In this document: positions 1 to 64,000 of the stretch, in pieces | Layout of the letters: the number at the start of each line of letters is the position of its first letter | How positions within the stretch are numbered: position 1 is the stretch's first letter | From: Terriglobia bacterium | GTDB lineage: Bacteria > Acidobacteriota > Terriglobia > 20CM-2-55-15 | DNA length: 64,000 bases | Assembly (NCBI GenBank): GCA_963664115.2 | Contig: CAXWPJ010000009.1 | Span: forward strand, 224,001-288,000 | Reading direction: 5' to 3' | Translations under genes and position numbers: made by a program | Notes under the pieces: model-generated | Told to the model about the DNA's origin: nothing | The model's input: the letters and a program-made list of their open reading frames with translations, nothing else | Database searches by the model: none

Positions 1-401
1 GGGCACTTCAGGAAGCGAAATGGACTTACCGGACATTCGGATTGCGAGGAAACACCCGACCGGGGGATCTTAGTGGTGTTCGCTTGCCTGGGAGAGGAAC
101 CGGCATTGTCGCGGCCTTCACAGCAAACGAACTGGACACCGAAAACCGGGAAAAGCTCAAAACAACACTTTTGGAAGCGACTTCAAGGGGAGCGGCTGTC
201 CTCGTCGTTGAGCCGATCGCGCGTCGGCTGACACCCTGGTGGAAAGGTTGGGCCCAAACATTTATAAAGGCCGGGGGTCGCGCTGACGACTGGCGTTTTG
301 AAGCCATTCTGCCGCAACAACTGAAGCTGATGGACAAAGCCGCCGGCCTCGATCACCGGGAGCTGACAGGCCGGTCTCTCTGGCTGAGGGGAAACCCATA
401 G
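1..401 (+). CDS. Partial (5'-truncated) protein, probably the C-terminus of a class I SAM-dependent methyltransferase-like protein
   Basis: Frame is open from base 3 to the stop at 401; 'AFTANEL...VLVVEP' resembles the C-terminal strands of Rsm22-like methyltransferases. Confidence 0.4.
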   Translation, partial: ALQEAKWTYRTFGLRGNTRPGDLSGVRLPGRGTGIVAAFTANELDTENREKLKTTLLEATSRGAAVLVVEPIARRLTPWWKGWAQTFIKAGGRADDWRFEAILPQQLKLMDKAAGLDHRELTGRSLWLRGNP

Positions 402-507
402 AACACCCCCACACCTCTTCATGTTAGCGGTGCTCCATTGATTGATCTTTGAACCTGCATTGGATACCCTTGCCCTCTTGCAGTACGACTTGATTGGGGG
501 TGAATAG

Positions 508-2085
508 ATGAGATCCAGGTGGATTTTGACTGCGGTCGTATGTGTGGGGCTACTCGCCGCTTGCGCGTCGGAACCTGCCCTCGGCCCGGAAGCCGCACAG
601 GTCTTGCTCGACGAAGTTGCTGAATCAATGGGTGGATGGGACACGTTGTCGGCCATCCAAAGACAGGAATTGGTCACACAGGGAAACGACTTTTCGCCCC
701 TCCAGGCGACGGAACCGGGAGCTCTGTTGCAGACCACCGGTTTCGGCCAAAGTACCCTGATCGACTACAACGGGCCCTCCATACGGGTCGAGTTCGACGC
801 CGAAAGAACGCCCCCGGCAACAGGGTCAATAGTCTTCGCCGAAGCGATAGCCGGTGACGTCGGCGCCTTATTCGGAGAAGCCGACGGGGAGCCCACGGCC
901 ACGCGGATGCAGGGTAGCCGGGTAGCGGCTCGACTCCGCGACTACAACCGCATGCCGAGACAACTGCCTTTCACTGCCCGCAACGCTTCGGATCTCACCC
1001 GCGCCGAGGATCGCGTGGTTGATGGACAAAATTACGAAGTGCTCCGGTACACCGATGGTGCCAACCCCGTGGAAATACTGGTGGACCCTTTCAGCAACCT
1101 TCCCGCGCGCGTGATCTACACCGAAACCGAACCCCTTCTGGGCGACTACCAGAACGAAATAACTTACCTGGATTGGCGCGACACGCCGGTTCCGACCGAG
1201 GCCGAAGAGCCCCTGATGGCCCGGATGCCATTCGGTCAACGAATGGCAATGAACGGGCAGACCTTGCGCGAGGAGGCCTATCGGAACGTGATCAATAACG
1301 GGACGTTTCCGGAGGGCACTTTCGCCATTCCCCAAGCAGTCCGGGATGCTCGTGAACCGGGTCAACGCATCGTCGGTCAGTGGACACTTCGGCGCGCCCA
1401 TCTGGGCGTGGCAGGACAGGCCTGGGGTGACCCTGAACCGAACGTCATAGCGGATGAACTTGCGCCCGGAGTTCTCCACTTTCGCGGTGGCAGCCATCAC
1501 ACCATGGCCGTCGAGATGGAAGATCACGTCATCGTAGTCGAAGCACCTCTGCTTGAAGAGAGGTCGGAAGCCGTGATCGCTCTGATCGAGGAATCGTTTC
1601 CCGGCAAGCCCATCCGCTACTTCGTGACGACTCACTTTCACTTTGACCACAGTGGCGGCATCCGGACTTATGCAGCGCAAGGCGCCACGGCAGTGGTTCA
1701 TGAAAGCATCGCGCCATTCATCACGTCAGCGCTTCAAAGCCCGAGTACGATTCGGCCGGACATGTTGGCCCAAGCGGGTCTGACACCCGTTGTGGAAGGC
1801 GTCGCCGAGTCGATGGACCTAAGCGACGGCACGCGCACCGTGCAGGTCTTACACGTCCCAAACGAACACGCCACTGGAATGTTGATGGCCTACCTTCCGA
1901 ACGAAAGGATCGCCTTCGTCAGCGATCTGTATTCACCCCCGGCCGCACCTCAGGCCGACGATGCGAACGCACGTGCTTTCTATGACGCTGTCGTTAACGC
2001 TGGGCTGGATGTAGACCGCGTCGTGGGCGGCCACGGGGGACCTGCAGGTTCGTTCGAGGTTTTAACCGGCGTCTTCGGCAACTGA
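508..2085 (+). CDS. MBL-fold metallo-hydrolase lipoprotein with a large N-terminal domain
   Basis: Lipobox LLAA-C; THFHFDHSGG (HxHxDH) with downstream H, D and H ligands (EHATG, SDLY, GGHGG). Confidence 0.85.
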   Translation: MRSRWILTAVVCVGLLAACASEPALGPEAAQVLLDEVAESMGGWDTLSAIQRQELVTQGNDFSPLQATEPGALLQTTGFGQSTLIDYNGPSIRVEFDAERTPPATGSIVFAEAIAGDVGALFGEADGEPTATRMQGSRVAARLRDYNRMPRQLPFTARNASDLTRAEDRVVDGQNYEVLRYTDGANPVEILVDPFSNLPARVIYTETEPLLGDYQNEITYLDWRDTPVPTEAEEPLMARMPFGQRMAMNGQTLREEAYRNVINNGTFPEGTFAIPQAVRDAREPGQRIVGQWTLRRAHLGVAGQAWGDPEPNVIADELAPGVLHFRGGSHHTMAVEMEDHVIVVEAPLLEERSEAVIALIEESFPGKPIRYFVTTHFHFDHSGGIRTYAAQGATAVVHESIAPFITSALQSPSTIRPDMLAQAGLTPVVEGVAESMDLSDGTRTVQVLHVPNEHATGMLMAYLPNERIAFVSDLYSPPAAPQADDANARAFYDAVVNAGLDVDRVVGGHGGPAGSFEVLTGVFGN

Positions 2086-2150
2086 TTACTGTCGGCGTAT
2101 ATAGCTGTTGACAACGTATGTGAATACGTTCAACTACGGTGGAGGACTAG

Positions 2151-3197
2151 ATGATGGATTCACGAATCGTCCGCGTTGCAATCGGCTTAGCTATAGCATG
2201 GGTTCTTTCTCCGATTGCGATGGCGCAGTCGGACGAGACGCTGGCCATTATCGATGGCGTCTCCTTAAGTGAAGCCGCCGTGAGAGCATTGGCCATCGAC
2301 GAACTCGACCAGCTCGAGACCCGACGCTTGCGATTCGACGCCACCTCCAAAGCCGAAGAGCACGAAATAATCGAAGAGGCTCTCAACGGCATGATTGCGG
2401 ACCACCTCCTGACAACCGAAGCCGAAAGCCGTGGCGTTTCCGTCGCCGATCTACTCGCGAGCGAGGTTGCCGCAAACACGCCTGCAGCCAGTGAAGAGGA
2501 GGTGCAAAACATCTATAACGTCAATCGCGAACAACTATCGGGCGTGTCGCTGGAAGTGGGTATGGGGCAGGTGAGAGATTTCCTGGGTCAACAAAACTAC
2601 GATCGGACGCTGGAGAGCTATATCGAAGACCTTCGTGAAGAGTACGCGGTCGAGTCTCTTCTGGGTCCATATCGAGTCGAAGTCGAAGCCGAGGGACATC
2701 CCTCTACGGGGTCTTCGGACGCGCCCGTGACCATCGTGGAGTTTTCGGACTTTGAATGCCCATTCTGCCGCCGTGCCGAGCCGGTATTCAAACAGATTCA
2801 AGAGGTATATGGCGATCAGGTGCGGATGGTGTACCGCCAATTTCCACTCAATGACATCCATCCCCGGGCTCAAAAGGCCGCCGAAGCGTCCTTGTGCGCT
2901 GATGAGCAGGGGCAGTTCTGGGATATGCATGACGTGTTGTTCCAGGATCCGATCGAATTGGAAGTCGCAAGCCTCAGGGAAAAAGCAGCTACAACCGGCC
3001 TGGACACAGAAGTATTCAACGAATGTCTTGAATCGGGTAAGTATGCGGACCGTATCGATGCCGACATTAGAGCCGGTGTCCTGGTGGGCGTGACCGGAAC
3101 ACCGGCAACGTTCATCAACGGGCGCCCTGTTATAGGCGCTCAGCCCTTCGAGTCGTATGCAGAGATAATCGACGAAGAACTCGGACTGAATAAATAG
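2151..3197 (+). CDS. DsbA-family thioredoxin-fold protein with N-terminal SurA-like helical region
   Basis: Signal peptide; EFSDFECPFC active site; GTP cis-Pro loop; GGAGG RBS. Confidence 0.9.
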   Translation: MMDSRIVRVAIGLAIAWVLSPIAMAQSDETLAIIDGVSLSEAAVRALAIDELDQLETRRLRFDATSKAEEHEIIEEALNGMIADHLLTTEAESRGVSVADLLASEVAANTPAASEEEVQNIYNVNREQLSGVSLEVGMGQVRDFLGQQNYDRTLESYIEDLREEYAVESLLGPYRVEVEAEGHPSTGSSDAPVTIVEFSDFECPFCRRAEPVFKQIQEVYGDQVRMVYRQFPLNDIHPRAQKAAEASLCADEQGQFWDMHDVLFQDPIELEVASLREKAATTGLDTEVFNECLESGKYADRIDADIRAGVLVGVTGTPATFINGRPVIGAQPFESYAEIIDEELGLNK

Positions 3198-3219
3198 AAT
3201 ACTGTGACTGAGACCTAAG

Positions 3220-3801
3220 CTAAATCTGGCTCTCTTCGACCCACCTGGGAACCTCCAGACCCTCGTAGCCCTCCAAGCGGTCGAGCAGTTCGTCCCCACC
3301 CTCGGCCAGTGTCATCATGTTTCGATTCTTCGTTTCGATGAATTTCTCGGCTACAGCGTGGTTCAGGAACTCCAGCAGGTGATCGAAATATCCTTCGGCG
3401 TTAAGCAGTCCACATGGTTTTCGATGGATACCAAGTTGCGCCCAGGTCCAGATCTCGAACAGCTCTTCGAGGGTGCCCAAACCACCCGGCAACGCTATGA
3501 ACGCATCGGAGAGTTGCTCCATCTGGGTCTTCCGTTCGTGCATCGAAGCTACGACCCGGAGTTCCGACAGGCCCGAATGCGCCACCTCCCGGTCCACGAG
3601 AGGCCGCGGAATGACACCAATGACGTGGCCACCACGCTCCAGCACCGTATCCGCCAGCAGGCCCATCAGACCGACAGCCCCCCCGCCATAAACCAGACCC
3701 AGATTGCGCGAAACCAGGGCCACCCCCAAGCTCCGGGCAGCATCGCCATACTGAGATCGCGCACCCGAACTCGATCCGGCAAACACACAAACACGTTTCA
3801 T
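3220..3801 (-). CDS. LOG family (TIGR00730) phosphoribohydrolase
   Basis: VCVFAGSS, YGGGAVGLMG, MHERK, PGGLGTLEE; ATG at 3801 overlaps the crcB stop. Confidence 0.92.
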   Translation of the reverse strand: MKRVCVFAGSSSGARSQYGDAARSLGVALVSRNLGLVYGGGAVGLMGLLADTVLERGGHVIGVIPRPLVDREVAHSGLSELRVVASMHERKTQMEQLSDAFIALPGGLGTLEELFEIWTWAQLGIHRKPCGLLNAEGYFDHLLEFLNHAVAEKFIETKNRNMMTLAEGGDELLDRLEGYEGLEVPRWVEESQI

Positions 3802-4190
3802 CACGAACGTCCGAGACCGTAACCTGCCCAAACGGCTAGCAATCCCGCAACGACATGCAGGACGACATTAAGTGCTGCGCGGGAAGGATCGGCCGCTCTC
3901 ACAAGAGCGAGCGTTTCATATCCGAAGGCCGAAAATGTCGTAAAGCCGCCAAGAACTCCGATGAAGAAGAACAATCGAAGCTCGGTTCCAATGACCTGCC
4001 GTGCATCGCCCAATCCACCCAGGATGCCAATCGCGAAGCAACCTGCGACGTTCACCAACAACGTGCCGTAAGGGAGAGTTGTCGATCCCAAAATTCGGTA
4101 AACGAGACCGCCGGCGCCAAACCGGCAAACGGACCCCAGAAATCCCCCTGCACCAACCAGAAGCGAATGCCAAATCCAACTCGTGCTCAC
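3801..4190 (-). CDS. crcB: Fluoride efflux channel CrcB/FluC
   Basis: GGFLGSVCR, GTLLVN, GGFTTFSAF signature; 4 TM segments. Confidence 0.95.
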   Translation of the reverse strand: MSTSWIWHSLLVGAGGFLGSVCRFGAGGLVYRILGSTTLPYGTLLVNVAGCFAIGILGGLGDARQVIGTELRLFFFIGVLGGFTTFSAFGYETLALVRAADPSRAALNVVLHVVAGLLAVWAGYGLGRS

Positions 4191-4260
4191 AACCTCTCCA
4201 CTTTATTGAAACAAAGCTTGAAACAGAACCGACGCTGGCCCTTCCTTGCCTGCTCCGGGC

Positions 4261-4632
4261 CTACTCCGGATCGGGATCCCGGTGAACCGTGTCAGGCGAA
4301 AACGCCGGCAGACACACAGCGAGGTACTCGGCGCCTCCGGTTTCAGGGCTGCTGTAGCGTACCCACTCACCCGGGCGTGCGACGACCCCCTGGCCAGCAC
4401 GCACGTCGAGTTGTCCACCTTCAAACTCCACTCTCAACATCCCATTGAGGACAACCGTGATTTCTTCAAACTCGGGGCGTTGTCCGGGCTCCATCCACCC
4501 CTCCGGGGCTACCATCCGCGCAACACTGGCACCCTCGTGTCCCGAATTAACGCGACCGGCATATTCTTCGATGCGCTTGGGCTTGTTGCCCGCGGCTTGA
4601 ATGATTGTGGGTTTCTCTATCAGTTCCGGCAT
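4261..4632 (-). CDS. Cupin domain protein
   Basis: EPGQRPEFEEITVVLNG and VRYSSP cupin-like motifs; likely start MPELIEKP at 4632. Confidence 0.8.
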   Translation of the reverse strand: MPELIEKPTIIQAAGNKPKRIEEYAGRVNSGHEGASVARMVAPEGWMEPGQRPEFEEITVVLNGMLRVEFEGGQLDVRAGQGVVARPGEWVRYSSPETGGAEYLAVCLPAFSPDTVHRDPDPE

Positions 4633-4651
4633 TGATTTAATCGTCCAATCC

Positions 4652-5458
4652 TCAAAAAGAGTTATCTCCGTCCAACACACGTCCGATTCCGCCCAACACG
4701 GATCCTTCACCACGTGACCGACCGCCCCGGAATCCTGGGACTGCAGCAACAATCCGGTTCGCCAGTCGGCTCAACGGCAGGGACTGGAGCCAAACCCGGC
4801 CTGGACCCTTGAGCGTCGCAAAGAACAATCCTTCGCCGCCGAACAGCGCCGATTTGATCTTACCGACAAACTGAATGTCGTAGTCCACCGTTCCCTGGAA
4901 ACCGACAATACATCCCGTATCGACTCGCAGTGTTTCGCCCTCCGCCAATTGGCGCTCATAGAGCGTCCCGCCGGCATGAATGAAGGCCCACCCGTCGCCA
5001 TCGAGGCGTTGCATGATGAATCCCTCGCCGCCGAACAACCCTGCGCCCAGCCGCCGCTGGAACGCAATGCCAATCGATACACCCTTCGCTGCGGCAAGAA
5101 ACGAGTCTTTTTGGGTGATGAAGTGGCCCCCGATGTCGGCCAGGTGGATCGCAATGATCTTGCCCGGATAGGGAGCCCCGAAAGCCACCCGTTTCTTACC
5201 CCCACCACTGTTCAGAAAGACCGTCATGAACAGCGATTCGCCGGTCAGCAGTCTTTTTCCGGCGCCGACCAGCGCACCCAACACTCCACTGTCGGATTGA
5301 GACCCATCGCCGAATATTGTTTCCATTTCGATCCCGTCATCCATATACATCATGCCTCCGGCCTCGGCTACGGTTGCCTCACCCGGATCCAGCTCCACTT
5401 CGACGAACTGCATGTCGTCACCAAAAATCTTGTAGTCCACTTCGTGCATCGTAGCCAT
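4652..5458 (-). CDS. TIGR00266/AIM24 family protein
   Basis: [17 protein letters not shown], repeated FGGEG motifs, [11 protein letters not shown]. Confidence 0.9.
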
Positions 5459-5541
5459 CGTTTCTCCTTACGGTAGGGGACGGACACTTAACGATTGTGC
5501 GCATTCAATACGGCGACCCACTTTCGGTTGAACCGCAATTG

Positions 5542-6492
5542 TTAAATGTCCGTCCCATTCCCGGTCAATGCCTGGACGTGGGCGTGGACCGCGCCACCCA
5601 GGTTATCGAGGTTGTATCCGCCCTCCAGGAGGGCGATGAGGCGACCTGAACAGTGCCGTTCGGCCATGCCCATCAATTCCTTCGTCATTTCGGAAAAATC
5701 GGAGTCGTTCAGCATCAGTTGTCCCAGGGGATCCCCGATCCGCGAGTCAAAACCAGCCGATACGATAATCAAGTCGGGATGAAATCGCTCTTCAATTTGC
5801 CGAAGGGCCTCAGTAAAAGCTTCGCGGTGAACCGCTGCCGCGGTGTTCGATCTCAGGGGCACGTTGAGCGTGGCTCCCTCTCCGGCACCATCACCCGCAT
5901 CTGTGGCTCGGCCCGTGCCCGGATAGTACGGAAACTGGTGAGTCGAAAAGTAAAAGACATCGGGATCGGTATAGAAAATTTCCTGGCTGCCATTGCCATG
6001 GTGCACGTCCCAGTCGGCAATCAGTATCCGTTCCAATCCGTAGCGCGCTTGAGCGTATCGGGCGGCGATCGCCGCATTGTTGAACAGACAGAACCCCATT
6101 GCAGCGTTGGGCCGCGCATGATGCCCCGGCGGTCGGACGGGGGCAAAAGCATTGTCTGCACCTCCGTCGACAACCAGATCAACGGCCCGCAGGCCGGCGC
6201 CGACCGCCAGACGCGCGACGCCGAACGACTCCGGGCTGATGGCAGTATCGGGATCAACCCTGTCATGACCTTCACTGCTGGCCCGGCGAATGAAGTCGAA
6301 CAATTCCGTTGAATGGCACCGCGTAATATCCTCTTCTGAAGCCGAGACCGGCTCGACGTGTCGCAGTCGCCCCCACAAGACGTCATCCCCTTCGAGGGCC
6401 GCCCGGATAACTTCCAGCCGGCGGTACGTCTCCGGATGGTATCCGGTGTCGTGTTTCAGGAAGCGGGGATCGTCAATTAATGCAGTCGCCAC
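5542..6492 (-). CDS. Histone deacetylase family (Zn-dependent amidohydrolase)
   Basis: HPE, RPPGHHA, GFC, DWDVHHGNG, SAGFD, LEGGY motifs. Confidence 0.95.
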   Translation of the reverse strand: MATALIDDPRFLKHDTGYHPETYRRLEVIRAALEGDDVLWGRLRHVEPVSASEEDITRCHSTELFDFIRRASSEGHDRVDPDTAISPESFGVARLAVGAGLRAVDLVVDGGADNAFAPVRPPGHHARPNAAMGFCLFNNAAIAARYAQARYGLERILIADWDVHHGNGSQEIFYTDPDVFYFSTHQFPYYPGTGRATDAGDGAGEGATLNVPLRSNTAAAVHREAFTEALRQIEERFHPDLIIVSAGFDSRIGDPLGQLMLNDSDFSEMTKELMGMAERHCSGRLIALLEGGYNLDNLGGAVHAHVQALTGNGTDI

Positions 6493-6577
6493 TTGGAAAA
6501 TCCTTTAAAGGGTTCATCGTCGGGGTGAAACGAGCGGACGAGATCTAATCGATCAGAGCGAGTCGCAAAACAAGCAA

Positions 6578-7147
6578 TTAAGCGCTCGCGGCCTCGGTAC
6601 CGGGTAACAGGTCTTTAGCAGTCATGATCGGATAAAAGGGATATCGTGATCGGACCGCCTCGGTTCCACCCTCTTCGCGGTCCACAACACACAGGGTAGC
6701 CGCGACCTTGTATCCCGCGGCTTCAACTTTGTCGCAGGCTTCCAGGATAGACCCGCCACTGGTGCAGACGTCGTCGACCACGATGACCCGTGATCCGGGG
6801 GATCCTGTCCATCCTTCAATCTGCCGTCTCGCTCCATGCTTCTTCGTCTCTTTGCGAACGATGAAAGCCGGGATCGGGGTTCCTTCGACTTCACTCACGA
6901 CGGCCACGGCGGCCGCTATCGGATCGGCCCCCAGGGTCAAGCCTCCGATGGCTTCGGCTTCAATTTCGTTGTCGCGAATTGCCCGGAGCAACAGCCGCGC
7001 TATCAGCAGCGCTCCACGCGGATGGAGCGTCGTAGTCCGGCAGTCGAGATAGTAAGAAGATTTCTTTCCGGAACTCAGTACGAACTCACCCAGCTGGAGA
7101 GAATGTTCGCGGATGACTTCAAGGAGGCCCTGGCGATCCTCATCCAT
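6578..7147 (-). CDS. pyrE: Orotate phosphoribosyltransferase
   Basis: FVLSSGKKSSYYLDC, RKETKKHG, VVDDVCTSGGS PRPP motif. Confidence 0.95.
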   Translation of the reverse strand: MDEDRQGLLEVIREHSLQLGEFVLSSGKKSSYYLDCRTTTLHPRGALLIARLLLRAIRDNEIEAEAIGGLTLGADPIAAAVAVVSEVEGTPIPAFIVRKETKKHGARRQIEGWTGSPGSRVIVVDDVCTSGGSILEACDKVEAAGYKVAATLCVVDREEGGTEAVRSRYPFYPIMTAKDLLPGTEAASA

Positions 7148-7195
7148 GGGCCGAGTATATCACCGGCCAACAGACGGTCCTTCGAAGGCTCCCGG

Positions 7196-7864
7196 CTATT
7201 GTCCCTCCGGAGGATAAAGGGACCGCAGTGCGTCGGCGTCGCTGGGAGAGAGCCCGGAATGGGCCATGATATCTGCCCTGGTTTCCAACCTCCGCCGATA
7301 GCGAAGGAAATACTCGGTTAAATCCCCACCGTATCCAAACGAGTACATGATATCTGCGAATCGGTCCGTGTGCCCCAGGCCAAAGGCATGCCCGAGTTCG
7401 TGAACACACGTCAGGTACACAATCGTGTCACGGAGGAGTTTGTCTTCTCCGGCTCGAACGCTAAGTTCCCTCCCCAATTGAGAAGCGCCAGGCATCACGT
7501 ACACGAATGCGCCCGGCTTGCCGTTGACGCGAATATGCTGAGTTTCACCAAAAAGTCCCTGGTCCCCCGATACCCAGATGAGGCGGATGAGTGCTCCGCT
7601 TTCGGTTTCGGACGGCACGAAGCGCAAACGGCCACCGCTTTCCCGTGACCAAGCGTCGAGGGCCGCCCGGGCAAGCTCCCGGTCAGCGATCTGGTACCCG
7701 GGAATATCACGCCCGTCAGCAATAAAATAGGGAATCGGTTCGCTGGCGTCGAGGGGATCGGGCTCCGGAAATATATTTCGCTGTCCGAATTCGCTTTCGG
7801 CAAGGGCCGGTCCGGAACCGATAGCGACCGCCAAGCCTAAGGCAAATGGTCGAGAGAAGTTCAT
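7196..7864 (-). CDS. Secreted matrixin-like (metzincin) metalloprotease
   Basis: Signal peptide; HELGHAFGLGH plus DIMY Met-turn. Confidence 0.85.
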   Translation of the reverse strand: MNFSRPFALGLAVAIGSGPALAESEFGQRNIFPEPDPLDASEPIPYFIADGRDIPGYQIADRELARAALDAWSRESGGRLRFVPSETESGALIRLIWVSGDQGLFGETQHIRVNGKPGAFVYVMPGASQLGRELSVRAGEDKLLRDTIVYLTCVHELGHAFGLGHTDRFADIMYSFGYGGDLTEYFLRYRRRLETRADIMAHSGLSPSDADALRSLYPPEGQ

Positions 7865-8135
7865 CTGTGAACGGCCCCGCATCCGCGAAAGTATACCATT
7901 GGGATCTGGACGGGAATCAAGGCGTGCCTCTTGCCGAATTTCTCAATTCTAAGTCTAAAAAAGGATCGTTTTGCGTATCCTCTGGTGAAATCAGCCTGAC
8001 ACTTATGGTACAAAAGAAACAGGCATTTAGTTTAGAACGTTCCGGTCTTAAGCATGTTCGACACTCCAACCTGTGATCTTACGGAGACACGCCGAAGGCC
8101 GCCTTTAATTCCGCAAACTACCGGACAAAAATTGC

Positions 8136-9692
8136 ATGAATGATTCAGTACTTCTGCGTCGAGTACGCAACATCTACCGCAACCTGCCGACGGCGACCAA
8201 CTACGAACACATTATTCGCAGAGGTGAGGCCCGCATCGCACACCGGGGTCCTATCGTGGCTCATACCGGAGCCCGGACCGGGCGTTCTCCGAAAGACAAA
8301 TTCATCACGATGGAACCCTCATGCGCGGACAAGGTGTGGTGGGGCGAAATCAACCAGCCATTCTTAACGGAACGATTCGACGCATTGCTCCACAGGGTAG
8401 AGGGCTACCTTCAGGGAAAGGACGTCTACGTTCAGGATTGCTTTGTCGGAGCGGATCCCGACTACCGTATCCCGATCGAGGTCATTACGGAAGATGCCTG
8501 GCAGGGGCAGTTTGCGCGAAATCTCTTTCCGCGCCGGACGACGAACGAGCCCGCGGAGTTCACAATCATCAGCCTGCCGAACTTTCATGCCATGCCGGAC
8601 CACGACGGGACGAACTCGGAAGCTTTCGTTCTCATGAATTTTGCCAAGAAAATGGTCCTGATCGCGGGAACGGCTTATGCCGGTGAGATCAAGAAGTCGG
8701 CTTTCACGATCATGAACTATCTGATGCCGGAGAAAGGCGTTTTTCCCATGCACAGCTCGGCCAATATCGGAAAAGACGGATCCACAGCCGTTCTCTTTGG
8801 CCTTTCAGGAACCGGCAAAACGACGCTGTCCGCGGATCCCGAGCGCCGGCTGATCGGCGACGACGAACACGGATGGAGCGACAACGGTATATTCAACTTC
8901 GAAAGCGGCTGCTACGCCAAAGTGATTCGACTCTCTGCCGAAGCGGAACCGGACATCTACCGGGCAACGGGCCGCTTCGGCACTGTCCTGGAAAACGTCG
9001 TTCTTGACGAAGAAACGCGGACTCTTGATCTGGACGACGACTCGATTACGGAGAATACGCGGGCGGCCTATCCTCTCACCTATATCAGAAACAGTGAAAA
9101 GAGCGGGCTGGGCCCTCACCCGAAGAACATCATCATGCTGACTGCCGATGCGTTTGGAGTTCTTCCGCCAGTCGCGCGTCTGACACCTGAACAGGCGATG
9201 TACCACTTCATTTCAGGATACACGGCCAAGGTTGCCGGGACCGAGGCCGGGATGGGCAAAGAGCCGCAGGCGACCTTCAGTACTTGTTTCGGCGCACCCT
9301 TCATGGTGCTCCATCCCACCGTTTATGGGAATCTGCTGCGTGACCGGATCGAACAGCACAATGTCGATTGCTGGCTGATCAATACCGGCTGGACTGGCGG
9401 ACCCTATGGCGTGGGAACCCGAATGAAAATCGCTCACACCCGTGCCATGGTGAGTGCGGTTCTCGATGGGATCTTGAAAGACGTTCCAACCGAAGCCGAC
9501 CCGATCTTCAACCTTCAGATTCCGAAAACATGTCCCGGAGTTCCCGAAGAAGTGCTGAATCCGCGCAATACCTGGACGGACAAGGACGCTTACGATGCCA
9601 AGGCCCGGGATCTGGCCAATCGATTCAAGGAAAATTTCCGGACATTTGCCGACGACATGGCTGATGAAGTCGTTGCTGCGGGGCCCCAGTAA
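8136..9692 (+). CDS. pckA: Phosphoenolpyruvate carboxykinase (ATP)
   Basis: TGRSPKDK, YAGEIKK, GLSGTGKTT, IGDDEHGW, TENTRAAYP. Confidence 0.97.
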   Translation: MNDSVLLRRVRNIYRNLPTATNYEHIIRRGEARIAHRGPIVAHTGARTGRSPKDKFITMEPSCADKVWWGEINQPFLTERFDALLHRVEGYLQGKDVYVQDCFVGADPDYRIPIEVITEDAWQGQFARNLFPRRTTNEPAEFTIISLPNFHAMPDHDGTNSEAFVLMNFAKKMVLIAGTAYAGEIKKSAFTIMNYLMPEKGVFPMHSSANIGKDGSTAVLFGLSGTGKTTLSADPERRLIGDDEHGWSDNGIFNFESGCYAKVIRLSAEAEPDIYRATGRFGTVLENVVLDEETRTLDLDDDSITENTRAAYPLTYIRNSEKSGLGPHPKNIIMLTADAFGVLPPVARLTPEQAMYHFISGYTAKVAGTEAGMGKEPQATFSTCFGAPFMVLHPTVYGNLLRDRIEQHNVDCWLINTGWTGGPYGVGTRMKIAHTRAMVSAVLDGILKDVPTEADPIFNLQIPKTCPGVPEEVLNPRNTWTDKDAYDAKARDLANRFKENFRTFADDMADEVVAAGPQ

Positions 9693-9712
9693 TCGAACGG
9701 CACCACAACGAT

Positions 9713-10480
9713 ATGTTGCTGGAAGGCAAGACGGGCCTGATCATGGGCGTGGCCAACAAGCGGAGTATCGCCTGGGGCGTCGCCCAGTCCACACACCAGG
9801 CTGGAGCTCGGCTGGTACTGAGCTACCAGAATGATCGGCTGGGCGAAAACGTCCGAAAGTTGGCGCCGGAACTCAACGAACCGCTTCTCCTGCCCTGCGA
9901 CGTTCAGAACGATGACGAGATCGATCGCCTCATGGAGAGCATCCAGACCGAGGTCGGCGGTCTGGACTTTGTCGTTCATGCCCTGGCCTTCGCGCCTCGG
10001 GAAGCCCTGACAGGATCGTTCGCGGACACGTCGCGCGAGGCGTTCCACACGGCGCTCGACGTCAGCGCCTACTCTCTCGTTGCCCTATCTCGCCGGGCGG
10101 CTCCTTTGATGACGGATCGTGACGGCAGCATCATGACGCTTACCTATCTTGGCGCCGAGCGCGTTGTCCCGGGTTATAACGTGATGGGGGTTGCCAAAGC
10201 TGCCCTGGAAGCGTCGGTCCGCTACCTTGCCAACGATCTGGGACCTGCCGGCATTCGTGTCAACGCGATATCAGCTGGCCCGATTCGCACGCTGGCCTCT
10301 TCTGCTGTCTCGGGCATTACCAGCATGGTCAGGATGCATGCAGAGAAGGCGCCTCTCCGTAGAGCAACCGAAACGGGCGAAGTGGGCGATACGGCCGTGT
10401 TTCTGGCAAGCACGTTGTCGCGTGGAATAACGGGGGAAGTTATCTATGTGGACGGTGGCTACCACGTCCTCGGTGTCTGA
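9713..10480 (+). CDS. fabI: Enoyl-ACP reductase
   Basis: GVANKRSIAWG, YNVMGVAKAALE, ISAGPIRTLA. Confidence 0.95.
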   Translation: MLLEGKTGLIMGVANKRSIAWGVAQSTHQAGARLVLSYQNDRLGENVRKLAPELNEPLLLPCDVQNDDEIDRLMESIQTEVGGLDFVVHALAFAPREALTGSFADTSREAFHTALDVSAYSLVALSRRAAPLMTDRDGSIMTLTYLGAERVVPGYNVMGVAKAALEASVRYLANDLGPAGIRVNAISAGPIRTLASSAVSGITSMVRMHAEKAPLRRATETGEVGDTAVFLASTLSRGITGEVIYVDGGYHVLGV

Positions 10481-10585
10481 ACCGACGCCGACCATGACTC
10501 ACAATGGCTCAGTTGGTTAAAGTGGGGTCCGCACGGTAGGGGCGGACTACCCGGTATCTTGGAAGTGTTGAAGGGATGCTTTGGG

Positions 10586-11728
10586 GTGAAGCAGACATTT
10601 GCCAACGTTATTGTCGCAGTTCTCTTCGTTGGGTTCACGCCTCACAATTTCCTGGCAGCGCCCGTTCAATCTCCGCCGGAAGAGACAGGGTCCACCTACG
10701 ACGACATCTGGAAATTCTCCCAGTGGTACGAGAACGAAGGTAACGCCGTAATCCAGAGTCTGCTTTTCAGCGGACGGTTCCAATACGAGTACGCGTCAGT
10801 CAGCGACGATACTGCGTCGCACTCGGAGTGGAATGTCCGCCGCTTCCGCCTGGGTATGAGGACGAGACTATTCGGCCAGTTCACGCTTCACACCGAAGCG
10901 GAGTTCAATCCGCAGGAAAGAGACCCGATTTATGTGAAGCTTACGGATTTTTATCTGGAGTGGAGCCGAAGTGATCGGGTAGCGCTGACCCTCGGCAAGC
11001 AAAGCGTCGGGTTCACGGTGGAGGGTTCGAGGTCATCAAAGGAACTCCTGACCATCGACCGCAGCAGCCTGGCCAACAACCTGTGGTTTACTCAGGAGTA
11101 CATGTCAGGCGTCAGCGTATCGGGTACACTCTCGCATTGGGTCTATCGCGCAGGTGGGTACTCCGCAGGTGAAGCCAACCGCGAATTCGGCAGATTCAAC
11201 GGAAGCTACTTTGGCCTGGCGGTCATCGGCTACGATTTTGCAGACTCGCTGGGAGTGAAGAAGGCTTTGCTGGCCGGCAACTACGTCTATCAGAATCCGG
11301 ACCCGCGCAACACCTCCACACGACAGTTTCAGCACGTGACGTCCGCCAATTTCGAATTTGAAGACGACAGATGGGGCATCCAAACGGATCTAAGTTCGGG
11401 AGCCGGCTACCTCGGACAGAGCGATCTATGGGGTGTGATGGCCATGCCGTTCGTCAACGTGACCCGCAAGTTTCAGGTCGTCGGCCGCCACGCCTACGTG
11501 AAAAGCGGGAACCCGAATGGAGTCAGGCTGGCACGATACGAAAACCAGATAACTTCCGGTCGGGGAGACGAATACCGCGAATCGTATCTGGGTGTTAATT
11601 ACTACTTCTACGGCCACAAGCTGAAGCTTCAGAGTGGCGTGCAGTTTGGAAAGATGAGCGACAGCGCCAACGACGGTGGAGCCTACTCGGGGGTTTCGGC
11701 GACAACAGGTCTTCGAGTAAGTTGGTAA
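10586..11728 (+). CDS. Phosphate-selective porin (OprO/OprP family)
   Basis: Signal peptide, 'RRFRLG' and 'SSKELLTIDRS' motifs, beta-barrel pattern, C-terminal aromatic residue; start uncertain (10559 or 10586). Confidence 0.75.
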   Translation: MKQTFANVIVAVLFVGFTPHNFLAAPVQSPPEETGSTYDDIWKFSQWYENEGNAVIQSLLFSGRFQYEYASVSDDTASHSEWNVRRFRLGMRTRLFGQFTLHTEAEFNPQERDPIYVKLTDFYLEWSRSDRVALTLGKQSVGFTVEGSRSSKELLTIDRSSLANNLWFTQEYMSGVSVSGTLSHWVYRAGGYSAGEANREFGRFNGSYFGLAVIGYDFADSLGVKKALLAGNYVYQNPDPRNTSTRQFQHVTSANFEFEDDRWGIQTDLSSGAGYLGQSDLWGVMAMPFVNVTRKFQVVGRHAYVKSGNPNGVRLARYENQITSGRGDEYRESYLGVNYYFYGHKLKLQSGVQFGKMSDSANDGGAYSGVSATTGLRVSW

Positions 11729-11824
11729 GGTCTCCCGGGATCTAGCAGCCCGAGGTGAATGTCGCTTATGGCTTCAGTACCGCGGGGCGGTGCTAAGAGC
11801 CGGCGAAAACTTCCGGAAGAGTGT

Positions 11825-12832
11825 CTACTCGACTGTTTGCAAAACCTTCTCTTCGCCCTGGATCGGGACAGATGCGATTCCGTCCTGTGGCGCACGCCAG
11901 TGATCGATCACCGACACTTTTTGAACACAGCCAATCGTACATCGCGGCGCACACGGTTTCTTCGTATAGAACTCCCGGCGGATATCTTCAGCCGTGTAGT
12001 CTGCGAGAGGGATTCCGGGATAGCCGCGCTGCTGTGAACAATAGTGAACCAATCCGTCCTCGCAGATATAGAGATACCGGGCACCGGCGCGGCAGTGCCA
12101 TTCGTTCGGTTTTCCGTTAGCGAGGTTTTCCTGGAACCAGTTCAGGCGCGTATAGCTCGTATTACCGTAACTGCGTATCTTTCGATACACACGCTCTTCC
12201 ATATTCTCGAGAGCCTTTACCTGCCCCGAGCCGTCATGAATAATCCCCAACGACGTCGAGAAACCAAGGTGTTGCGCTACGTCCGTGATGTGAAGCGCGT
12301 CTTCGGGAGTCTTGATGCCACCGCCGATTACGGAATTGATGTTCACATCAAATTCGGCATGCTCGGCCAGGTTTTCGAGCTTCGTTTTTAGAACTTTCAA
12401 GCTCTTCATCGACACTTCGTCCGGCTCAATGTTGTCGATACTGATCTGCAAATATTCCAGACCGGCATCGTTGAGCGCCCGGATCTTGTCTGGAACCAGC
12501 AGATAACCATTGGTAATCAGCCCGGCGATCATTTTCCGATCGCGAATCCTGGCGATGATCGTCTCGATCTCCGGATGCATCAGCGGTTCACCACCACTGA
12601 TCGTGATAATCGATGTCCCGAGTTCGGCTAATTTGTCGAGCCGTCGGCCCATCTCTTCGGTGGGGACGGGTGGTGAAAAATCGTCATATTCGTTGCAGTA
12701 CGCGCAGGCCAGATTGCACCGTCGTATTGGAATGATATGAGCCAGGAGAGGATGCCGGGTGGAGGCGAGCCCACGCACGATCATCTGAGTTTCACGCCAG
12801 CGTAGCCGGAGTCTATTCTTCTTATTTATCAT
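11825..12832 (-). CDS. Radical SAM protein with Cys-rich C-terminal (SPASM/twitch-like) region
   Basis: [17 protein letters not shown]; C-terminal CRAG...C...CAPRCTIGC. Confidence 0.9.
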
Positions 12833-12939
12833 CAACAAAAACCAGGACAAATCATCCGCGAATAATCTGTAAGATAGCACAATCGAGATACTTAACCCGC
12901 AGCCCGAACAGAGCGCAAATAGCAGATAATGGAGATCTG

Positions 12940-14742
12940 ATGGAACTTCGTTTCCAATGGAAATTCACTCTGGGCGTCGAACCGGAGCGGTTATGGCAGT
13001 ATATCGCCGACACCGGGAGCCTGAACGAAGCCGCCGGACTGCCCGAATGGAAGCTCCAGTACATCCCCGAAGATGACGGCGGTTCGCGGCAGGTCGGGGA
13101 GACCCGATATATGGGCTGGCGCCTGAAGTGGGACGAGCACCCCTTCGAATGGATCGAAGGCCGGCGATTTGAAGTCCTGAGGGTCTACCACAACGGACCC
13201 GTACGCTGGTTCCGGTTGGCCGTGCGTCTTTCACCCGTCGACGGTGGGTCACTGTTGGAGCAAGACATCACGGTGGAACCGCGATGGTTACTGATGGCCC
13301 CCGGAATTTATTGGGACCTCGGGTACCGGTCACGCAATCGCTTCAAACGCGTCTATCAAAAAATTGATGCCTATCTGAGGGGGCAGGCCGAGACGCCATT
13401 CCGGCCATCACATTCCAACCCTATCCCCAGAGATCGCGTGGAGCGGCTCGAACGACGTTTGCAGACCGTTGACGGCTCGGAGTATTTGCCGCACTTACTG
13501 AATGCTTTGGAAACGCATTCCGATACAGAACTGCACCGTATGCGTGCTTTTGCCTTCGCAGACGAATGGGGCGCCGATCGCGTCCGTGTCCTGAAGCTGT
13601 TTCTGCACGCGGTTACCGCGGGGCTATTGGATGTGTCCTGGGATGTCATCTGTCCAAGTTGCAGAGGGGCGAAGGTGCGGACTTCGAAGCTGAGAGACCT
13701 CCGCAAGGAAGCACATTGTGACGCCTGTAACATACGGTACTCCGCTGATTTTGCCGAGTCCGTCGAGCTTACGTTTCTCCCCAGTCCGGGCATTCGCAAG
13801 GTCGAGGTGACGGATTATTGCAGCGGTGGCCCAATGAGGGCACCTCACGTCGTCGTGCAGCAGCAGATTCCCTCCGGAGACACCCGAGCCATAACGCTCG
13901 CACTCAAGCCGTGGCAGTACAGGCTTCGATCATTGAAGCTTCCAACTCATATGGAGCTCAAGGTCGGAAGCGAATTCGACGTGGCCGGTGTAACGGCAAT
14001 TCTGGAACCCGCGGGAATAGCACCGGAGGAGACATTTCAAGGCGAAGAATTTACATTGACGATCCAGAACAACACTGAAAACACGCACACCGTGATGCTC
14101 GAGAGAACCTCGGAATCAGAACAGGCAACGACCGCAGCTTTCGTCACTACAATGTCGGAGTTCCGTTCCCTGTTCGCGTCTGAAGTCCTCGCACCGGATA
14201 CGCAGGTTCGTACTGGAACCCTTTGCCTGATGTTCACCGATCTGAGGGGATCGACTTCGATGTATGAGGCAGTCGGCGATACCTCAGCCTATGCTCGCGT
14301 CCGTCAACACTTTGAAATACTGCGTGAAGTGGTCGGAGCCCACGGAGGGACATTTGTCAAAACCATCGGCGACGCGGTCATGGCTGCTTTCACAGATCCG
14401 TCCGGGGCACTGGGCGCAGCTTTTGAGATGCACGATCGAATGCGGCCGGAAAACGAACAGCACTCCCCGCCCCTGACTCTGAAGATCGGTCTCCACCAGG
14501 GCCCCTGCTTCGCGGTTAATATGAACGAGAACCTGGACTATTTCGGCACCACCGTCAACATTGCGGCGCGGGTTCAGAAAGCAAGTCTGGGAGGCGACAT
14601 CATGGTGACAGACGAGATCTATAACGACCATGCGACCACGGAATTGCTATCCGGGCGAGCGCACGTTCACGAACAACTTGAGATTGAAATTCGAGGACTC
14701 GCAGGAACCCGGCACGCTCACCGGATAACGCCGAGGTTCTGA
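12940..14742 (+). CDS. Class III adenylate/guanylate cyclase with N-terminal SRPBCC-like and Cys-rich (DUF5939-like) domains
   Basis: [31 protein letters not shown]; CPSC and CDAC pairs. Confidence 0.9.
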
Positions 14743-14761
14743 GCAAAAACGTGCCGACCCC

Positions 14762-16234
14762 TCATTCGTCTTCAATTAGATCGCCTTCGGTGTCGTAAAC
14801 GTCGACAGGCCCGTATTGCTCCATGACCTCGCGAATCTCGCTCGCATCCCCAACGACGACGATCTGAATGGTTTCAGGATTCAGATACTTCTCGGCCATA
14901 CTCTGAACCAATGCAGGGGTCACCGCCATGACTTGTTCCGGGTAGGTCTCCCAGTAGTCCGGTTCAAAACCATAGATCTCACGCGTCGTCGAATAGTTGA
15001 GGAGACTCGTGGGGCGTTCCAATGACAGAGCAAACCTGGCCACGATAGATCGTTTGACCTCTTCCAGTTCAGCCGCGGCCACCGGCTCATCCCTCATACG
15101 TCCCAGTTCATAAAGGAATTCGGTCATGCCTCCATCGGTGACTTCGGTGCGCACATCTGCCGATGCCCGCCAGGATCCGGGATACTTCAGTGCGGAAAAG
15201 AAACTGTAGGCACCATAGGTATAGCCTTTTTCCTCGCGGAGGTTCAGAAAAAGGCGGGCGGATGGACCGCCCCCGAGGACTGCATTCATGACCGTGAGTG
15301 GAATGTAGTCGGGATCGCGACGGTCCAGTGCCAGACCACCCATGTAAATAGTCGTCTGCGCAGAATCTGGGCGATCGACGAGATATATCTGCCCCACCGC
15401 CGGCGCTTCCGGATTTGGGGGTAATTGGGCAACGAAGTCGCTCCGTTCCCAGTCAGCGAGCCGGTCATTCAATAGGGAAACGATGTCGCTAGCATCGACG
15501 TCACCGGCAATACTGAGGATGGAATTCTGAGGGGCATACCGTTCCCGGTGCCATTGGGCGATAATTTCGGTCGACATCGCGTCGAGCGAAGCCTCTGTCG
15601 CCGACCGCGTCGCGGCGGGATGGTCGCCGAAAACCGCCGCACTGAATCGTTCGTTGGCCAGGAACCCTGATGACGTGCGTTGCTGGCGCAGTCCGGCTCT
15701 CTGCTCCTGACGGAGACGTTCGAACTCAGACTCGGGAAAGGTCGGGTTCAATAGAATGTCGCGCATGACCTCAAACCATTCTTCCATGTTGCGGCTCAAT
15801 CCTGAGGCGCTGACGCTGGCTGCCTCTGAACCGAAGGCCGACGAACTGTTTAGATTCGCCCCGAGTCGAGCGACTTGCTCGAGAATATCGCTATTGGATC
15901 GGTTCGTGGTCCCCTCACGCAACATCCTCGCGGTCATTGCGGCAACACCCGCAAGGTCCCTGGACTCATACAAAGGCCCCGCACCGCTGATGGTCAGTTG
16001 CATTGTCACGATCGGCGAGCGGTCATCCTCCAGAACCAATACCCTCAAACCGTTGTCTAAGGTAGTTTGGACGGCGCGCGGGAGCGTCACCTGAAGTACT
16101 TCATCGGAAACCGGTGCCAGGTTCTTACGGACCACGGAGGAGGTGTCAGGCGCAGCGATGTCCTGAGCAATTGTGGCCGTCGGGCAAACGACAATAGCTA
16201 AGACAAGACACACACTGCCCCTCAGGCACATCAC
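14762..16234 (-). CDS. M16 family peptidase, non-catalytic subunit
   Basis: M16 fold motifs (LDNGLRV, RLFLNLREEKGYTY); no HxxEH. Confidence 0.9.
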   Translation of the reverse strand: MMCLRGSVCLVLAIVVCPTATIAQDIAAPDTSSVVRKNLAPVSDEVLQVTLPRAVQTTLDNGLRVLVLEDDRSPIVTMQLTISGAGPLYESRDLAGVAAMTARMLREGTTNRSNSDILEQVARLGANLNSSSAFGSEAASVSASGLSRNMEEWFEVMRDILLNPTFPESEFERLRQEQRAGLRQQRTSSGFLANERFSAAVFGDHPAATRSATEASLDAMSTEIIAQWHRERYAPQNSILSIAGDVDASDIVSLLNDRLADWERSDFVAQLPPNPEAPAVGQIYLVDRPDSAQTTIYMGGLALDRRDPDYIPLTVMNAVLGGGPSARLFLNLREEKGYTYGAYSFFSALKYPGSWRASADVRTEVTDGGMTEFLYELGRMRDEPVAAAELEEVKRSIVARFALSLERPTSLLNYSTTREIYGFEPDYWETYPEQVMAVTPALVQSMAEKYLNPETIQIVVVGDASEIREVMEQYGPVDVYDTEGDLIEDE

Positions 16235-17586
16235 TGAACACCCCCTCCAGAAGGGCGGCCGGTCCGCGCTTGAGGTAGCGTTGTCACCACCGTCCGGTTG
16301 GTCTCTTTCAGGTAGATTTCCGCAGATGACCGGACCTCCTCCTTCGTAACCCCGTCAAACCGTTCCTGAAAAGTATTGATCAACCCCGGATCGTTATAAA
16401 ACACAGTGTTTTGGGCCAGCGCGTTGGCGCGGGCGCGCGTGCTCTGCAGCCGTTGTGCATTCTGCCGTTCGATTTGAGCCCGAACTTTCTCCATCTCCCA
16501 ATCTTCGACAAGTTCGGATTTCAGTTTTTCAATTTCCTCATAGATCACCGCCTCGAGGGCTTCAAGCTCAATGCCGGGTCTGGGAGTTGCGGTAATCGAA
16601 AACAAAGAAGGTCCGCGTCGTTCACCCAGTCTTGCACGGACGTTGAGGGCCACCTGTTCCTCCTGGACCAACCTCTTGTACAGACGTCCGGACTGTCCGC
16701 CGCCTAGGATGTCTCCCAGCACGGAGAGAATGTACCAGTCGCCGGTGTTGCCTGCGGGTGCCTTGAAGGCCAGGTCCAGTCTCGGCAACCTGGCAAACTT
16801 GTCCTGAAGCGTGACACGCTTCTCTGCTGTTTGCTGGGGCTCGGAAATGAGTAGCTCCAGTGGGGCGGGCTGCGACGGGATATCCCCAAAGTATTCTTCG
16901 ATTCTGGCCAGGGCTTCTTCAGTGTCGAAATCTCCAACCAGGGCCAGTACGGCGTTGTTGGGCGCGTAGTACTGCCTGAAAAAATCCTCGACATCGAATA
17001 GCGTCGCCGCGTCGAGATCCTCCATAGAACCAATCGTGGAATGACTGTACGCAAACGACTCGTAAGCCGTTTCGTTCAGAGTCAAAAATGTCCGGCCGTA
17101 GGGCGCGTTGTCATAGCCGCGCCGGCGTTCTTCCTTTACGGTCTGCCGCTGATTCTCGAGGGTCGCTTCGGAGATGTCCAGGGATCGCATCCGGTCAGCT
17201 TCCAGGAACAAGCCGAGGTCAAGCTGATTCGCGGGCAGCGTTTCGAAATAGTTGGTCCGATCGACACTGGTCGTGCCGTTCATGCTACCGCCGTTGTTCT
17301 GGATCAAAATGAAATGTTCGCCCTTCCCGACGTTCTCCGAACCCTGGAACATCATGTGTTCGAACAAGTGAGCGAAACCGGTCTTACCCGGTCGTTCGTT
17401 GCGCGAACCCACGTCGTAAACCACACAGATGGAATAGGTCGGTGCGGAATGATCCTCGGAGAGAATGATCCGGAGCCCGTTGTCCAGACGAAACACCTCG
17501 AAAGGGACTTCGAACGATTGGGCCTCTACATCCGGACTTACGCAGATAAACAACGCGAACGCGCAGAGAAGGACTCTCTTCAACAT
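16231..17586 (-). CDS. M16 family zinc peptidase, catalytic subunit
   Basis: HLFEH inverted zincin motif; signal peptide; coupled to partner gene by a 4-bp overlap. Confidence 0.93.
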   Translation of the reverse strand: MLKRVLLCAFALFICVSPDVEAQSFEVPFEVFRLDNGLRIILSEDHSAPTYSICVVYDVGSRNERPGKTGFAHLFEHMMFQGSENVGKGEHFILIQNNGGSMNGTTSVDRTNYFETLPANQLDLGLFLEADRMRSLDISEATLENQRQTVKEERRRGYDNAPYGRTFLTLNETAYESFAYSHSTIGSMEDLDAATLFDVEDFFRQYYAPNNAVLALVGDFDTEEALARIEEYFGDIPSQPAPLELLISEPQQTAEKRVTLQDKFARLPRLDLAFKAPAGNTGDWYILSVLGDILGGGQSGRLYKRLVQEEQVALNVRARLGERRGPSLFSITATPRPGIELEALEAVIYEEIEKLKSELVEDWEMEKVRAQIERQNAQRLQSTRARANALAQNTVFYNDPGLINTFQERFDGVTKEEVRSSAEIYLKETNRTVVTTLPQARTGRPSGGGVQ

Positions 17587-17622
17587 GCTTTCACCTCAAA
17601 ATGACAGGAAATGCCAGCCAGT

Positions 17623-18489
17623 TTATGCGACCTGCTTCATCCATGCCACACATTCCGCCAGTTTCGTCGACATGATGTCGGCCCGAAAATGGGCCGGCCG
17701 CCCGTGCCCGGGCAGCACCCACTCGAAGCGGTAACCGGTGAGTTCGGCCATCGACTTGATGGTTTCAGGCCAGGAGTACCAGTTTTGTTCGCGGAATGCT
17801 ACCAACTGTTCGTATCGGGGTGACCAGGCCAGATGATCTCCGGTGAACAGGAACTGGTCTTTGTAGTGCAGCACGACATGACCGCGGGTATGGCCCGGCG
17901 TAGGAACAGCCGTAAGGTCCTCGCCCAATGCAACCGGCGCCCTCCCTTCCAGAACGCGTTCAGCAGGCACCACGCGCCCCTCATTGCGGTGAATGACGCG
18001 ATCACAGCCGAAATAATCGTGGAACTTGTCATGATCGGCGACATCGTCCCGGTGGGTGAGAAACATCATGGAGATCCCTCCTAATTCGTTGATTCCTTGG
18101 GCCAGGGATGATGTGAATCGAGGTGAATCGATCAGGACGTTTCCCTCCGGACGTACGATCAAATAGCTCGAAGCGCCGTAAGAGTGTCTGGATGCGAAGC
18201 CACAGAAGTAGACGCCATCTTCAATTTCTTTGGGAAAGGAGCGAATCGCGGCCTTGAGATCAGTCGTTTCGCGAGTGCCAATCGAGCCCGTCGGGCAGGC
18301 AACGAGAGCCATCTGAGCCTGAAGTGTTTGCGCGCCGCACTCAGGTTGTAAAGAAACAACGGACTGACCTGCTTGGGCAACGAACGTGTCCGGAGCGATT
18401 TGACGGCAGAGGTCGCAGTCGATACACGTATCGTCGACGAAGAAGTTTCCTCCTACGTTGCCGTCCAGTGCTCTGTTAACGTCAGCCAT
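17623..18489 (-). CDS. Ferredoxin-MBL-fold hydrolase fusion
   Basis: N-terminal CIDCDLC...CPTGSI ferredoxin motif; THRDDVADH, TPGHT, TGDH, PGHG. Confidence 0.88.
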   Translation of the reverse strand: MADVNRALDGNVGGNFFVDDTCIDCDLCRQIAPDTFVAQAGQSVVSLQPECGAQTLQAQMALVACPTGSIGTRETTDLKAAIRSFPKEIEDGVYFCGFASRHSYGASSYLIVRPEGNVLIDSPRFTSSLAQGINELGGISMMFLTHRDDVADHDKFHDYFGCDRVIHRNEGRVVPAERVLEGRAPVALGEDLTAVPTPGHTRGHVVLHYKDQFLFTGDHLAWSPRYEQLVAFREQNWYSWPETIKSMAELTGYRFEWVLPGHGRPAHFRADIMSTKLAECVAWMKQVA

Positions 18490-19717
18490 GCTCGGGACTC
18501 TCACCTAATTTCGCGAAATCCGTGCCGGACGGCGCTTGGAAAACACTCAATCCAAACTCATGGACGATGGAGAATATGTGGTCGAAGATATCGGATTGGA
18601 TCCCTTCATATTCCACCCAATCTGTTACGTTCGTGAACACGTACAATTCGATCGGGAGTCCTTCAGAGGTGGGAGCGAGTTGCCGCACGATCAGCGTCAT
18701 ATCTTTATGAATTTTTGGATGCTGCTTCAAATAGGCGACCAGATAAGCACGCAGCGTGCCCACATTGGTCAACCTGCGTGAATTCACGATCAGGCTCGGA
18801 TCGCCGGCAAATAACCTATTGAAATCAGTCATTTCCCGCCGCTTCTCACGGACATAGTCTCGCAAGACCGCAAAGTTTTCGAGTCTGTCAAGGTCTTCCT
18901 CCTTCAGAAAACGGATCGAATTCGCGTCGATGTAGAACGACCGCTTGATGCGGCGGCCGCCCGACTCCTGCATACCGCGCCAGTTCTTGAAGGCCTGCTC
19001 GATCAGCTTGTGGGTGGGTACGGCCGTAATTGTCTTGTCGAAGTTCTGAATCTTGACCGTATGAAGGCTCAACTCGATTACGTCGCCGTCCGCCCCGTAC
19101 TGGGGCATTTCGATCCAGTCTCCGACGCGGACCATGTCGTAGCTGGCCATCTGGAGGCTGGCAACGAAAGAGAGAATCGTGTCCTTGAAAACCAGCAACA
19201 GGACGGCGGTAATCGCACCGATCCCGCTCAACAAAAGCAGTGGGGATTGTCCGGTCAGTGTTGCGATGAAAAGGACGATTCCGATGACGTAGATGGCAAT
19301 CTTGGTAACCTGAACATAGGCTTCGATCGGCCGGTCCCGGGCGATCGAACTCGTTGCATAGGTTTTTCCAGCAGCGGAGAGGAACGCGGCGAGAGACGAA
19401 ACGCCGATAAGCACCATGGCCGCTCCGGCTGCCCGTTGAACCAGTATGTCTACAGCAGCGGGTACGTCGGGTACGAACTGGATCCCGAAATAGATGGTCA
19501 ACGCTGGCGCCAGATGTGCCACCCGACCAAATACATTGAACTCGAGCAGTACGTCGTCGAACTGGGAGGAAGTGCTGCGGGCTACACGCGTGATCGTGGA
19601 CAGAATAACGCTCTTGCTGATACGGTCCACGAGGTAAGCAAGCAGTAGCACCGCCAGCAAACCGATAGCCGTAGCGACGATCGGATATTGGTTCAGAAAT
19701 TCCAGCGCGCTCGACAT
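18482..19717 (-). CDS. Mechanosensitive channel, MscS family (YbdG/MscM-like)
   Basis: FKDTILSFVAS, GDWIEMP, NWRGMQESGGRRIKRS, YEGIQSDIFDH. Confidence 0.92.
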   Translation of the reverse strand: MSSALEFLNQYPIVATAIGLLAVLLLAYLVDRISKSVILSTITRVARSTSSQFDDVLLEFNVFGRVAHLAPALTIYFGIQFVPDVPAAVDILVQRAAGAAMVLIGVSSLAAFLSAAGKTYATSSIARDRPIEAYVQVTKIAIYVIGIVLFIATLTGQSPLLLLSGIGAITAVLLLVFKDTILSFVASLQMASYDMVRVGDWIEMPQYGADGDVIELSLHTVKIQNFDKTITAVPTHKLIEQAFKNWRGMQESGGRRIKRSFYIDANSIRFLKEEDLDRLENFAVLRDYVREKRREMTDFNRLFAGDPSLIVNSRRLTNVGTLRAYLVAYLKQHPKIHKDMTLIVRQLAPTSEGLPIELYVFTNVTDWVEYEGIQSDIFDHIFSIVHEFGLSVFQAPSGTDFAKLGESPEHG

Positions 19718-20010
19718 GCCGTCATCTTACACGGATTTCGTCCGAGAGACGCAATGACGCGAAACTTCCAATTTTCCTTAACTCTACCGCCCTCTGCACC
19801 TTGGCGTCTCTGCATACGATTTTCCGCGTGACCGTCAGGACGGGGCTCAATTGGCGTTTCGGGGAACCGGCCCTCGGATCGTGAACGTAGAACCGGAAAT
19901 GACTTTGCTCCCTACGGTTACGGTGTGTCGGGGGAAGTCTCGTGAGGACGGGATGACAGCGACGGAGAGTCAGGGAACTACGAATCGATTGATCTTGTAG
20001 ATGCTGGTCT

Positions 20011-21792
20011 TCAGCGAGCGCTTGCCGATCGATCCTGGGGGTTTTTCTTGAGTTGCGATTTCAGACGGTACATGCGTCGGTCGGCAACGGCAGTAACGTC
20101 GCTTAATGTGCATCCATCTTCGGGGGCCGTCGCGATACCCCAGCTCACACCAAAACCCAATTCGCGATAGGGCTCGAACTCGGAATCTTCCTTGACGAGT
20201 CGCTGCAGCTCCCGCACGGCACGACGGACTTCAAATGCTGATCCCTCGCTTGCGACAAGAAATTCGTCGCCGCCGAGTCTGCAGGTAATATCGGTTGATG
20301 GAAATACGGACTTCAAGTGAGACGCCAGACGCACCAGTACATCGTCCCCAGCCCGGTGTCCAAACCTGTCGTTAACAGCTTTGAAGGAATCCAGGTCGAA
20401 CAGGACGATCGAAAACGATTCTCCCGGGTAGTCCTTGAACGCTCGCTCCAGAGCACGCCGATTGGCCAGGCCCGTCAATCGGTCAGAAATCGCGTCCTGG
20501 TATGCGACTTCGATCATACGGGTCTTGTGGAGGCCTCCAGCAATACGTTCGGCAGTCGCTGTCACACGCCGAACATCGTCGTCACCGAACACCGCCTCGC
20601 GGTACACCGACAAAACAGCCAGAACAGAGCCATCAAACACAACAGGGGCTGAGACGACACGCGCCCCTTCGTATCGTCCGGCATCCACGATGAGGTTCAC
20701 GCAGGGGCTCTGCTCGGCCGCAACCCATCCGGACACACCTGCGCCGAACTGGAGAACAGTGACTTCTTCTTCGTTCTCAAAATGTGAAACCAATTGATCT
20801 CCGTATACAGACCATAAGACAGCCTTCGAGGACGGAATGAGATTCTCGAGCATCCGGGTTGCCTCCAATGCGATCTCCTGCACAGAGGACGAACCGCTGA
20901 TCGCTTCGGAGAGGGTACCCAGGACGTGGACTTCCGATGCCGCTCTCTCGATGTCGGAATACGCGTTTGGCCTGTAGTCTGGGTTGTCCTCACGTGAGAC
21001 CTCGCCGGTGACGTTCAGATGGATCCGTTTCCAGTGAGCCACGATGTCCGGATCAAAGATGCTGCCTGCCCCATTCTCCAGCATGGCCATCGCCTGATCG
21101 GCAGTCACCGCAAAGTTGCCATGACGGGACATGAAGCTTTCATAAGAATCCACGATTGCTACCAACCGGGCGGCAACGGGAATCGACTCTCGTCGCAGCC
21201 CTGCGGGATAACCGGAACCGTCATAGCGTTCATGATGGCATCGAACGGCTTCAGACACGGGGTAGGGAAACTTGATGTTGGAAATGATGTCCGCCCCCAC
21301 TTGGGGATGAAGACGCATCTTCGCCATCTCTTCAGGCGTCAGGGATCCCTTTTTCCTCAGGATATAGTCGGGAACGGCCAGTTTCCCGATGTCGTGTAAC
21401 AGAGCCGCAGCAGCTATCCCGTCGACTTCGTCGTCATCCATTTTCATCGCCCGGGCCAAGGCCCTGGCGTATGCCTGCACTCTAATCGCATGTCCCTGGT
21501 GCTGATCTTTCGCATCGATCGCGAGTACAAACGTCCGCAGCGTCGACTCGTTTAGCTGGGCCATGTTTTCGGCATGACGCGTCTTGCTTTCAAGTTGTTC
21601 GGTGTAGGCGCGATGCGCGCGAACGTTCAAGTAGAGCAGTGGAAACAGGGGCACCACTGCGCCCAGCGCTGCATATCCCAGCCTGGCATCGTAAACGAGT
21701 GCGCCAACTCCCACGGGGAGTCCCATAGCCACACAAAGCAGGACTACGGCGCGGACCAGGGACAGTTTGGATTGTGCGGGGTCTTTTCTCAA
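20011..21792 (-). CDS. Membrane-anchored HD-GYP / GAF / GGDEF protein
   Basis: 2 TM; LLHDIGK, HHERYDGSGYP; C-terminal DRLTGLANRR, RLGGDEF. Confidence 0.92.
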   Translation of the reverse strand: MRKDPAQSKLSLVRAVVLLCVAMGLPVGVGALVYDARLGYAALGAVVPLFPLLYLNVRAHRAYTEQLESKTRHAENMAQLNESTLRTFVLAIDAKDQHQGHAIRVQAYARALARAMKMDDDEVDGIAAAALLHDIGKLAVPDYILRKKGSLTPEEMAKMRLHPQVGADIISNIKFPYPVSEAVRCHHERYDGSGYPAGLRRESIPVAARLVAIVDSYESFMSRHGNFAVTADQAMAMLENGAGSIFDPDIVAHWKRIHLNVTGEVSREDNPDYRPNAYSDIERAASEVHVLGTLSEAISGSSSVQEIALEATRMLENLIPSSKAVLWSVYGDQLVSHFENEEEVTVLQFGAGVSGWVAAEQSPCVNLIVDAGRYEGARVVSAPVVFDGSVLAVLSVYREAVFGDDDVRRVTATAERIAGGLHKTRMIEVAYQDAISDRLTGLANRRALERAFKDYPGESFSIVLFDLDSFKAVNDRFGHRAGDDVLVRLASHLKSVFPSTDITCRLGGDEFLVASEGSAFEVRRAVRELQRLVKEDSEFEPYRELGFGVSWGIATAPEDGCTLSDVTAVADRRMYRLKSQLKKNPQDRSASAR

Positions 21793-21941
21793 GGCCGACT
21801 AGTCTCCCATCCTCTAACTCATCGGCCGGATACGGTCCTCCCTACACCGCACAAAAGAATTCTCAAGTTTTTCCTGTTCTTGCCGATGAGAGCTAGTGAA
21901 GGCGGAAAAACCGATCCACAACCCGATCACTGGAGTTGCGA

Positions 21942-22535
21942 ATGTCGACGATCATTGAAGAATTGAAAATCGAGGGCATCCAGGCACAGACCGGCGCCTT
22001 TGCCAACCTGTTACGTATGAGGGACCGAAGCGTCGGCATGCACAGCGAACGCATTGCGTCGCTGGCCCGAAACGTCGCCAAGCGCTGTGAGTTGTCGTCT
22101 CAAGAGACACGTCTTGTCGAAACTGCTTCGCATCTCCACGATCTCGGAACCATCGCAATCCCGGATCCGATCCTTCACAAACCGGGGACCCTCAGCATTG
22201 AAGAGCGCGACATCATGCAAAGTCACGCCCAGTTCGGATACGATGCACTCCAACAAACGGAAAACTTCAGGCAGGTGGCTGATATGGTGTTACACCACCA
22301 CGAGTGGTATGACGGCTCGGGTTATCCAAATGGTCTCGGGGGTGATGACATACCCTTTGGTTCCCGCGTCATTGCCGTGCTCGACGCATACGACGCGATG
22401 ATCAATGATCGGCCCTACCGCCGTTCTCGAACGACAAGGGAAGCCGCTGAGGAGCTAATTCTGGGAAAGGGCACTCAGTTTGACCCGGAAGTCGTGGACG
22501 CAGTGCTGGAAGCTATCAAGTTCGGGGTTCACTAG
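21942..22535 (+). CDS. Stand-alone HD-GYP phosphodiesterase domain protein
   Basis: HSERIA, LHDLG, HHHEWYDGSGYP, DRPYR, GTQFDP. Confidence 0.92.
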   Translation: MSTIIEELKIEGIQAQTGAFANLLRMRDRSVGMHSERIASLARNVAKRCELSSQETRLVETASHLHDLGTIAIPDPILHKPGTLSIEERDIMQSHAQFGYDALQQTENFRQVADMVLHHHEWYDGSGYPNGLGGDDIPFGSRVIAVLDAYDAMINDRPYRRSRTTREAAEELILGKGTQFDPEVVDAVLEAIKFGVH

Positions 22536-22673
22536 AAGGAAGTTAAGAATTAGGAGTGACGAATCAGGAGATCAACCTTCAATTCATAACTGTTAGCTCT
22601 TAACTCGTTTCTCCGCATCTCAGCCTGTCAAAAAGTTAGGAGAATCGGATCGGGGAATTCATTCCTCCACTCA

Positions 22674-24194
22674 TCACTTGTTACCGTCAACTTCTACTTC
22701 TCTCGACTCAGGATCATTTTCTTTCGAAATTTTCTTTGTCGTTTTCCGCGTGGCCTTCTTTTTTGCCGCTGTCGTCTTCTTCGTTGCGGTTGTTTTCTTC
22801 TTCGTCTTCGTCTTTTTCTTCGTTACGGCTTTCTTGGTAGTTTTCGTGCTCTTGGGTTTAGTCCCAATGGCCGCGGCTTCGACCTCCCCCACGCTCGTCT
22901 CCGCTACGACCTGAGGCTCATCATCACGCGCAGCAGGCTCTGTCGCGCTTGAGGTCGCTGCCCCTGCTCTCGAAAGCTCCTCCGATGACGGATCACCGTT
23001 CGCGACCGGCCGCTCTAACTCTTCACCCGGAAAAATTCGAAGGACTCCCTGACGATTCCGCTCAAGGCGCAGCACCCCAGCCTTCTGCACCTGGCGTAGC
23101 GCGTCCAGGAGACCCGAAAAGCCATACGCCTTTTCGTCGAAATCCGGTTCGGACGCTTTTATGAATTGCTTGACCCCACGGACGTACATGGGCCACTTCA
23201 AGGGCGCTTCCGCTTTCTCGAACACGGACCGGATCAACTGGACTCCTTCCTCAGTTCTAGGGGAAGCAGTGTCTGGGGTTTCTTCCGATTCGGCTGCTCG
23301 AGGACTTCTACTGCGGGAGGCTCGGGGACTCGCGTCATCATTCTTAGATTCGGACGCGGCCGCTTGAGGGCCTCGACTGCGGGGACTCCCAGCTTTTTTG
23401 GTGTCGTCCGCAGCTTCCGGGCCGGCTTCTTCGCTAAACTCTTCGTTCAACTCAACGAGGAGACTGCGGTCCACTTGCCTCAAGCTGACGACGCCGGTTC
23501 GCGCCAGTTTCTCAATGAAGTGACGGAACGTAGTTGTGCCATAGTCGCGCTCTGTAAACGTCGAGTCCAATTGCAACAAAGTGCTCTTAAGCAGTCCGAG
23601 CTGCGGGGAAACCTCACGGTCGCTCAAAACTTTGAGCGCCCTGCGGATCAAAGGCACGGCTTTATCGACGGGTGTCTCGCTCATTGATCGCGAACGGCCC
23701 ACGGACCGTCGTCCCGAATTCTGAGATCGGATGAGATTTTCGTAGGCAACGAACTCGTGGCAGTTCCTCTGCATGATACCGCTGGTGAACCCGCGTCCAC
23801 CGACAACGAAGACCTTCTTGTCGTACTGCTTCAATTTTTCGACCAGTGTGATGAAATCACTGTCGCCACTGACGATGACAAACGCGTTGATATGGTCACG
23901 CGTAAACGCCATTTCTAATGCGTCAAGGGCCAGATTGATATCGGCACCGTTCTTGTCCCCTCCAGGTGTCATATTCCGCTGAACCATGTGAATCGCATGC
24001 TGACCCATGGTCCGGCCATAATCACCCGACCGCTTCCAATCTCCGTAAGCGATTTTCGTTACGATTTCGCCGCGTTCCTTTATCGCCTCAAGCACCGCCG
24101 CGATATCAAACTTTCGATTCAGTGTGTTCCGGACCCCGATCTCAATGTTGTCGAAGTCTACAAACACAGCAATTTTCAATCGATCTTCTGCCAA
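22674..24194 (-). CDS. NYN (PIN-like) domain protein with OST-HTH/LOTUS domains and a Lys/Thr-rich tail
   Basis: VFVDFDNI, KNGADINLALDA, SGDSDF; two 'F.E..YG' LOTUS motifs. Confidence 0.88.
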   Translation of the reverse strand: MAEDRLKIAVFVDFDNIEIGVRNTLNRKFDIAAVLEAIKERGEIVTKIAYGDWKRSGDYGRTMGQHAIHMVQRNMTPGGDKNGADINLALDALEMAFTRDHINAFVIVSGDSDFITLVEKLKQYDKKVFVVGGRGFTSGIMQRNCHEFVAYENLIRSQNSGRRSVGRSRSMSETPVDKAVPLIRRALKVLSDREVSPQLGLLKSTLLQLDSTFTERDYGTTTFRHFIEKLARTGVVSLRQVDRSLLVELNEEFSEEAGPEAADDTKKAGSPRSRGPQAAASESKNDDASPRASRSRSPRAAESEETPDTASPRTEEGVQLIRSVFEKAEAPLKWPMYVRGVKQFIKASEPDFDEKAYGFSGLLDALRQVQKAGVLRLERNRQGVLRIFPGEELERPVANGDPSSEELSRAGAATSSATEPAARDDEPQVVAETSVGEVEAAAIGTKPKSTKTTKKAVTKKKTKTKKKTTATKKTTAAKKKATRKTTKKISKENDPESREVEVDGNK

Positions 24195-24356
24195 ATTCTC
24201 TCCTTGGCATCTGCCATTCGATTAATCAAACTCAAGTCCGGTTCGTCGCCGGACAAGGGTAAGACAGATGGTGTGAAATTACTGTCAACAAAAAGCCTAA
24301 TGCATCGGAAGGAACCGTGACAATGGCCGGCTCTCTTTCGCAGCCCTTTCGTATCG

Positions 24357-24821
24357 CTAGCGAAACAGATCGTCGAAGGCACTGCGTGCGGCTTTGGGTG
24401 TACTGGAATTGGCCCCGCCGCTGGAACTACTGGCGCTACCGGGAGATGAAGTTTCACGTTCCACCGAGGTACGCGCTTCAAAAAACTCACATCCGTTTCG
24501 CTTATCCTTCGCCGCGACCCGCTCCGGGATCGCCTGGGTACATTCAAATTGAGCGCCGGTATCGAAATGCCGGCAGTGTTTGCAACTCCGAAGATCACAA
24601 CCGCATTTTGAGCACCGACTCTCTGCCCTGATTTCGGTGAGAGCCGGTATGATATTGCCGCACATCGAGCAACGCATCACTTCCTGAAATCCGGGCATTC
24701 GAGGCGACCGGGGGCCCTCGGACGACCGTCCCGGTTGCTGCCGCGGTCCCTGCTCCCGTGGCCCTGGCTTTCGCTCCTTGCCAGCTTCGTGATAACCCTG
24801 CTGTTTATACTTGCGTCCCAT
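24357..24821 (-). CDS. Small Cys-rich (zinc-ribbon-like) hypothetical protein
   Basis: CSMC, CSKC, CKHC..C..C; GGAG RBS; C-terminal FDDLF. Confidence 0.7.
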   Translation of the reverse strand: MGRKYKQQGYHEAGKERKPGPREQGPRQQPGRSSEGPRSPRMPGFQEVMRCSMCGNIIPALTEIRAESRCSKCGCDLRSCKHCRHFDTGAQFECTQAIPERVAAKDKRNGCEFFEARTSVERETSSPGSASSSSGGANSSTPKAARSAFDDLFR

Positions 24822-25057
24822 GGACTCCTTCTGGAGATGTTTGGAAAAGTGTCAGCATTAAAGGGGTCAGCAAAGGGGATTCCCGCACATTATATCTCAG
24901 GGTCGGGGCCATTAAGATTAAGTTAGGAATTCGAAATTGGGATTCCGAGATGCTCGAAGCTGCCTGCCATTGGGCCTTGTTTCGAGGGGTTTGCTCCGTG
25001 CGCAATGGCAGCACGTCCCGTGGCCACGAAATTGATGTTGCCATCTCCCACTACACG

Positions 25058-27736
25058 CTATTTCAAAAGCTGACCCACGGCGTCCTTTAAAGCCTCGTTC
25101 AGGGATCTGTAATCATCAGAGGCATTGCTCCCGGCCTTCGGATGAATGGGATCTCCGATAGCGATCTCAACGGGATGCGCCCGAAGGCTCCCGCCACGGG
25201 GCCAGGCCTCGAAGGTGCCCCGTATACCTACCGGAACGATAGGTACGTTGAGCTCCACGGAAAGAATCGCCGCGCCTTTCTTGAACTCAGTTAAATTACC
25301 ATCAAAGCTTCGCTCACCCTCAGGAAAGACCAGAAGAATCCGGTTCCGTCGAATGCCAACGGCCGCGATCCGCATGGCGCGAGTCAGATTCGCGTTCGGA
25401 TCGACAGGCACAATGTTGACGCTGTTTGCAAGACGGCTCATGACAGGCCCCTCGAAATAATCGGAATATCCAAGGATGAAGATGTCCCGTATCACTCGGA
25501 AAGGGAGAACCGAACAGAGCAAAAACGGATCCAGATAGGACACATGGTTGGGACAGATTATAAAAGGTCCAGAGGCTGGAAGCTTTTCGAGCCCCCGCAC
25601 TTTCGTGCGGAATGGAAGCCTCGCGATCGCTCCAAACAGGCGTATCGCCGGAAATCCGAAAAACGTGAGGCTGCGGCGGGACTCCCGGATATATTGACGC
25701 GCAAGATCCTCGTCCCCATCGGCCGTCAGTTTCTCTTTCCAACCCCGCGGCCCGGTATCGGCGATGCGTCCGGCGTCTTCAAGGGCCTGGACAAGCTCTC
25801 CAATCGTGAGGATTTGATTCAATCTGTCTTCGGGAATCTCGACACTCAAATCGGCCTCGATCTCCGCCAGAAGTTCGACCCGGCCCAATGAATCGAAACC
25901 CAGATCGAGATCGAAATTCATGTCGGGCTCCAACGCACCCAGATCCGGCTTTGCCACATGAATAGCCTTGGCCACCGCCTTCCCTATTCCTTCCCTCAAT
26001 TGCCCATGATCTGCGGTCAATCCCGTGGGACTCGTTTCGGATCGAGTCCGGGCCGTTTCTTCTGCATAGATCTGGAACCTCTTGAGCTTGCGCGTCACCG
26101 TGCGCGGCAGTGCTTCGTTCCGGACCGTAAGTGAATGGACGCGCATAAAGGAGGCCAATTCTTTCGACCGATTCTCAAGTTCGTAGCGGATCATATCGGC
26201 AATCGCCGTCTGATTGCGTTTCCGAAACTCATCCAGGTCAGGGACCACCACCGAGTGGAGAGTGTCTCCGGGGCCTGTGGTGTCGGGCATCCCCATCACG
26301 CACATTTCTTTAATAAAGGGACACTTTTCGTAGTGCTCCTCGACCTCTTCCGGATATATGTTCTTCCCGCTTGCCAGAACGATGACGTCCTTACTGCGAC
26401 CGGTGAGAGTCAGGTTGCCGTCGTCGTCCAACTGCCCGAGATCCCCGGTGTACAGCCATCCGTTCCGAACGGCCTGGTCTGTAGCTTCCAGATCACGATA
26501 ATAGCCTTGCATCAGAACGCCGCCCGCTACACACACTTCGCCAATACCCGCATCGTTGGGACTGTCGATGCGGACGCTAACGCCTCTGAGAGGAACCCCG
26601 ACGGTTCCAGTCGCTTGCCAGCCCGCGGGTGTCATCGTAGCTGCAGCGCTGGTTTCCGTCAGTCCGTAGGCCTGTACCATGGTGTAGCCAAGCGCCTGGA
26701 AGTCCTCAGCCACGCGAGGTTCAAAGCGTGACCCTCCTGTGATCAACAGGTCCAGTTCTGAACCGATGGATTGGTGAATCCTGGAAAAGAGCCTGCGGCT
26801 GAGCCGTGAACTTTTCACGGTGCGCGAAAGACTCATCAAGACACCGAAAAGCTTCCGCTGTGTCCACGGAAGCTCCGCGACCTGAGCGAAGATCCTCTTG
26901 TGCACGGCGTAAAAAAACTGGGGCACACAAACAAAGAAAGTGATTCGATGGCGCTTGAAGGCTTCAACAATGCGCTGGGGAGAAATCGCCGTCAGGAAGA
27001 CCACCCCACAGCCAGCGGCAAGAGCTCCCAGAGCGTTGGCGACAAGCGGCAGCACATGCGAGAAGGGCAGTACGGACAGCATCCGGTGATCGGGCGACAA
27101 TTCGAGCAATTCCAGGATCCCATAAATATCCTGCGATATACCACGGGCGGGTATACGTACGCCTTTCGGGTCACCAGTCGTTCCGGAGGTGTACATCAAC
27201 ACTGCCGTGCCATCGGGTGAGTGGGACGGTGACCACTCGGCATCATCCCCTTTCTTGAGAAATGATTCCCAGTCCTGGACCGCATCGTCGCTCGCGGTCG
27301 CGACAATGGGAACCTCCCCTCCATCCAGAGCCTCCAGCGTCGTGGTCAGATTCGATCCGTCCGTAAACACCAAACTGCATTCTGCGTGGTCCACGAGCCT
27401 CCGAACAGATGATGCCGGTAGAAGCGTGGATAGCGGCACCCCGACGCCTCCGATCCGCAAAACCCCGAGCAGCGCGAACACCCACTGAGGGCTGTTGTCC
27501 ATCAGTATTCCAACCCGGCTGCCCGCACCGATTCCGGTCGCGGCCAGACTCGCGGCTATCCGGTGAGACTGCTCGGACACCTCACGGTAGGAGTACTCTT
27601 CAACGCGATCGGTGTGGTCCACCGCAAATGCGAAACGGGTGGGCTCTTTCTGCGTCCATTCGTCAAATTTCTCCAGAAACCATGTGTCAGAAATTGGGCG
27701 GGCGGGCTCACCGGAAACTTCAGTTCGGATAGTCAT
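25058..27736 (-). CDS. Acyl-adenylating (AMP-binding) + acyl carrier + PlsC acyltransferase tri-domain protein
   Basis: YTSGTTGDPKG, YGLTE, TGDLG; ACP motif LGFDSLG; NHVSYLD and FPEGERS. Confidence 0.92.
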   Translation of the reverse strand: MTIRTEVSGEPARPISDTWFLEKFDEWTQKEPTRFAFAVDHTDRVEEYSYREVSEQSHRIAASLAATGIGAGSRVGILMDNSPQWVFALLGVLRIGGVGVPLSTLLPASSVRRLVDHAECSLVFTDGSNLTTTLEALDGGEVPIVATASDDAVQDWESFLKKGDDAEWSPSHSPDGTAVLMYTSGTTGDPKGVRIPARGISQDIYGILELLELSPDHRMLSVLPFSHVLPLVANALGALAAGCGVVFLTAISPQRIVEAFKRHRITFFVCVPQFFYAVHKRIFAQVAELPWTQRKLFGVLMSLSRTVKSSRLSRRLFSRIHQSIGSELDLLITGGSRFEPRVAEDFQALGYTMVQAYGLTETSAAATMTPAGWQATGTVGVPLRGVSVRIDSPNDAGIGEVCVAGGVLMQGYYRDLEATDQAVRNGWLYTGDLGQLDDDGNLTLTGRSKDVIVLASGKNIYPEEVEEHYEKCPFIKEMCVMGMPDTTGPGDTLHSVVVPDLDEFRKRNQTAIADMIRYELENRSKELASFMRVHSLTVRNEALPRTVTRKLKRFQIYAEETARTRSETSPTGLTADHGQLREGIGKAVAKAIHVAKPDLGALEPDMNFDLDLGFDSLGRVELLAEIEADLSVEIPEDRLNQILTIGELVQALEDAGRIADTGPRGWKEKLTADGDEDLARQYIRESRRSLTFFGFPAIRLFGAIARLPFRTKVRGLEKLPASGPFIICPNHVSYLDPFLLCSVLPFRVIRDIFILGYSDYFEGPVMSRLANSVNIVPVDPNANLTRAMRIAAVGIRRNRILLVFPEGERSFDGNLTEFKKGAAILSVELNVPIVPVGIRGTFEAWPRGGSLRAHPVEIAIGDPIHPKAGSNASDDYRSLNEALKDAVGQLLK

Positions 27737-27953
27737 TGCTTACTATAGGGCTCCTACCGGCAACGAATCTTCCCTCGGCCAAAGCCACACATGCTAGCAT
27801 ACACTCGAAGGGTTCCCGGCCCTTGATGGCTCCCTGGATCGTCACCGAGTAACGAATCAATATATGCGGAAGTTGTGTCGGCAAGGGGAATGTGAAGGAC
27901 CTGTGATGCGATCCTTTTCGTCCCGGCCCAAGCCGCCCGGGAAGAACTCGATA

Positions 27954-29438
27954 ATGAAAGTTAAACGTTTTCCCGCCTTATTGTTAGTGATGCTCGTGGG
28001 CTGCGCCTCCTCCGGCCCCGAGTCGCAACTCATCAGCAATACGGTAGCGGCCCTTGGCGGAGCGGACGCCATAAAGGCCGTCAACACGCTCGTGTTGGAA
28101 GGCACGGGAGATGCATATAATCTTGGCCAGAACTCCAGGCCGGACGCTGAACTTCCTCGATTCGAGGTAGCGAAATACCGGAAGGCAATCGACTTCTCCA
28201 ACAAGCAGTGGCGGCAGGAACTCGTCCGCATCCCACGCTACGTCAGCCCCAACACCAACCCACAGACCCGGATTTCAGCCGTCGACAACGGTATTGGATT
28301 CGACATCGCGGTCGATGGGAGCATGAGCCGCCAGTCCCAGCTCGATAGTCGGGCCCGGCACACCGAGCTGTACCACCATCCGATAGGCGTCCTCCAGGTG
28401 GCGCTCGACCCGGCCAGCCAGATCTCAAATCTGCGAGTAGTAGGCGCAGAGCAGAGCGTGCGTATTGTCGCTTCCGACGGCACAGAGCTGACGCTCTACG
28501 TCAACCCGGTAACAGGACTGCCTTCCAGGGTTCAGTCGATGGCGTACTACACCCGCCATCTGGGCGACGTCTTTATCGAAACCCAATTTGGAGGATATGA
28601 AAATGTGGATGGCTTGCAACTGCCAACGACTCTGACTTCGATGCTGGATCGCTTTGAATTACTGTCGGTCACGGTATCGAATAGCGTCAACGGCGATACC
28701 GGCAGTCTCGAGGCTCCAGATGAAGTGAAGTCCCGGTCGATGCCTGTCCCCAGAGCAATCGTGGAGGTTGAGGAAGTCGGGCAGGGCCTATGGTATCTGA
28801 CGGGACAGTCCCACCACAGCCTCGTGGTTGAATTCGAAGACCACATGACTTTAATCGAAGCACCTCAGGGTGACATCAGGACCCTAGCCGTCATTGACGC
28901 GGCCCGCTCTCTCAACCCGGAAAAGCCTCTGACTGAAGTGATCAACACGCATCACCATTTCGATCACTCCGGTGGCATACGGGCCGCCGTATCGGAAGGA
29001 TTGACAGTCATTACTCACGAACTCAACCGGAACTTTTATCAAAATTCTGTTTCGCGTTCACACCGGCTCACACCGGACGCTCTCGCGAGAAATCCTCAGG
29101 CAATTCAAATCCAGACCGTAAGTGAGCCATACGAGATAAGCGACGCTTTGCGAACTGTTCAAATATTTCCGATCACCGGGAGCCCCCACGCCGATACTCT
29201 CTTAATGGTCTATCTTCCGGCGGAGAGGGCCCTTGTCGTCGCAGACGTGTACTCGACACCCAATCCGAGCGCGGCGAACCCACGCTTTCCGCACGTCGCC
29301 AACTTGATTGAGAACATCCAGAACTACAACCTCCGTGTAGATCGCGTATTGCCGATCCACGGACGATCCGAGCCGTTCTCGAGCGTCACTCGCGCGGCTC
29401 AGGCGGAGGCCCGGGCGACGGCCGCGCAGCCAGAATAA
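27954..29438 (+). CDS. MBL-fold metallo-hydrolase lipoprotein, paralog of 508..2085
   Basis: Lipobox LVG-C; THHHFDHSGG; PHADT, ADVY, PIHG. Confidence 0.85.
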   Translation: MKVKRFPALLLVMLVGCASSGPESQLISNTVAALGGADAIKAVNTLVLEGTGDAYNLGQNSRPDAELPRFEVAKYRKAIDFSNKQWRQELVRIPRYVSPNTNPQTRISAVDNGIGFDIAVDGSMSRQSQLDSRARHTELYHHPIGVLQVALDPASQISNLRVVGAEQSVRIVASDGTELTLYVNPVTGLPSRVQSMAYYTRHLGDVFIETQFGGYENVDGLQLPTTLTSMLDRFELLSVTVSNSVNGDTGSLEAPDEVKSRSMPVPRAIVEVEEVGQGLWYLTGQSHHSLVVEFEDHMTLIEAPQGDIRTLAVIDAARSLNPEKPLTEVINTHHHFDHSGGIRAAVSEGLTVITHELNRNFYQNSVSRSHRLTPDALARNPQAIQIQTVSEPYEISDALRTVQIFPITGSPHADTLLMVYLPAERALVVADVYSTPNPSAANPRFPHVANLIENIQNYNLRVDRVLPIHGRSEPFSSVTRAAQAEARATAAQPE

Positions 29439-29498
29439 AGAGATGGACATTTGAGAATCGAAATTCGACTCTGAAGTGTCCGCCCCCTAAACCCAGCC

Positions 29499-30764
29499 AT
29501 GGCCGATACCACGACAGGCGCTGCACGGAAGTTCGGGTTGGCGACATTAATAGGCCCCGGCATGATGGTGGCCGCGACGGGGGTCGGTGCAGGAGACCTG
29601 GCCGCAGCGACCGTCGGCGGAGCCAGGTTTGGTCTCGTCTTAATTTGGGCCATCGTTCTGGGCGCCTTCTTTAAATTCGTTCTCAACGAAGGGCTCGCAC
29701 GCTGGCAGCTCGCCACTGACAAAACAATTCTGGAAGGCTGGGCCGAATATCTTCCACGTTGGGTTCAGGTCTATTTTGGCGCCTACCTGCTCATCTGGAC
29801 AGTAGCCGTAAGCGTCGCCATGGCCAACGCGTGCGGATTAGGGATTTCCAACCTGACAGGCGGCGCGATCCCCACTTCCTGGGGAGCGGTAATCCATAGT
29901 CTGCTAGGTGGCGTGCTGGTATGGATGGGCGGCTTCCGCGGTTTCGAAAAACTAATGCGGGCACTGATTGCCGTCATGGTCGTCAGTATTGTCGCCTGTG
30001 CAGTGCTTACGTTCCAGGATTTGAGCGGTGTCGTCCGCGGCCTTTTTGTTCCGACCATTCCTTCCGGTAGCACAACTTCCCTGCTGGCTCTGATCGGCGG
30101 CGTCGGCGGCACGATCACGGTTATCAACTACAACTACTGGATGCGGGAAGAAAAGATCAGCGGCGCCGGTTCCTTGCGGTATGTACGGATCGACCTGCTC
30201 ATCGCATACACGGTGACCGCGGTGCTGGCCATCGCAGTTCTTATGATGGCCAATCGCGCTTTCTTCACGAGCGGCGTTGAATTGAACAGCGCCACGGCTG
30301 TGCCACAAATGGCAGCGATGCTTGGCTCAACTGTCGGAGGGTTGGGATCGCTGGCCTATTCGATCGGTTTCTGGGGAGCGACGGCATCGTCTTTACTCGG
30401 AGTGTGGCAGGGCGTTCCGTATATGTTCGCGGACATTTACGGAATAGTTCGCAAGTATCCGAAAGACGTGCGCGACCGACTCAAACAGGTTACGAGCACT
30501 CCGTACCGGATCGCACTCGCCGCTATGACGTTGATACCTATCCCTTTCGCTTTTCTCAACAGGCCGCTCTTACTGATTATCACCTACACAATTATCGGCA
30601 GCTTTTTCTTCCCGTTTCTGTCGGCGACGCTGCTGTACCTGAACAACAAGATCGCCTGGAACTCTCCAGTTCAAAAAAACGGATGGGCCACGAACGCTGT
30701 TCTCGTGATGGTCCTGGTTTTCTTCGCCGTCATCGCCGTGCAGGATATTGTCAACGCGTTCTAG
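29499..30764 (+). CDS. Nramp-family (YcsG-like) divalent metal transporter
   Basis: GPGMMVAATGVGAGD motif; about 11 TM segments. Confidence 0.85.
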   Translation: MADTTTGAARKFGLATLIGPGMMVAATGVGAGDLAAATVGGARFGLVLIWAIVLGAFFKFVLNEGLARWQLATDKTILEGWAEYLPRWVQVYFGAYLLIWTVAVSVAMANACGLGISNLTGGAIPTSWGAVIHSLLGGVLVWMGGFRGFEKLMRALIAVMVVSIVACAVLTFQDLSGVVRGLFVPTIPSGSTTSLLALIGGVGGTITVINYNYWMREEKISGAGSLRYVRIDLLIAYTVTAVLAIAVLMMANRAFFTSGVELNSATAVPQMAAMLGSTVGGLGSLAYSIGFWGATASSLLGVWQGVPYMFADIYGIVRKYPKDVRDRLKQVTSTPYRIALAAMTLIPIPFAFLNRPLLLIITYTIIGSFFFPFLSATLLYLNNKIAWNSPVQKNGWATNAVLVMVLVFFAVIAVQDIVNAF

Positions 30765-30801
30765 AGGCTTGCGTTAGAAGGATGAAGCCGGCCCCAAAAC
30801 A

Positions 30802-30827
30802 ACCCGCACCGGTCCGACGGTGCGGGT
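30802..30827. terminator. GC-rich hairpin between convergent genes, probable terminator
   Basis: acccgcaccg-gtccga-cggtgcgggt, a perfect 10-bp stem. Confidence 0.55.
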
Positions 30828-30955
30828 GGACGGCTTTCAGAATGAAGAGGCGGCAGCCGAGGCTTCAGAGTAATAAGAAGACGATCGGTTCAAACCATGA
30901 CAAATTACTATGCAACGAACTTCTAACTCATGACAGTGACCTTCAGACTCTACCG

Positions 30956-31861
30956 CTAGAGCCCTTTTGAGGCCAGAAACTCGCTGACAACGACACTCAC
31001 GTTTTCCCGTTCGCCATCGACGCGGTAATTCAGCTGTCGCATTTCCTCTTCAGAAATGAGACCGCCCAAGAGCCCGAGGGCCTCTCTAACTTCGGGATGC
31101 TGGTCCAGAGTTTCCTGCCGAACGATGGGTACTGCGTCATAAGGCGGGAAATACTGACGATCGTCTGTGAGCATCGCCAAATCCAACACGTCGATCAATC
31201 CATCAGTTGAGTTTCCGGCGATCAGATCGACCTGCCCTCCGGCAAGAGCCTGGTATGTGAGACCCAGTTCCATTACGCGCGGCGTATCCGGGAATCCAAG
31301 ATCGTAGGTTTCGGCCAATCCCGGATAGCCGTCAGCTCGCTGAGCGAATTCGTAGCCGAAAGCTGCGATCCAGTCTGATGTATACCCAGCAGCATCAGAG
31401 ATGTTTTCGAGGTCAAGCCTGCGGGCGTCTTCTCCGCGGACGAGAATCGCGAACGTATTGTTGAACCCGAGCGGCTCCATCCACTCCACGTCAAATTCCT
31501 CGCGATAGGCTTGTCGAACTCGTGCAAGCACCGTGTCGGGGTCAGTCGAAGGCGTCTCTTCCAGGATCGCAGCCAAAGCGGTTCCGGTGTATTCGACGTA
31601 CATGTCGAGCTGACCCGCGATCAAGCCCTGGTGGCACACGAAAGAGCCCCCTAGATTCAACCGTCTCTCTACGTTCAATTCCGTCTGATTCTCCAAATGC
31701 TGGGCGATCAGTTCTCCCAGGATGATCTGCTCGGTGAAGTTCTTCGAACCAATAACGATTCGATTCGGGTCCGAACAGCCCGGGAGCAGAGTTAACACGA
31801 CAAAGATCAGTAGAATTCGAGGTGGCAGCGTCGGCCACCATCGGAAAATTCCTTGACTCAA
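30956..31861 (-). CDS. Osmoprotectant (glycine betaine-type) ABC transporter substrate-binding lipoprotein
   Basis: Lipobox LPG-C; IGSKNFTEQ, YVEYTGT, GFNNTFA, FPPYDA. Confidence 0.92.
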   Translation of the reverse strand: MSQGIFRWWPTLPPRILLIFVVLTLLPGCSDPNRIVIGSKNFTEQIILGELIAQHLENQTELNVERRLNLGGSFVCHQGLIAGQLDMYVEYTGTALAAILEETPSTDPDTVLARVRQAYREEFDVEWMEPLGFNNTFAILVRGEDARRLDLENISDAAGYTSDWIAAFGYEFAQRADGYPGLAETYDLGFPDTPRVMELGLTYQALAGGQVDLIAGNSTDGLIDVLDLAMLTDDRQYFPPYDAVPIVRQETLDQHPEVREALGLLGGLISEEEMRQLNYRVDGERENVSVVVSEFLASKGL

Positions 31862-32508
31862 CTTTCACTCCCAGTGCGGTGCCAACTCCAATGTCGCTCG
31901 ACGCGGCCCAAAGCGAAGTCCGCGATCAGCGCCATCGCAGCGGCAGGAAGGGCCCCGACAAGAATCAATTGCGAATCGACCATCGAAACACCAATGAAGA
32001 TATATGTCCCCAGACCCCCGGCCCCTATAGCGGCTGCGATCGTAGCCAATCCGACTGAGATAACAGTGGCTACTCGGATTCCCGCAAAGATCACACCCAT
32101 GGCCAGGGGGATTTCGACTCGCCACAAAAGCTGCCAGTCCGTCATACCCATGCCCAGGGCCGATTCACGAACGGCGGGATCCACATGTGTGATGCCCGTG
32201 TACGTGTTGCGGATGATAGGCAACAAGGAGTACAGCAGCAGGGCGACAATGGCAGTTCGCGCACCGATGCCGCCGATGAACGGAATCGGTATGAGAAAAC
32301 CGAAAAGTGCCAAGCTCGGTATGGTTTGCATGATGTTGGCAAACGCCAAGATTGGCCGACTCAGCCAATCGCGGCGCGTCATCACCACCCCCAGCGGAAA
32401 ACCAATCGAGATTGCCAGCGAGATCGAAATTCCGACGAGTACAATATGTTCCAGGGTCAGCCCGGCAACTTCAGCCCAATTCAGGATCATGTACTCGAAC
32501 ACGTTCAT
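31858..32508 (-). CDS. Osmoprotectant ABC transporter permease
   Basis: QTIPSLALFG, ESALGMGMT (EAA loop), IGAGGLG. Confidence 0.92.
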   Translation of the reverse strand: MNVFEYMILNWAEVAGLTLEHIVLVGISISLAISIGFPLGVVMTRRDWLSRPILAFANIMQTIPSLALFGFLIPIPFIGGIGARTAIVALLLYSLLPIIRNTYTGITHVDPAVRESALGMGMTDWQLLWRVEIPLAMGVIFAGIRVATVISVGLATIAAAIGAGGLGTYIFIGVSMVDSQLILVGALPAAAMALIADFALGRVERHWSWHRTGSES

Positions 32509-33254
32509 GCCCAGGATCCTAGGAATTTTAGCGCCTCGGGGTCGTCAAGCTTCTTAAAATCCTCGGGCGGCACCAACGCAATTAGTCGTCCTTCTTTCAT
32601 CAGCCCAATGAGGTCGGCCAGGAGAAAAGCTTCACCGACATCATGGGTCACAAAGACCATTGTCTTTTTCAAACGGACTTGTAAACTACGAAACTCCTGC
32701 CGGATCTCCGCACGGGTGATCGGATCGAGCGCCCCGAAAGGTTCGTCGAGAAGAAGGAGCGCCGGATCGATCGCCAGGGCACGCGCCACGCCAACCCGCT
32801 GCCGTTGCCCACCCGACAATTCGTGGGGATAACGGTGGCCGAATTCATCCGGGTCAAGACCCACCAGGACCAGCATCTCTCTAACGCGCTCTCTGGTTTC
32901 GTCGAGGGTCCAATCCTCCAACGACGGAACAAGAGCTACATTCTCAGAAACTGTGAAATGCGGAAAGAGTCCGACTTCCTGAATCACGTACCCGATGTGA
33001 CGGCGCAAACGGATCGGATCCCATTCGAGTGTTGAGAGGCCGTCCACAATAATCCGGCCGCTTGAAGGATCAAGTAAGCGGTTCACAAGCTTCAAGGTCG
33101 TGGTTTTACCCGAACCGCTACGGCCGAGCAGTACGACAGACGTACCCTGGGGAATTCGCAGGTTGAGTCCTTCGATGATGGGCTTTCCGGAATCTAAGCG
33201 GTAGTCCACGTTCTCGAATTCGATGCTGGCAGGCGGATTGTGACCCTGAGACAT
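32505..33254 (-). CDS. Osmoprotectant ABC transporter ATP-binding protein
   Basis: GRSGSGKT, LSGGQRQR, DEPFGALD, FVTHD. Confidence 0.93.
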   Translation of the reverse strand: MSQGHNPPASIEFENVDYRLDSGKPIIEGLNLRIPQGTSVVLLGRSGSGKTTTLKLVNRLLDPSSGRIIVDGLSTLEWDPIRLRRHIGYVIQEVGLFPHFTVSENVALVPSLEDWTLDETRERVREMLVLVGLDPDEFGHRYPHELSGGQRQRVGVARALAIDPALLLLDEPFGALDPITRAEIRQEFRSLQVRLKKTMVFVTHDVGEAFLLADLIGLMKEGRLIALVPPEDFKKLDDPEALKFLGSWA

Positions 33255-33335
33255 TGGGTTTCTAAGCATACCGTATAATTGACCCGCTTCAGGTTGAGGG
33301 AAGAGTGCGTCGGGACCCACCGCGCACTACTTAAG

Positions 33336-34481
33336 ATGGAGTGCCCTTTGAGTTTGAACTTATCCTGGATCGAAATTAGCGGCAGCCGGCTCCAGAACAA
33401 CCTGCAATCATTCCGCGGTATCCTCTCGCCAGGTACGCTGCTGATGGTCGTGGTCAAGTCCAATGCCTACGGTCATGGCTTGAGTGTCGTCTCAGACGTC
33501 CTCCGAGACCATGTCGACTGGTTCGGCGTCGACTCGCTGACCGAAGCGCTCGAAGTCGAATATGTCGCCCCTGGAAAACCCGTATTGATTTTGGGATATT
33601 CCAGAGTCGAGGACGGGGCCGAAATCGTCGGTCGGGAATTCCGTCAGGTCATCTATCGTCAAGACATGGCTCACGCCCTTTCTGAGGCGGGCACACGAAC
33701 CGGAAAGACGGCAAGAGTCCATCTAAAGATCGAAACCGGCACGAACCGTCAGGGCATCCCGTTAGACGAGGTCGCCGCTTTCAGCCAGTTCGTCTCCCGG
33801 CTCCCGGGGATAGAGATCGAAGGCGTGTACACCCACTTCGCCAACATCGAGGACACTCTCGATCCCTCGTTTGCAAAGCTGCAGGTTGAGCGCTTTGGGG
33901 AAGCGATTAAGCGGATCGAGGAAACGGGTGTTCGGCCAGCCCAGGTCCACGCCCATGCGACAGCAGGAATCCTCCTCTATCCGGAAACGCATTTCACGAT
34001 GGTCCGTCTGGGAATCGGTGCTTACGGCACATGGCCTTCACGAGAGACTCGGCTCGCGGCAAGAGAGCGTGGCCGGGAGGTAAACCTTGAACCCGCCCTG
34101 ACGTGGAAGACACGCATCGTACAATTAAAAAACATTGAAGCGGGCGAATACGTCGGATATGGATTGTCGTTTCGGGCCAACCGGGTGACGACACTCGCCG
34201 TTATTCCCGTCGGTTATTACGAAGGCTACGATCGGGCGCTTTCTAACGCCGGCCAGGCGCTGGTCGGAGGCGTTAGGGTCCCCATCGTCGGTCGGGTGGC
34301 CATGAACATGACGGTGCTGGATGTGACAGACGTCGCTCCCCTCCTGGATGACGAGGTGGTCCTGATCGGACGTCAGGGAGAGAGCGAAGTTACTGCGGAC
34401 GCATTGGCGGACAAATCAGATACGATCGCCTACGAGGTTTTCGCACGTATCAATCCCTTGTTGGAACGCAGGCTTGTCTGA
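33336..34481 (+). CDS. alr: Alanine racemase
   Basis: VVKSNAYGHG PLP lysine motif, HLKIETG, GRVAMN; start uncertain. Confidence 0.95.
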   Translation: MECPLSLNLSWIEISGSRLQNNLQSFRGILSPGTLLMVVVKSNAYGHGLSVVSDVLRDHVDWFGVDSLTEALEVEYVAPGKPVLILGYSRVEDGAEIVGREFRQVIYRQDMAHALSEAGTRTGKTARVHLKIETGTNRQGIPLDEVAAFSQFVSRLPGIEIEGVYTHFANIEDTLDPSFAKLQVERFGEAIKRIEETGVRPAQVHAHATAGILLYPETHFTMVRLGIGAYGTWPSRETRLAARERGREVNLEPALTWKTRIVQLKNIEAGEYVGYGLSFRANRVTTLAVIPVGYYEGYDRALSNAGQALVGGVRVPIVGRVAMNMTVLDVTDVAPLLDDEVVLIGRQGESEVTADALADKSDTIAYEVFARINPLLERRLV

Positions 34482-34548
34482 GGGTCGGACACGGGCCAGC
34501 ATCGTTCTGTTAACGCACGGCTAGTTTCTCAGTTAATCTAACGCAGCA

Positions 34549-35298
34549 ATGCCACGCATCAAAATCATCGCGCTGCTGGTCAGCGTTTCCATCCTTACCG
34601 GCTCTCTGTTCGTTTATGGTCAGCGATTCGGGCGGTTCGGGAGAACGTACATCGATCAGAACGACCCGCCGGCCACCGAGTTGATCATCGCGCGCTGGAA
34701 ATTCGGCGGCAACGGCCGATTTGGGAATATGGGCTGGTCCCACAATTATCCATACTCGGAACAACACATCGCCCAGTTGATTTCTGAGGCAACGGCAGTC
34801 GACGTCAATTACATGTCCTACCGGATCGTCGAACTGGGCACCGATGATGTCTTCGACTACCCTTTTGCCTACGTTTCCGAGCCGGGAGAAATGGCGCTCA
34901 CCCGGGTGGAAGTCGAAAACCTCCGCCAATTCATTGATCGGGGCGGCTTCCTCCTGATCGATGATTTCGATGGACCCGACCAGTTCGCAACGATGCGCGA
35001 TCAATTCCGCCGGGCTTTTCCCGACAGGGAATTCGTATCGCTGACCATCAGCCATCCGATCTTCCACGCGTTCTTCGACCTTGAGGACTTGAATGTCATG
35101 GCTCCGTACGTCCCCGGAGGCAACTCCGCCTATCTGGGGATGCTCAACGACCAGGGCGACGTCGCCGTCATCGCGTGCTACAACAACGACCTCGCGAATT
35201 TCTGGGACTGGATCGACGAAGCGCGCTATCCTCTCCGCCCTTCGACTGAAGCTTTCCGGATGGGAATCAATTTTGTCATCTATTCAATGACGCACTGA
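34549..35298 (+). CDS. DUF4159 domain secreted protein
   Basis: WSHNYP, YPFAYVSEPG, GGFLLIDDF, GINFVIYSMTH C-terminus. Confidence 0.85.
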   Translation: MPRIKIIALLVSVSILTGSLFVYGQRFGRFGRTYIDQNDPPATELIIARWKFGGNGRFGNMGWSHNYPYSEQHIAQLISEATAVDVNYMSYRIVELGTDDVFDYPFAYVSEPGEMALTRVEVENLRQFIDRGGFLLIDDFDGPDQFATMRDQFRRAFPDREFVSLTISHPIFHAFFDLEDLNVMAPYVPGGNSAYLGMLNDQGDVAVIACYNNDLANFWDWIDEARYPLRPSTEAFRMGINFVIYSMTH

Positions 35299-35308
35299 TG
35301 ATCTATTA

Positions 35309-36310
35309 ATGGTAGCCAAACTCAAGTTAACGCTTTCGATTCCAGCCATCCTGATGCCGCTCATAGTCTTCGCGCCGATGGCAGCAACGGGGCAGAACAC
35401 GCTACGAGTCGACGTGGAGCTTGTGAACGTCGTGGTGACGGTCACGGACGGAGAAGGGCGTTACGTTGCAGGACTGAATCTGGATGACTTCATTATCACA
35501 GATGAAGGAATCCCTCAGAACCCCGCCCACTTTGCCCGGGACAACGACGTCCCTCTGAGTATCGGCATTGTTCTCGACACCAGTGCCAGCATGCTGAAAC
35601 GGATCGACACCGCTCTGGCCGCCGTCGATCGCTTTGTAGCGACACTTCACGCCGATGACGACGTGTTTTTCATGACGTTTGCTGATCGTGTCTCCCTGGT
35701 CCAGGACCTGACTCGTGATCGCATAAGACTCTCGAGGGCTTTGCTGGAAGCCCGTCCTTGGGGTGGAACCTCCCTTTACGATGCCCTGGTCCGAAGCCTC
35801 GAAACGGTGGTCCGTGGGCGTCATGACAAGCAGGCGATTCTGGTGCTGACCGACGGAACCGATACATCCAGTGAGTTCGGTCTAGGCGATGCCCTCGACG
35901 CTGTCGAGGCTACGGAAGTTCTTATCTATGGGCTCGGTATCGATGCCATGCGATTCGGGAATCCGGTCGAACATGTCCGTTTCGACTGGCCGGGAACGGT
36001 TTCGCCCAACGCCCTCAACCTTCTTCAGAGGCCCTTCAGAGAGGGGCCCGTGGACATGGACGTACTCGAAGATTTTGCCGCAGCCAGTGGGGGGCAGGCG
36101 TTCCGAGTCACCCGGACCTGGGAGGGAGGTAGAGCCGACGACATCGACCGGGTACTCGATGAGGTGTCTGCAGAGCTTCGAAACCAATACTCACTCGGAT
36201 ACTATCCCTCCAATTCCGGGGACGGACGTTTCCACAAAATTCAGGTCCAAATCCGGGATCACGACGAATACTCGGTCCGTACGCGCGCCGGCTACACGGC
36301 TGCCCCCTAA
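35309..36310 (+). CDS. VWA domain protein, Acidobacterial type
   Basis: LRVDVELV N-terminus, DTSAS MIDAS, TDGTD, ELRNQYSLGY, VRTRAGY. Confidence 0.9.
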   Translation: MVAKLKLTLSIPAILMPLIVFAPMAATGQNTLRVDVELVNVVVTVTDGEGRYVAGLNLDDFIITDEGIPQNPAHFARDNDVPLSIGIVLDTSASMLKRIDTALAAVDRFVATLHADDDVFFMTFADRVSLVQDLTRDRIRLSRALLEARPWGGTSLYDALVRSLETVVRGRHDKQAILVLTDGTDTSSEFGLGDALDAVEATEVLIYGLGIDAMRFGNPVEHVRFDWPGTVSPNALNLLQRPFREGPVDMDVLEDFAAASGGQAFRVTRTWEGGRADDIDRVLDEVSAELRNQYSLGYYPSNSGDGRFHKIQVQIRDHDEYSVRTRAGYTAAP

Positions 36311-37305
36311 GCTTGAGCGATCGGGACTTCCCGCAAGAACCTCGCCGTATCCTCTGGGATGGACGGATTGATAAACATTCCCGAACCCATTTCGAACCCG
36401 GCCACTCTCGAAACATGCGGAATGATCGAAAGGTACCAATGGTAGCTCCGGGGATCGGTCCGGCCGGCGAAGACAGAACGAATGACAAAGTTAAAATCGG
36501 GACCCAGCAATGCAAGTTCGATTTTGGACAGAACGGACCGAATATGCTCCGCCAGATCCGCGATACCCGTTTCCGATAGCTTCCCGAAATCCGGAGAGTG
36601 TTCGGCGGGAAACACCATGATGTGAAACGGTGAAAGGGCCGCGTACGGGATGAAGCTGACAAATCCGCGGGTCTTGTGAACCACTCGCTCACCGAACTCA
36701 CACTCGTCTTCAATTACGGAACAGAACAGACATTGGGAGTTCTCGTCGAAATACCGGACCGCGTCCCAAACGCGGCGCCGGACATCTGCGGGCATGACAG
36801 GTGTGCCCACCACCTGGGAATGCGGATGCAATATGGAAGTCCCCGACGATCGGCCATGGTTCTTAAACGGCACCACGAGCTCGATGCGGGGATCCTTGCT
36901 GAGTTCTTCATAACGGCTTCGAATCATCTCGAACACTTCAGCAATGCCACTCACCGGCTGCCTCCAGAGCCAGCGATTGTGTTCCGGATGCTCGATCACC
37001 ACATCGTGGTGGCCAAAGCCTGTCATGGATCTCCGCCTGGCACTGCCACTCTTTCGCTTGATTTCGGACGGCGACAGAGCCGGAAATTTGTTGCGAACCA
37101 GCCGAACGCCCCAGGATCCGCCCCGGTCCGTTTGGGCCAGCGTTTCTGAGCTGTCTTCGTTGCCGGGACAGAAAGGACAGTCGTCGACTCTGGCAGGGGG
37201 GTCCGATGGATCCTGCTCGGTGATGAACTCTTCGGGTCTATGGGACCGCTCGGTGGCGATAATCACCCAGTCCCCAGTGATTCGATTGAAGCGCAGTTCA
37301 GACAT
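36307..37305 (-). CDS. galT: Galactose-1-phosphate uridylyltransferase
   Basis: CPFCPGNE, NKFPAL, HPHSQ catalytic motif. Confidence 0.93.
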   Translation of the reverse strand: MSELRFNRITGDWVIIATERSHRPEEFITEQDPSDPPARVDDCPFCPGNEDSSETLAQTDRGGSWGVRLVRNKFPALSPSEIKRKSGSARRRSMTGFGHHDVVIEHPEHNRWLWRQPVSGIAEVFEMIRSRYEELSKDPRIELVVPFKNHGRSSGTSILHPHSQVVGTPVMPADVRRRVWDAVRYFDENSQCLFCSVIEDECEFGERVVHKTRGFVSFIPYAALSPFHIMVFPAEHSPDFGKLSETGIADLAEHIRSVLSKIELALLGPDFNFVIRSVFAGRTDPRSYHWYLSIIPHVSRVAGFEMGSGMFINPSIPEDTARFLREVPIAQA

Positions 37306-37394
37306 GGCCGCTCCTTGGAAGAAGCGTTCCCCACACATGTCTCAAACGGAAATTATACAGCGGAGCCGGATTTGTAAACAGAAACTTATGCCGC

Positions 37395-38063
37395 TTAAAA
37401 CAGCATTCGGGGACGCAGGTAAAGCTCGTAGGCGAGGAGTTTCTGGAACTCGATAAGAAACGTACGGACGTGGCGCACTTCCCGCCACCATCCATTAGGC
37501 CGGAACTCGCTGTAGCGGGAACCGATTACCGCAATCTGCCACTCGGCGTCGAAAACAAAGTCCGTGATGAGAAGCGCCCGGCGCGAGTGATAGTTGGATG
37601 TCACTACGATCAATCGACGCCAATCCCGATCAGCGGCGAATCGACGTACTCCAAGCAGTTCGCCCATGGACTCGCTGCTGCTGTCCTCAATGCGAAAGAT
37701 GTCTTCCTCCGCCACTCCAAACCCGTTCAGGACGCGAAGGTAGTTCTCATACGGCAGGACGAGTTCGATACCCAACTCGGCCAGTTCTCGATAGTTATCG
37801 GGCGCTTCTTCCGTCGTAATCAACACGCGGGGCGCGAGACCATCGTTGAAAAGGTCTGCCGCCTCCCGGGCACGGTCAGGGCCCCCACCTCCCAGGATCA
37901 CAATTGCGTCGGCTGGAAAGGGCTCGACCTCAGCAATCAACAGTGTGCCTGACCAAACCAGGAATTCCGGAACGAAGAGATAGGCGAGGCCTGCAGCCGC
38001 TACGAAGGTCACGAATCCGGCTAATAGAATGCGCCGGGTGAAGCGGATACGTGGCCTCTTCAT
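37395..38063 (-). CDS. YdcF/DUF218 family protein
   Basis: N-terminal TM; ADAIVILGGG, IVVTSNYHSRRA. Confidence 0.88.
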   Translation of the reverse strand: MKRPRIRFTRRILLAGFVTFVAAAGLAYLFVPEFLVWSGTLLIAEVEPFPADAIVILGGGGPDRAREAADLFNDGLAPRVLITTEEAPDNYRELAELGIELVLPYENYLRVLNGFGVAEEDIFRIEDSSSESMGELLGVRRFAADRDWRRLIVVTSNYHSRRALLITDFVFDAEWQIAVIGSRYSEFRPNGWWREVRHVRTFLIEFQKLLAYELYLRPRMLF

Positions 38064-38099
38064 CTGTCCCCTCCCCGCACATCGGGCCGCAGCCGCCCC

Positions 38100-38208
38100 C
38101 AACCGCCACAGGCAGGTGTCGGAAGCGATTCTCGGTCATGAGGGCCATCGTCTCTTCGACCCTCAACCGGGCCTGGCGCCGATCACCGGATGGAACACCA
38201 ACTTCATG
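38100..38208 (-). pseudogene. CBS-domain remnant
   Basis: 'VEETMALMTENRFRHLPV' is a CBS signature; frameshifted relative to the upstream ATG and truncated. Confidence 0.55.
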
Positions 38209-38583
38209 GAGAGCCCTCGTTAATTTTGGGCCAGATTAGCATTGTCAATCGCGTCAGTCATAGGAAAAAGGGTGGGGTCGGAATTCGCAACATCGGGGAC
38301 GGAGGCAGATTTCGGAACGTCCTGTAATTGTCGGAACTTGCATCCGGAAGAAATCTGCCTCCGTCCCGGAAAGCCGGTTTGGACTTTGACTACCACTCGT
38401 GTGAAAAAGAAGTGTAAACTACCGGCGGTCCGCTCCAAAAACAGACTCCGCTGGACTGACCGGAAGAGATCGATCAGAACCATGAACAGGTTATCGCTCG
38501 ACGACGTTATCGACAGGAATCCCGCCGAGGACCTCACGATCAGCGACTTTGAGAATAAAGAAATCGAGTAGTTACGACGGCGA

Positions 38584-39105
38584 ATGACCTTGCTCACCGC
38601 AACCTTCTACTACATGGCGACCGCCTCGGTGGTGAGCGCCCTACTGGCCGTGACACGGAGGAATCCCCTGCATAGCCTGCTCTGGGTGCTGGCGCTCTTC
38701 GGTCACGTCGCAGGCATCTTCCTGTTGCTGGAGGCTGAGTTTCTGGCGGTCGTGCAGGTCGTCGTGTATGCCGGGGCAATCTTGATCTTCTACCTCTTCG
38801 TCATGATGCTGCTCGACCTGTCGGACGAGGACACCCGGCCGCGGTTCGGCAATCATTGGCCCTTCGCTGCGGGTGCGGGACTCCTCTTTGTTGCCATAGC
38901 GTTTATCGCCCAACTCGAGCGGTCGAACATGGTCGGAATCAGGGGCACACCCTCGGGGGAAGGCCCGCTTCAAGGAAGCCTGGAAGGGATTGGTTTGGCG
39001 CTTTTCGGCCCATTTGCGTTGCCATTCGAAATGGTATCCCTGGTGCTGCTGGCCGCAATCGTCGGGGCTGTCGTTCTTGCACAGAGGAGGGTGCCCCGGC
39101 CATGA
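38584..39105 (+). CDS. nuoJ: NADH-quinone oxidoreductase subunit J
   Basis: AEFLAVVQVVVYAGAI, FEMVSLVLLAAIVGAVVL. Confidence 0.93.
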   Translation: MTLLTATFYYMATASVVSALLAVTRRNPLHSLLWVLALFGHVAGIFLLLEAEFLAVVQVVVYAGAILIFYLFVMMLLDLSDEDTRPRFGNHWPFAAGAGLLFVAIAFIAQLERSNMVGIRGTPSGEGPLQGSLEGIGLALFGPFALPFEMVSLVLLAAIVGAVVLAQRRVPRP

Positions 39106-39407
39106 TTGTGCCGACGAACGTGGTTCTGGGATTGAGCGCCATCCTGTTTGGAATTGGAGTATTCGGATTCCTGGCCCGTCGCAACGTTATCCTCATGCTC
39201 GTCTCGATTGAGGTCATGCTCAACGCAATTAACGTCAGTCTGGTCGGATTCAGCCAACACTTCGAAAATCCGCACGGCCAGATCATGGCCCTTTTCGTGA
39301 TCGCGGTGGCAGCCGCCGAAGCAGGGATCGGTCTGGGGCTTGTGATCGCCTTGAACCGGAACAAACCCGGGGTCCGCGTAGGAGACCTTACCGAACTCAA
39401 ATGGTAA
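39102..39407 (+). CDS. nuoK: NADH-quinone oxidoreductase subunit K
   Basis: RRNVILMLVSIEVMLNA, VAAAEAGIGL; ATG at 39102 overlaps the nuoJ stop. Confidence 0.93.
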   Translation: MIVPTNVVLGLSAILFGIGVFGFLARRNVILMLVSIEVMLNAINVSLVGFSQHFENPHGQIMALFVIAVAAAEAGIGLGLVIALNRNKPGVRVGDLTELKW

Positions 39408-40867
39408 CGTTTTCGGTTATGCCGCTGCTTGCGGTGCTCGTCTCGGCGGTGGGTGCGCTCCTGATCGCATGCACCGGCGAGCGTCGTGCCAATTTAAGGG
39501 AGTTCTGGTCGATTGCGGCGGGTGTCGGGCTGTTCGCTCTCGTCGCGAGCATGATCCCGAAGATATTAGCCGGTGGAACGGTGGAATTTGTGCTGTTCCG
39601 GATCCTCCCGGGCATCGATCTCGCCTTTAGAGCGGATGCCTTCGGCCTACTTTTTGCCTCCGGGGCGGCACTGCTCTGGATCTTGACCTCGTTCTATTCG
39701 ATCGGTTACATGCGTTCTCTCAAGGAGCACGCACAGACCCGTTACTATTCGTGCTTCGCACTGGCGCTCACCACGACGATTGGAGTGGCCTTCTCTGCCA
39801 ACCTCTTCACGCTGTTTGTATTTTACGAGGGCTTGACGCTGGTCACCTATCCACTCGTAGGGCACAACGAAACGGCCGAAGCCCGAGCGGGAGCCCGTAA
39901 ATATGTAATTTATCTGCTGGGTGCGGCCAAGGTCTTCCTGGTAGCCGCCATTGTGCTGACCTATAACGTCGCCGGGACCCTGGACTTCCGCAGTGGCGGA
40001 ATAATGCCGGCTGAACTGGTGAGCGAGCAGCCCACGCTTCTTTTTATGATCTTCGCCCTGTTCCTGTTTGGATTCGCCAAGAACGCACTGATGCCGCTAC
40101 ATAGCTGGTTACCGGCTGCAATGGTTGCGCCGACGCCGGTGAGCGCGCTTCTGCATGCGGTGGCTGTCGTCAAGACGGGTGTGTTCTCCACGCTCCGGGT
40201 CTTTCTCTTCATCTTCGGTCCCGAGGCCATGAGGGAACTCGGCGCCGACCAGCTGGCACTGGGCTTTGCAGCGGTAACGATTGTGGTCGGATCGCTTCTA
40301 GCGCTCAGCCAGGATAACCTCAAAGCCAGGCTGGCGTTCTCCACGGTCAGCCAGCTTTCCTACATCATCCTGGGCGCAGCACTCTTGAACTCCAGCGGAG
40401 TGATGGGCGGAGTCGCCCATATCACCAACCACGCCGTATCGAAGATCACGCTGTTCTTCTGCGCCGGTTCGATTTATGTATCCGCACACAAAACCGAAAT
40501 CAGCCAGATGTCCGGCCTGGCAAAACGCATGCCATGGACCATGGCTGCGTTTGCGCTGGCGTCCTTGAGCGTGGTGGGTATACCCATTACCAGCGGGTTC
40601 GTTTCCAAGTGGTACCTCGCCATCGGCGCGGTAGAGGGTCAGAGCTTTATCTTGTTGGGTGTACTTTTAGTCAGCTCGCTTCTAAACGCGGTCTACCTCG
40701 GCTCGATTGTGTACAAGGCCTACTTCGAAAAGGAGTCATCGCCGAACGAAGAAATCCGCGAAGTAGGGTGGATCGTTGCACCGTTGACAATTAGCGCAGC
40801 CCTAAGCCTGCTACTGGGACTCTACTCTGACCCTGTACTGGCACTGGCGGGAAGGGTCCTTCAGTGA
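39401..40867 (+). CDS. MrpD/MnhD-like antiporter-type subunit (proton-conducting membrane transporter family)
   Basis: FYE (TM5 Glu), FAKNALMPLHSWLP (TM7 Lys), RLAFSTVSQLSY; 488 aa with no NuoL-type tail. Confidence 0.85.
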   Translation: MVTFSVMPLLAVLVSAVGALLIACTGERRANLREFWSIAAGVGLFALVASMIPKILAGGTVEFVLFRILPGIDLAFRADAFGLLFASGAALLWILTSFYSIGYMRSLKEHAQTRYYSCFALALTTTIGVAFSANLFTLFVFYEGLTLVTYPLVGHNETAEARAGARKYVIYLLGAAKVFLVAAIVLTYNVAGTLDFRSGGIMPAELVSEQPTLLFMIFALFLFGFAKNALMPLHSWLPAAMVAPTPVSALLHAVAVVKTGVFSTLRVFLFIFGPEAMRELGADQLALGFAAVTIVVGSLLALSQDNLKARLAFSTVSQLSYIILGAALLNSSGVMGGVAHITNHAVSKITLFFCAGSIYVSAHKTEISQMSGLAKRMPWTMAAFALASLSVVGIPITSGFVSKWYLAIGAVEGQSFILLGVLLVSSLLNAVYLGSIVYKAYFEKESSPNEEIREVGWIVAPLTISAALSLLLGLYSDPVLALAGRVLQ

Positions 40868-41127
40868 ATTTCTTGGAGCGACAGCTGGAAGATAAGGTTC
40901 GTTTCGCCCGGATCAAGCGCCTCTTTTACGTCGTCCTGGGCGTAATAGCCGTTGCCGAAATCGTTCTGCCGCTCGTCTTCGAAGGAGAGGAACACCACTT
41001 CGGATTCGAGGGCTTCCCAGCCTGGGGCTCGCTCTATGGGCTGATCTCCTGCGTGGCGATCATCGTCGTATCGAAACTCATCGGAAAGGCGTGGCTCATG
41101 CGCCGTGAGAACTACTATGACTCTTGA
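40864..41127 (+). CDS. Small 2-TM membrane protein inside the nuo/mrp cluster
   Basis: 87 aa with two hydrophobic helices; overlaps both neighbouring genes. Confidence 0.8.
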   Translation: MNFLERQLEDKVRFARIKRLFYVVLGVIAVAEIVLPLVFEGEEHHFGFEGFPAWGSLYGLISCVAIIVVSKLIGKAWLMRRENYYDS

Positions 41128-42883
41128 GTGGGTACACCCGGGGCTCCTGCTCATCCTGGGCGCATGGCTCCTGGTTTTCCTCAAAGGTCCGATAAAACGC
41201 ATAGCAATGCTGGTCCTGCCAGGGGCGGCGCTGGTCGATTGCTTGTTGATGTCGCCTGGAACCTATGGTGCCGTGACGTTCATGGGCCAGGACCTCGTGC
41301 TTGGCCGCGTGGACAGTCTGAGCCTGGTATTTTCCTACATCTTCTCGCTCATGGCCTTCGTGGGCATGGTCTACGCCCTCCATGTAAAGGACGACTTCCA
41401 GCACGTCAGCGCCTTGATTTATGTGGGCGGCGCGCTCGGAGTCACGTTTGCCGGCGATTTCCTCTCCCTTTACCTCTTTTGGGAGCTCATGGCGATCTCG
41501 TCGGTGCTCCTGGTGTGGCTGCGACGGGAACCGTCAGCAGTAGCGGCCGGCTTCCGCTATCTTCTGATGCACATAGTCGGAGGACTCGTCCTCCTGGCAG
41601 GGATCGTAGTGCACTGGTCCCAGACCGGATCGCTTGCCTTCGAAGATATGGGCGTTTTTTCCGGCGGCCTGGCCTGGACCCTGATTCTCGTGGCCTTCCT
41701 TCTCAACGCGGCCGTTCCGCCTTTGGGGGCATGGCTTCCGGACGCCTACCCCGAGGCCACTGTTACAGGGGCGGTCTTCATGACGGCCTTTACAACCAAG
41801 TCCGCGGTCTATGTCTTGATCCGCGGCTTTGCGGGGACGGAACTCCTGATCTGGTTGGGAGGGGCGATGGCAGTCTATGGCGTGGTCTACGCCGTATTGG
41901 AAAACGACGCGCGACGCTTATTGGCCTACCACATCATCAGCCAGGTCGGCTACATGGTGTGTGGTGTAGGCGTCGGCACAGCGCTGGCCATAAACGGCGC
42001 CACGGCGCACGCGTTTGCTCACATCCTGTATAAGGCGCTTCTCTTTATGGGAGCCGGCGCCGTTATCCAGATGACAGGCGTGAGAAAGCTGAGCGAGATG
42101 GGGGGGCTCTACAAGACGATGCCGATCACGCTCGGGCTCTATATGATCGGCGCCTTTGCGATATCGGCCGTCCCGCTGTTCAGCGGTTTCGTAAGCAAGT
42201 CCATGGTGATTTCCGCAGCCGGCGAGGAACACCTGACGACGATCTTTCTGATGCTGACACTGGCCTCGGCCGGCACCTTCCTGCACACCGGCCTCAAGCT
42301 ACCGTATTACATGTTCTTTGCCAAGGACTCGGGCCTGCGCCCCAAGGAAGCGCCCACGAACATGCTCGTGGCCATGGGCCTGGCTGCCCTCGGATGTGTT
42401 CTGATCGGAGTGTTGCCCGGACTTCTGTACGCGCACCTTCCGAACCCGGTGGACTTCATTCCATATACGCTGACGCACGTGATGAGCACACTCGGAATGT
42501 TAGGCTTTACGGCCCTGGGATTTTTCCTGCTCCTCAAGCACCTCGATCCGGAACCCAAGGTCAGCCTCGACACGGATTGGTTCTACCGCCGTCCTTCGCT
42601 CAGGTTGGTGAGTCTGGTCCAGGGCCCACTGGCGCGTCTTGAGTACGGCTTTGTTGGAGAGATCTATGAGCGTCTGGTTCGCGGCCCTGTGTTGGGAGTA
42701 GCGAATCTGTTTCGCAAACTCGACAGCCTCGTCGTCGATTCCGCAATCGTAGGCGTGGGTCGTTCCACCCAGAGCTTGAGTCAGGTCCTGAAGACGATGG
42801 AGAACGGCCAGGTCCAGTATTACGGGCTGATCATGGCCGCAGGAATTCTCGCACTTTTGGCTCTGGCAGTGTTCTTTTCATGA
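41117..42883 (+). CDS. Na+/H+ antiporter subunit D-like protein with a NuoL-type C-terminal lateral helix
   Basis: FWELMA, WLPDAYPEA, RRLLAYHIISQVGYM, HAFAHILYKALLF; C-terminal D..VVD..G...GQVQYY plus a terminal TM as in NuoL. Confidence 0.85.
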   Translation: MTLEWVHPGLLLILGAWLLVFLKGPIKRIAMLVLPGAALVDCLLMSPGTYGAVTFMGQDLVLGRVDSLSLVFSYIFSLMAFVGMVYALHVKDDFQHVSALIYVGGALGVTFAGDFLSLYLFWELMAISSVLLVWLRREPSAVAAGFRYLLMHIVGGLVLLAGIVVHWSQTGSLAFEDMGVFSGGLAWTLILVAFLLNAAVPPLGAWLPDAYPEATVTGAVFMTAFTTKSAVYVLIRGFAGTELLIWLGGAMAVYGVVYAVLENDARRLLAYHIISQVGYMVCGVGVGTALAINGATAHAFAHILYKALLFMGAGAVIQMTGVRKLSEMGGLYKTMPITLGLYMIGAFAISAVPLFSGFVSKSMVISAAGEEHLTTIFLMLTLASAGTFLHTGLKLPYYMFFAKDSGLRPKEAPTNMLVAMGLAALGCVLIGVLPGLLYAHLPNPVDFIPYTLTHVMSTLGMLGFTALGFFLLLKHLDPEPKVSLDTDWFYRRPSLRLVSLVQGPLARLEYGFVGEIYERLVRGPVLGVANLFRKLDSLVVDSAIVGVGRSTQSLSQVLKTMENGQVQYYGLIMAAGILALLALAVFFS

Positions 42884-44346
42884 GTTATCCGGTCCTGACA
42901 GTTACGACGTTTCTGCCCCTCGCGGGGGGTGTTCTGATCCTGCTCCTGGGCAGCGAGCGACTCGCTCGCTGGGTCGCCCTCATCACCACTCTGGCCACCG
43001 TAGCCGTTTCGGTCCCGCTTTACAGGGGATTCGACAAGACATCGAGCACACTGCAATTCGTGGAGTCGCGGGACTGGATCCCGAATTGGAACATCGCTTA
43101 CGGCATGGGCGTGGACGGAATCAGCCTTCCATTCATCTTCCTTGCCTCGCTGCTCGGCGTCCTGTGCATCGGCGCCTCATGGTCCGCGATCCAAACTCGA
43201 ACGCGAGAGTTCTATGCGGCGCTCCTGGTGGCGGAAACCGCGATGATCGGCCTTTTCGCGGCCTCGAACCTTTTTCTCTTCTATATTTTCTGGGAACTCA
43301 TCCTGGTTCCGGTCTTTCTCCTGATCGGCGTCTGGGGAGGTCCGGGGCGTGTCTACGCGTCGATCAAGTTTTTGCTCTTCACTCTCGCCGGGAGCGTTTT
43401 CATGCTTGTGGGCATGATCGCTCTCTACCAGGCATTGGGCACATTGGACTTCAGGGCCCTGGCCCTGGCCCGGGACAGCCTCGATTCGAGCCAGCAAGCC
43501 TGGCTCTTCGCGGCCTTTCTGGCCGCTTTCGCAGTCAAGGTGCCCATGTTTCCGGTACATACCTGGCTCCCGGACGCTCACACGGAAGCTCCAACGGCGG
43601 GGAGCGTGATCCTGGCCGGAATTCTTCTCAAAATGGGCGCATACGGGTTCCTGCGTGTCTCGATTCCGGTTCTTCCCGACGCCGTGCAACTCTTCTTGAC
43701 GCCGATGCTGGTCGTCTCCGTGGTGGCTATTGTCTATGGCGCATATGTGACCCTTGTCCAGACGGACGTAAAACGTCTCATCGCGTTCTCGAGCATCAGC
43801 CACATGGGTTTCGTCACGCTGGGTATTTTCACACTCGACCAGGGCGGGGTCGAAGGAGCGGTCCTGCAGATGATCAACCACGGGATCATTTCGGCGGCAC
43901 TATTCTTGTGCGTCGGCATGATCTACGAGCGCACTCACACGCGGGAAATCAACGATTACGGGGGAGTTGCCAAAGCCGCACCGGTCTATTCGACCTTGCT
44001 CGGCCTGTTTTGTCTGGCAGGAACGGGATTCCCAGGTCTGAATTCATTCGTAGGGGAGTTTCTGATCATCGGTGGCGCTTTCAGAACTCACGCCTTGCTG
44101 GGGGCGATGGCGGTCTGGGGTGTAGTCCTTGGAACGGCGTACCTCGTCTGGCTCTACTACCGCGTTGTTATGGGCCAGATCAACCCCGGGCTCGAGGGGC
44201 TCAAGCTAGAGCTCAATATTCGTGAGGTGGCGACGCTTGCCCCTCTGGTCTTATTCGCGGTGTGTCTCGGCCTCTACCCTGATCTCGTCCTCTCTTATTT
44301 GCGAGCTCCCGTGGCCGCGCTACTTGCCGGGGGGGTCACCCCGTGA
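42880..44346 (+). CDS. nuoM: NADH-quinone oxidoreductase subunit M
   Basis: GVDGISL, FWE, AVKVPMFPVHTWLPDAHTEAPT, LLKMGAYG. Confidence 0.95.
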   Translation: MSYPVLTVTTFLPLAGGVLILLLGSERLARWVALITTLATVAVSVPLYRGFDKTSSTLQFVESRDWIPNWNIAYGMGVDGISLPFIFLASLLGVLCIGASWSAIQTRTREFYAALLVAETAMIGLFAASNLFLFYIFWELILVPVFLLIGVWGGPGRVYASIKFLLFTLAGSVFMLVGMIALYQALGTLDFRALALARDSLDSSQQAWLFAAFLAAFAVKVPMFPVHTWLPDAHTEAPTAGSVILAGILLKMGAYGFLRVSIPVLPDAVQLFLTPMLVVSVVAIVYGAYVTLVQTDVKRLIAFSSISHMGFVTLGIFTLDQGGVEGAVLQMINHGIISAALFLCVGMIYERTHTREINDYGGVAKAAPVYSTLLGLFCLAGTGFPGLNSFVGEFLIIGGAFRTHALLGAMAVWGVVLGTAYLVWLYYRVVMGQINPGLEGLKLELNIREVATLAPLVLFAVCLGLYPDLVLSYLRAPVAALLAGGVTP

Positions 44347-45764
44347 ACGGCGCCACTCTTTCTGACGTCGCCCTGCTGGTCCCGGAACTGATTCTGGTCG
44401 GGATGTCCGTCGCATTGATCGTTCTCGCACGACGTATAAAGAACACGCCGATTGCGGCAACAGGGACAGTCCTTGCTGCATTGGGCGCTGGCATGTACTC
44501 CTTCTGGGCGGTGTCAGAAGGCACTCAAGTCGGCTTTGGCGGCATGCTCATTCTGGACGGCTACTCCCAATTCTTCAAGGTGCTCATTGCCGCCACTCTG
44601 GCTCTGGTCGCGCTTCTGTCGGTGAGAAGCCACGATCTGGAAGAGGTGCCCCGCGGCGAGTACCATGCCCTGCTCCTGTTGGCTTCGACGGGGATGATGC
44701 TTGCAGTTTCATCACTGGATCTGCTGACCCTCTACTTGGGCCTAGAGCTTATGACGCTGTGCTCCTACATCCTGGTCGGGATCGCGGTGGACAGACCGAC
44801 GTCAAACGAGGCCGCGATCAAGTATTTCCTTTTGGGGTCATTCGCCTCAGCCCTGCTTCTCTACGGGATCGCCCTGACCTACGGCCTCACCGGCGCTACC
44901 AACTATCAGGCCGTTGCCTCGGTAATTACGGGTCAGGGGCTCACGGAGAACCCGCTTCTGCTAGTGGCCATCGGACTGGTAGCGGCCGGGCTCGCATTCA
45001 AGATTGCGGTGGTGCCGTTTCACGCCTGGGCGCCGGACGCTTACCAGGGTGCAGGTGCACCTGTCGCGGGCTTCCTGGCGGCCGGTTCCAAGGCCGTCGG
45101 CCTGGCCGCTCTGGGAAGGGTTTCCCTGACCGCGTTCGGCGAGGAAACCTACGTCTTGTCCCTGGTTCTTGCGGGACTCGCAGCCCTTTCGATTGTCGTC
45201 GGCAGCATCGTGGCCCTGGCCCAGACCGACATGAAACGTTTGCTGGCCTATTCTGCAATCGCGCACGCGGGTTACGCACTGATGGGCCTCATGGCCGGTA
45301 CGAGGGAGGGGATTTCTGCAACCATGACCTACGCCTTCTTCTACGTCTTTATGACGCTCGGAACATTCGGCGTGGTCATCGCTCTGGGCGAGCGTGGTCG
45401 AACTCTGGATGGATACAAGGGCCTGGCTCGGCAGCGACCCGGAACAGCCGCCCTCATGTTACTTTTTCTCTTGTCTCTGACCGGCATCCCTCCAACGGGG
45501 GGCTTCGTCGCCAAGTTTGTCGTTATCCTGAGCGCTGTGCGCGCAGGCTACGTGGGACTGGCTGTACTTGCGGTGGCCTGCAGCGTAATTTCAGCATTCG
45601 TGTACATGCGGGTAGCCGTCTTCATGTACATGAGAGAGCCCGAGGAGCCGGCGCCTTCGAGCTTCCCGGTGGCGGTGTCCGCCGCTCTCGCCGTGGCAGC
45701 GCTGGTCACTTTAATTGGTGGGATCTCCCCGGGCATTTTGACGGTCTGGGCGGTGTCTCCGTGA
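44343..45764 (+). CDS. nuoN: NADH-quinone oxidoreductase subunit N
   Basis: EAAIKYFLLG, FKIAVVPFHAWAPDAYQGA, GIPPTGGFVAK. Confidence 0.95.
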   Translation: MNGATLSDVALLVPELILVGMSVALIVLARRIKNTPIAATGTVLAALGAGMYSFWAVSEGTQVGFGGMLILDGYSQFFKVLIAATLALVALLSVRSHDLEEVPRGEYHALLLLASTGMMLAVSSLDLLTLYLGLELMTLCSYILVGIAVDRPTSNEAAIKYFLLGSFASALLLYGIALTYGLTGATNYQAVASVITGQGLTENPLLLVAIGLVAAGLAFKIAVVPFHAWAPDAYQGAGAPVAGFLAAGSKAVGLAALGRVSLTAFGEETYVLSLVLAGLAALSIVVGSIVALAQTDMKRLLAYSAIAHAGYALMGLMAGTREGISATMTYAFFYVFMTLGTFGVVIALGERGRTLDGYKGLARQRPGTAALMLLFLLSLTGIPPTGGFVAKFVVILSAVRAGYVGLAVLAVACSVISAFVYMRVAVFMYMREPEEPAPSSFPVAVSAALAVAALVTLIGGISPGILTVWAVSP

Positions 45765-45792
45765 TGTCCACGATAATGTACACTAATGACTT

Positions 45793-46146
45793 ATGAACGC
45801 ATACATCGGGATAGCGGTCAGTTTCGTTCTGGCTGCAGGGATCACGGGCTTGATGGTCATCCTGGCCTCCACGCTGGGAAAGAAGAATTCCACGCCTGTA
45901 AAGTTGTCGCCGTTCGAATGTGGGGTGGATCCGTTTTCGCTCCCTATCGGCAAGTTGGCAATCAAGTTTTACCTGACTGCTATTCTGTTCATCCCCTTCG
46001 ATGTCGAGCTGGTGTTCCTCTATCCCTGGGCCGTGCTTTACCGCCAGCTGGGGACCTTGGGACTGGTTGAAATGGGACTCTTTCTGGGCATCCTGATGGC
46101 AGGTTATGTCTACGCCTGGGACAATGGCGCTCTTGACTGGCAATGA
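45793..46146 (+). CDS. nuoA: NADH-quinone oxidoreductase subunit A
   Basis: PFECGVDP, FDVELVFLYPWA, GALDW. Confidence 0.95.
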   Translation: MNAYIGIAVSFVLAAGITGLMVILASTLGKKNSTPVKLSPFECGVDPFSLPIGKLAIKFYLTAILFIPFDVELVFLYPWAVLYRQLGTLGLVEMGLFLGILMAGYVYAWDNGALDWQ

Positions 46147-46185
46147 CTGGAAATGACTGGCAATGACTGGAAATGACTGGCAATG
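46134..46185 (+). repeat. Tandem 10-bp repeat TGACTGG(C/A)AA, five copies
   Basis: tgactggcaa tgactggaaa tgactggcaa tgactggaaa tgactggcaa, beginning in the last codons of nuoA. Confidence 0.95.
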
Positions 46186-46219
46186 CAGGACAATGATCCC
46201 GCAATTCTGTAAATAAATC

Positions 46220-46723
46220 ATGTTCAACGACACATCGTTTCTAACGAGCCGGCTCGACGACGCGGTTGGCTGGGCACGAAAGTATTCAATCTTCCAGTAT
46301 CCGTTCGTGACTGCGTGCTGCGGGATGGAGTACATGGCGACGGCCTGCTCTCATTACGACGTGGACCGTTTCGGAGCGGGCTTCCCAAGATTTTCTCCTC
46401 GCCAGGCCGACGTACTTTTCGTCGTCGGCACGATCAGTCACAAGATGGCGCCTGTCCTCCTACGCATCCATGAGCAGATGGCGGATCCCAAGTGGGTGGT
46501 CGCTTTCGGCGTGTGCGTGTGCACGGGCGGTTTTTATGACAACTACGCCACAGTGATGGGCATCGATACCATCATGCCGGTGGATGTTTATATACCTGGA
46601 TGCCCACCGCGGCCGGAGATGGTCCTCGACGGCCTGATGAAGCTGCAGGACAAGATCCAGGACCATGGAGTAAGCGGCAAGCGCGTCGCGCCTGAACCTC
46701 GTCCGGACCTCTTCGAAGCATGA
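46220..46723 (+). CDS. nuoB: NADH-quinone oxidoreductase subunit B
   Basis: TACCGME, SPRQAD, PGCPPRPE. Confidence 0.96.
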   Translation: MFNDTSFLTSRLDDAVGWARKYSIFQYPFVTACCGMEYMATACSHYDVDRFGAGFPRFSPRQADVLFVVGTISHKMAPVLLRIHEQMADPKWVVAFGVCVCTGGFYDNYATVMGIDTIMPVDVYIPGCPPRPEMVLDGLMKLQDKIQDHGVSGKRVAPEPRPDLFEA

Positions 46724-47301
46724 ATACCACATCTTTGATCGAATCCCTCACGGACCGCTTTCCCGCTGCGGTGACCTCGTCCCATGCCTACCGGGGTGAC
46801 GCAACACTTATTGTTCGTCCGAAGAGCCTCGTCGACGTGGCGCGGTTTCTCAAGGAGGACCCGGCCTTAAAAATGAATTACCTCATGGACCTGACTGCCG
46901 TCGACTACTCCGCATTCGGGAAACACCCCACGCCGGCCTTTTTCACTTCTTCGGGAGTGACGGTGAAGCCGTCTTCCGAGATTCCGGATGAAGAACCGTG
47001 GCCCGGCCCTCCGGACGAAGGGCGGTTTGCGGTCGTGTACCACTTCTTCTCGACCACCCACAAACATCGGCTACGACTGGTTGTCCCGGTAGAGGAGAGT
47101 GTGGCTCAGGTGGATTCGCTGACCGCGTTGTGGCCGGGCGCCGACTGGCTTGAACGCGAGGTCTGGGACATGTTCGGGATCGGTTTTACGGGACATCCCG
47201 ACTTGAAGCGGATTCTCATGTACGAAGGGTTCGAGGGTCACCCGCTACGGAAGGACTATCCCGTCAAAAAGCGTCAGCCGCTGATCGGACCGACCAACTA
47301 A
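46720..47301 (+). CDS. nuoC: NADH-quinone oxidoreductase subunit C
   Basis: DLTAVDY, WLEREVWDMFGI, GHPLRKDYP. Confidence 0.95.
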   Translation: MNTTSLIESLTDRFPAAVTSSHAYRGDATLIVRPKSLVDVARFLKEDPALKMNYLMDLTAVDYSAFGKHPTPAFFTSSGVTVKPSSEIPDEEPWPGPPDEGRFAVVYHFFSTTHKHRLRLVVPVEESVAQVDSLTALWPGADWLEREVWDMFGIGFTGHPDLKRILMYEGFEGHPLRKDYPVKKRQPLIGPTN

Positions 47302-47310
47302 CAGCGTTCT

Positions 47311-48693
47311 ATGGAAAAGAACAGCCCATCGCCGGAGACGGCGCCGACACCCCGGGGCGACCCGGCAGAACTCGAAACGCGGGACATGCTCATCAACGTG
47401 GGTCCCGCTCATCCCGCCATGCACGGGATCATCCGGATCGTAGCTAAGCTCGACGGGGAACAGATCGAGGATGCCGAAGTAGAGATCGGCTACCTTCACC
47501 GTGGTTTTGAAAAGATGGCTGAAACGGTCGACTATAACGGCGTCATGCCTTACACCGACCGGCTCAACTATGTCTCGCCGCTCATCAACAATATGGGCTA
47601 TTGCATGGCTGTGGAAAAGCTCCTTGGGATCTCGGTCCCGGAGCGCTGCCACTACGTTCGGGTCATTCTCTCCGAGATCTCGAGGCTCTCGGATCACCTG
47701 ACCTGCGTCGGTGCAACCGCCATGGAGTTGGGGGCCTTCAGCGTGTTTCTGTACATGATCAAGGCCCGGGAGTACCTGTGGGAGTTGGTGGAGAAGGTCA
47801 CCGGAGCCCGGTTGACAGTCAGCTATTGCCGCGTGGGCGGTGTCAAAGCGGACCTTCCCGATGACTTCGCCGAACCTTGCCGCAAGGCCTTTGAGGAAAC
47901 CCGCAAGGTCCTCGCTGAGGCGGATGGGCTCCTCACCCGCAATCGCATTTTCACCGACCGTATGACAGGGACAGGAGTGCTCTCCGTCGACGACGCCATA
48001 GGCTACGGAATCACCGGCCCCTTCCTTCGTGCGAGCGGCGCGGACTACGACGTGCGCAAAGACTGCCCCTACGCCGTCTACGACCGGATACCATTCGACG
48101 TGCCAGTGGGTAGCAAAGGCGACAACATGGATCGCTATCTGGTACGCATGGAGGAAATGCAACAGTCCATGCGGATCGTGGAAACAGCGCTTGCCGACAT
48201 ACCGCCCGGCCCCGTCATGGTCAATCCTGAGACGGGGCGCCCCATCCCGGCCGCCGATATGGTAGACCTGGCCAAAGTGGGCGACATCAGAGCCATTTCA
48301 GGCAGGCCCGCCGTCGTCGATCCGACACTCGAGGGGGCCAGTCGGGCCGAATATCCGTCTATTGCTGCGGATGAGAAACGCGTTTTTCTACCTGCTAAAG
48401 AGGATACTTACGGCAACATCGAAGGGCTCATGAACCACTTCAAGCTGGTCATGTTGGGCCACGGCCTGCGCCCCCCAAAAGGGGAAGTCTATTTCCCGGT
48501 GGAAGGCGCCAACGGAGAACTCGGGTTCTACGTAGTGAGCGACGGAGAGGGACGTCCCTACCGGGTCCGGGTCCGCCCGCCCTGCTTCGCTATCATGTCG
48601 GCCCTGCCCCATCTCCTTGTCGGGGGCATGATGGCCGATATGGTCCCCACCTTTGGGTCCGTGAACATGATAGGCGGGGAACTCGACCGGTGA
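47311..48693 (+). CDS. nuoD: NADH-quinone oxidoreductase subunit D
   Basis: GPAHPAMHG, GYLHRGFEK, DRLNY, GELDR; no NiFe CxxC motifs. Confidence 0.96.
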   Translation: MEKNSPSPETAPTPRGDPAELETRDMLINVGPAHPAMHGIIRIVAKLDGEQIEDAEVEIGYLHRGFEKMAETVDYNGVMPYTDRLNYVSPLINNMGYCMAVEKLLGISVPERCHYVRVILSEISRLSDHLTCVGATAMELGAFSVFLYMIKAREYLWELVEKVTGARLTVSYCRVGGVKADLPDDFAEPCRKAFEETRKVLAEADGLLTRNRIFTDRMTGTGVLSVDDAIGYGITGPFLRASGADYDVRKDCPYAVYDRIPFDVPVGSKGDNMDRYLVRMEEMQQSMRIVETALADIPPGPVMVNPETGRPIPAADMVDLAKVGDIRAISGRPAVVDPTLEGASRAEYPSIAADEKRVFLPAKEDTYGNIEGLMNHFKLVMLGHGLRPPKGEVYFPVEGANGELGFYVVSDGEGRPYRVRVRPPCFAIMSALPHLLVGGMMADMVPTFGSVNMIGGELDR

Positions 48694-50486
48694 CGCTCAA
48701 GGAAATGGAAGACGCGGCGGAGGAAATCCTCCGACGCTATGAGTACCCGAAGGCGGCGATGCTGCCTGTCCTGTGGCTCGTACAGCAGAACCAGGGCTAC
48801 ATCTCACCTGAGGCAGAAGCTTGGGTGGGCCACCTTCTTGGAGTGTCTATCGCCCACGTGCGCGAGGTAGTCTCCTTTTACAATATGTTCCATACCCAGC
48901 CCGTCGGACGGCGGGAACTTCGGGTCTGCACGAGTCTGCCATGCCGCCTCCGCGGAGGGCACGATGTGTTGGAACGCATCAAGGACGGATTAAAGATCAG
49001 CCCGGGTGAGACCACGCCCGGCCAGGAGGTGACGCTCACCGAGGTCGAATGCTTGTGTGCTTGCGAGATGGCGCCCATGGCCCAGCTCGACGAACGCTTT
49101 GTCGGCCCTCTTGACGGTGGGGCCGTAGCCACCCTCATCGAGGACGCTTTGAGCGAACCCGGGAGCGGGGAGTCGACCCCGGAGCCCGACCCCTACATTT
49201 GCACGGATGGGCCGGTTCTCTCCACGCGCTTCAACGATCCGGAGGGGACCTGGTTCGAAACTTACGTCGCCGATGACGGATACGCCGCCTCCCGGCGAGT
49301 GCTCACCTCGATGACGCCGAGGGAGGTGATCGACGAGGTCGCCAAGGCCAAGCTCCGCGGTCTCGGCGGGGCGGGTTTTCCGGCCAGCCGAAAGTGGTCC
49401 TTCATACCCAAGGATTCGACCGAGCCCAAGTACCTCGTAGTCAACGCAGACGAGGGCGAACCCGGGACTTTCAAGGACCGTTACATTCTGGAAAGGGACC
49501 CGCACGCCCTGATCGAGGGCATGATCATCGCAGCCTATGCGATCGGCAGTCATAAGGCCTACGTCTACATTCGGGGCGAGTATTTCAGGTCCGCCAAACG
49601 TTTACAACGCGCCCTGGACGAGGCCTATAACACGAATTGGCTGGGCAAGAACATTCAGGGGACAGGCTTTGACCTGGACGTGGTCATCCACCGGGGCGCC
49701 GGCGCCTACATTTGTGGAGAAGAGACTGCGCTCCTGACGTCGCTCGAGGGCGGCAAAGGCTTTCCCAAGATCAAACCCCCTTTTCCGGCTATTTCGGGCC
49801 TCTTCAAATGCCCCACGATCGTCAACAATGTGGAAACCCTGGCCTGTGTCCCTTTTATCCTGCGCAACGGAGCCGAGCGCTTTGCCGAAATAGGTTCCGA
49901 GACCCAGGGTGGAACACGCCTCTTCTGTGTGAGCGGGCACGTGGTCCGGCCCGGCGTTTACGAGACGTCGGTCAGCATCACCCTGCGGGAACTGATCGAG
50001 CAGCATGCCGGGGGCGTACGCGATGGCAAGAAGCTTAAGGCTGTCATTCCCGGGGGGATCTCAGCCAAGATTCTCAGGGCTGACGAGATCGATGTGGGCA
50101 TGGATTTCGACTCGCTCAGGGGGGCCGGAACCATGGCTGGATCCGGGGGCGTAATCGTCATGGATGAAACCACCTCCATGGTCGAGGCGCTCGAGTCCGC
50201 GGCCCGGTTCTTCGCTGACGAGTCCTGCGGACAGTGTTCCCCCTGCCGGGAGGGGACAGGCTGGGTGCATCGCATCGTCGACCGCATCACCGAAGGGCAG
50301 GGACGTGTCGAGGATCTGGACGACCTTCTCGCTATTGCCGGCGATATGGAAGGCAACACTATCTGCGTTTTCGCGGACGCGGCGGCCTGGCCAGTCCAGT
50401 CCTACATCATGAAATTCAGGGACGAGTTCGAGGATTACATCCGTACCGGCCAGCGGGTCGGGGGAAAGGAAGCTGCGCATGCCTAA
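48690..50486 (+). CDS. nuoEF: Fused NuoE-NuoF (NADH-binding flavoprotein with N1a and N3 clusters)
   Basis: NuoE CTSLPC...ECLCAC, then NuoF GGAGFP, NADEGEPGTFKDR, GAGAYICGEETAL, ESCGQCSPCREG in one ORF. Confidence 0.93.
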   Translation: MTLKEMEDAAEEILRRYEYPKAAMLPVLWLVQQNQGYISPEAEAWVGHLLGVSIAHVREVVSFYNMFHTQPVGRRELRVCTSLPCRLRGGHDVLERIKDGLKISPGETTPGQEVTLTEVECLCACEMAPMAQLDERFVGPLDGGAVATLIEDALSEPGSGESTPEPDPYICTDGPVLSTRFNDPEGTWFETYVADDGYAASRRVLTSMTPREVIDEVAKAKLRGLGGAGFPASRKWSFIPKDSTEPKYLVVNADEGEPGTFKDRYILERDPHALIEGMIIAAYAIGSHKAYVYIRGEYFRSAKRLQRALDEAYNTNWLGKNIQGTGFDLDVVIHRGAGAYICGEETALLTSLEGGKGFPKIKPPFPAISGLFKCPTIVNNVETLACVPFILRNGAERFAEIGSETQGGTRLFCVSGHVVRPGVYETSVSITLRELIEQHAGGVRDGKKLKAVIPGGISAKILRADEIDVGMDFDSLRGAGTMAGSGGVIVMDETTSMVEALESAARFFADESCGQCSPCREGTGWVHRIVDRITEGQGRVEDLDDLLAIAGDMEGNTICVFADAAAWPVQSYIMKFRDEFEDYIRTGQRVGGKEAAHA

Positions 50487-52131
50487 GCTAAGCATTGACG
50501 GCCGCGAGGTGAGCGTCGATCAGGGAACCACGGTCATCCAGGCGGCGGAGACGCTGGGGATTTTCGTTCCGCGCTACTGCTACCACCCCGGGCTCTCTAT
50601 CGCGGGCAACTGCCGCATCTGCCTCGTGGAAGTGGAGAAATCCCCCAAGCTCCAGATCGCATGCAACACTCCTGCGACCGAGGGGATGGTTGTTCACACA
50701 AAGAGCGACACCGCCCAGGACGGACGTCGCTCGGTACTGGAGTTCCTCCTGGCCAATCACCCGCTCGACTGCCCGGTTTGCGACCAGTCCGGTGAGTGCG
50801 ACTTACAGAATTTCTACCTGGACTTCGGCCTCTACAATCCGCGCTTCAGGGAGCGTAAAGTCAAGAAAAAGAAAGCTGTGACGCTGGGCCCGTATGTGAT
50901 GCTGGACCAGGAGCGCTGCATCCTCTGTTCCCGGTGCGTGCGCTTCACGGACGAGATCACCGAGACCGGAGAGTTCGGCATCTTCAATCGCGGAGACCGC
51001 TCCGAGCTGGGGCTGTACCCTGGCAAGGAACTCGACAATCGGTATTCGACCAACGTGGTGGACATCTGCCCCGTCGGTGCGCTGACCGAGCGGAAGTTCC
51101 GTTTCAAGACGCGGGTCTGGTACCTCTCCAGCGCCCCGACCGTCTGCAACGGTTGCAGTCAGGGCTGCAACATGGATTTGCATTACGTTCTGGACCGCCC
51201 TCACCTGAACGACGGCGCGCGGCTGCTGCGTGTCAAGCCACGATACAACCCGGATGTAAACCAATGGTGGTTGTGCGATGAAGGGCGCTATGGCCTCGAT
51301 TGGATCGACCAGGCTCGGCTCCGGAAGGTACGCGGGCCGTCGGGGGACGGGGCCGAGGGCGCAGATGCTCAGAATGCCACAAATACAACGGATACGACAT
51401 GGGACACGGCCCTTCGAACAATCTCAGCAGCTCTCTCGGTCCTGCCCAAGGGACGGATCGGGGTAATTGCCTCAGCCCGACTCACGATCGAAGAGCTGTT
51501 TCTGATCCGGGAGATTTTCCAGCGCGGCCTCGGCGCCCAGGTCAGTGCCTCTGTTCCAGAAATGCCAGGCTCTTCCGACGATTTCCTCATTAAGGCGGAT
51601 AAGAACCCCAACACCATGGGGGCGGAGCTGCTGGGACTATCCGGTCCGAACGCGCCGGACGCAGGACAGATCCTGGACGAGGCACTCGCCGGGAACCTTG
51701 ACGCCCTGTGGGTTATGGGGCACGACCTTGTCGCACTCTTCGGTGAAGAGAAGGCCCGACAACTCCGAGACAAGGTGGGTCTCTTCGTCTTCTCCGGAAC
51801 GAACGAAAACCGAACGGTTCCCTTGGCCCATTGGGCCTTGCCGAGCGCGGCCTATGTGGAAAAAGACGGGACCTTCGTCAACTGCCACGGACGCGTCCAG
51901 CGAATCGGCCAGGCGTTTCCTCCGCTTGAGGACTCCCGTGAGGACTGGCGCATTCTCCTGGAATTGGCCCGGCTGCTAATGCTCGAACTCGACTGGCACG
52001 AACCCCAGGACATCTTCGCGGCAGTGGCCTCCACCGAGGCGCCTTTCGCGGGAATGAGCTACGAGACGATAGGAGATCAGGGGGCTGGGGTCCGGCCAAC
52101 CGAGCCCGCTGAAGAGGTATCCGTCACGTGA
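50479..52131 (+). CDS. nuoG: NADH-quinone oxidoreductase subunit G (short form)
   Basis: PRYCYH, GNCRICLVE, NHPLDCPVCDQSGECDLQ, CILCSRC, CPVGAL, CNGCSQGC (N7). Confidence 0.93.
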   Translation: MPKLSIDGREVSVDQGTTVIQAAETLGIFVPRYCYHPGLSIAGNCRICLVEVEKSPKLQIACNTPATEGMVVHTKSDTAQDGRRSVLEFLLANHPLDCPVCDQSGECDLQNFYLDFGLYNPRFRERKVKKKKAVTLGPYVMLDQERCILCSRCVRFTDEITETGEFGIFNRGDRSELGLYPGKELDNRYSTNVVDICPVGALTERKFRFKTRVWYLSSAPTVCNGCSQGCNMDLHYVLDRPHLNDGARLLRVKPRYNPDVNQWWLCDEGRYGLDWIDQARLRKVRGPSGDGAEGADAQNATNTTDTTWDTALRTISAALSVLPKGRIGVIASARLTIEELFLIREIFQRGLGAQVSASVPEMPGSSDDFLIKADKNPNTMGAELLGLSGPNAPDAGQILDEALAGNLDALWVMGHDLVALFGEEKARQLRDKVGLFVFSGTNENRTVPLAHWALPSAAYVEKDGTFVNCHGRVQRIGQAFPPLEDSREDWRILLELARLLMLELDWHEPQDIFAAVASTEAPFAGMSYETIGDQGAGVRPTEPAEEVSVT

Positions 52132-53219
52132 TAGAAGTTCTGATCATCAAAATTACACTGGCGGGAATCGTTTTCTTCACGGTCTTGAACTTCGCAGGGT
52201 TTCATACCTGGGCGGAGCGGAAACAGTCGGCTCTGATCCAGGATAGAATCGGGGCCAACCGTGCGGATATTCTCGGCTTTAGGATGCTGGGACTCTTTCA
52301 CGGCATCGCCGACGCGATCAAGTTGTTCACCAAGGAGGACATCGTCCCGACGGGAGCAGACAGGACACTCCATACGCTGGCCCCATTCTTTTCGGTGTTC
52401 TTCGCCCTCGTCGCGTTCGCAGTGATTCCCTTCGGGGACACATTGATTCTCGGGGACAGGGTCATTGAACTCCAGGTCGCAACGTTTGACGCCGCGCTCC
52501 TCTACGTTTTCGCCATGCTCTCCCTCGGAGTCTACGGCGTGATCCTCGCGGGCTTTGCCTCGCCCAACAACTACGCAATCATGGGAAGCCTCAGGGCCAC
52601 CGCACAGATGATCTCCTATGAAATCGCACTGGGAGTCTCTGTTGTTGGAGTGATCATGGTTTACGGGACCATGGATCTGTCGGAACTCGTGCGGGCTCAG
52701 GGGCAGATGATCGGCGGCTGGATTCCTTTCTGGGGCATCGTCGCCCAGCCCGTGGCCTTTGTCGTATTTGTGACCGCGGCACTGGCCGAAACCAAGCGGA
52801 TGCCCTTTGATATGCCGGAAGGGGAATCAGAGATCATCGGGTACTTTGTGGAGTACAGCGGCATGAAGTTCGGGATGTTCTTCCTCACGGACTTCCTAGA
52901 GACCATCATGGTGGCATGCTTGTCGACCACACTCTTTTTCGGCGGGTGGCAGGTACCCTTCCTGTTGCCGGACGGGTTCCACTTCCCCTGGGGAGCGGAG
53001 ATACTCATGCCCAATTGGCTCTACGCCCTGCTGGGTGTGGTGAGCTTTTCGACCAAGGTCGTGGTTTTCTGTTGGATCTTCATGCAGCTTCGCTGGACCC
53101 TGCCACGATTCCGTTATGATCAGCTCATGAAACTGGGCTGGCGAGGGCTGTTCCCGATCGCGGTGGCCAATATTGTGGTCACGGCCGGCGTGCTGATGTT
53201 TTTCGGAGAGGGGTTCTAA
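52128..53219 (+). CDS. nuoH: NADH-quinone oxidoreductase subunit H
   Basis: ERKQSALIQDRIG, AETKRMPFDMPEGESE, LPRFRYDQLM. Confidence 0.96.
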   Translation: MIEVLIIKITLAGIVFFTVLNFAGFHTWAERKQSALIQDRIGANRADILGFRMLGLFHGIADAIKLFTKEDIVPTGADRTLHTLAPFFSVFFALVAFAVIPFGDTLILGDRVIELQVATFDAALLYVFAMLSLGVYGVILAGFASPNNYAIMGSLRATAQMISYEIALGVSVVGVIMVYGTMDLSELVRAQGQMIGGWIPFWGIVAQPVAFVVFVTAALAETKRMPFDMPEGESEIIGYFVEYSGMKFGMFFLTDFLETIMVACLSTTLFFGGWQVPFLLPDGFHFPWGAEILMPNWLYALLGVVSFSTKVVVFCWIFMQLRWTLPRFRYDQLMKLGWRGLFPIAVANIVVTAGVLMFFGEGF

Positions 53220-53878
53220 TGGCCGTAAGAGTTGTCTCAAGGCCCGAGTTGACTTTCTGGGAGAAGCTCTACATCCCGCAGATCGTCTCCGGCTTCAGGA
53301 TCACGTCCAGACACTTCTTCCGAAACCTCTTTCTCCATACGGCCCACAAACTGGGCCTGTTCAAACACCTTGCTGCCTCCGCCACCATACAGTATCCCGA
53401 AGAACTCCGGCCGCTGATGTCACGCTACCGAAGCCGCCACCGGCTGACCGTGCGCGACGACAACACACCACGCTGCGTCGGATGTATGCTGTGTGAAACG
53501 GTCTGCCCGGCCCACTGCATTACGATCGTGGCCGGGGAACACCCCGACCCCAATGTCGAGAAATATCCGATCCGCTTCGACATCGATCTGGGGGTGTGCG
53601 TCTATTGTGGTTACTGCGTCGAGGTATGCCCTGAGGATGCGATCCGGATGGACACGGGAATTCTTGATCTGGCGGCTTACTCGAGGGAGGCCATGCAGTT
53701 GGACATCCACGAACTCATGGACCCAAAGCTGCACAAACCCATCCCCCAGTGCGACCTCGATTTCCCGCACAAGTGCGAGGTGAGCGGGGGCGAGATGAAG
53801 GGAAGCTGGGAGGGATTGGTGGAACATCGGCCAGCGGACTCACCACAGGTCCCGGCAGAGTCGGCAAAGCAGGGATAA
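53219..53878 (+). CDS. nuoI: NADH-quinone oxidoreductase subunit I (complete copy)
   Basis: QYPEE, CVGCMLCETVCP, CVYCGYCVEVCPEDAI. Confidence 0.95.
   Translation: MAVRVVSRPELTFWEKLYIPQIVSGFRITSRHFFRNLFLHTAHKLGLFKHLAASATIQYPEELRPLMSRYRSRHRLTVRDDNTPRCVGCMLCETVCPAHCITIVAGEHPDPNVEKYPIRFDIDLGVCVYCGYCVEVCPEDAIRMDTGILDLAAYSREAMQLDIHELMDPKLHKPIPQCDLDFPHKCEVSGGEMKGSWEGLVEHRPADSPQVPAESAKQG
53306..53811 (+). repeat. Left copy of a ~506-bp direct repeat (nuoI internal/3' part)
   Basis: Near-identical to 60037..60542; about six substitutions seen by eye. Confidence 0.95.
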
Positions 53879-54116
53879 AGGCCACCCCAGTATTCGTTTG
53901 ACACCCCGGACTTTTCGGCCGTTCGATCCCGGACCTCGCTCGGCCAACGCTGGCGGCTTCAGTTTACGCCGCGCGCTCGTATTCCCCCGTTATGGTTCCG
54001 GAAATTCCCAGACATCTACCTCATCTTCATGGCGACGGACTTCTTATTTCGCTTATCCGCCTATCTCTCCTACCTCGCAGAGATTGCTTATTTCGCCTAT
54101 ACTCACAATTTCGCGT

Positions 54117-56594
54117 ATGAAATCACTACATTTTAAATTGCACATCTTTTCTCTCTGCGCTCTGGCAATAGCTCAACCCTTGCTCGAAGTGATTTCCAGG
54201 AATGCCGAACTGTTGGTAGCTCGCCAAGCCGGCGTAGTTGACTTGGCAATTCTTGTCTTTGCGCTTTCGATTCTCGTTCCGTTGCTATTGGTGTTGCCCG
54301 GTCAAATAGCTCGAGTTTACGGAACATTACTCAGTGATAGATTTTTCCTTGGCACAATCGTTTTTCTTGTCAGTTTGCTGGCCCTTTTAAGCTTGAAAGA
54401 AATTACTGATGGTTCAAGTGCATATTTGGTTTTGATGGCCTTGTTGCTCGGGGTTCTCTTCGCGTCTATGTATACCCGATTCGAAGCCCTGCCTATGATT
54501 TGTGATTTCCTTGCTCCGGCAATTCTATTAGTACCGATACTGTTTGTGTTCAATTCAAACATCTCTAGAGTTGTCGCAAATTCTGATGGGACACAGTTTT
54601 CTTTTTCGGGTGCTCGAAACAATATACCTGTTGTCATGGTTGTCTTTGATGAACTGCCATTGTTGTCTCTGCTTGATGAAACTGCCAATATTGACAGCGT
54701 CAGATACCCAAATTTCGCTACCCTGGCGTCTGAAAGCCACTGGTTTCGCAATGCGAGATCCTTGAGCGGATCGACCACAATTGCAATTCCTGCGATTGTA
54801 AGTGGTGAGACCAAGCCGGACGCACTGCCTATCGCCGTAGACTATCCGAGGAATTTATTCACGCTGCTAAATGCAAGTCACCAACTTAATGTAACGGAAC
54901 AGGTCACCTCGCTGTGTCCTCAGTCTGTTTGTGACAGTACCGCTATCGGGACTCCACAGGCTTTGCAACAAAGGCTAGAAGGGTTTTTTACCGATCTGGC
55001 CGTGGTCTATCTTCATGTTCTATTACCTGAGGATTTGACGGCTAGTCTTCCGACCATATCCCAATCATGGGGAAACTTCGTCAACAGGGGCGTCAGCGAA
55101 ACAGGCCCGTCGACTGAGACCGACAATTCTGAATCTCGAGATGAAAAATACGCGAGTTTTCTGAATGGGATAGTGGCGTCTGAGAAACCGAGCCTAAATT
55201 TTCACCACACTCTCTTACCGCATGTTGCCTGGGAATATCTGCCTTCGGGCAAATTCTATTCTATTTATGGGAGTGATGTGCCTGGACTGAATTTTGTCAA
55301 TGAAATATGGGGAGACGATCCCGCTCTTGTTGAACAGGGCTATCAACGACATTTGCTGCAAGTTGGCTTTGTGGACAAATTGTTAGGAGATCTGATAGCG
55401 AAATTAAAGTCTGAGAATCTCTACGATGAGTCTCTGATCGTAATTGTTTCAGACCATGGCGTTAATTTCTGGCCAGGAGAATCCCGTCGCGATCTATTTG
55501 ATCCGAGATTTACCCTGGACACATTGGGCATCACTTTGCTGATCAAACAGCCCCGGCAATCGGTCGGGATTGTGCATGACGGCGAGGTGTCGTCGCTAGA
55601 TATCCTGCCGACTATAGCGAATAGTTTGGGAATTCAGACTGATGATCAATTTCAAGGGCGCGATCTTTTCGGTTCAGATGCTCAGTCTACAACCAGCGCT
55701 GATAATCCCTATTTGAATTACGCGAGTTTGCAGCGCAAATTGAAGCTTTTCGGTTCAGGAGAGCTTTCTACTCTTTACGGTCTGGGCGATTTTTCTCAGT
55801 TGTTGAACTTGAGAAAAAGTGATTTCGATTTGGAAGTATCAAACAGCTTAACTTATACAATCGATCAACAAAGCAATTTGTCTGATGTCAGCTTGAGCGA
55901 TTTGATGATACCCGCGCGCGTAACTGGCGAACTTATGGGTGCTTTGATTGACGAAACCGATATGGATCTCGCCGTAATGTTGAATCGCAAACTAATCGCC
56001 GTAAGCAAACCTTACTTCAGTGGCTCTGAGTTCAGATTTTCAATAATGCTGCCTGAAAATGAGATTGAAAACGGGTTTAACGAATTTGAGTTATTTAGAA
56101 TTCATGCTGAGGCCAATGAAACTTTCCGGCTGGAGCAAGTTCGAAACCTGAGAGGGGATTTCTATCGATATACCACCGAAGGTAACTTGGAGAGTCTTTC
56201 TTCTGTCGACAATGAAAGTAGCGAAATTGCGTTGATACCAGGACGGGTCAGAGGTTTCGTAGACAGCATTAGCTTAAAGCAAGGATTTCTGGAAATAATC
56301 GGTTGGGCTGCAAATATTCAAAACGATGAACCCGCAGAATTTTTGATTATCGATATTAACGGCCAGTTGGTCTATTTGGGCACGCCAGTACTTCAACGCA
56401 GCGATGTCGCTACGGCATTCGATGCGCCTTCAATTGAAGAGTCCGGCTATCTGCTCGATGTTCGGGCGACGAGGTTTGCTGACTTAGAACCATTGAGCGT
56501 GAAGGTAATCGGAGTCAGTGGAAATGAAGCAAGTTTATTAGAGTCAAATTTCGATATTAGCGAAAGAATCGAAGAGCTGGCTAGGAGCCAATGA
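54117..56594 (+). CDS. Membrane-anchored alkaline-phosphatase-superfamily (sulfatase-like) hydrolase/transferase, NoeB-like
   Basis: About 5 N-terminal TM; VVFDELP, GSTTIAIPAIVSG (Thr/Ser rather than CxPxR), LLPH, IVSDHG; C-terminal GFVD..GWA..RSDVA..SGY module; likely start MKSLHF at 54117. Confidence 0.8.
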   Translation: MKSLHFKLHIFSLCALAIAQPLLEVISRNAELLVARQAGVVDLAILVFALSILVPLLLVLPGQIARVYGTLLSDRFFLGTIVFLVSLLALLSLKEITDGSSAYLVLMALLLGVLFASMYTRFEALPMICDFLAPAILLVPILFVFNSNISRVVANSDGTQFSFSGARNNIPVVMVVFDELPLLSLLDETANIDSVRYPNFATLASESHWFRNARSLSGSTTIAIPAIVSGETKPDALPIAVDYPRNLFTLLNASHQLNVTEQVTSLCPQSVCDSTAIGTPQALQQRLEGFFTDLAVVYLHVLLPEDLTASLPTISQSWGNFVNRGVSETGPSTETDNSESRDEKYASFLNGIVASEKPSLNFHHTLLPHVAWEYLPSGKFYSIYGSDVPGLNFVNEIWGDDPALVEQGYQRHLLQVGFVDKLLGDLIAKLKSENLYDESLIVIVSDHGVNFWPGESRRDLFDPRFTLDTLGITLLIKQPRQSVGIVHDGEVSSLDILPTIANSLGIQTDDQFQGRDLFGSDAQSTTSADNPYLNYASLQRKLKLFGSGELSTLYGLGDFSQLLNLRKSDFDLEVSNSLTYTIDQQSNLSDVSLSDLMIPARVTGELMGALIDETDMDLAVMLNRKLIAVSKPYFSGSEFRFSIMLPENEIENGFNEFELFRIHAEANETFRLEQVRNLRGDFYRYTTEGNLESLSSVDNESSEIALIPGRVRGFVDSISLKQGFLEIIGWAANIQNDEPAEFLIIDINGQLVYLGTPVLQRSDVATAFDAPSIEESGYLLDVRATRFADLEPLSVKVIGVSGNEASLLESNFDISERIEELARSQ

Positions 56595-56933
56595 GTTCGG
56601 CTCAACGAAGGTTTTAAAAATAGCTACTTAGAAAGTTTTGCATTCGAATGCTGGACGCAGGAATAGACGCCTCCGTCGAATGTGAATGTGGTCGCCCCTC
56701 CCCGGTGATCACAAGTAGGGACTTCCCGACAGCGCAGTCCCAATCTTCATGACCGCGAACATCGAAGAGTTTTAACTTATGGATTCCCTAAGAATGGACT
56801 ATGCTTTATTCCAGATCGGGCGGATTTGGAAGGAGTGTATCGTGAAGCGCTTTGGGTCGGGCATAGAAGTGGCCCCCAAAATTAGGACAGCGTTATAAGG
56901 TGGACTCTGCATAGATGAGAGGACCTAACGACG

Positions 56934-57215
56934 ATGGCGAAACGACGGAATTTTTCAGCAGATTTCAAAGCGAAGGTAGCGCTGGCCGCGATGCGTGGCG
57001 ACGGCACGATGGCCGAATTGGCGGCGCGGTACAAGATCCATCCGAACATGATCACGAAGTGGAAGCGTGATGCGCTTGATAGCGTTAAAGAAGCATTCCA
57101 GCGAGGCCGGGATCCATCGGCCCGGAACCACGAGGACGAGATCAAAGACCTGCAGGCCAAGATCGGTGAACTGGTCGTGGAACGGGATTTTTTAGCACGA
57201 GCCTTCAATCGATGA
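56934..57215 (+). CDS. IS3 transposase OrfA (HTH)
   Basis: RRNFSADFKAKVALAA HTH_Tnp_1 pattern; GGATTTTTTAG near the 3' end. Confidence 0.92.
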   Translation: MAKRRNFSADFKAKVALAAMRGDGTMAELAARYKIHPNMITKWKRDALDSVKEAFQRGRDPSARNHEDEIKDLQAKIGELVVERDFLARAFNR

Positions 57216-58060
57216 GCTTGGGTCGAAGGCGCGAGGTGGTCGAACCGGGCCATGAGCAGCTCAGTGTGGTCCGGCAATGCGACTTGATCGGGTTGAGCCG
57301 TTCGAGTTGGTACTATCGGCCACGGGGTGAGAGTGATCGCAATCTGGACCTGATGCGCGTGATCGACGAGGCGTATCTGAAGATGCCCTGGTATGGGTCC
57401 AGGCAGATGACGCGTCATCTGAAACGTCTCGGCTACGATGTGGGCCGGAAGCGGGTACGCCGACTAATGCGGTTGATGGGGCTGCGCTCGGTGGCACCGC
57501 AGACGTCCCGGAGAAACCCGGCTCATCCGGTGTACCCATATCTACTCAACGACATTGCCGTGGAGCGGGCGAATCAAGCGTGGTCTACCGACGTGACGTA
57601 TATCCCGATGGCGCACGGATTCTTATATCTGGTCGCGATCATGGACTGGCATACGCGGAAGGTGTTGTCCTGGCGGCTGTCCAACACCCAGGACACGACG
57701 TTTTGCCTTGAAGCCCTCGACGAGGCGATCGAGGAATACGGCAGTCCGGAAATCTTCAACACCGATCAGGGCAGCCAGTTCACCAGCAAGGCCTGGACGG
57801 ACCGACTTAAAGAACGAGGTATCCGGATCTCCATGGACGGCAAGGGGCAATGGATCGACAACGTTTTCATCGAACGCCTATGGCGCTCGATCAAATACGA
57901 ATGCGTTTATCTAAACGCCTTCAGTGACTTCAAAGATGCCCGGCACCACATAGGTGTCTGGATGAACTATTACAATAACGACCGCCCGCATTCCAAACTC
58001 GACGATCTCACGCCGAGCGAAGCCTACGCGGGAACACGGCCACTGACCTCGGCAGCATAA
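57212..58060 (+). CDS. IS3 transposase OrfB (DDE integrase core)
   Basis: WSTDVTY, NTDQGSQF, DNVFIERLWRSIKYE. Confidence 0.94.
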   Translation: MSLGRRREVVEPGHEQLSVVRQCDLIGLSRSSWYYRPRGESDRNLDLMRVIDEAYLKMPWYGSRQMTRHLKRLGYDVGRKRVRRLMRLMGLRSVAPQTSRRNPAHPVYPYLLNDIAVERANQAWSTDVTYIPMAHGFLYLVAIMDWHTRKVLSWRLSNTQDTTFCLEALDEAIEEYGSPEIFNTDQGSQFTSKAWTDRLKERGIRISMDGKGQWIDNVFIERLWRSIKYECVYLNAFSDFKDARHHIGVWMNYYNNDRPHSKLDDLTPSEAYAGTRPLTSAA

Positions 58061-58326
58061 ACATGAACCGCGGAATCCACCTTAAATTGGCTGCCAAGCT
58101 GTCCAACGTATGGGGTCCACCTCTCATCGCAACCCTGACAGGCATCGCCTTTCAATTGTAAGTTGGGAGCAGCCCGCACACGCCTATCTTGATCCGGGAG
58201 CCGGCAGTCTCCTTCTCCAGGTGCTGATGGGAGGCTTGGCCGGGGCGGCCGTTGTGGTCAAGGTGTATTGGAACAGCCTGATGGCGAGATTTGGACGCGG
58301 TGGAGACACCCGGAGAGCCGATCCGG

Positions 58327-59750
58327 GTGAGTCAGACACCTAGATTGGAACCCACACGAATAGAAGGCTCCTTCCGAGATCCCGCTGGACAGATCTTCCA
58401 AAAAGACGGCCACATTTACCGGACCATTAACGCCGTTGCCGTGGATGACTTTGTCTTCGTTCAGAACACCAATTTCTACCCGAAAGCCGTCAGCGAAAAG
58501 CGTCTCATCTCTGCTGAACAAGTTCCGCCCGAAATCCTGAACAGCCGCCAGCCAGAGGCCTCCCATGTGATCGAGCACCCACGCCTGCCTTTCGTGTCCT
58601 ATCCCTATGAGTGGACGTTCCAAATGCTCAAAACTGCCGCACTGTTCCACCTCGATTTCCATCTTGATGCCCTGAGAGACGGCATAACGCTTATCGATGC
58701 CTCTGCATACAACGTGCAATTCATAGGTGCCTCGCCAATCTTTATCGACACGCTGTCCTTACGGAAATATAAACCGGGCTCCCTCTGGGCTGGTTACAAA
58801 CAGTTCTGCGACCAGTTTCTCAATCCCCTCCTCCTGAGGTCCTACGTTGGACTGCACCACAACGCCTGGTATCGGGGAAACCAGGAAGGCATCAACGCCG
58901 GGGAGATCCGGAAATTATTGCCCGCCCGGCGTAAGCTGTCTCGAAGGGTGCTCACACACGTCACGCTCCAGGATTCGCTTCAGAAAACCACGCGTAAAGG
59001 TTCCGGCCCGAATCTGGGAGCCTTGCAGGAGGTGGAACTCCCACTGGCAACATTCAGAAAGACGCTCACTGACCTGAAGGATTGGATTAAGGGACTCGAA
59101 CCGAAAGAGGCGGGACGCACCGTATGGAGCGACTACGCAAACTTCAACAGTTATGCGCCACAAGAAGAAGCCCTCAAGCACGAATTCGTAAACGACTTCG
59201 TCCGACGCAGGAAACTCGTACAGGTCTGGGACCTTGGCTGCAATAGTGGCGAATATGCAGCAGTCGCTCTCAATGCCGGGGCAGACTATGTCGTCGGGTT
59301 CGATGCGGATCACGGCGCGTTGGATTTGGCATTCCGCCGTTCCCAAGAGGAACGGTTACGCTTTCTTCCTCTCTTTCTCGACATCGCGAATCCTCCGCCC
59401 TCTCAGGGGTGGGCGCAACAGGAACGGTACGGACTCAGGGAACGCACCAGCGCGGACGGCGTGATCGCCCTGGCGCTGATCCATCACATATCGATCGGAG
59501 GCACAACGTACCTCTTGGCGATGCGCTTGCCTGGTTGGTCGGCCTGGGACCCAGAGGCGTAATCGAATTCGTGCCCAAAGAGGATCCCATGGTCCAGGAG
59601 TTACTTCGGTTCCGGGAGGATATCTTTCCGAATTACACACTCGAAAACTTTCTTAGAAAGCTTCAAACACTTGCATCCGTCGAACGGACGGAACCGAGTT
59701 CATCGACCGGTCGTTTGCTGGTGGAGTATTCGCGCAAGCCACAAGCGTAA
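58327..59750 (+). pseudogene. NoeA-like protein (kinase-like N-terminal domain + class I SAM methyltransferase), frameshifted near 59500
   Basis: GSFRDPAG, FVSYPYEW, DASAYNVQF, IFID; VWDLGCNSGEY; after HHISIG the expected continuation NVPL…IEFVPKEDPMV is in another frame (59409..59750); start 58291 or 58327. Confidence 0.8.
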
Positions 59751-60036
59751 ACGGCAAACGAGATGGAACCGCGCTGTAAATCGTCCATCGCTACGCCGAC
59801 GGCTTCTCAAAAGACCTGGAGCCTGCAAAACATAACCCACAAATCATCGTTTATCACTGGCAGCCTGCACGTGTACGTCGTCAGAGTAATTCGGACAGAA
59901 GGGCTGTCTCTCCAAGAGACGGCTTTTAAGTTATACCACTTCAGTCCTCAAGTTTGCGATCCGACGCTCGGCCAGCGTTCGCTGCTTGATTCTCTCCCGA
60001 CGGGAGAGGATTTCCTCCTGATGGCCAAAGAACACT

Positions 60037-60573
60037 TCCAGACACTTCTTCCGAAACCTCTTTCTCCATACGGCCCACAAGCTGGGCCTGTTCAAATACC
60101 TTGCTGCCTCCGCCACCATCCAGTATCCCGAAGAACTCCGGCCGCTGATGTCACGCTACCGAAGCCGCCACCGGCTGACCGTGCGCGACGACAACACACC
60201 ACGCTGCGTCGGATGTATGCTGTGTGAAACGGTCTGCCCGGCCCACTGCATTACGATCGTGGCCGGGGAACACCCCGACCCCAATGTCGAGAAATATCCG
60301 ATCCGCTTCGACATCGATCTGGGGATGTGCGTCTATTGTGGTTACTGCGTCGAGGTATGCCCTGAGGATGCGATCCGGATGGACACGGGAATTCTCGATC
60401 TGGCGGCTTACTCGAGGGAGGCCATGCAGTTGGACATCCACGAACTCATGGACCCGAAGCTGCACAAACCCATCCCCCAGTGCGACCTCGATTTCCCGCA
60501 CAAGTGCGAGGTGAGCGGGGGCGAGATGAAGGGAAGCTGGGAAGAGGTCGACAAATCACAGACAGCGAACTGA
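60037..60573 (+). pseudogene. nuoI: 5'-truncated second copy of nuoI (right direct repeat 60037..60542) with a different C-terminus
   Basis: Both 4Fe-4S motifs intact; lacks the first ~29 codons; in-frame stop at 60019 upstream; ends EVDKSQTAN*. Confidence 0.9.
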
Positions 60574-60775
60574 CCACCCCCGCTCAGCAGACTCGCCAAA
60601 GCTGAGATAAAGCTCACCCGTCATATCCACTGTGATTCTGTTTATCTGTGCGGTTGTTGACTCGTGCCAAGAACTCAATCTTCTGACAGGCGAATGGACT
60701 CACTCACGCAGAAATCTGGCAATAGGCGGCGTGTTGGTGCAGTATGCAGGTATTACGAACTTGGAGGATAGATCA

Positions 60776-61735
60776 GTGATTCGTCTAATTCGAGTATCCC
60801 GGCCAGCGGTTCGTCACGCAGTGTGGGTCGCGCTTTGCGCTTCGGCCCTCTTCGCCACGTTTTCATCTTTCGGAAATGCCAGCCAGATTCAATCCCTATC
60901 AGACGGTGTTTACTCCACCCCGCAGGCGGAGCGGGCGCAGCTGATTTACCAGGCCCAGTGCGCGATGTGTCATGGCAATGCGCTCCAAGGCGCCAGCGAG
61001 GGATCGCCGCTGACGGGGGAGGGTTTCCTCTCGAACTGGAGTGGACAACCGTTATCGGATCTCGTCGACAAGATCGAGAACACGATGCCCTTCGGCGCGC
61101 CCGGAAGCCTTAGCCGGCAGCAAGCAACCGACCTCACGGCTTACATTCTCCAGGCCGGTGAATTCCCGGCCGGTCAAGCGGATCTCGCCGAAGATGCACT
61201 GACCCGAATCGCGCTTCCCACGGTTAGCCCATCTCCGGGAAACGACACGCGTTTGTCTGGCACGTCTCTCCCTCCGCCCGAAGGAAACCTCGCCGAGTTG
61301 ATGCGGGGCATCGCGTTCCCCAATTCAAATATCATATTTAACCTTCAGGTCAAGAATCCCGATGACGAGCCGGCTAAGGCGATGCCGATACCTTTTGACT
61401 ACGTCGAATGGGGGACCACTATTTATCCCGGGTGGCTGCAGATCGATCAGGCCGCGGTTGCTCTCACCGAAACGGCACCGCTCCTCTTAACACCAGGACG
61501 ACAGTGTCAGAACGGCAGGCCGGTTCCGGTGGATCGCGCTGATTGGCAGCAGTACGTGGCGGACTTGGTGGAAGTCGGGCAGGTCCTTTATCAGGCGTCG
61601 AAAGCGAGAGACTATCAAGCGCTGGTGGACTTGAGCGAGGACCTCAACGATGCGTGCGGGAACTGCCACGCGGTTTATCGCGATATGGGCGGCAGCGAGG
61701 GCAGTGGAGCAAACCGCTGCATCGTTGAACCATGA
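60776..61735 (+). CDS. Exported di-heme c-type cytochrome
   Basis: GGAGGA RBS and GTG at 60776; signal peptide; CAMCH with distal Met (TMP); CGNCH near the C-terminus. Confidence 0.85.
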   Translation: MIRLIRVSRPAVRHAVWVALCASALFATFSSFGNASQIQSLSDGVYSTPQAERAQLIYQAQCAMCHGNALQGASEGSPLTGEGFLSNWSGQPLSDLVDKIENTMPFGAPGSLSRQQATDLTAYILQAGEFPAGQADLAEDALTRIALPTVSPSPGNDTRLSGTSLPPPEGNLAELMRGIAFPNSNIIFNLQVKNPDDEPAKAMPIPFDYVEWGTTIYPGWLQIDQAAVALTETAPLLLTPGRQCQNGRPVPVDRADWQQYVADLVEVGQVLYQASKARDYQALVDLSEDLNDACGNCHAVYRDMGGSEGSGANRCIVEP

Positions 61736-61784
61736 GTCGCAATCGGGGCGACCAGCCGTGGCATGATCGGGCGTGACTTTCCGT

Positions 61785-63191
61785 TCAGGGAATATCGGCG
61801 ATCCACTCCCCGGCTTGCATCACCTTGAAGATTTTCTGCGTGTTTCGGATATCGAGGGTCGGATCGGCGTCGAGGAGCACGAGATCGGCGGCCTTGCCTT
61901 TCTCCAGAGTTCCCGTCTCTCGACTTCTCCCCATGACCGCGGCAGCGTTTTGCGTGGCGGCGACGAGAACATCCAGAGGCCGCATGCCCGCTTCAGCCAT
62001 GAGCTCCATCTCTCTGTGGAGCGCGGGACCGTGGAGCGTCCCGATGTTGCCGGCGTCGCTACCTGCAGCGATCCGGACACCGGCGGCGTAAAGACGTTGC
62101 AGATTGAGAAATTCAGTCGGACGCATGCTGAGTAGCGTGGCCGGGGGCACACCCCCGGCGATCGAATCGGGAGAAATTCTCGACAGCTCTTCCCATGACC
62201 CGATGGCTTCCGGATCTCCCAGACGCTGTTCGATCTCGCTGAGACTCACCGCCTGCCCGAAGACTTCGTCGTAACCTTCGGTCACCAGCAGCGTGGGAAT
62301 GTAGATGAGGTCGCGCGCCTTCAGCAGAGTAATGAACGCGTCATCCACCGGCTGGTCCTCGACGCTGTGTACGAGAATGTCGGCGCCTGACTCGACCCCG
62401 GCTCTCGCTGTCGCTAACTCGGTGGCATGCACCGCAACTCGAAGCCCCAATCTGTGACTCTCAGCAATGGTGGCTTCAACCAAGGCCGCATAGTGGTCAA
62501 AATCGTCAAAGGGATGGTAGAGGAACAGGATCTTGATCAGGTCTGATCCGCGTTCTACGATCCGTTGTACGGTCTGACGGGCATCAGAAGCAGTCTCGAC
62601 AGCGATAACGGGAGGATCCGCGCTCTCCAGCTGGGGATCGGGTTCGGTCGATATCAGCGGACCGGTCACGACTATACTCGGCGCGTCCGGGGAAGCACGG
62701 TTCGCGTCCCGAAGGTCGAAAGTCCACATCGGGCCGCCCATGTCCACCACACCCGTCACACCCGACCAGAGGTAGCGGAGCAGGGTCTGGGGCAGTCGCT
62801 GCCGGGTCCTCGCAACTTCGGCGGCATAGCTTCGGACGCTTCGCAAATCCAAGAGGTCGGGCCGGGTGAACAGGCCGGCCGACTGGTCGAAATGGACGTG
62901 AGCGTCGATCAGACCAGGAATCGCGAACTTTCCCGTGGCATCAACGACAGTTGCGCCGGGGACAACCGGGATCGTTTCTCTTCGACCGATATCGCGAATA
63001 CGCCCGTCTTCGACGACGATGGCGCCATTCTCCAATACGGGCGTTCCGGTTCCGTCGATGATCGTGACCCGATCAATCACCGTAACCGGTACTGGTAGTT
63101 GCGGGGTGGCACCGAGAGACAGGAAGAGCAACAGCGCTACCCAGCTGCGGCCGAGCAATTTCCGGCCAGTCATCATCCGGTATATCGGCAT
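61785..63191 (-). CDS. Amidohydrolase family protein (exported)
   Basis: PGLIDAHVH, AVHA, ILVHS, AGSDAG, GKAADLVLL. Confidence 0.9.
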   Translation of the reverse strand: MPIYRMMTGRKLLGRSWVALLLFLSLGATPQLPVPVTVIDRVTIIDGTGTPVLENGAIVVEDGRIRDIGRRETIPVVPGATVVDATGKFAIPGLIDAHVHFDQSAGLFTRPDLLDLRSVRSYAAEVARTRQRLPQTLLRYLWSGVTGVVDMGGPMWTFDLRDANRASPDAPSIVVTGPLISTEPDPQLESADPPVIAVETASDARQTVQRIVERGSDLIKILFLYHPFDDFDHYAALVEATIAESHRLGLRVAVHATELATARAGVESGADILVHSVEDQPVDDAFITLLKARDLIYIPTLLVTEGYDEVFGQAVSLSEIEQRLGDPEAIGSWEELSRISPDSIAGGVPPATLLSMRPTEFLNLQRLYAAGVRIAAGSDAGNIGTLHGPALHREMELMAEAGMRPLDVLVAATQNAAAVMGRSRETGTLEKGKAADLVLLDADPTLDIRNTQKIFKVMQAGEWIADIP

Positions 63192-63228
63192 GCTCGGATA
63201 GTATGCAGGAGCCGGTCCGTAACCCAAC

Positions 63229-63252
63229 AAAAAAGGCCGCCTTTGGGCGACC
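63229..63252 (-). terminator. Intrinsic terminator on the minus strand
   Basis: GGTCGCC-CAAA-GGCGGCC followed by T6 on the minus strand. Confidence 0.7.
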
Positions 63253-63352
63253 CTGCCGCACTCTCTGACAGGCTGACGTTATTGAATGAGTTCGAGGCTC
63301 TGGTCCCGAGCGACTCGGTTCTTCCGTCAGCTCTAGCCGATCGATGCCGTGT
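63229..63352 (-). ncRNA. Candidate structured small RNA or leader
   Basis: Long irregular hairpin (GCTGACG 63272-63278 pairs with CGTCAGC 63325-63331), a TTGACG -35-like hexamer upstream and a terminator downstream. Confidence 0.35.
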
Positions 63353-63412
63353 GACGCTTACTAAACCGCCCGCCTCTCGTCAAAAACTGGGTAACTTCAA
63401 GGAGGACCCGCT

Positions 63413-64000
63413 ATGACACGAAGTCTGCTTTCAGTCATGTTGTTTGTCGTACTTCTCGGCCCCAACGCGGGGGTTCGGGCGCTCGATGCGGCACCGATGG
63501 ATTCAACTTCCGCAGCTCGTCCCGACGTTGATGCCGGAACGGCAATCGCGGCAGCCGACTCTGATCAAGCCCTGGCGGACGCCGCCGCCGGCGCAATGCG
63601 ACGATACGCGTTTTACGATGTCTTCGGTTGGGTCACGGCGACAGCCGAGAATGGTGTCGTGACATTGGACGGCGTCGTCCGTGAACCTTTCCAGAAGCGC
63701 GGGCACGAAACTCTGGTCGCACGCCTCTCCGGGGCCGAGACCGTGGTCAACAACATCGAGGCGCTGCCCCTGTCCGCGTTCGATGACCAGATCCGTAGAG
63801 CGGCCATCCGCGCAATAGACCGCGAGACAACGCTCGCACCCCTCATGCGACAGCCTAGACCTGCGATCCACATTGTTGTCGCCAACGGCAGGGTTCGTCT
63901 CGAAGGTGTGGTCCGAACCGAGCTGGACCGGATGCTGGCTGAATCCGGCATTCGAAAAAGTACAACAGCTTTCGAGATCATCAACAACTTGCAGGTCAAG
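63413..64000 (+). CDS. BON-domain protein (partial, runs off the window)
   Basis: AAGGAGG RBS and ATG at 63413; signal peptide; FYDVFGW…NGVVTLDGVV…VVNNIEALPLSAFDDQIR…IHIVVANGRVRLEG; absent from the ORF track. Confidence 0.85.
   Translation, partial: MTRSLLSVMLFVVLLGPNAGVRALDAAPMDSTSAARPDVDAGTAIAAADSDQALADAAAGAMRRYAFYDVFGWVTATAENGVVTLDGVVREPFQKRGHETLVARLSGAETVVNNIEALPLSAFDDQIRRAAIRAIDRETTLAPLMRQPRPAIHIVVANGRVRLEGVVRTELDRMLAESGIRKSTTAFEIINNLQVK

What the first reader, a model, noticed from the sequence alone, without database searches (positions are those of the whole stretch)
39401..45764. Four antiporter-like subunits plus a small 2-TM protein: a Mrp/Nuo hybrid membrane arm
Seen: there is no canonical nuoL. 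In its place are a 488-aa MrpD-like subunit, an 87-aa 2-TM protein and a ~588-aa MrpD-like subunit with a NuoL-type lateral helix and terminal TM, followed by nuoM and nuoN. Knowledge: standard complex I has three such subunits (L, M, N), and variants with an extra one ('2M' complexes) are proposed to move more ions per electron pair. Inference: an extended arm with higher stoichiometry or Na+ coupling, useful for reverse electron transport, with the 87-aa protein as a connector.
Basis: partly seen in the sequence, partly recalled or inferred. Interest (0 to 1): 0.75.

Follow-up and report, generated by a model that had tools for sequence, protein, structure and literature searches.

The report
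Green-type complex I, four pump-like subunits
This is a real respiratory complex I gene cluster of the already described but biochemically untested "green" type, in which the usual NuoL pump subunit is replaced by two antiporter-like proteins and an uncatalogued 87-residue membrane protein, and whose lengthened bracing helix suggests that all four pump-like subunits likely assemble into one longer membrane arm.

Summary
In detail: an intact nuoJK-D1-small-D2-nuoMN-ABCD(EF)GHI operon in an Acidobacteriota-like genome. It is the published "green complex I" of rhizobia: same membrane-arm gene order, D1/small/D2 55/43/58% identical to S. meliloti, one clade for D2 (98/92). The scan found this before on other DNA (8 earlier notes). 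The layout is common: 66 of 80 fetched loci show the whole arm. The same three genes also end Mrp antiporter operons, but this genome has no Mrp small subunits, so Na+ coupling is unsupported.

This favours the order D2-D1-M-N with D2 at the tip (about 60%; the alignment register is ambiguous). (2) D2 lacks the TM7 lysine (Asn in 80 of 80), so a fifth proton is doubtful. (3) The small protein travels with D2.

The cluster holds the genome's only nuoF and no autotrophy marker was found, so a mainly reverse role is not supported. New member of a known, untested kind.

The parts
38584..39105 (+). nuoJ, 173 aa; first gene of the cluster
   Evidence: PF00499 over cut-off
39105..39407 (+). nuoK, 100 aa (ATG at 39105)
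   Evidence: NF004320 over cut-off; PF00420
39401..40867 (+). D1: 14-TM antiporter-like subunit, 488 aa, no lateral helix; E143 (TM5), K227 (TM7), H252+K258 (TM8, MrpA-like), K403 (TM12)
   Evidence: 55% to the S. meliloti orthologue
40864..41127 (+). S: 87-aa two-helix membrane protein, predicted N-in/C-in; no Pfam or NCBIfam family; conserved G59, K71, G74, E82, Y85
   Evidence: 43% to the S. meliloti hypothetical protein at the same place
41117..42883 (+). D2: antiporter-like subunit, 588 aa, with TM15, lateral helix and TM16; E123 (TM5), N197 in place of the TM7 Lys, K228 (TM8), K361 (TM12)
   Evidence: PRK12668 over cut-off; model; 58% to S. meliloti
42575..42808 (+). D2 residues 487-564: lateral helix from the DWFY anchor to the Gly before TM16 (77 residues), with a second anchor-like motif GEIYE 27 residues in
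42880..44346 (+). nuoM, 488 aa, canonical key residues (TM12 Glu)
   Evidence: TIGR01972 585 vs 263.8
44343..45764 (+). nuoN, 473 aa
   Evidence: TIGR01770 401.6 vs 332.6
45793..48693 (+). nuoA, nuoB, nuoC, nuoD (quinone module)
48690..52131 (+). fused nuoE-nuoF (598 aa; the genome's only NuoF) and a short nuoG (550 aa)
52128..53878 (+). nuoH and nuoI, end of the cluster

Best explanation
The cluster encodes a green-type complex I in which D1, the 87-aa protein and D2 replace NuoL and likely assemble with NuoM and NuoN into one four-subunit arm that is predicted to pump protons, not sodium, during NADH-to-menaquinone electron transfer. Shown: gene content, orthology to the rhizobial green complex I, key residues, helix length. 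Inferred order (about 60%): D2 at the tip, then D1, M, N. D1 is a NuoL/MrpA-like core without a tail and would sit in the NuoL position against NuoM. D2 would supply the brace in trans: its helix crosses D1 and M, and TM16 clamps N. Inferred role of S: a structural partner of D2. Inferred stoichiometry: D2 lacks the TM7 lysine of the Glu/Lys coupling pair, so it more likely serves as brace and proton exit than as a full extra pump (4 H+/2e- about 55%, 5 H+ about 35%, Na+ involvement about 10%). The three-gene cassette is shared with, and was likely recruited once from, a three-MrpD type of Mrp operon.
For: Identity: same order J-K-D1-hypothetical-D2-M-N-A-B-C-D-E-F-G on S. meliloti and R. lentis plasmids; 99 plasmid records match D2 at E<=1e-80, all rhizobial genera; PMC9040806 defines green complex I as two MrpD-like subunits replacing NuoL. 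D2 core tree built without the helix: 17 nuo-context rows including S. meliloti form one clade, 98/92; D1 likewise 99 in FastTree. Assembly by elimination: 7 antiporter-like genes in the genome, 4 here and 3 in a second nuo operon; no MrpE; 10 of 11 Mrp small-subunit queries have no tblastn hit, the eleventh one weak hit at E 0.004. Helix ruler, anchor to Gly before TM16: 24 in MrpA, 47 E. coli, 49 Thermus and 52 Paracoccus (counted by hand), 75-77 in 78 of 80 nuo-context D2. Within the D2 family, anchor to TM16 is 80-84 in 80 of 80 nuo-context against 55-70 in 13 of 14 non-nuo copies. A five-subunit relative has a further 26-residue insert (PMC9040806); helix length tracks subunit number in solved complexes (PMC8165549). 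The structure alignment puts D2 485-494 on E. coli NuoL 537-547. Best PDB matches are the MBS pair: D2 to 6u8y_X, D1 to 6u8y_H. TM7 Asn in 80 of 80 nuo-context D2; D1 keeps TM7 Lys and the TM8 His motif in 72 of 72; LysTM7 is described as invariant and essential (PMC7419157). S and D2 lie together, away from mrp D0-D1, in two single-contig genomes. Menaquinone pathway genes present.
Against: Register is ambiguous: profile alignment places D2's second motif (GEIYE) on E. coli DWLYD with only a 17-residue insert, which fits D2 next to NuoM; the structure alignment rests on residues with pLDDT under 50. The ruler has exceptions: this genome's own three-subunit NuoL measures 76, one Mrp-context D2 measures 80 (L105), and PMC9040806 reports inserts without extra subunits. 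D1, not D2, has the TM8 His of distal subunits. Neither has the acidic residue after the TM12 Lys. Six of 14 non-nuo D2 also carry TM7 Asn, so Asn may be tolerated in working antiporters. All nuo-context D2 are one clade, so the 80 are one event, not 80. No biochemical data exist in what I could read.
Confidence: 0.65

Rival explanations
1. Same four-subunit arm, but ordered D1-D2-M-N: D2 stands in the NuoL position with an ordinary helix over M and N, and D1 is added at the tip, held by the 87-aa protein.
For: D2's last 75 residues align without gaps of note to the NuoL tail from GEIYE on; gene order D1-S-D2; D1 has the MrpA/NuoL TM8 His and falls near NuoL/MrpA in the tree (support 87 only).
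Against: Mrp-context D2 have only the DWFY anchor and a roughly 44-residue helix, matching a three-subunit span; DTDWxY is invariant in 59 of 59 while GEIYE is not; in solved complexes the helix integrates all antiporter-like subunits (PMC8165549); S travels with D2 without D1.
Confidence: 0.3
2. The arm is a true five-proton pump used mainly in reverse (menaquinol to NAD+).
For: Four subunits with TM5 Glu, TM8 Lys and TM12 Lys/Glu; with menaquinone, forward pumping is limited to about 3.3 H+/2e- at 150 mV (recalled midpoint potentials), so a 5 H+ enzyme would tend to run backwards; PMC9040806 draws 5 ions for such complexes; the rhizobial form is upregulated in nodules (PMC7415380).
Against: D2 TM7 Lys replaced by Asn; this is the genome's only NuoF; no RuBisCO or NiFe hydrogenase found in a 97% complete genome; a haem-copper oxidase is present.
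Confidence: 0.3
3. The Mrp-derived subunits make the enzyme a Na+ pump or a redox-coupled Na+/H+ antiporter.
For: Family names; cassette shared with Mrp operons; the ATP synthase c subunit has Gln, Glu-Ser and Tyr of the recalled Na+ motif, though not the Thr; one Mrp structure suggested Na+ through MrpD (PMC8165549).
Against: The Na+ path in Mrp runs through MrpE/F/G/C and the MrpA C-terminal domain (PMC7419157), none of which was found in this genome; no Nqr/Rnf.
Confidence: 0.1
4. D1 and S do not join complex I; D2 alone is the NuoL and D1/S are passengers or serve another complex.
For: No direct evidence of assembly.
Against: D1 and S found in 79 of 80 loci each (the exception starts inside the cluster), 60-92% identity for D1, overlapping genes, intact key residues, no other antiporter complex in the genome.
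Confidence: 0.05

Closest known systems
[quoted passage not shown]
   Same: Order J-K-D1-small-D2-M-N-A-B-C-D-E-F-G; orthologous D1, small protein and D2 (55, 43, 58%); same TM7 Asn and helix length in S. meliloti D2.
   Different: nuoE and nuoF fused (49 of 55 loci with an EF hit); NuoG 550 vs 853 aa; nuoH/I co-directional, not inverted; chromosomal contig of an Acidobacteriota-like genome, not a symbiosis plasmid.
2M complex I (Chadwick et al. 2018; not held, known through passages of PMC9040806 and PMC11636273)
   Same: Four antiporter-like subunits; helix longer by about one subunit width.
   Different: Fourth subunit is not a second NuoM; no canonical NuoL; extra small protein.
Complex_I_3 of Ca. 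Manganitrophaceae (PMC9040806)
   Same: Same two MrpD-like subunits.
   Different: It has two NuoM (five subunits) and 26 more residues in the MrpD2 helix.
Three-MrpD Mrp-type operons (F-G-B'-B-C-D0-D1-S-D2) in other Acidobacteriota
   Same: Same D1-S-D2 cassette, about 45-56% identical.
   Different: No redox module; carry the Na+-module genes; shorter D2 helix in 13 of 14 copies measured; TM7 Lys in 8 of 14.
MBS of Pyrococcus (PDB 6u8y)
   Same: Best sequence matches in the PDB: D2 to the helix-bearing chain X, D1 to chain H.
   Different: Two antiporter-like subunits, a Na+ module, sulfane sulfur as acceptor; matches are distant (E 1e-40).

Membership tests
Green complex I | Two MrpD-like subunits replace NuoL in a nuo operon | tested here: met
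Green complex I | Rearranged order, membrane-arm genes J-K...M-N before A-G | tested here: met
   against rhizobial records; the order in the defining paper itself was not seen
Green complex I | D1 and D2 orthologous to the rhizobial subunits, apart from Mrp-operon copies | tested here: met
   D2 clade 98/92; D1 clade 99 FastTree
Green complex I | Additional 4Fe-4S cluster(s) in NuoG (figure legend of PMC4967309) | tested here: inconclusive
   A fourth Cys motif at 223-230 and PF04879 are present; how many clusters the definition requires was not seen, and NuoG is 300 aa shorter
Green complex I | Assembly and activity as one enzyme | not testable with these tools
   needs purification
2M complex I | Second nuoM in the cluster | tested here: not met
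   one TIGR01972 gene in the cluster, two in the genome
2M complex I | Canonical NuoL with a roughly 26-residue helix insert | tested here: not met
   no NuoL over cut-off; D2 carries a comparable extension instead
Mrp Na+/H+ antiporter | Small subunits MrpB, C, E, F, G | tested here: not met
   none in the cluster; none found in the 97% complete genome
Canonical 14-subunit complex I | Exactly three antiporter-like subunits L, M, N | tested here: not met
   four in the cluster
Canonical 14-subunit complex I | NADH module EFG, quinone module BCDI, anchors A, H, J, K | tested here: met
Manganitrophaceae Complex_I_3 | Five antiporter-like subunits | tested here: not met
   four

The most novel reading that the evidence does not exclude
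Green complex I splits NuoL's jobs over two subunits: D1 is the switch-bearing core in the NuoL position, while a tip subunit D2, which lacks the supposedly invariant TM7 lysine and needs its own uncatalogued two-helix partner, braces four subunits with a helix lengthened by one 26-residue step and serves as the proton exit. The D2 family would then give a natural series of three-, four- and five-subunit arms with matching helix lengths, a direct test of whether subunit number sets the H+/2e- ratio.
Probability: 0.45. Interest if true: 0.55.

Novelty: new member of a known kind. Interest (0 to 1): 0.32.

Why it matters
The architecture is published, so this locus is not a discovery. The kind remains untested: whether complex I variants with a fourth antiporter-like subunit pump more protons bears on the open question of whether each subunit moves its own proton or all leave through the tip subunit. 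The natural TM7 Lys-to-Asn change and the helix-length series give specific predictions, and S. meliloti carries the same cassette in a tractable host. The 87-aa protein is a probable unannotated subunit of both this enzyme and a class of Mrp antiporters.

Tried and rejected
Complex prediction of D1 (3-484) + D2 (1-436) + S (6-87): no verdict, score 0.00; not used either way. Family for S: none in Pfam or NCBIfam for the window protein; scattered weak hits among 61 homologues; Atlas lists only unnamed clusters; fold searches gave nothing above background. My recalled idea that S resembles small partners of solute symporters found no support in these scans. S as a split NuoL TM15/TM16: rejected, its charge pattern predicts N-in/C-in and D2 has its own TM15/16. 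S Lys71 standing in for D2's missing lysine: rejected, the Lys is kept beside most Lys-type D2 too. Fused forms of S were not searched for by length; the 150 best representatives listed are 43-282 aa. Expression: one RNA library gave a few near-identical low-depth contig pieces over D1, S/D2 and D2, but DNA carry-over was not controlled, so no claim. ATP-citrate lyase search rang in no control and is uninformative. No sigma-70-like promoter was found. The first mixture-model tree did not finish; FastTree and a smaller IQ-TREE run were used. The TM15-end column often picked TM14 and was ignored. The two defining papers were not held. A search for the position of TM15 in NuoL found no usable paper. 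A survey centred on Deltaproteobacteria was not run, so the range outside Acidobacteriota rests on best hits only.
Full report
Observation. The window is G000:C9:224001-288000 of a 4.9 Mb genome, 97% complete; its closest D2 relatives are Terriglobia MAGs. From 38584 to 53878 the + strand carries nuoJ, K, D1 (488 aa), S (87 aa), D2 (588 aa), nuoM, N, A, B, C, D, a fused EF, G, H, I. Neither D1 nor D2 reaches the NuoL cut-off; D2 passes PRK12668 and D1 falls just under PRK08375. The D2 model shows TM15, a 74-residue helix and TM16; S models as a helical hairpin, mean pLDDT 83.

Conservation. A scan of GTDB genomes found 186 D2 relatives and kept the best 80. All 80 have nuoK or nuoM beside them and 66 have the whole J-K-D1-S-D2-M-N block; record titles name Acidobacteriota, Planctomycetota, Nitrospirota, one deltaproteobacterium and one unclassified bacterium. 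In an even sample of the window's phylum, 32 of 301 genomes (own included) pass the D2 family cut-off. I fetched 20 of those hits, chosen towards the lower-scoring ones: 4 lie in nuo operons, 13 end an Mrp-type operon, 3 are S-D2 pairs standing apart. Twenty of 20 ORFs tested from five such operons are Mrp-family proteins. S has 1122 representatives at 50% identity with E up to 0.001 and no family name.

What it is. PMC9040806 (passages read) describes the green complex I of rhizobia as having two MrpD-like subunits in place of NuoL. PMC7415380 (passages) adds a peculiar gene order and upregulation in symbiosis, and calls its function hypothetical. Rhizobial plasmids hold 99 records matching D2; two annotated ones show J-K-D1-hypothetical-D2-M-N-A-B-C-D-E-F-G. 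Identities to S. meliloti are 55% (D1), 43% (S) and 58% (D2). A tree of D2 cores, cut before the helix, groups all 17 nuo-context rows with S. meliloti (98/92), inside or beside the Mrp-context rows; D1 behaves the same in FastTree. So this is a green complex I. Eight earlier notes of this scan reached the same label on other genomes; I had reached it and tested it here.

Does the cassette assemble into complex I? Indirectly yes. The genome has seven antiporter-like genes: four here, three in a second nuo operon on C2 that lacks EFG. MrpE was not found, nor MrpB, F or G by tblastn. No other complex could take D1, S and D2. Their genes overlap and their key residues are intact except one.

Order of the arm. 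In solved complexes the lateral helix is as long as the number of antiporter-like subunits it spans (PMC8165549, passages). Measured from the DxxY-type anchor to the Gly before TM16, MrpA gives 24, NuoL 47-52 (E. coli; Thermus and Paracoccus counted by hand) and nuo-context D2 75-77 in 78 of 80. Within the family, anchor to TM16 is 80-84 in 80 of 80 nuo-context copies, and 55-59 in 8, 63-70 in 5 and 80 in 1 of 14 non-nuo copies (two near-duplicate Mrp loci were left out). The five-subunit Manganitrophus form adds 26. The steps are about 26 residues, which suggests D2 sits at the tip and spans D1 and M to reach N. Against this: D2 has a second anchor-like motif 26-27 residues downstream (found in 60 of 80), and profile alignment puts that one on the E. 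coli anchor, leaving a 17-residue insert. The structure alignment favours the first anchor but at pLDDT under 50. The genome's own three-subunit NuoL also measures 76, so the ruler is not strict. The 80 copies are one clade, hence one event. I put D2-D1-M-N at about 60%. I found no statement of this order in searches, but the two defining papers and the figures of PMC9040806 were not available.

Ion and stoichiometry. E. coli key positions (numbers recalled, residues confirmed) map as follows. D1: Glu, Lys, His plus Lys, Lys, the TM8 pattern of MrpA (PMC7419157, passages); kept in 72 of 72. M and N: canonical. D2: TM5 Glu, TM8 Lys and TM12 Lys kept, TM7 Lys replaced by Asn in 80 of 80, also in 6 of 14 non-nuo copies. 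PMC7419157 calls the TM7 Lys/TM5 Glu pair invariant and essential and favours exit of all protons through the tip subunit. D2 has invariant His and Lys on TM11 and Thr, Ser, His, Lys on TM13. I infer that D2 is more likely brace and exit than a full extra pump. Na+ coupling is unlikely because the Mrp Na+ module is missing.

Direction. The genome has futalosine-pathway menaquinone genes, one haem-copper oxidase, and no RuBisCO, NiFe hydrogenase or Nqr/Rnf in searches whose controls rang. With recalled midpoint potentials, NADH to menaquinone supports about 3.3 H+/2e- at 150 mV, so a five-proton enzyme would tend to reverse. But this cluster has the only NuoF, and no autotrophic demand was seen. 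Forward or reversible NADH oxidation at ordinary stoichiometry fits better; reverse use is not excluded.

The small protein. Predicted N-in/C-in, conserved in its second helix and cytoplasmic tail. In two single-contig genomes S-D2 lies far from mrp D0-D1, so S is tied to D2 rather than being a D1-D2 linker by gene order alone. Its binding site is not known.

Verdict. Real, intact, already described in kind, widespread, biochemically untested. The added value is a testable order, a missing lysine and an unannotated subunit. Interest 0.32.

Noticed in passing
window 53299-53811 and 60030-60542: A 513-bp direct repeat (98.4%) duplicates the 3' part of nuoI on both sides of a lower-GC stretch holding an 898-aa ORF, two transposase-like ORFs (56934-58060) and a 423-aa ORF; it looks like an island inserted into nuoI, and the two copies end in different C-termini. 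The ORF labels are from reading the sequence, not from a family scan.
   Followed up: partly
L084 (G000:C2:484919-496822): Second nuo operon A-B-C-D-H-I-J-K-L-M-N without EFG. Its NuoL has a lateral helix of four-subunit length (76 vs 47 in E. coli) through a duplicated motif, though there is only one nuoM; it may be a relic of a 2M form or borrow a subunit. All four same-genus genomes also have two nuoM in total.
   Followed up: partly
L085:6029-8197 (G000:C9 about 526-528 kb): A separate nuoG-like gene in two ORFs followed by a nuoI-like gene, away from both operons.
   Followed up: no
L106:8615-11005, L109:8411-10508, L102:8589-10569: S-D2 pairs standing apart from the rest of the mrp operon, one next to a transposase-like ORF.
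   Followed up: partly
L105:9174-10955: An Mrp-context D2 with a long tail (80 residues anchor to last TM), the one exception to the length pattern.
   Followed up: no
L123:1486-1869 (minus strand): ATP synthase c subunit with Gln, Glu-Ser and Tyr of the recalled Na+-binding motif but Leu in place of Thr; ion specificity unclear.
   Followed up: no
window 47311-48693 and 46720-47301: NuoD carries an insert of about 50 residues and NuoC one of about 35 relative to the S. meliloti and C2 copies.
   Followed up: no
G066, G078, G114, G156, G215, G233: Six sampled genomes carry two D2-family genes; in G066 and G215, where both were fetched, one is in a green complex I operon and one in an Mrp operon.
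   Followed up: partly

Follow-up and report, generated by a model that had tools for sequence, protein, structure and literature searches.

An insertion-duplication in nuoI around a 6.7-kb islet with predicted IS91/ISCR-type ends in a Terriglobia bacterium

Integrase-borne genomic islands leave an intact target gene and a displaced 3' copy of it around the foreign DNA. Campbell-type insertion-duplication produces a long direct repeat of the target with hybrid copies and is reversible in principle. For the ISCR1-linked complex class 1 integrons, published reports describe the order 3'-CS, ISCR1, variable region and partial 3'-CS and the Toleman model for it (PMC7707992, PMC13023784, PMC3575428), together with the oriIS sequence and a proposed circle rescued by homologous recombination (PMC7707992, PMC13023784). 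One-ended transposition of IS91, IS801 and IS1294, with oriIS located downstream of a Y2 HUH transposase, is outlined in another source (bioRxiv 10.1101/2025.01.24.634351), and displaced 3' ends in T6SS and rhs arrays are discussed along with homology-facilitated illegitimate recombination (PMC5361080, PMC2884548, PMC6382021).

Within a window of 64,000 nucleotides (contig CAXWPJ010000009.1) we describe an insertion-duplication in nuoI with an islet of 6.7 kb that holds mostly broken accessory genes; our literature search found no account of this host or anchor. The order anchor, ISCR, oriIS/cargo, truncated anchor fits the ISCR1-type layout. As in the complex integrons there is a full anchor, an ISCR end whose ter side would face the anchor, an oriIS with a CCTATAC core beside non-cassette cargo, and a truncated anchor; a circle rescued by homologous recombination is proposed for both. 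Unlike them, the islet has chromosomal nuoI as its duplicated anchor instead of the class 1 integron 3'-CS (qacEdelta1-sul1) and contains no integron and no transposase, while its cargo is not resistance and is mostly broken, and its host belongs to the Acidobacteriota. By analogy the islet would function like an ISCR1 complex integron, but it is none.

The elements concerned share with IS91, IS801 and IS1294 an oriIS 3' of a Y2 HUH transposase, and ter read-through would mobilise an adjacent gene end; they differ in that the subfamily has no CTTG/GTTC target rule and the islet has orphan ends only. In common with Campbell-type insertion are the 510-bp repeat at 98.6% identity and a RecA in the genome; the two copies may be hybrids, as protein alleles (P0012 and P0021) fit this at two informative amino-acid sites. 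The islet differs in the IS91 and IS3 pieces at both cargo boundaries, and the Campbell model is silent on circle formation. The T6SS and rhs arrays resemble the locus in that the working gene has gained a new 3' end, the old one has moved downstream and one junction shows microhomology. Unlike there, the truncated right nuoI retains 170 conserved codons and not just a variable tip, the allele evidence leans to a crossover in the repeat, and ComEC was not found in this genome. From integrase-borne islands the locus differs by having no site-specific recombinase and a 510-bp allelic repeat with no short att core.

The nuoI repeat and its two tails

The intact nuoI (53219..53878, forward strand; 219 amino acids, NCBIfam/Pfam profiles) carries tail A and is the final gene of a second complex I operon (38856..53219, forward strand; NCBIfam/Pfam) with MrpD-like subunits, nuoM, N, A, B, C, D, fused EF, G and H. 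This operon is syntenic in all four congeners, and a separate nuoA-N cluster lies on contig C2. Pairwise comparison of 53306-53811 with 60037-60542 gives exactly six differences in 506 positions, four synonymous (K44, I57, L149, P169) and two changing amino acids (H50/Y, V126/M), which agrees with the approximately six counted in an initial annotation of this DNA. The match continues for four bases in the 5' direction, to 53302 and 60033, and base 53305 is a seventh difference. As the homology starts four bases earlier, the repeat measures 510 bp at 98.6% identity (left copy 53302..53811, forward strand) and the right nuoI copy lacks codons 1-28. Such a match is far above chance expectation; the other NuoI-like genes of the genome show 55% and 32% amino-acid identity or less. 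The copies are 6,731 bp apart, and the right one (60033-60542) forms, with the resident tail B, a nuoI that is 5'-truncated from codon 28/29 (60033..60573, forward strand; pairwise comparison). The core of the intact gene encodes a protein identical to P0012, and the gene is likely a hybrid of a recipient 5' part and a donor 3' end. Scoring of the seven differences as ancestral or derived placed five derived states in the left copy and two in the right, with no clear switch point.

The C-termini differ as initially described, but they do not plainly diverge beyond the repeat: a gapped alignment carries the homology on for about 75 bases (69% over 80 bp), and tail B ends early via a TCA/TGA difference. 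Tail A and about 40 bp 3' of nuoI (53812..53916, forward strand) are common to the relative G004 (89.7% over 58 bp). At 82% identity to the G004 tail and 60% to the G002 tail for A, and 84% to G002 and 62% to G004 for B, the two tails are, judged from their alignment, homologous alleles of a hypervariable extension. Since the swap point lies directly 3' of the conserved KGSW motif, in a region that differs widely among 80 metagenomic homologs, the C-terminal swap is probably neutral. The C-terminal swap proposed earlier was overstated in this respect.

The cytochrome c gene at 60632..61735 (forward strand; profiles, G002 synteny) is the 3' neighbour of nuoI at the empty site, and synteny with G002 extends past it to amidohydrolase, BON and hydantoinase genes. 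The gene 3' of nuoI is different among the four congeners. Because nuoI closes an accessory complex I operon and is followed by a gene that varies, it represents the conserved flank of a variable spot, and the view that a respiratory gene is an unusual anchor was overstated.

Cargo, insertion sequences and predicted oriIS ends

Three of the four cargo genes are broken. The intact one (54117..56594, forward strand; 45% GC, PF00884) starts 12 bp past oriIS and encodes an 825-aa membrane-anchored sulfatase-fold protein with five hydrophobic segments, no C/SxPxR motif, weak PDB matches to LtaP/LtaS and sulfatases, and a best outside homolog at 63%. It is followed on the same strand by a small membrane-protein gene region interrupted by the insertion sequence IS3-A (56758..58343; contiguous and intact in the paralog on contig C12), a SAM-methyltransferase-like gene with a frameshift near 59502 (58291..59750; 89% to an intact 485-aa C12 paralog, weak PF08242 match) and the beginning of another sulfatase-fold gene that an IS3/IS481-type end interrupts (59763..59871; the C12 paralog is an 836-aa gene). 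The module is 86-90% identical to both the C12 and the G002 copies. The suggested role as a surface-modification cassette remains a plausible guess for the one intact gene and does not extend to the broken ones.

IS3-A (56865..58124, forward strand; 1,260 bp) is complete, has a 3-bp target duplication (CAT) and nine genome copies at 99.3% or more, and appears to be a late insertion. The right boundary is a 164-bp right end of an IS3/IS481-type element (59872..60035, reverse strand) with the last 34 transposase codons and 75-86% identity to copies in this genome, G001 and G002; an intact relative has 18 full copies and scores 179 bits (IS3) and 214 bits (IS481) with NCBIfam. A hairpin with GAAC at 59989-60033 was considered as an IS91 end and rejected, the segment being the right end of this element with GAAC within its transposase gene. 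At the junction with the truncated nuoI (60030..60039, forward strand), comparison of the IS relatives with nuoI reveals an imperfect 10-bp microhomology with a 3-bp exact overlap, the two agreeing at 8/10 positions for the ancestral nuoI allele and at 9/10 for the left allele; an 8/10 match has a chance of ~6e-4 at a fixed site, the register here having been picked after the fact. Such a short microhomology at one junction is a feature of illegitimate recombination, and given the 8-9/10 match no transposase is needed there; the junction may have arisen by a later microhomology deletion. A unitig across it (59880-60066) is present in X15, X16 and X17. None of the islet ORFs scanned against profiles matched a tyrosine or serine recombinase family. 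The islet had been noted to carry no integrase, which holds in this respect, but mobile parts are present in the form of oriIS ends and two IS3-type elements.

The 238-bp spacer between nuoI and the cargo contains two IS91/ISCR-type oriIS ends (53948-54104). The first (53948..54060, forward strand), an oriIS-side end without a transposase gene, is similar to ends 3' of an IS91-family transposase in genome G048 (65.5% over 119 bp, 96.8% over 31 bp). The second (54060..54104, forward strand; 45 bp, terminus CCTATACTC) forms the left cargo boundary, is 95.6% identical to C12:504784-504828, and shares its terminal motif with an IS91-family element on contig C5 and its CCTATAC core with the published ISCR1/ISCR27 oriIS. 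Their terminal motif is conserved and at other loci lies downstream of Y2 genes, a feature of the class, and both are predicted to function as oriIS. No intact IS91 (HUH Y2) transposase gene occurs in the islet; a 12-codon piece (53931..53966, forward strand) weakly resembles an IS91-family transposase (10/12 amino acids, 25.8 bits, a score surpassed by 4 of 2,000 random 226-bp genome windows). Elsewhere in the genome there are 11 matches to intact or near-intact Y2 genes, and the most similar Y2 transposase, on C5, has a stop near its start; an intact cognate Y2 gene lies near 716,000 on C2 of G002. A terIS was not recognised in the islet, with no ter sequence defined for this IS91 subfamily, and the spacer shows weak hairpins only. 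A sigma-70 promoter or terminator was not matched in 53800-54200.

Among 30 loci with the oriIS motif, a Y2 transposase lies upstream on the same strand in seven and on the opposite strand in none (upstream in 5/28 when the two loci that defined the motif are left out). The other 23 have no transposase within 1.5 kb upstream, so that an orphan oriIS end could be unrelated debris. The target tetranucleotide CTTG/GTTC is absent beside oriIS in the islet, where ACAA and CTAT follow the two ends. Across the 30 loci 24 different tetranucleotides flank oriIS, and CTTG follows one end, so that the subfamily shows no target tetranucleotide against which to set the islet junctions. None of 19 other oriIS regions (12 from relatives, 7 in this genome) has the same anchor-duplication layout. 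A long identical repeat in L214 was rejected as a similar layout, the repeat being a transposase.

Empty sites and alleles in relatives

The empty site and the C-termini of relatives, named in the initial annotation as a check, support the proposed entry within nuoI: G002 has nuoI with a right-type tail (B) followed by the cytochrome gene, and the tail of G004 is like A. The allele P0012, a full-length NuoI, shows no difference from the left copy up to W197 (H50, H99, V126), ends in a B-type tail and supports the proposed donor allele from a related strain; its contig measures 4.1 kb, and a false join across the repeat could have produced it. Residue 202 is Glu in P0012, as in G002, and Lys in both versions with the insert (P0002, P0014). 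P0021 combines Y50 and M126 with tail A. These combinations fit the hybrid pattern of a single crossover, in a comparison of protein alleles with two informative amino-acid sites.

G004 carries a 5' stub of an IS91 transposase, oriented likewise, roughly 100 bp past tail A (76.5% over 132 bp, E 4e-22), and in G002 the 3' fragment of a foreign nuoI is joined straight onto an oriIS. A sister lineage has a tail-A NuoI (P0011), a decayed B-type fragment (P0008) and an empty-site form (P0010, on a contig of 193 kb); it probably carries its own version of the nuoI islet, the co-location of P0011 and P0008 being taken only from the equal size of their longest contigs (1.58 Mb). The NuoI 3' region is found in 14/35 family genomes and in two copies in two of the 14, this genome and G002. 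None of 80 metagenomic loci has a second nuoI copy, a weak absence because few of them reach far enough downstream (32 by 2 kb, 12 by 7 kb). An exact nuoI pattern scan hit no metagenome stretch and one genome locus, and a fragment search yielded 14 short proteins, mostly on short contigs, with only P0271 and P0279 notable. Out of 62 low-copy direct repeats listed for this genome, 10 others were inspected, and only a second tandem duplication on contig C6 resembles the nuoI islet; it has no oriIS motif within 3 mismatches.

Origin of the islet

The locus has the order nuoI(tail A), oriIS ends/cargo, IS stub/truncated nuoI(tail B), cytochrome gene. The G002 empty site and the P0012 allele, with its left core and B tail, favour a single crossover with a circular donor. 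Together with the displaced copy bearing the resident tail, they support the earlier proposal of an additive entry by recombination within nuoI, and we regard a circle joined to nuoI in this way as probable. That the circle came from an IS91/ISCR-type rolling-circle step is a more tentative proposal, supported by the location of two of the nine genome-wide oriIS motif copies in the spacer (reversed control 0), by the same-strand Y2 genes at seven motif loci and by the IS91 pieces next to nuoI in G004 and G002. It is weakened by the missing IS91 transposase, the many orphan ends, the 19 other oriIS regions without this layout and the C6 duplication without the motif. Along the published ISCR1 model we infer that an IS91-family element would have lain 3' of nuoI tail A, its ter side facing the gene. 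Read-through at ter would have taken the nuoI 3' part to a site beside the sulfatase/methyltransferase module, and a second round from oriIS would have freed a circle closed at oriIS/sulfatase. RecA would then have joined this circle to the resident nuoI, probably 3' of codon 126, leaving a working nuoI with the donor tail and the resident tail 6.7 kb away; the IS91 body would later have been deleted, IS3-A inserted and the cargo decayed. RecA is encoded in the genome (E 1.6e-141), which makes re-excision plausible as had been suggested, but no excision was observed.

The same crossover might have used a circle that arose when a deletion at the microhomology joined the IS3/IS481 interior to nuoI codon 28-29, with the oriIS ends as older debris. 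The tail-A strain would then already have had cargo behind nuoI, and the oriIS ends would at most have brought the sulfatase gene there. We consider this rather unlikely: the 8-9/10 junction match, the hybrid allele pattern, the frequent orphan oriIS ends and the C6 duplication without oriIS are in line with it, but cargo is found behind nuoI in none of four congeners and as one weak 29% match among 80 metagenomic nuoI loci, and the IS91 pieces beside nuoI in G004 and G002 are left unexplained. Homology-facilitated illegitimate recombination with linear DNA is likewise unlikely. Here a nuoI-tail A-cargo haplotype, anchored by homology, would have been joined out of register at the microhomology to a nuoI-tail B-cytochrome haplotype, so that each copy would consist of a single allele, a different one on either side. 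This would account for the junction and for the 5 left/2 right derived states without a clear switch point, ComEC is present in all four congeners, and PMC5361080 proposes the same model for the displaced 3' ends of genes in Vibrio T6SS arrays. In this genome (97% complete), however, ComEC was found neither by profile nor by tblastn with the G002 protein, the free tail-B allele P0012 has the left core and not the right one, and the 15 cluster members listed, of 19, include no full-length match to the right copy without differences.

An older insertion or tandem duplication with nuoI copies made alike by gene conversion, which would render the 98.6% identity uninformative on donor or crossover, seems improbable. 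It is consistent with cargo and tail A resembling another species while both cores are conspecific, and with popped 506-bp unitigs in X15 and X18 that have one left-type base on the right-type path. Against it, seven differences persist, spread along the repeat, P0012 fits one crossover without conversion, and conversion cannot by itself supply a second tail. A chimeric assembly of two co-resident strains, joined via IS3-A or the repeat, is highly unlikely. Unitig depth does change across IS3-A (~12-14 vs 20-25 in X15, 7-11 vs 16-19 in X17, 6-8 vs 4-7 in X16), and no listed piece spans the islet. However, the CAT duplication of IS3-A matches and the C12 paralog has the flanks of IS3-A in one uninterrupted stretch, and in X15, X16 and X17 the ends of the repeat are exactly where unitigs stop, both entries and both exits being present. 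Moreover, contigs of 2,488,148 and 562,736 bp likewise carry the left NuoI, the right-copy ORF and the sulfatase, besides the 1,293,897-bp contig of this genome, and the 2,488,148-bp contig has strain-specific substitutions. Contig-level runs over 58000-61200 reported no joints, and no circle or excision was seen. In X1 the right block has low or no cover, which was not counted as absence, and runs X5-X14, whose shares are small, did not enter the comparison.

Returning to the circle and crossover, it is conceivable, though doubtful, that the nuoI 3' end, once joined to an IS91/ISCR oriIS, serves as a portable arm of homology, a chromosomal analogue of ISCR1 with the 3'-CS, that brings cargo to the same operon end without an integrase in several sister species of these Acidobacteriota; equally doubtful is that different cargo would be captured by rolling-circle read-through. 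The physiological stake of the islet appears low, since the swapped tail is part of an extension that is not conserved and only one of the four cargo genes is intact. The ISCR circle-and-rescue route has been argued mainly from clinical resistance plasmids, with the integron 3'-CS as the duplicated anchor. A case anchored in a chromosomal housekeeping gene, having an empty-site allele and probably repeated independently in a sister lineage, would, if true, make this route general and suggest a testable origin for some of the islets that lie between duplicated gene ends and have no integrase.

Structure and setting of the nuoI duplication

The 506-bp direct repeat with about six substitutions reported in the initial annotation is confirmed, with 6 of 506 positions differing between the copies (four synonymous changes, H50/Y and V126/M). 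Homology starts earlier than noted, at 53302/60033, which brings in one more difference, the seventh, at 53305; here the right copy retains the state common to all four congeners. The C-termini were thought to diverge after the repeat; the divergence is not clean, as the tails stay homologous, with gaps, for ~75 bp further (69% over 80 bp). Being alignable past the repeat, tail A (left copy) and tail B (right copy) represent allelic forms of a single extension. For the right copy, the loss of codons 1-28, an in-frame stop a few codons before it and the lack of any ATG ahead of M67 make a pseudogene fragment most likely. The proposed swap of the NuoI C-terminus stands in that the copies carry different tails; its effect is probably neutral, because tails beyond the KGSW motif vary widely among 80 metagenomic homologs.

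nuoI is the last gene of an accessory (second) complex I operon (38856-53878) with MrpD-like subunits in front and a fused NuoEF; along its length shared-derived sites alternate between the congeners G002 and G004, which suggests a mosaic. The gene 3' of nuoI varies (cytochrome c in G002, BON in G003, hydantoinase in G001, IS debris in G004). G002 represents the empty site, with tail B followed by cytochrome c, amidohydrolase, BON and hydantoinase genes, the same order as right of the islet, and tail A with the next 40 bp finds its match in G004. A second NuoI 3' copy was found in 2 of the 14 family genomes having this NuoI clade and at none of 80 metagenomic loci, which are short; the frequency is thus low in the material sampled. 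The source genome is 97% complete, and its host is likely sponge-associated because run X1, which carries the label sponge metagenome, contains exact pieces of the left block (left of IS3-A).

Logan unitigs from three studies (runs X15, X16 and X17) break at the repeat ends, and both entries and both exits are present; their overlaps into the repeat (30-34 bases) are at the bridging threshold and cannot phase the copies. In X15 the depths pair the left entry with tail A (12.9 and 13.8) and the right entry with tail B (24.5 and 25.4), a pattern that offers no hint of an empty site being common there. In the protein collection the left NuoI lies on four contigs and the right ORF on three, plus one with another start; the largest of these (2,488,148 and 562,736 bp) are unlike the 1,293,897 bp of the source contig. 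The strain with the 2.49-Mb contig differs in NuoG and sulfatase, and we infer that left NuoI and right ORF are adjacent there too. A chimeric assembly is very improbable. Against the integrity of the locus counts a step in unitig depth at IS3-A (50000-64000, runs X15-X18): in X15 and X17 the right block has ~2x the depth of the left one, in X16 slightly less, and the C12 paralog allele follows the left block. Depth is a weak measure; the simplest guess is a co-resident haplotype without the left block, which may mean that it lacks the second complex I operon and the sulfatase gene.

Cargo and allele exchange

The intact 825-aa sulfatase-fold protein has five hydrophobic segments, a GC content of 45% and a closest outside homolog at 63%. 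The C/SxPxR motif is absent, and matches in the PDB, to LtaP/LtaS and sulfatases, are weak. Envelope modification is a plausible guess, and the surface-modification cassette proposed earlier is likewise a guess, for this one intact gene. Following 3' are a small gene split by IS3-A (56865-58124; CAT duplication, nine near-identical copies), a frameshifted methyltransferase gene and another sulfatase-fold gene, of which the initial codons remain. The module is 89% identical to the resident copy on contig C12 and 86-90% to that of G002; being about equally far from both, it probably stems from a third congeneric lineage. The resident module (C12:458552-466328) encodes small protein, methyltransferase and sulfatase-fold protein, and its order is conserved in G002, with two interruptions in the methyltransferase gene there; the neighbouring genes, judging by sequence motifs, are putatively sulfate-activation-like. 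At 56685-56693 the window has 8 bases more than the contigs of X15, X16 and X17, owing either to strain variation or to an error in the consensus.

NuoI alleles were compared among the matches listed (15 of 19 cluster members). P0012, full length on a 4.1-kb contig, equals the left copy through W197 and continues into tail B with E202 as in G002; displaced copies have K, so P0012 is unlikely to have arisen by excision in these islet strains. Y50 and M126 occur in the tail-A allele P0021, and also in P0004 (B-like tail) and P0141 of G001. The simplest reading, informed by two sites and with the shortness of the P0012 contig as a caveat, is that the left copy would join a recipient 5' part to a donor tail and the right copy a donor 5' part to a recipient tail, with a crossover past codon 126; to this extent the suggested donor allele from a related strain fits. 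A sister lineage shows a like pairing: for P0011 (tail A) and the fragment P0008 the longest contig has the same length (1,576,508 bp); P0008 ends in tail B', the version of that lineage (four substitutions over 49 aa), and P0010 has the core of P0011 with tail B'. That each displaced fragment has its own lineage's tail points to independent events.

Boundaries of the islet

The 238-bp spacer that runs from the stop codon of nuoI to the start of the sulfatase gene holds an 18-nt motif twice in tandem, missed in the first reading. The copies end at 54060 and 54104; the first end aligns with sequence lying downstream of a transposase of the IS91 family (genome G048), the second with C12:504784-504828. 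The pattern occurs 9 times in the source genome and its reverse 0 times (0.007 expected); as it was built from the spacer copies and a few others, those occurrences count by construction. Of 30 motif loci, 7 have a Y2 transposase upstream in the same orientation (5/28 once the two defining loci are removed), 0 have one upstream on the opposite strand and 1 has one downstream. Similarity among the loci ends at the motif, 24 different tetranucleotides following. The core CCTATAC is that of the oriIS of ISCR1 (PMC13023784) and ISCR27 (PMC8894482). A 12-codon piece at 53931 resembles an IS91-family transposase, but 4/2,000 random windows scored higher. In G004 a 5' stub of an IS91 transposase starts ~100 bp past tail A in the same orientation (76.5% over 132 bp); this 46-aa stub has no Pfam match. 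Elsewhere in G002 an oriIS end is joined to a foreign nuoI fragment, explained equally well by simple insertion into nuoI; the fragment (L026:8365-8837, near 1,672,440 of C1) runs from about codon 77 directly at oriIS, is 78-82% identical to the congeners' own nuoI and adjoins an IS21 copy 99.5% identical to that behind nuoI in G004. An 11-bp near-copy of the motif (54108-54118) overlaps the sulfatase start codon and may have guided the left junction. On contig C5 (259570-281863) two 141-bp oriIS ends lie 22 kb apart around very large genes, the second closing an IS91-family transposase (stop near start) and adjoining tRNA-like sequence.

At the right boundary nuoI is fused to an IS3/IS481-type element, of which the right end (59872-60035) is present. 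Between IS relatives and nuoI, 8 or 9 of 10 bases agree at the fusion point, with an exact overlap of 3 bases; 8/10 at a fixed site has a chance of ~6e-4, but the register was picked post hoc, and nuoI and an intact relative of this IS offer 538 pairings of this kind.

Origin and meaning of the islet

In ISCR1-linked integrons, according to PMC7707992, PMC13023784 and PMC3575428, two aberrant rolling-circle rounds yield a circle that enters the 3'-CS by homologous recombination; ter read-through is described as frequent in IS91 (bioRxiv 10.1101/2025.01.24.634351) and outward promoters are described in ISCR1 oriIS (PMC13393415). The nuoI islet shares the order of anchor, ISCR end, cargo and truncated anchor and works like a complex integron but is not one, nor is the remnant an intact IS91 element, nor does it belong with integrase-borne islands. 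We tentatively favour an analogous route, in which two aberrant rounds by an IS91/ISCR-type element would give a circle recombining into nuoI; RecA is present. Against the rolling-circle step count the lack of transposase and ter in the islet, the orphan ends at 23/30 motif loci, the islet layout around 0/19 other oriIS regions, and the absence of oriIS near a duplication on C6. That tandem duplication (L216, C6:146691-150806) comprises 311 bp from the end of an aldo-keto-reductase-like gene, with 10 differences, and a truncated copy, 79% identical, of the gene that follows; the region is single in G001-G003. No sigma-70 promoter match was found at the islet oriIS region.

Formation of the circle by microhomology deletion, to which the agreement at the IS/nuoI fusion would be relevant, is rather unlikely, and so is a linear homology-facilitated join (as in PMC5361080, PMC2884548 and PMC6382021); ComEC, present in 4/4 congeners, was not found in the source genome, where its G002-type neighbourhood is missing too. 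An older event hidden by gene conversion is improbable.

Our literature search, with subscription journals mostly outside its reach, found no report of nuoI as an integration site. The islet is a real insertion-duplication, probably neutral, with an ISCR-type footprint. That nuoI serves as a portable homology arm is doubtful at present.

Follow-up and report, generated by a model that had tools for sequence, protein, structure and literature searches.

The 64,000-nucleotide stretch of Terriglobia bacterium DNA analysed here (the window) almost certainly contains a decaying microprotein-NoeA-NoeB cassette, in which the membrane protein gene is intact and the other two genes are broken. The trio is that of rhizobial NoeA/NoeB and of the Lani_1193-1195 cassette of Legionella, and is not an undescribed system. 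The first-pass annotation of the block had proposed a novel three-gene surface-modification module; it was right that the three families belong together and that the membrane protein is of the threonine type, but the system had already been published with its kinase-methyltransferase, EptA/YejM-like neighbour and small neighbour, and the copy in the window, although all three genes are present, cannot be called a working module because its microprotein gene and noeA are broken. The lesions, family memberships, conserved residues and co-distribution described below are direct observations.

Organization and decay of the locus

The block is flanked by a 513-bp direct repeat derived from nuoI, with a full nuoI on the left (53219..53878, + strand; repeat copy at 53299-53811) and a 5'-truncated nuoI on the right (60030..60573, + strand). 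The two copies are 98.6% identical (7 differences over the 507 nucleotides compared), and the tail of the truncated copy, together with the cytochrome c gene that follows, matches the empty site of the same-genus genome G002. Between them lie an intact NoeB-family membrane protein gene (54117..56594, + strand, 825 amino acids), a YLDPG microprotein gene directly upstream of a noeA with full-length homology to its family, and a remnant of a second NoeB-family gene. Instead of three intact reading frames, the locus has an insertion sequence, a 1-nucleotide deletion and a 2-nucleotide insertion.

The 5' piece of the microprotein gene (56842..56864, + strand) has a GTG start preceded by a Shine-Dalgarno-like AAGGAG, and is cut by a 1260-bp IS3-family element (56865..58124, + strand) with a CAT target duplication and nine near-identical copies in the genome; a contig from X18 reads across its left junction, extending 40 letters into the outer flank. 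The 3' piece (58125..58343, + strand) encodes A-H-A followed by Y-L-D-P-G-A-G-S (tyrosine codon at 58185), one membrane helix and a basic tail, but has lost one nucleotide near 58154, so that its native frame stops at 58159-58161; this deletion was read from the window sequence itself, separate contig support covering the noeA frameshift and the left IS junction. As a result of the split and the frameshift, the window microprotein has no signal peptide, and the signal-like N-terminus originally ascribed to it must be discounted, whereas the AHA-YLDPGAGS motif and single helix stand.

The noeA gene (58327..59750, + strand) has a 2-nucleotide frameshift at 59502-59503, and its first frame ends at a stop at 59560-59562. 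An assembly error was ruled out, as gap-free contigs from other samples, X4 (59286-59623) and X16 (59331-59556), carry the window form; contigs without the two extra nucleotides bear the substitutions of a noeA paralogue. That paralogue belongs to a second cassette on contig C12 of the same genome, in which the microprotein gene and noeA are intact. Window NoeA is 91% identical to the C12 protein across 386 amino acids, and the latter is 43.6% identical to annotated S. meliloti NoeA over 98% of its length.

The cassette's own noeB is represented by a stub (59832..59872, + strand) of its first 14 codons, with ATA in place of the start codon, which matches the N-terminus of P0415, an intact 852-amino acid relative. 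What truncates the stub is one end, now diverged, of an insertion sequence with multiple copies (59871..60039, strand not assigned), provisionally labelled IS481-like. The intact membrane protein gene is a separately acquired relative; its GC content is 45% and its GC3 also 45%, whereas the other genes measured, IS genes excluded, have a GC3 of 57-75%. It could only act in trans, with the microprotein and NoeA of C12. One 213-nucleotide contig from an RNA run (X18) overlaps this gene, a sequence match that does not imply transcription.

Conserved features of the three families

The window membrane protein has five N-terminal helices, an alkaline phosphatase-superfamily core (D178, E179, T220, H364, H369, D446, H447) and beta-rich C-terminal modules with GWA/RxDV, for which a search found no family name. 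A NoeB-family profile built from neither protein matched both S. meliloti NoeB (E<=4e-69) and the window protein (E 4e-69); aligned directly by hhalign, the two matched weakly (52%, E 1.4e-4). As first described, the C/S-x-P-x-R motif of formylglycine type I sulfatases is absent, the window reading T220-T-I-A-I, and among 64 NoeB-family genes at noeA loci position 220 is threonine (60) or serine (4) and never cysteine; D178 and H369 are kept in all 64 and D446 in 63. Judged by its residues, the protein looks like a threonine-nucleophile transferase rather than a sulfatase. It shares the five-helix membrane domain, metal ligands and threonine nucleophile of the LtaS/EptA type, yet falls under every cut-off of the curated models for LtaS, EptA, MCR and YejM transferases (23 of 970 bits for LtaS). 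Sulfatases, not transferases, topped its fold ranking, and hydrolases give NoeB its best matches by both sequence and fold.

In NoeA, R26, D118, N123 and D135 are invariant among 117 aligned sequences, giving the N-terminal half the kinase hallmarks of a beta3 basic residue, DxxxxN and a Mg-binding aspartate, and the order of strands and helices in its predicted model is compatible with a bilobal kinase scaffold. The C-terminal half has the Rossmann-like fold and D-x-G-x-x-x-G motif of a class I SAM methyltransferase. Searches for a kinase in NoeA by PDB profile, Pfam, Atlas, hhalign, Foldseek and VIA yielded nothing usable: the sequence profile had no matches in the PDB, a single RIO1 match (E 0.22) was found among 69 members, hhalign scores fell within the shuffled range, and fold searches were filled by methyltransferases. 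Phosphate-methylating enzymes among the fold matches (MePCE, BCDIN3D, DhpI, WbdD) were not counted, as they tied with unrelated methyltransferases.

The YLDPG microprotein family comprises 11,320 clusters at 50% identity, for which no Pfam or NCBIfam model and no family name were found. Only Y1, D3 and Q12 are invariant in an alignment of 68 copies, Y1 being the sole invariant hydroxyl and directly following a signal-peptidase-like site, a new observation. Of the best 150 among the 11,320 library matches, picked by that same profile, all 150 have Y1, 144 have an A-x-A-type site ahead of it and 145 a net-positive tail. Serine or threonine is also highly conserved at positions 6 and 8. Evidence that the microprotein is ever fused to a larger protein (8 matches of 127-142 amino acids) is weak, the five inspected being upstream-extended gene calls.

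Co-occurrence and genomic context

The three genes do occur together elsewhere, as the first-pass annotation expected. The microprotein gene lies directly upstream of noeA at 72 of the 77 loci with room for it (55 of which built the profile), and a NoeB-family gene adjoins noeA at 46 of the 60 loci that have 2.5 kb of flank in each direction; it is directly downstream at 44 of 71 loci and upstream, as in the window, at 10 of 80. Thirteen loci have no adjacent NoeB gene; ten of these genomes were searched, and all ten carry a full-length NoeB-family gene at another site (E<=6e-44). Across 41 related genomes, which are kin and not independent, a member at E<1e-40 is found in 10 of 12 with noeA and in none of 29 others. 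The copies vary in their C-terminal parts; this genome has three at E<1e-40, and others have up to three. Thus, NoeB-family genes follow NoeA at the genome level, often unlinked and in multiple copies, a new observation that fits a shared, mobile donor.

A glycan-synthesis gene is among the four nearest neighbours at only 11 of 37 scanned loci, so the context does not indicate the acceptor. Sulfate chemistry was considered on account of cys genes beside the C12 copy and rejected, the only other case being the same-genus G002 and a sulfotransferase occurring at 1 of 37 loci.

Relationship to known systems

The S. meliloti nod-box n5 operon (nodL, a gene for a 71-amino acid hypothetical protein, noeA, noeB) has homologs of all three families. 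The microprotein has its match in the small protein of this operon (23/46 identical, 50% over 46 amino acids), and S. meliloti NoeB shares the common profile and the D/T/H/DH residues. The window differs in having no nodL, in the upstream position of its NoeB-family gene, and in the length of its product (825 versus 553 amino acids), with extra C-terminal modules.

Comparison with the Legionella proteins rests on published descriptions. In the sections consulted, Krysinska et al. 2022 (PMC9758233) report for Legionella anisa Lani_1193/1194/1195 the kinase-methyltransferase fusion, its EptA-like partner and their co-occurrence; of 816 loci, 65% and 38% have the neighbouring genes. The Lani kinase-methyltransferase has arginine replacing lysine and conserved D/N/D, and the top structural matches of its kinase domain are protein-kinase domains; Lani_1195 is EptA/YejM-like, and many Lani_1193 homologues have predicted signal peptides. 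Those sections propose that secreted factors or the envelope are decorated, and assign the small protein no role.

Relative to WbdD of E. coli O9a, NoeA has the reversed domain order (kinase-like half first) and no coiled coil, and the cassette has no consistent wzm/wzt context (1 of 37 loci). WbdD, too, contains a domain resembling protein kinases although its substrate is a sugar, a point against the tyrosine carrier proposed below.

Possible mechanisms

Intact cassettes probably carry out a phosphodiester decoration of some kind through the NoeB threonine, and transfer of methyl-phosphate is the most reasonable reading so far. By the exact route that we tentatively favour, which may well be wrong, NoeA would phosphorylate the invariant tyrosine of the unexported microprotein precursor and its SAM domain would then methylate the phosphate. 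Once the precursor had been exported by Sec and cut by signal peptidase at A-x-A, the tyrosine would sit at the N-terminus, outside the membrane and anchored by one helix. Thr220 of NoeB-family proteins would attack the aryl methyl phosphodiester and pass the methyl-phosphate on to a hydroxyl of a glycan, lipid or protein at the cell surface, the acceptor being chosen by the variable C-terminal domains. A precedent, according to the parts of PMC12148441 consulted, is DltX, a membrane microprotein that carries a group on an invariant extracytoplasmic tyrosine, likewise with a single helix and likewise placed between one enzyme on the inside and another on the outside. No sequence relation is claimed, and the DltX motif is C-terminal and reloaded through the MBOAT protein DltB, whereas the tyrosine here is N-terminal and no MBOAT gene recurs at cassette loci, so that loading would have to precede export. 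It counts against the carrier route that, unlike DltX, the exported protein could not be reloaded and each transfer would use up one protein; the serine or threonine at positions 6 and 8 could also be the modified site instead of the tyrosine. That the YLDPG family as a whole is a single-use peptide carrier, which would receive methyl-phosphate on its first tyrosine while still cytoplasmic and, after Sec-dependent export, act as the activated donor for the whole NoeB set, is doubtful.

EptA and LtaS use phospholipids as donors. It is possible, if somewhat doubtful, that the methyl-phosphate made by NoeA is borne by a lipid or small molecule, which NoeB then uses, and that the microprotein connects NoeA, NoeB and the membrane as a scaffold or activator; the five-helix domain and threonine core are those of lipid-donor transferases, the invariant glutamine within the microprotein helix suggests helix packing, and in 2 of 78 matches the microprotein gene directly precedes noeB, not noeA. 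A scaffold role alone, however, leaves the invariant tyrosine at a conserved cleavage site unexplained, and no lipid-handling gene recurs across the 37 loci. The near-constant adjacency of microprotein and noeA, with NoeB often elsewhere, and the hydrolase matches of NoeB would also suit a modified microprotein that is itself the end product, a RiPP-like surface tag or signal that NoeB trims, removes or senses as a phosphodiesterase, but this is unlikely, multiple NoeB copies with varied C-terminal parts per genome fitting several acceptors better than one eraser.

The absence of glycan genes at 26 of the 37 loci makes it improbable that the two enzymes work one after the other on a single envelope polymer with no shared donor, NoeB adding an ordinary phospholipid head group and NoeA capping a lipid-linked glycan cytoplasmically as WbdD does, which would also leave the strict microprotein and genome-level NoeB coupling unexplained. 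A non-catalytic, regulatory NoeB like YejM/PbgA, with the cassette as a signalling unit, is very improbable given that 63-64 of 64 diverged members retain the metal ligands and the nucleophile.

Implications

With two genes broken, the window locus is a poor test object, and it is the cassette family that matters. That the cassette has been broken repeatedly within this genus could signal a costly or phage-exposed surface trait, but neutral decay explains it equally well, as the genomes of the genus are IS-rich. The cassette family is very widespread, and noeA and noeB have been known for 30 years as host-range genes, with a host-range phenotype in S. meliloti. If the tyrosine-carrier route is true, a chemical group crosses the membrane by protein secretion itself, which would explain these host-range genes.

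Decay of the noeA cassette

The window contains a genuine, though decaying, copy of a known cassette that encodes a microprotein with a YLDPG motif, a kinase-like protein joined to a SAM methyltransferase (NoeA) and a membrane protein of the alkaline phosphatase superfamily (NoeB). The intact noeA copy of this genome, on contig C12, encodes a protein that shares 43.6% identity, across 98% of its length, with the annotated NoeA of S. meliloti, in which the operon order is nodL, a 71-aa hypothetical, noeA and noeB; this hypothetical protein matches the microprotein family of the window. S. meliloti NoeB and the membrane protein of the window each score E ≤ 4e-69 against a profile built from 64 noeA neighbours. 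The families are large: at least 7,874 of the 7,999 sequences scored are NoeA homologues, and the library search gave 11,320 clusters of the microprotein.

A second cassette of the same genome (contig C12, 458635-462931) shares approximately 90% DNA identity with the window over the microprotein gene and noeA. Relative to this copy, an IS3 element of 1260 bp, with a CAT duplication, splits the window microprotein gene behind its first 23 nt; the gene is also one base short, resulting in a stop at 58159, and noeA has two surplus bases at 59502-59503 and its reading frame closes at 59562. Thus, the three families of the module proposed in the first-pass annotation are all present, but the module is not intact, its microprotein gene being split and frameshifted and its noeA frameshifted. 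Assembly error was ruled out for the noeA frameshift, which has the identical form in contigs of two sequencing runs (X4 and X16) from two studies. Over 385 codons, the two noeA copies have a dN/dS ratio of 0.145, and the window noeA was therefore under selection until recently.

The cassette has been damaged repeatedly among related genomes: an IS3 element lies within noeA of G001 (C41:3509500-3512300), the G002 cassette has two insertions (C2:3397000-3403000), frameshifts and a stop are found in two copies of G004 (C20), and in the first copy of G013 (C7:1036900-1041000) a transposase pair directly follows noeA, with no noeB. Nearly identical noeB alleles encode 852, 836, 827, 784, 781 and 579+273 aa. 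An acyltransferase-like gene (L023:1782-4187), which we take from its motif to be OafA-type, adjoins the G001 cassette. Its position can be likened to that of nodL in Sinorhizobium and that of Lani_1192 in Legionella.

Origin of the membrane gene and its flanks

The intact membrane gene (54117-56594, 825 aa) follows nuoI (53219-53878), the end of a nuo gene run. Downstream of it come, in order, the microprotein gene, noeA, a stub of 14 codons, the end of an insertion sequence and another nuoI copy truncated at its 5' end (60030-60573). The stub, truncated by the insertion-sequence end, matches the start of an intact 852-aa NoeB relative (P0415); the membrane gene is not the noeB of the window cassette itself. 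Its product is 35% identical to the C12 NoeB and has its nearest named relatives in SAR86 and Pseudomonadales MAGs (36-44% identity); the gene has a GC3 of 45% and belongs to another clade than the C12 noeB and its kin (FastTree, 74 sequences). Separate acquisition from the cassette is probable. Because the C12 noeB has lost its in-frame ATG, the undamaged components of the genome comprise the microprotein gene and noeA of C12 and the window membrane gene, possibly with a third NoeB-family gene at C12:154625-156166 (E 3e-48, 589-aa frame), which is found in G002 too.

In contigs of runs X4 and X9, from two studies, a T-run at 54983 within the membrane gene is longer by one T, and a linked C>T is present at 55708; the frameshift in these populations may represent further decay, slippage switching or homopolymer error. 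Fragments matching the membrane gene and noeA of the window at 99-100% identity are present in runs X14 and X16, which are labelled sponge metagenome. Directly 5' of the membrane gene, a segment of 45 bp (54060-54104) shares 96% identity with C12:504784-504828 and is present in G002 too. At C12:553502-555170, beside two insertion sequences, a 555-aa frame encodes collagen-like G-x-x repeats followed by adhesin-like repeats.

Of the 507 positions compared between the two nuoI copies of the window, 7 differ. Two genomes of the same genus were informative: in G002, nuoI is joined directly to a cytochrome c gene and its tail is that of the right-hand copy, the G004 tail is that of the left-hand copy, and the right-hand copy matches both relatives at five of the seven differing sites. 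A circle that bore the block and recombined by one crossover within nuoI would leave this arrangement; the block presumably entered in this way and could also be lost by it. The nuo run (42880-53878) is unusual in its gene order: M, N, A, B, C, D, fused E-F, short G, H, I (names from reading translations; nuoI alone was scanned). Further nuoI-like genes are present elsewhere in the genome. The region 3' of nuoI is variable across the genus (G001-G004, loci L040-L043), with a pile of transposase genes in G004.

Co-occurrence of the three families

Joint occurrence of the microprotein, noeA and membrane-protein families, as first proposed, was borne out in the best 80 of 579 noeA loci found. The microprotein gene is directly 5' of noeA in 72 of the 77 loci with room for it (55 of these built the profile). 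Of the 60 loci flanked by 2.5 kb of sequence on either side, 46 have an adjacent NoeB-family gene, which lies downstream in 35, upstream in the same orientation in 9 (one locus counting in both groups) and divergently in 3. The NoeB-family gene is farther off in one of the 60 and absent from 13; ten of these 13 had a genome searched, and all ten encode a full-length member elsewhere. Among 41 related genomes, counted descriptively and not tested statistically because kin are not independent, noeA is present at E<1e-40 in 12, of which 11 have the microprotein and 10 have NoeB at E<1e-40, while in the remaining two the match is split or weaker. No NoeB reaches E<1e-40 in the other 29 genomes.

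A possible role for the microprotein

The noeA/noeB mutants reportedly show no change in Nod factor. PMC9048898 states that noeA and noeB are required for effective Medicago nodulation, with Nod-factor modification only hypothesised. The system had at first been put forward as a candidate undescribed one, but PMC9758233 already describes the kinase-methyltransferase of the Legionella counterpart (Lani_1193-1195), the conservation of its neighbours (65% and 38%) and the EptA/YejM likeness of Lani_1195, together with signal-peptide predictions; DltX is described in PMC12148441. With most subscription journals outside the coverage of the search, there was no literature match for the YLDPG motif, and no biochemical study or carrier proposal was found for noeA/noeB, Lani_1194 or, among the papers listed, methyl-phosphate transfer.

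Only Y1, D3 and Q12, counted from the motif Tyr, are invariant among 68 aligned microproteins. Of the best 150 of the 11,320 library hits, 144 have an A-x-A site ahead of the Tyr and 145 have a basic tail, from which a cleaved signal and a helix oriented N-out, C-in are predicted. In a few members, only 6-10 residues stand before the Tyr; the start codon of some seems to have been called too late, and others may have no signal. An exported Tyr would be out of reach of a cytoplasmic kinase, and any loading would therefore precede export, taking place in the cytoplasm. A single NoeA and microprotein are often accompanied by several NoeB genes at unlinked sites, a pattern consistent with a mobile donor. 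Aryl methyl phosphodiesters are a suitable substrate type for alkaline phosphatase superfamily enzymes with a Thr nucleophile. Pre-export loading, a mobile donor and this substrate type are the basis of the favoured but tentative explanation, in which the microprotein would carry methyl-phosphate on its Tyr as a donor for NoeB.
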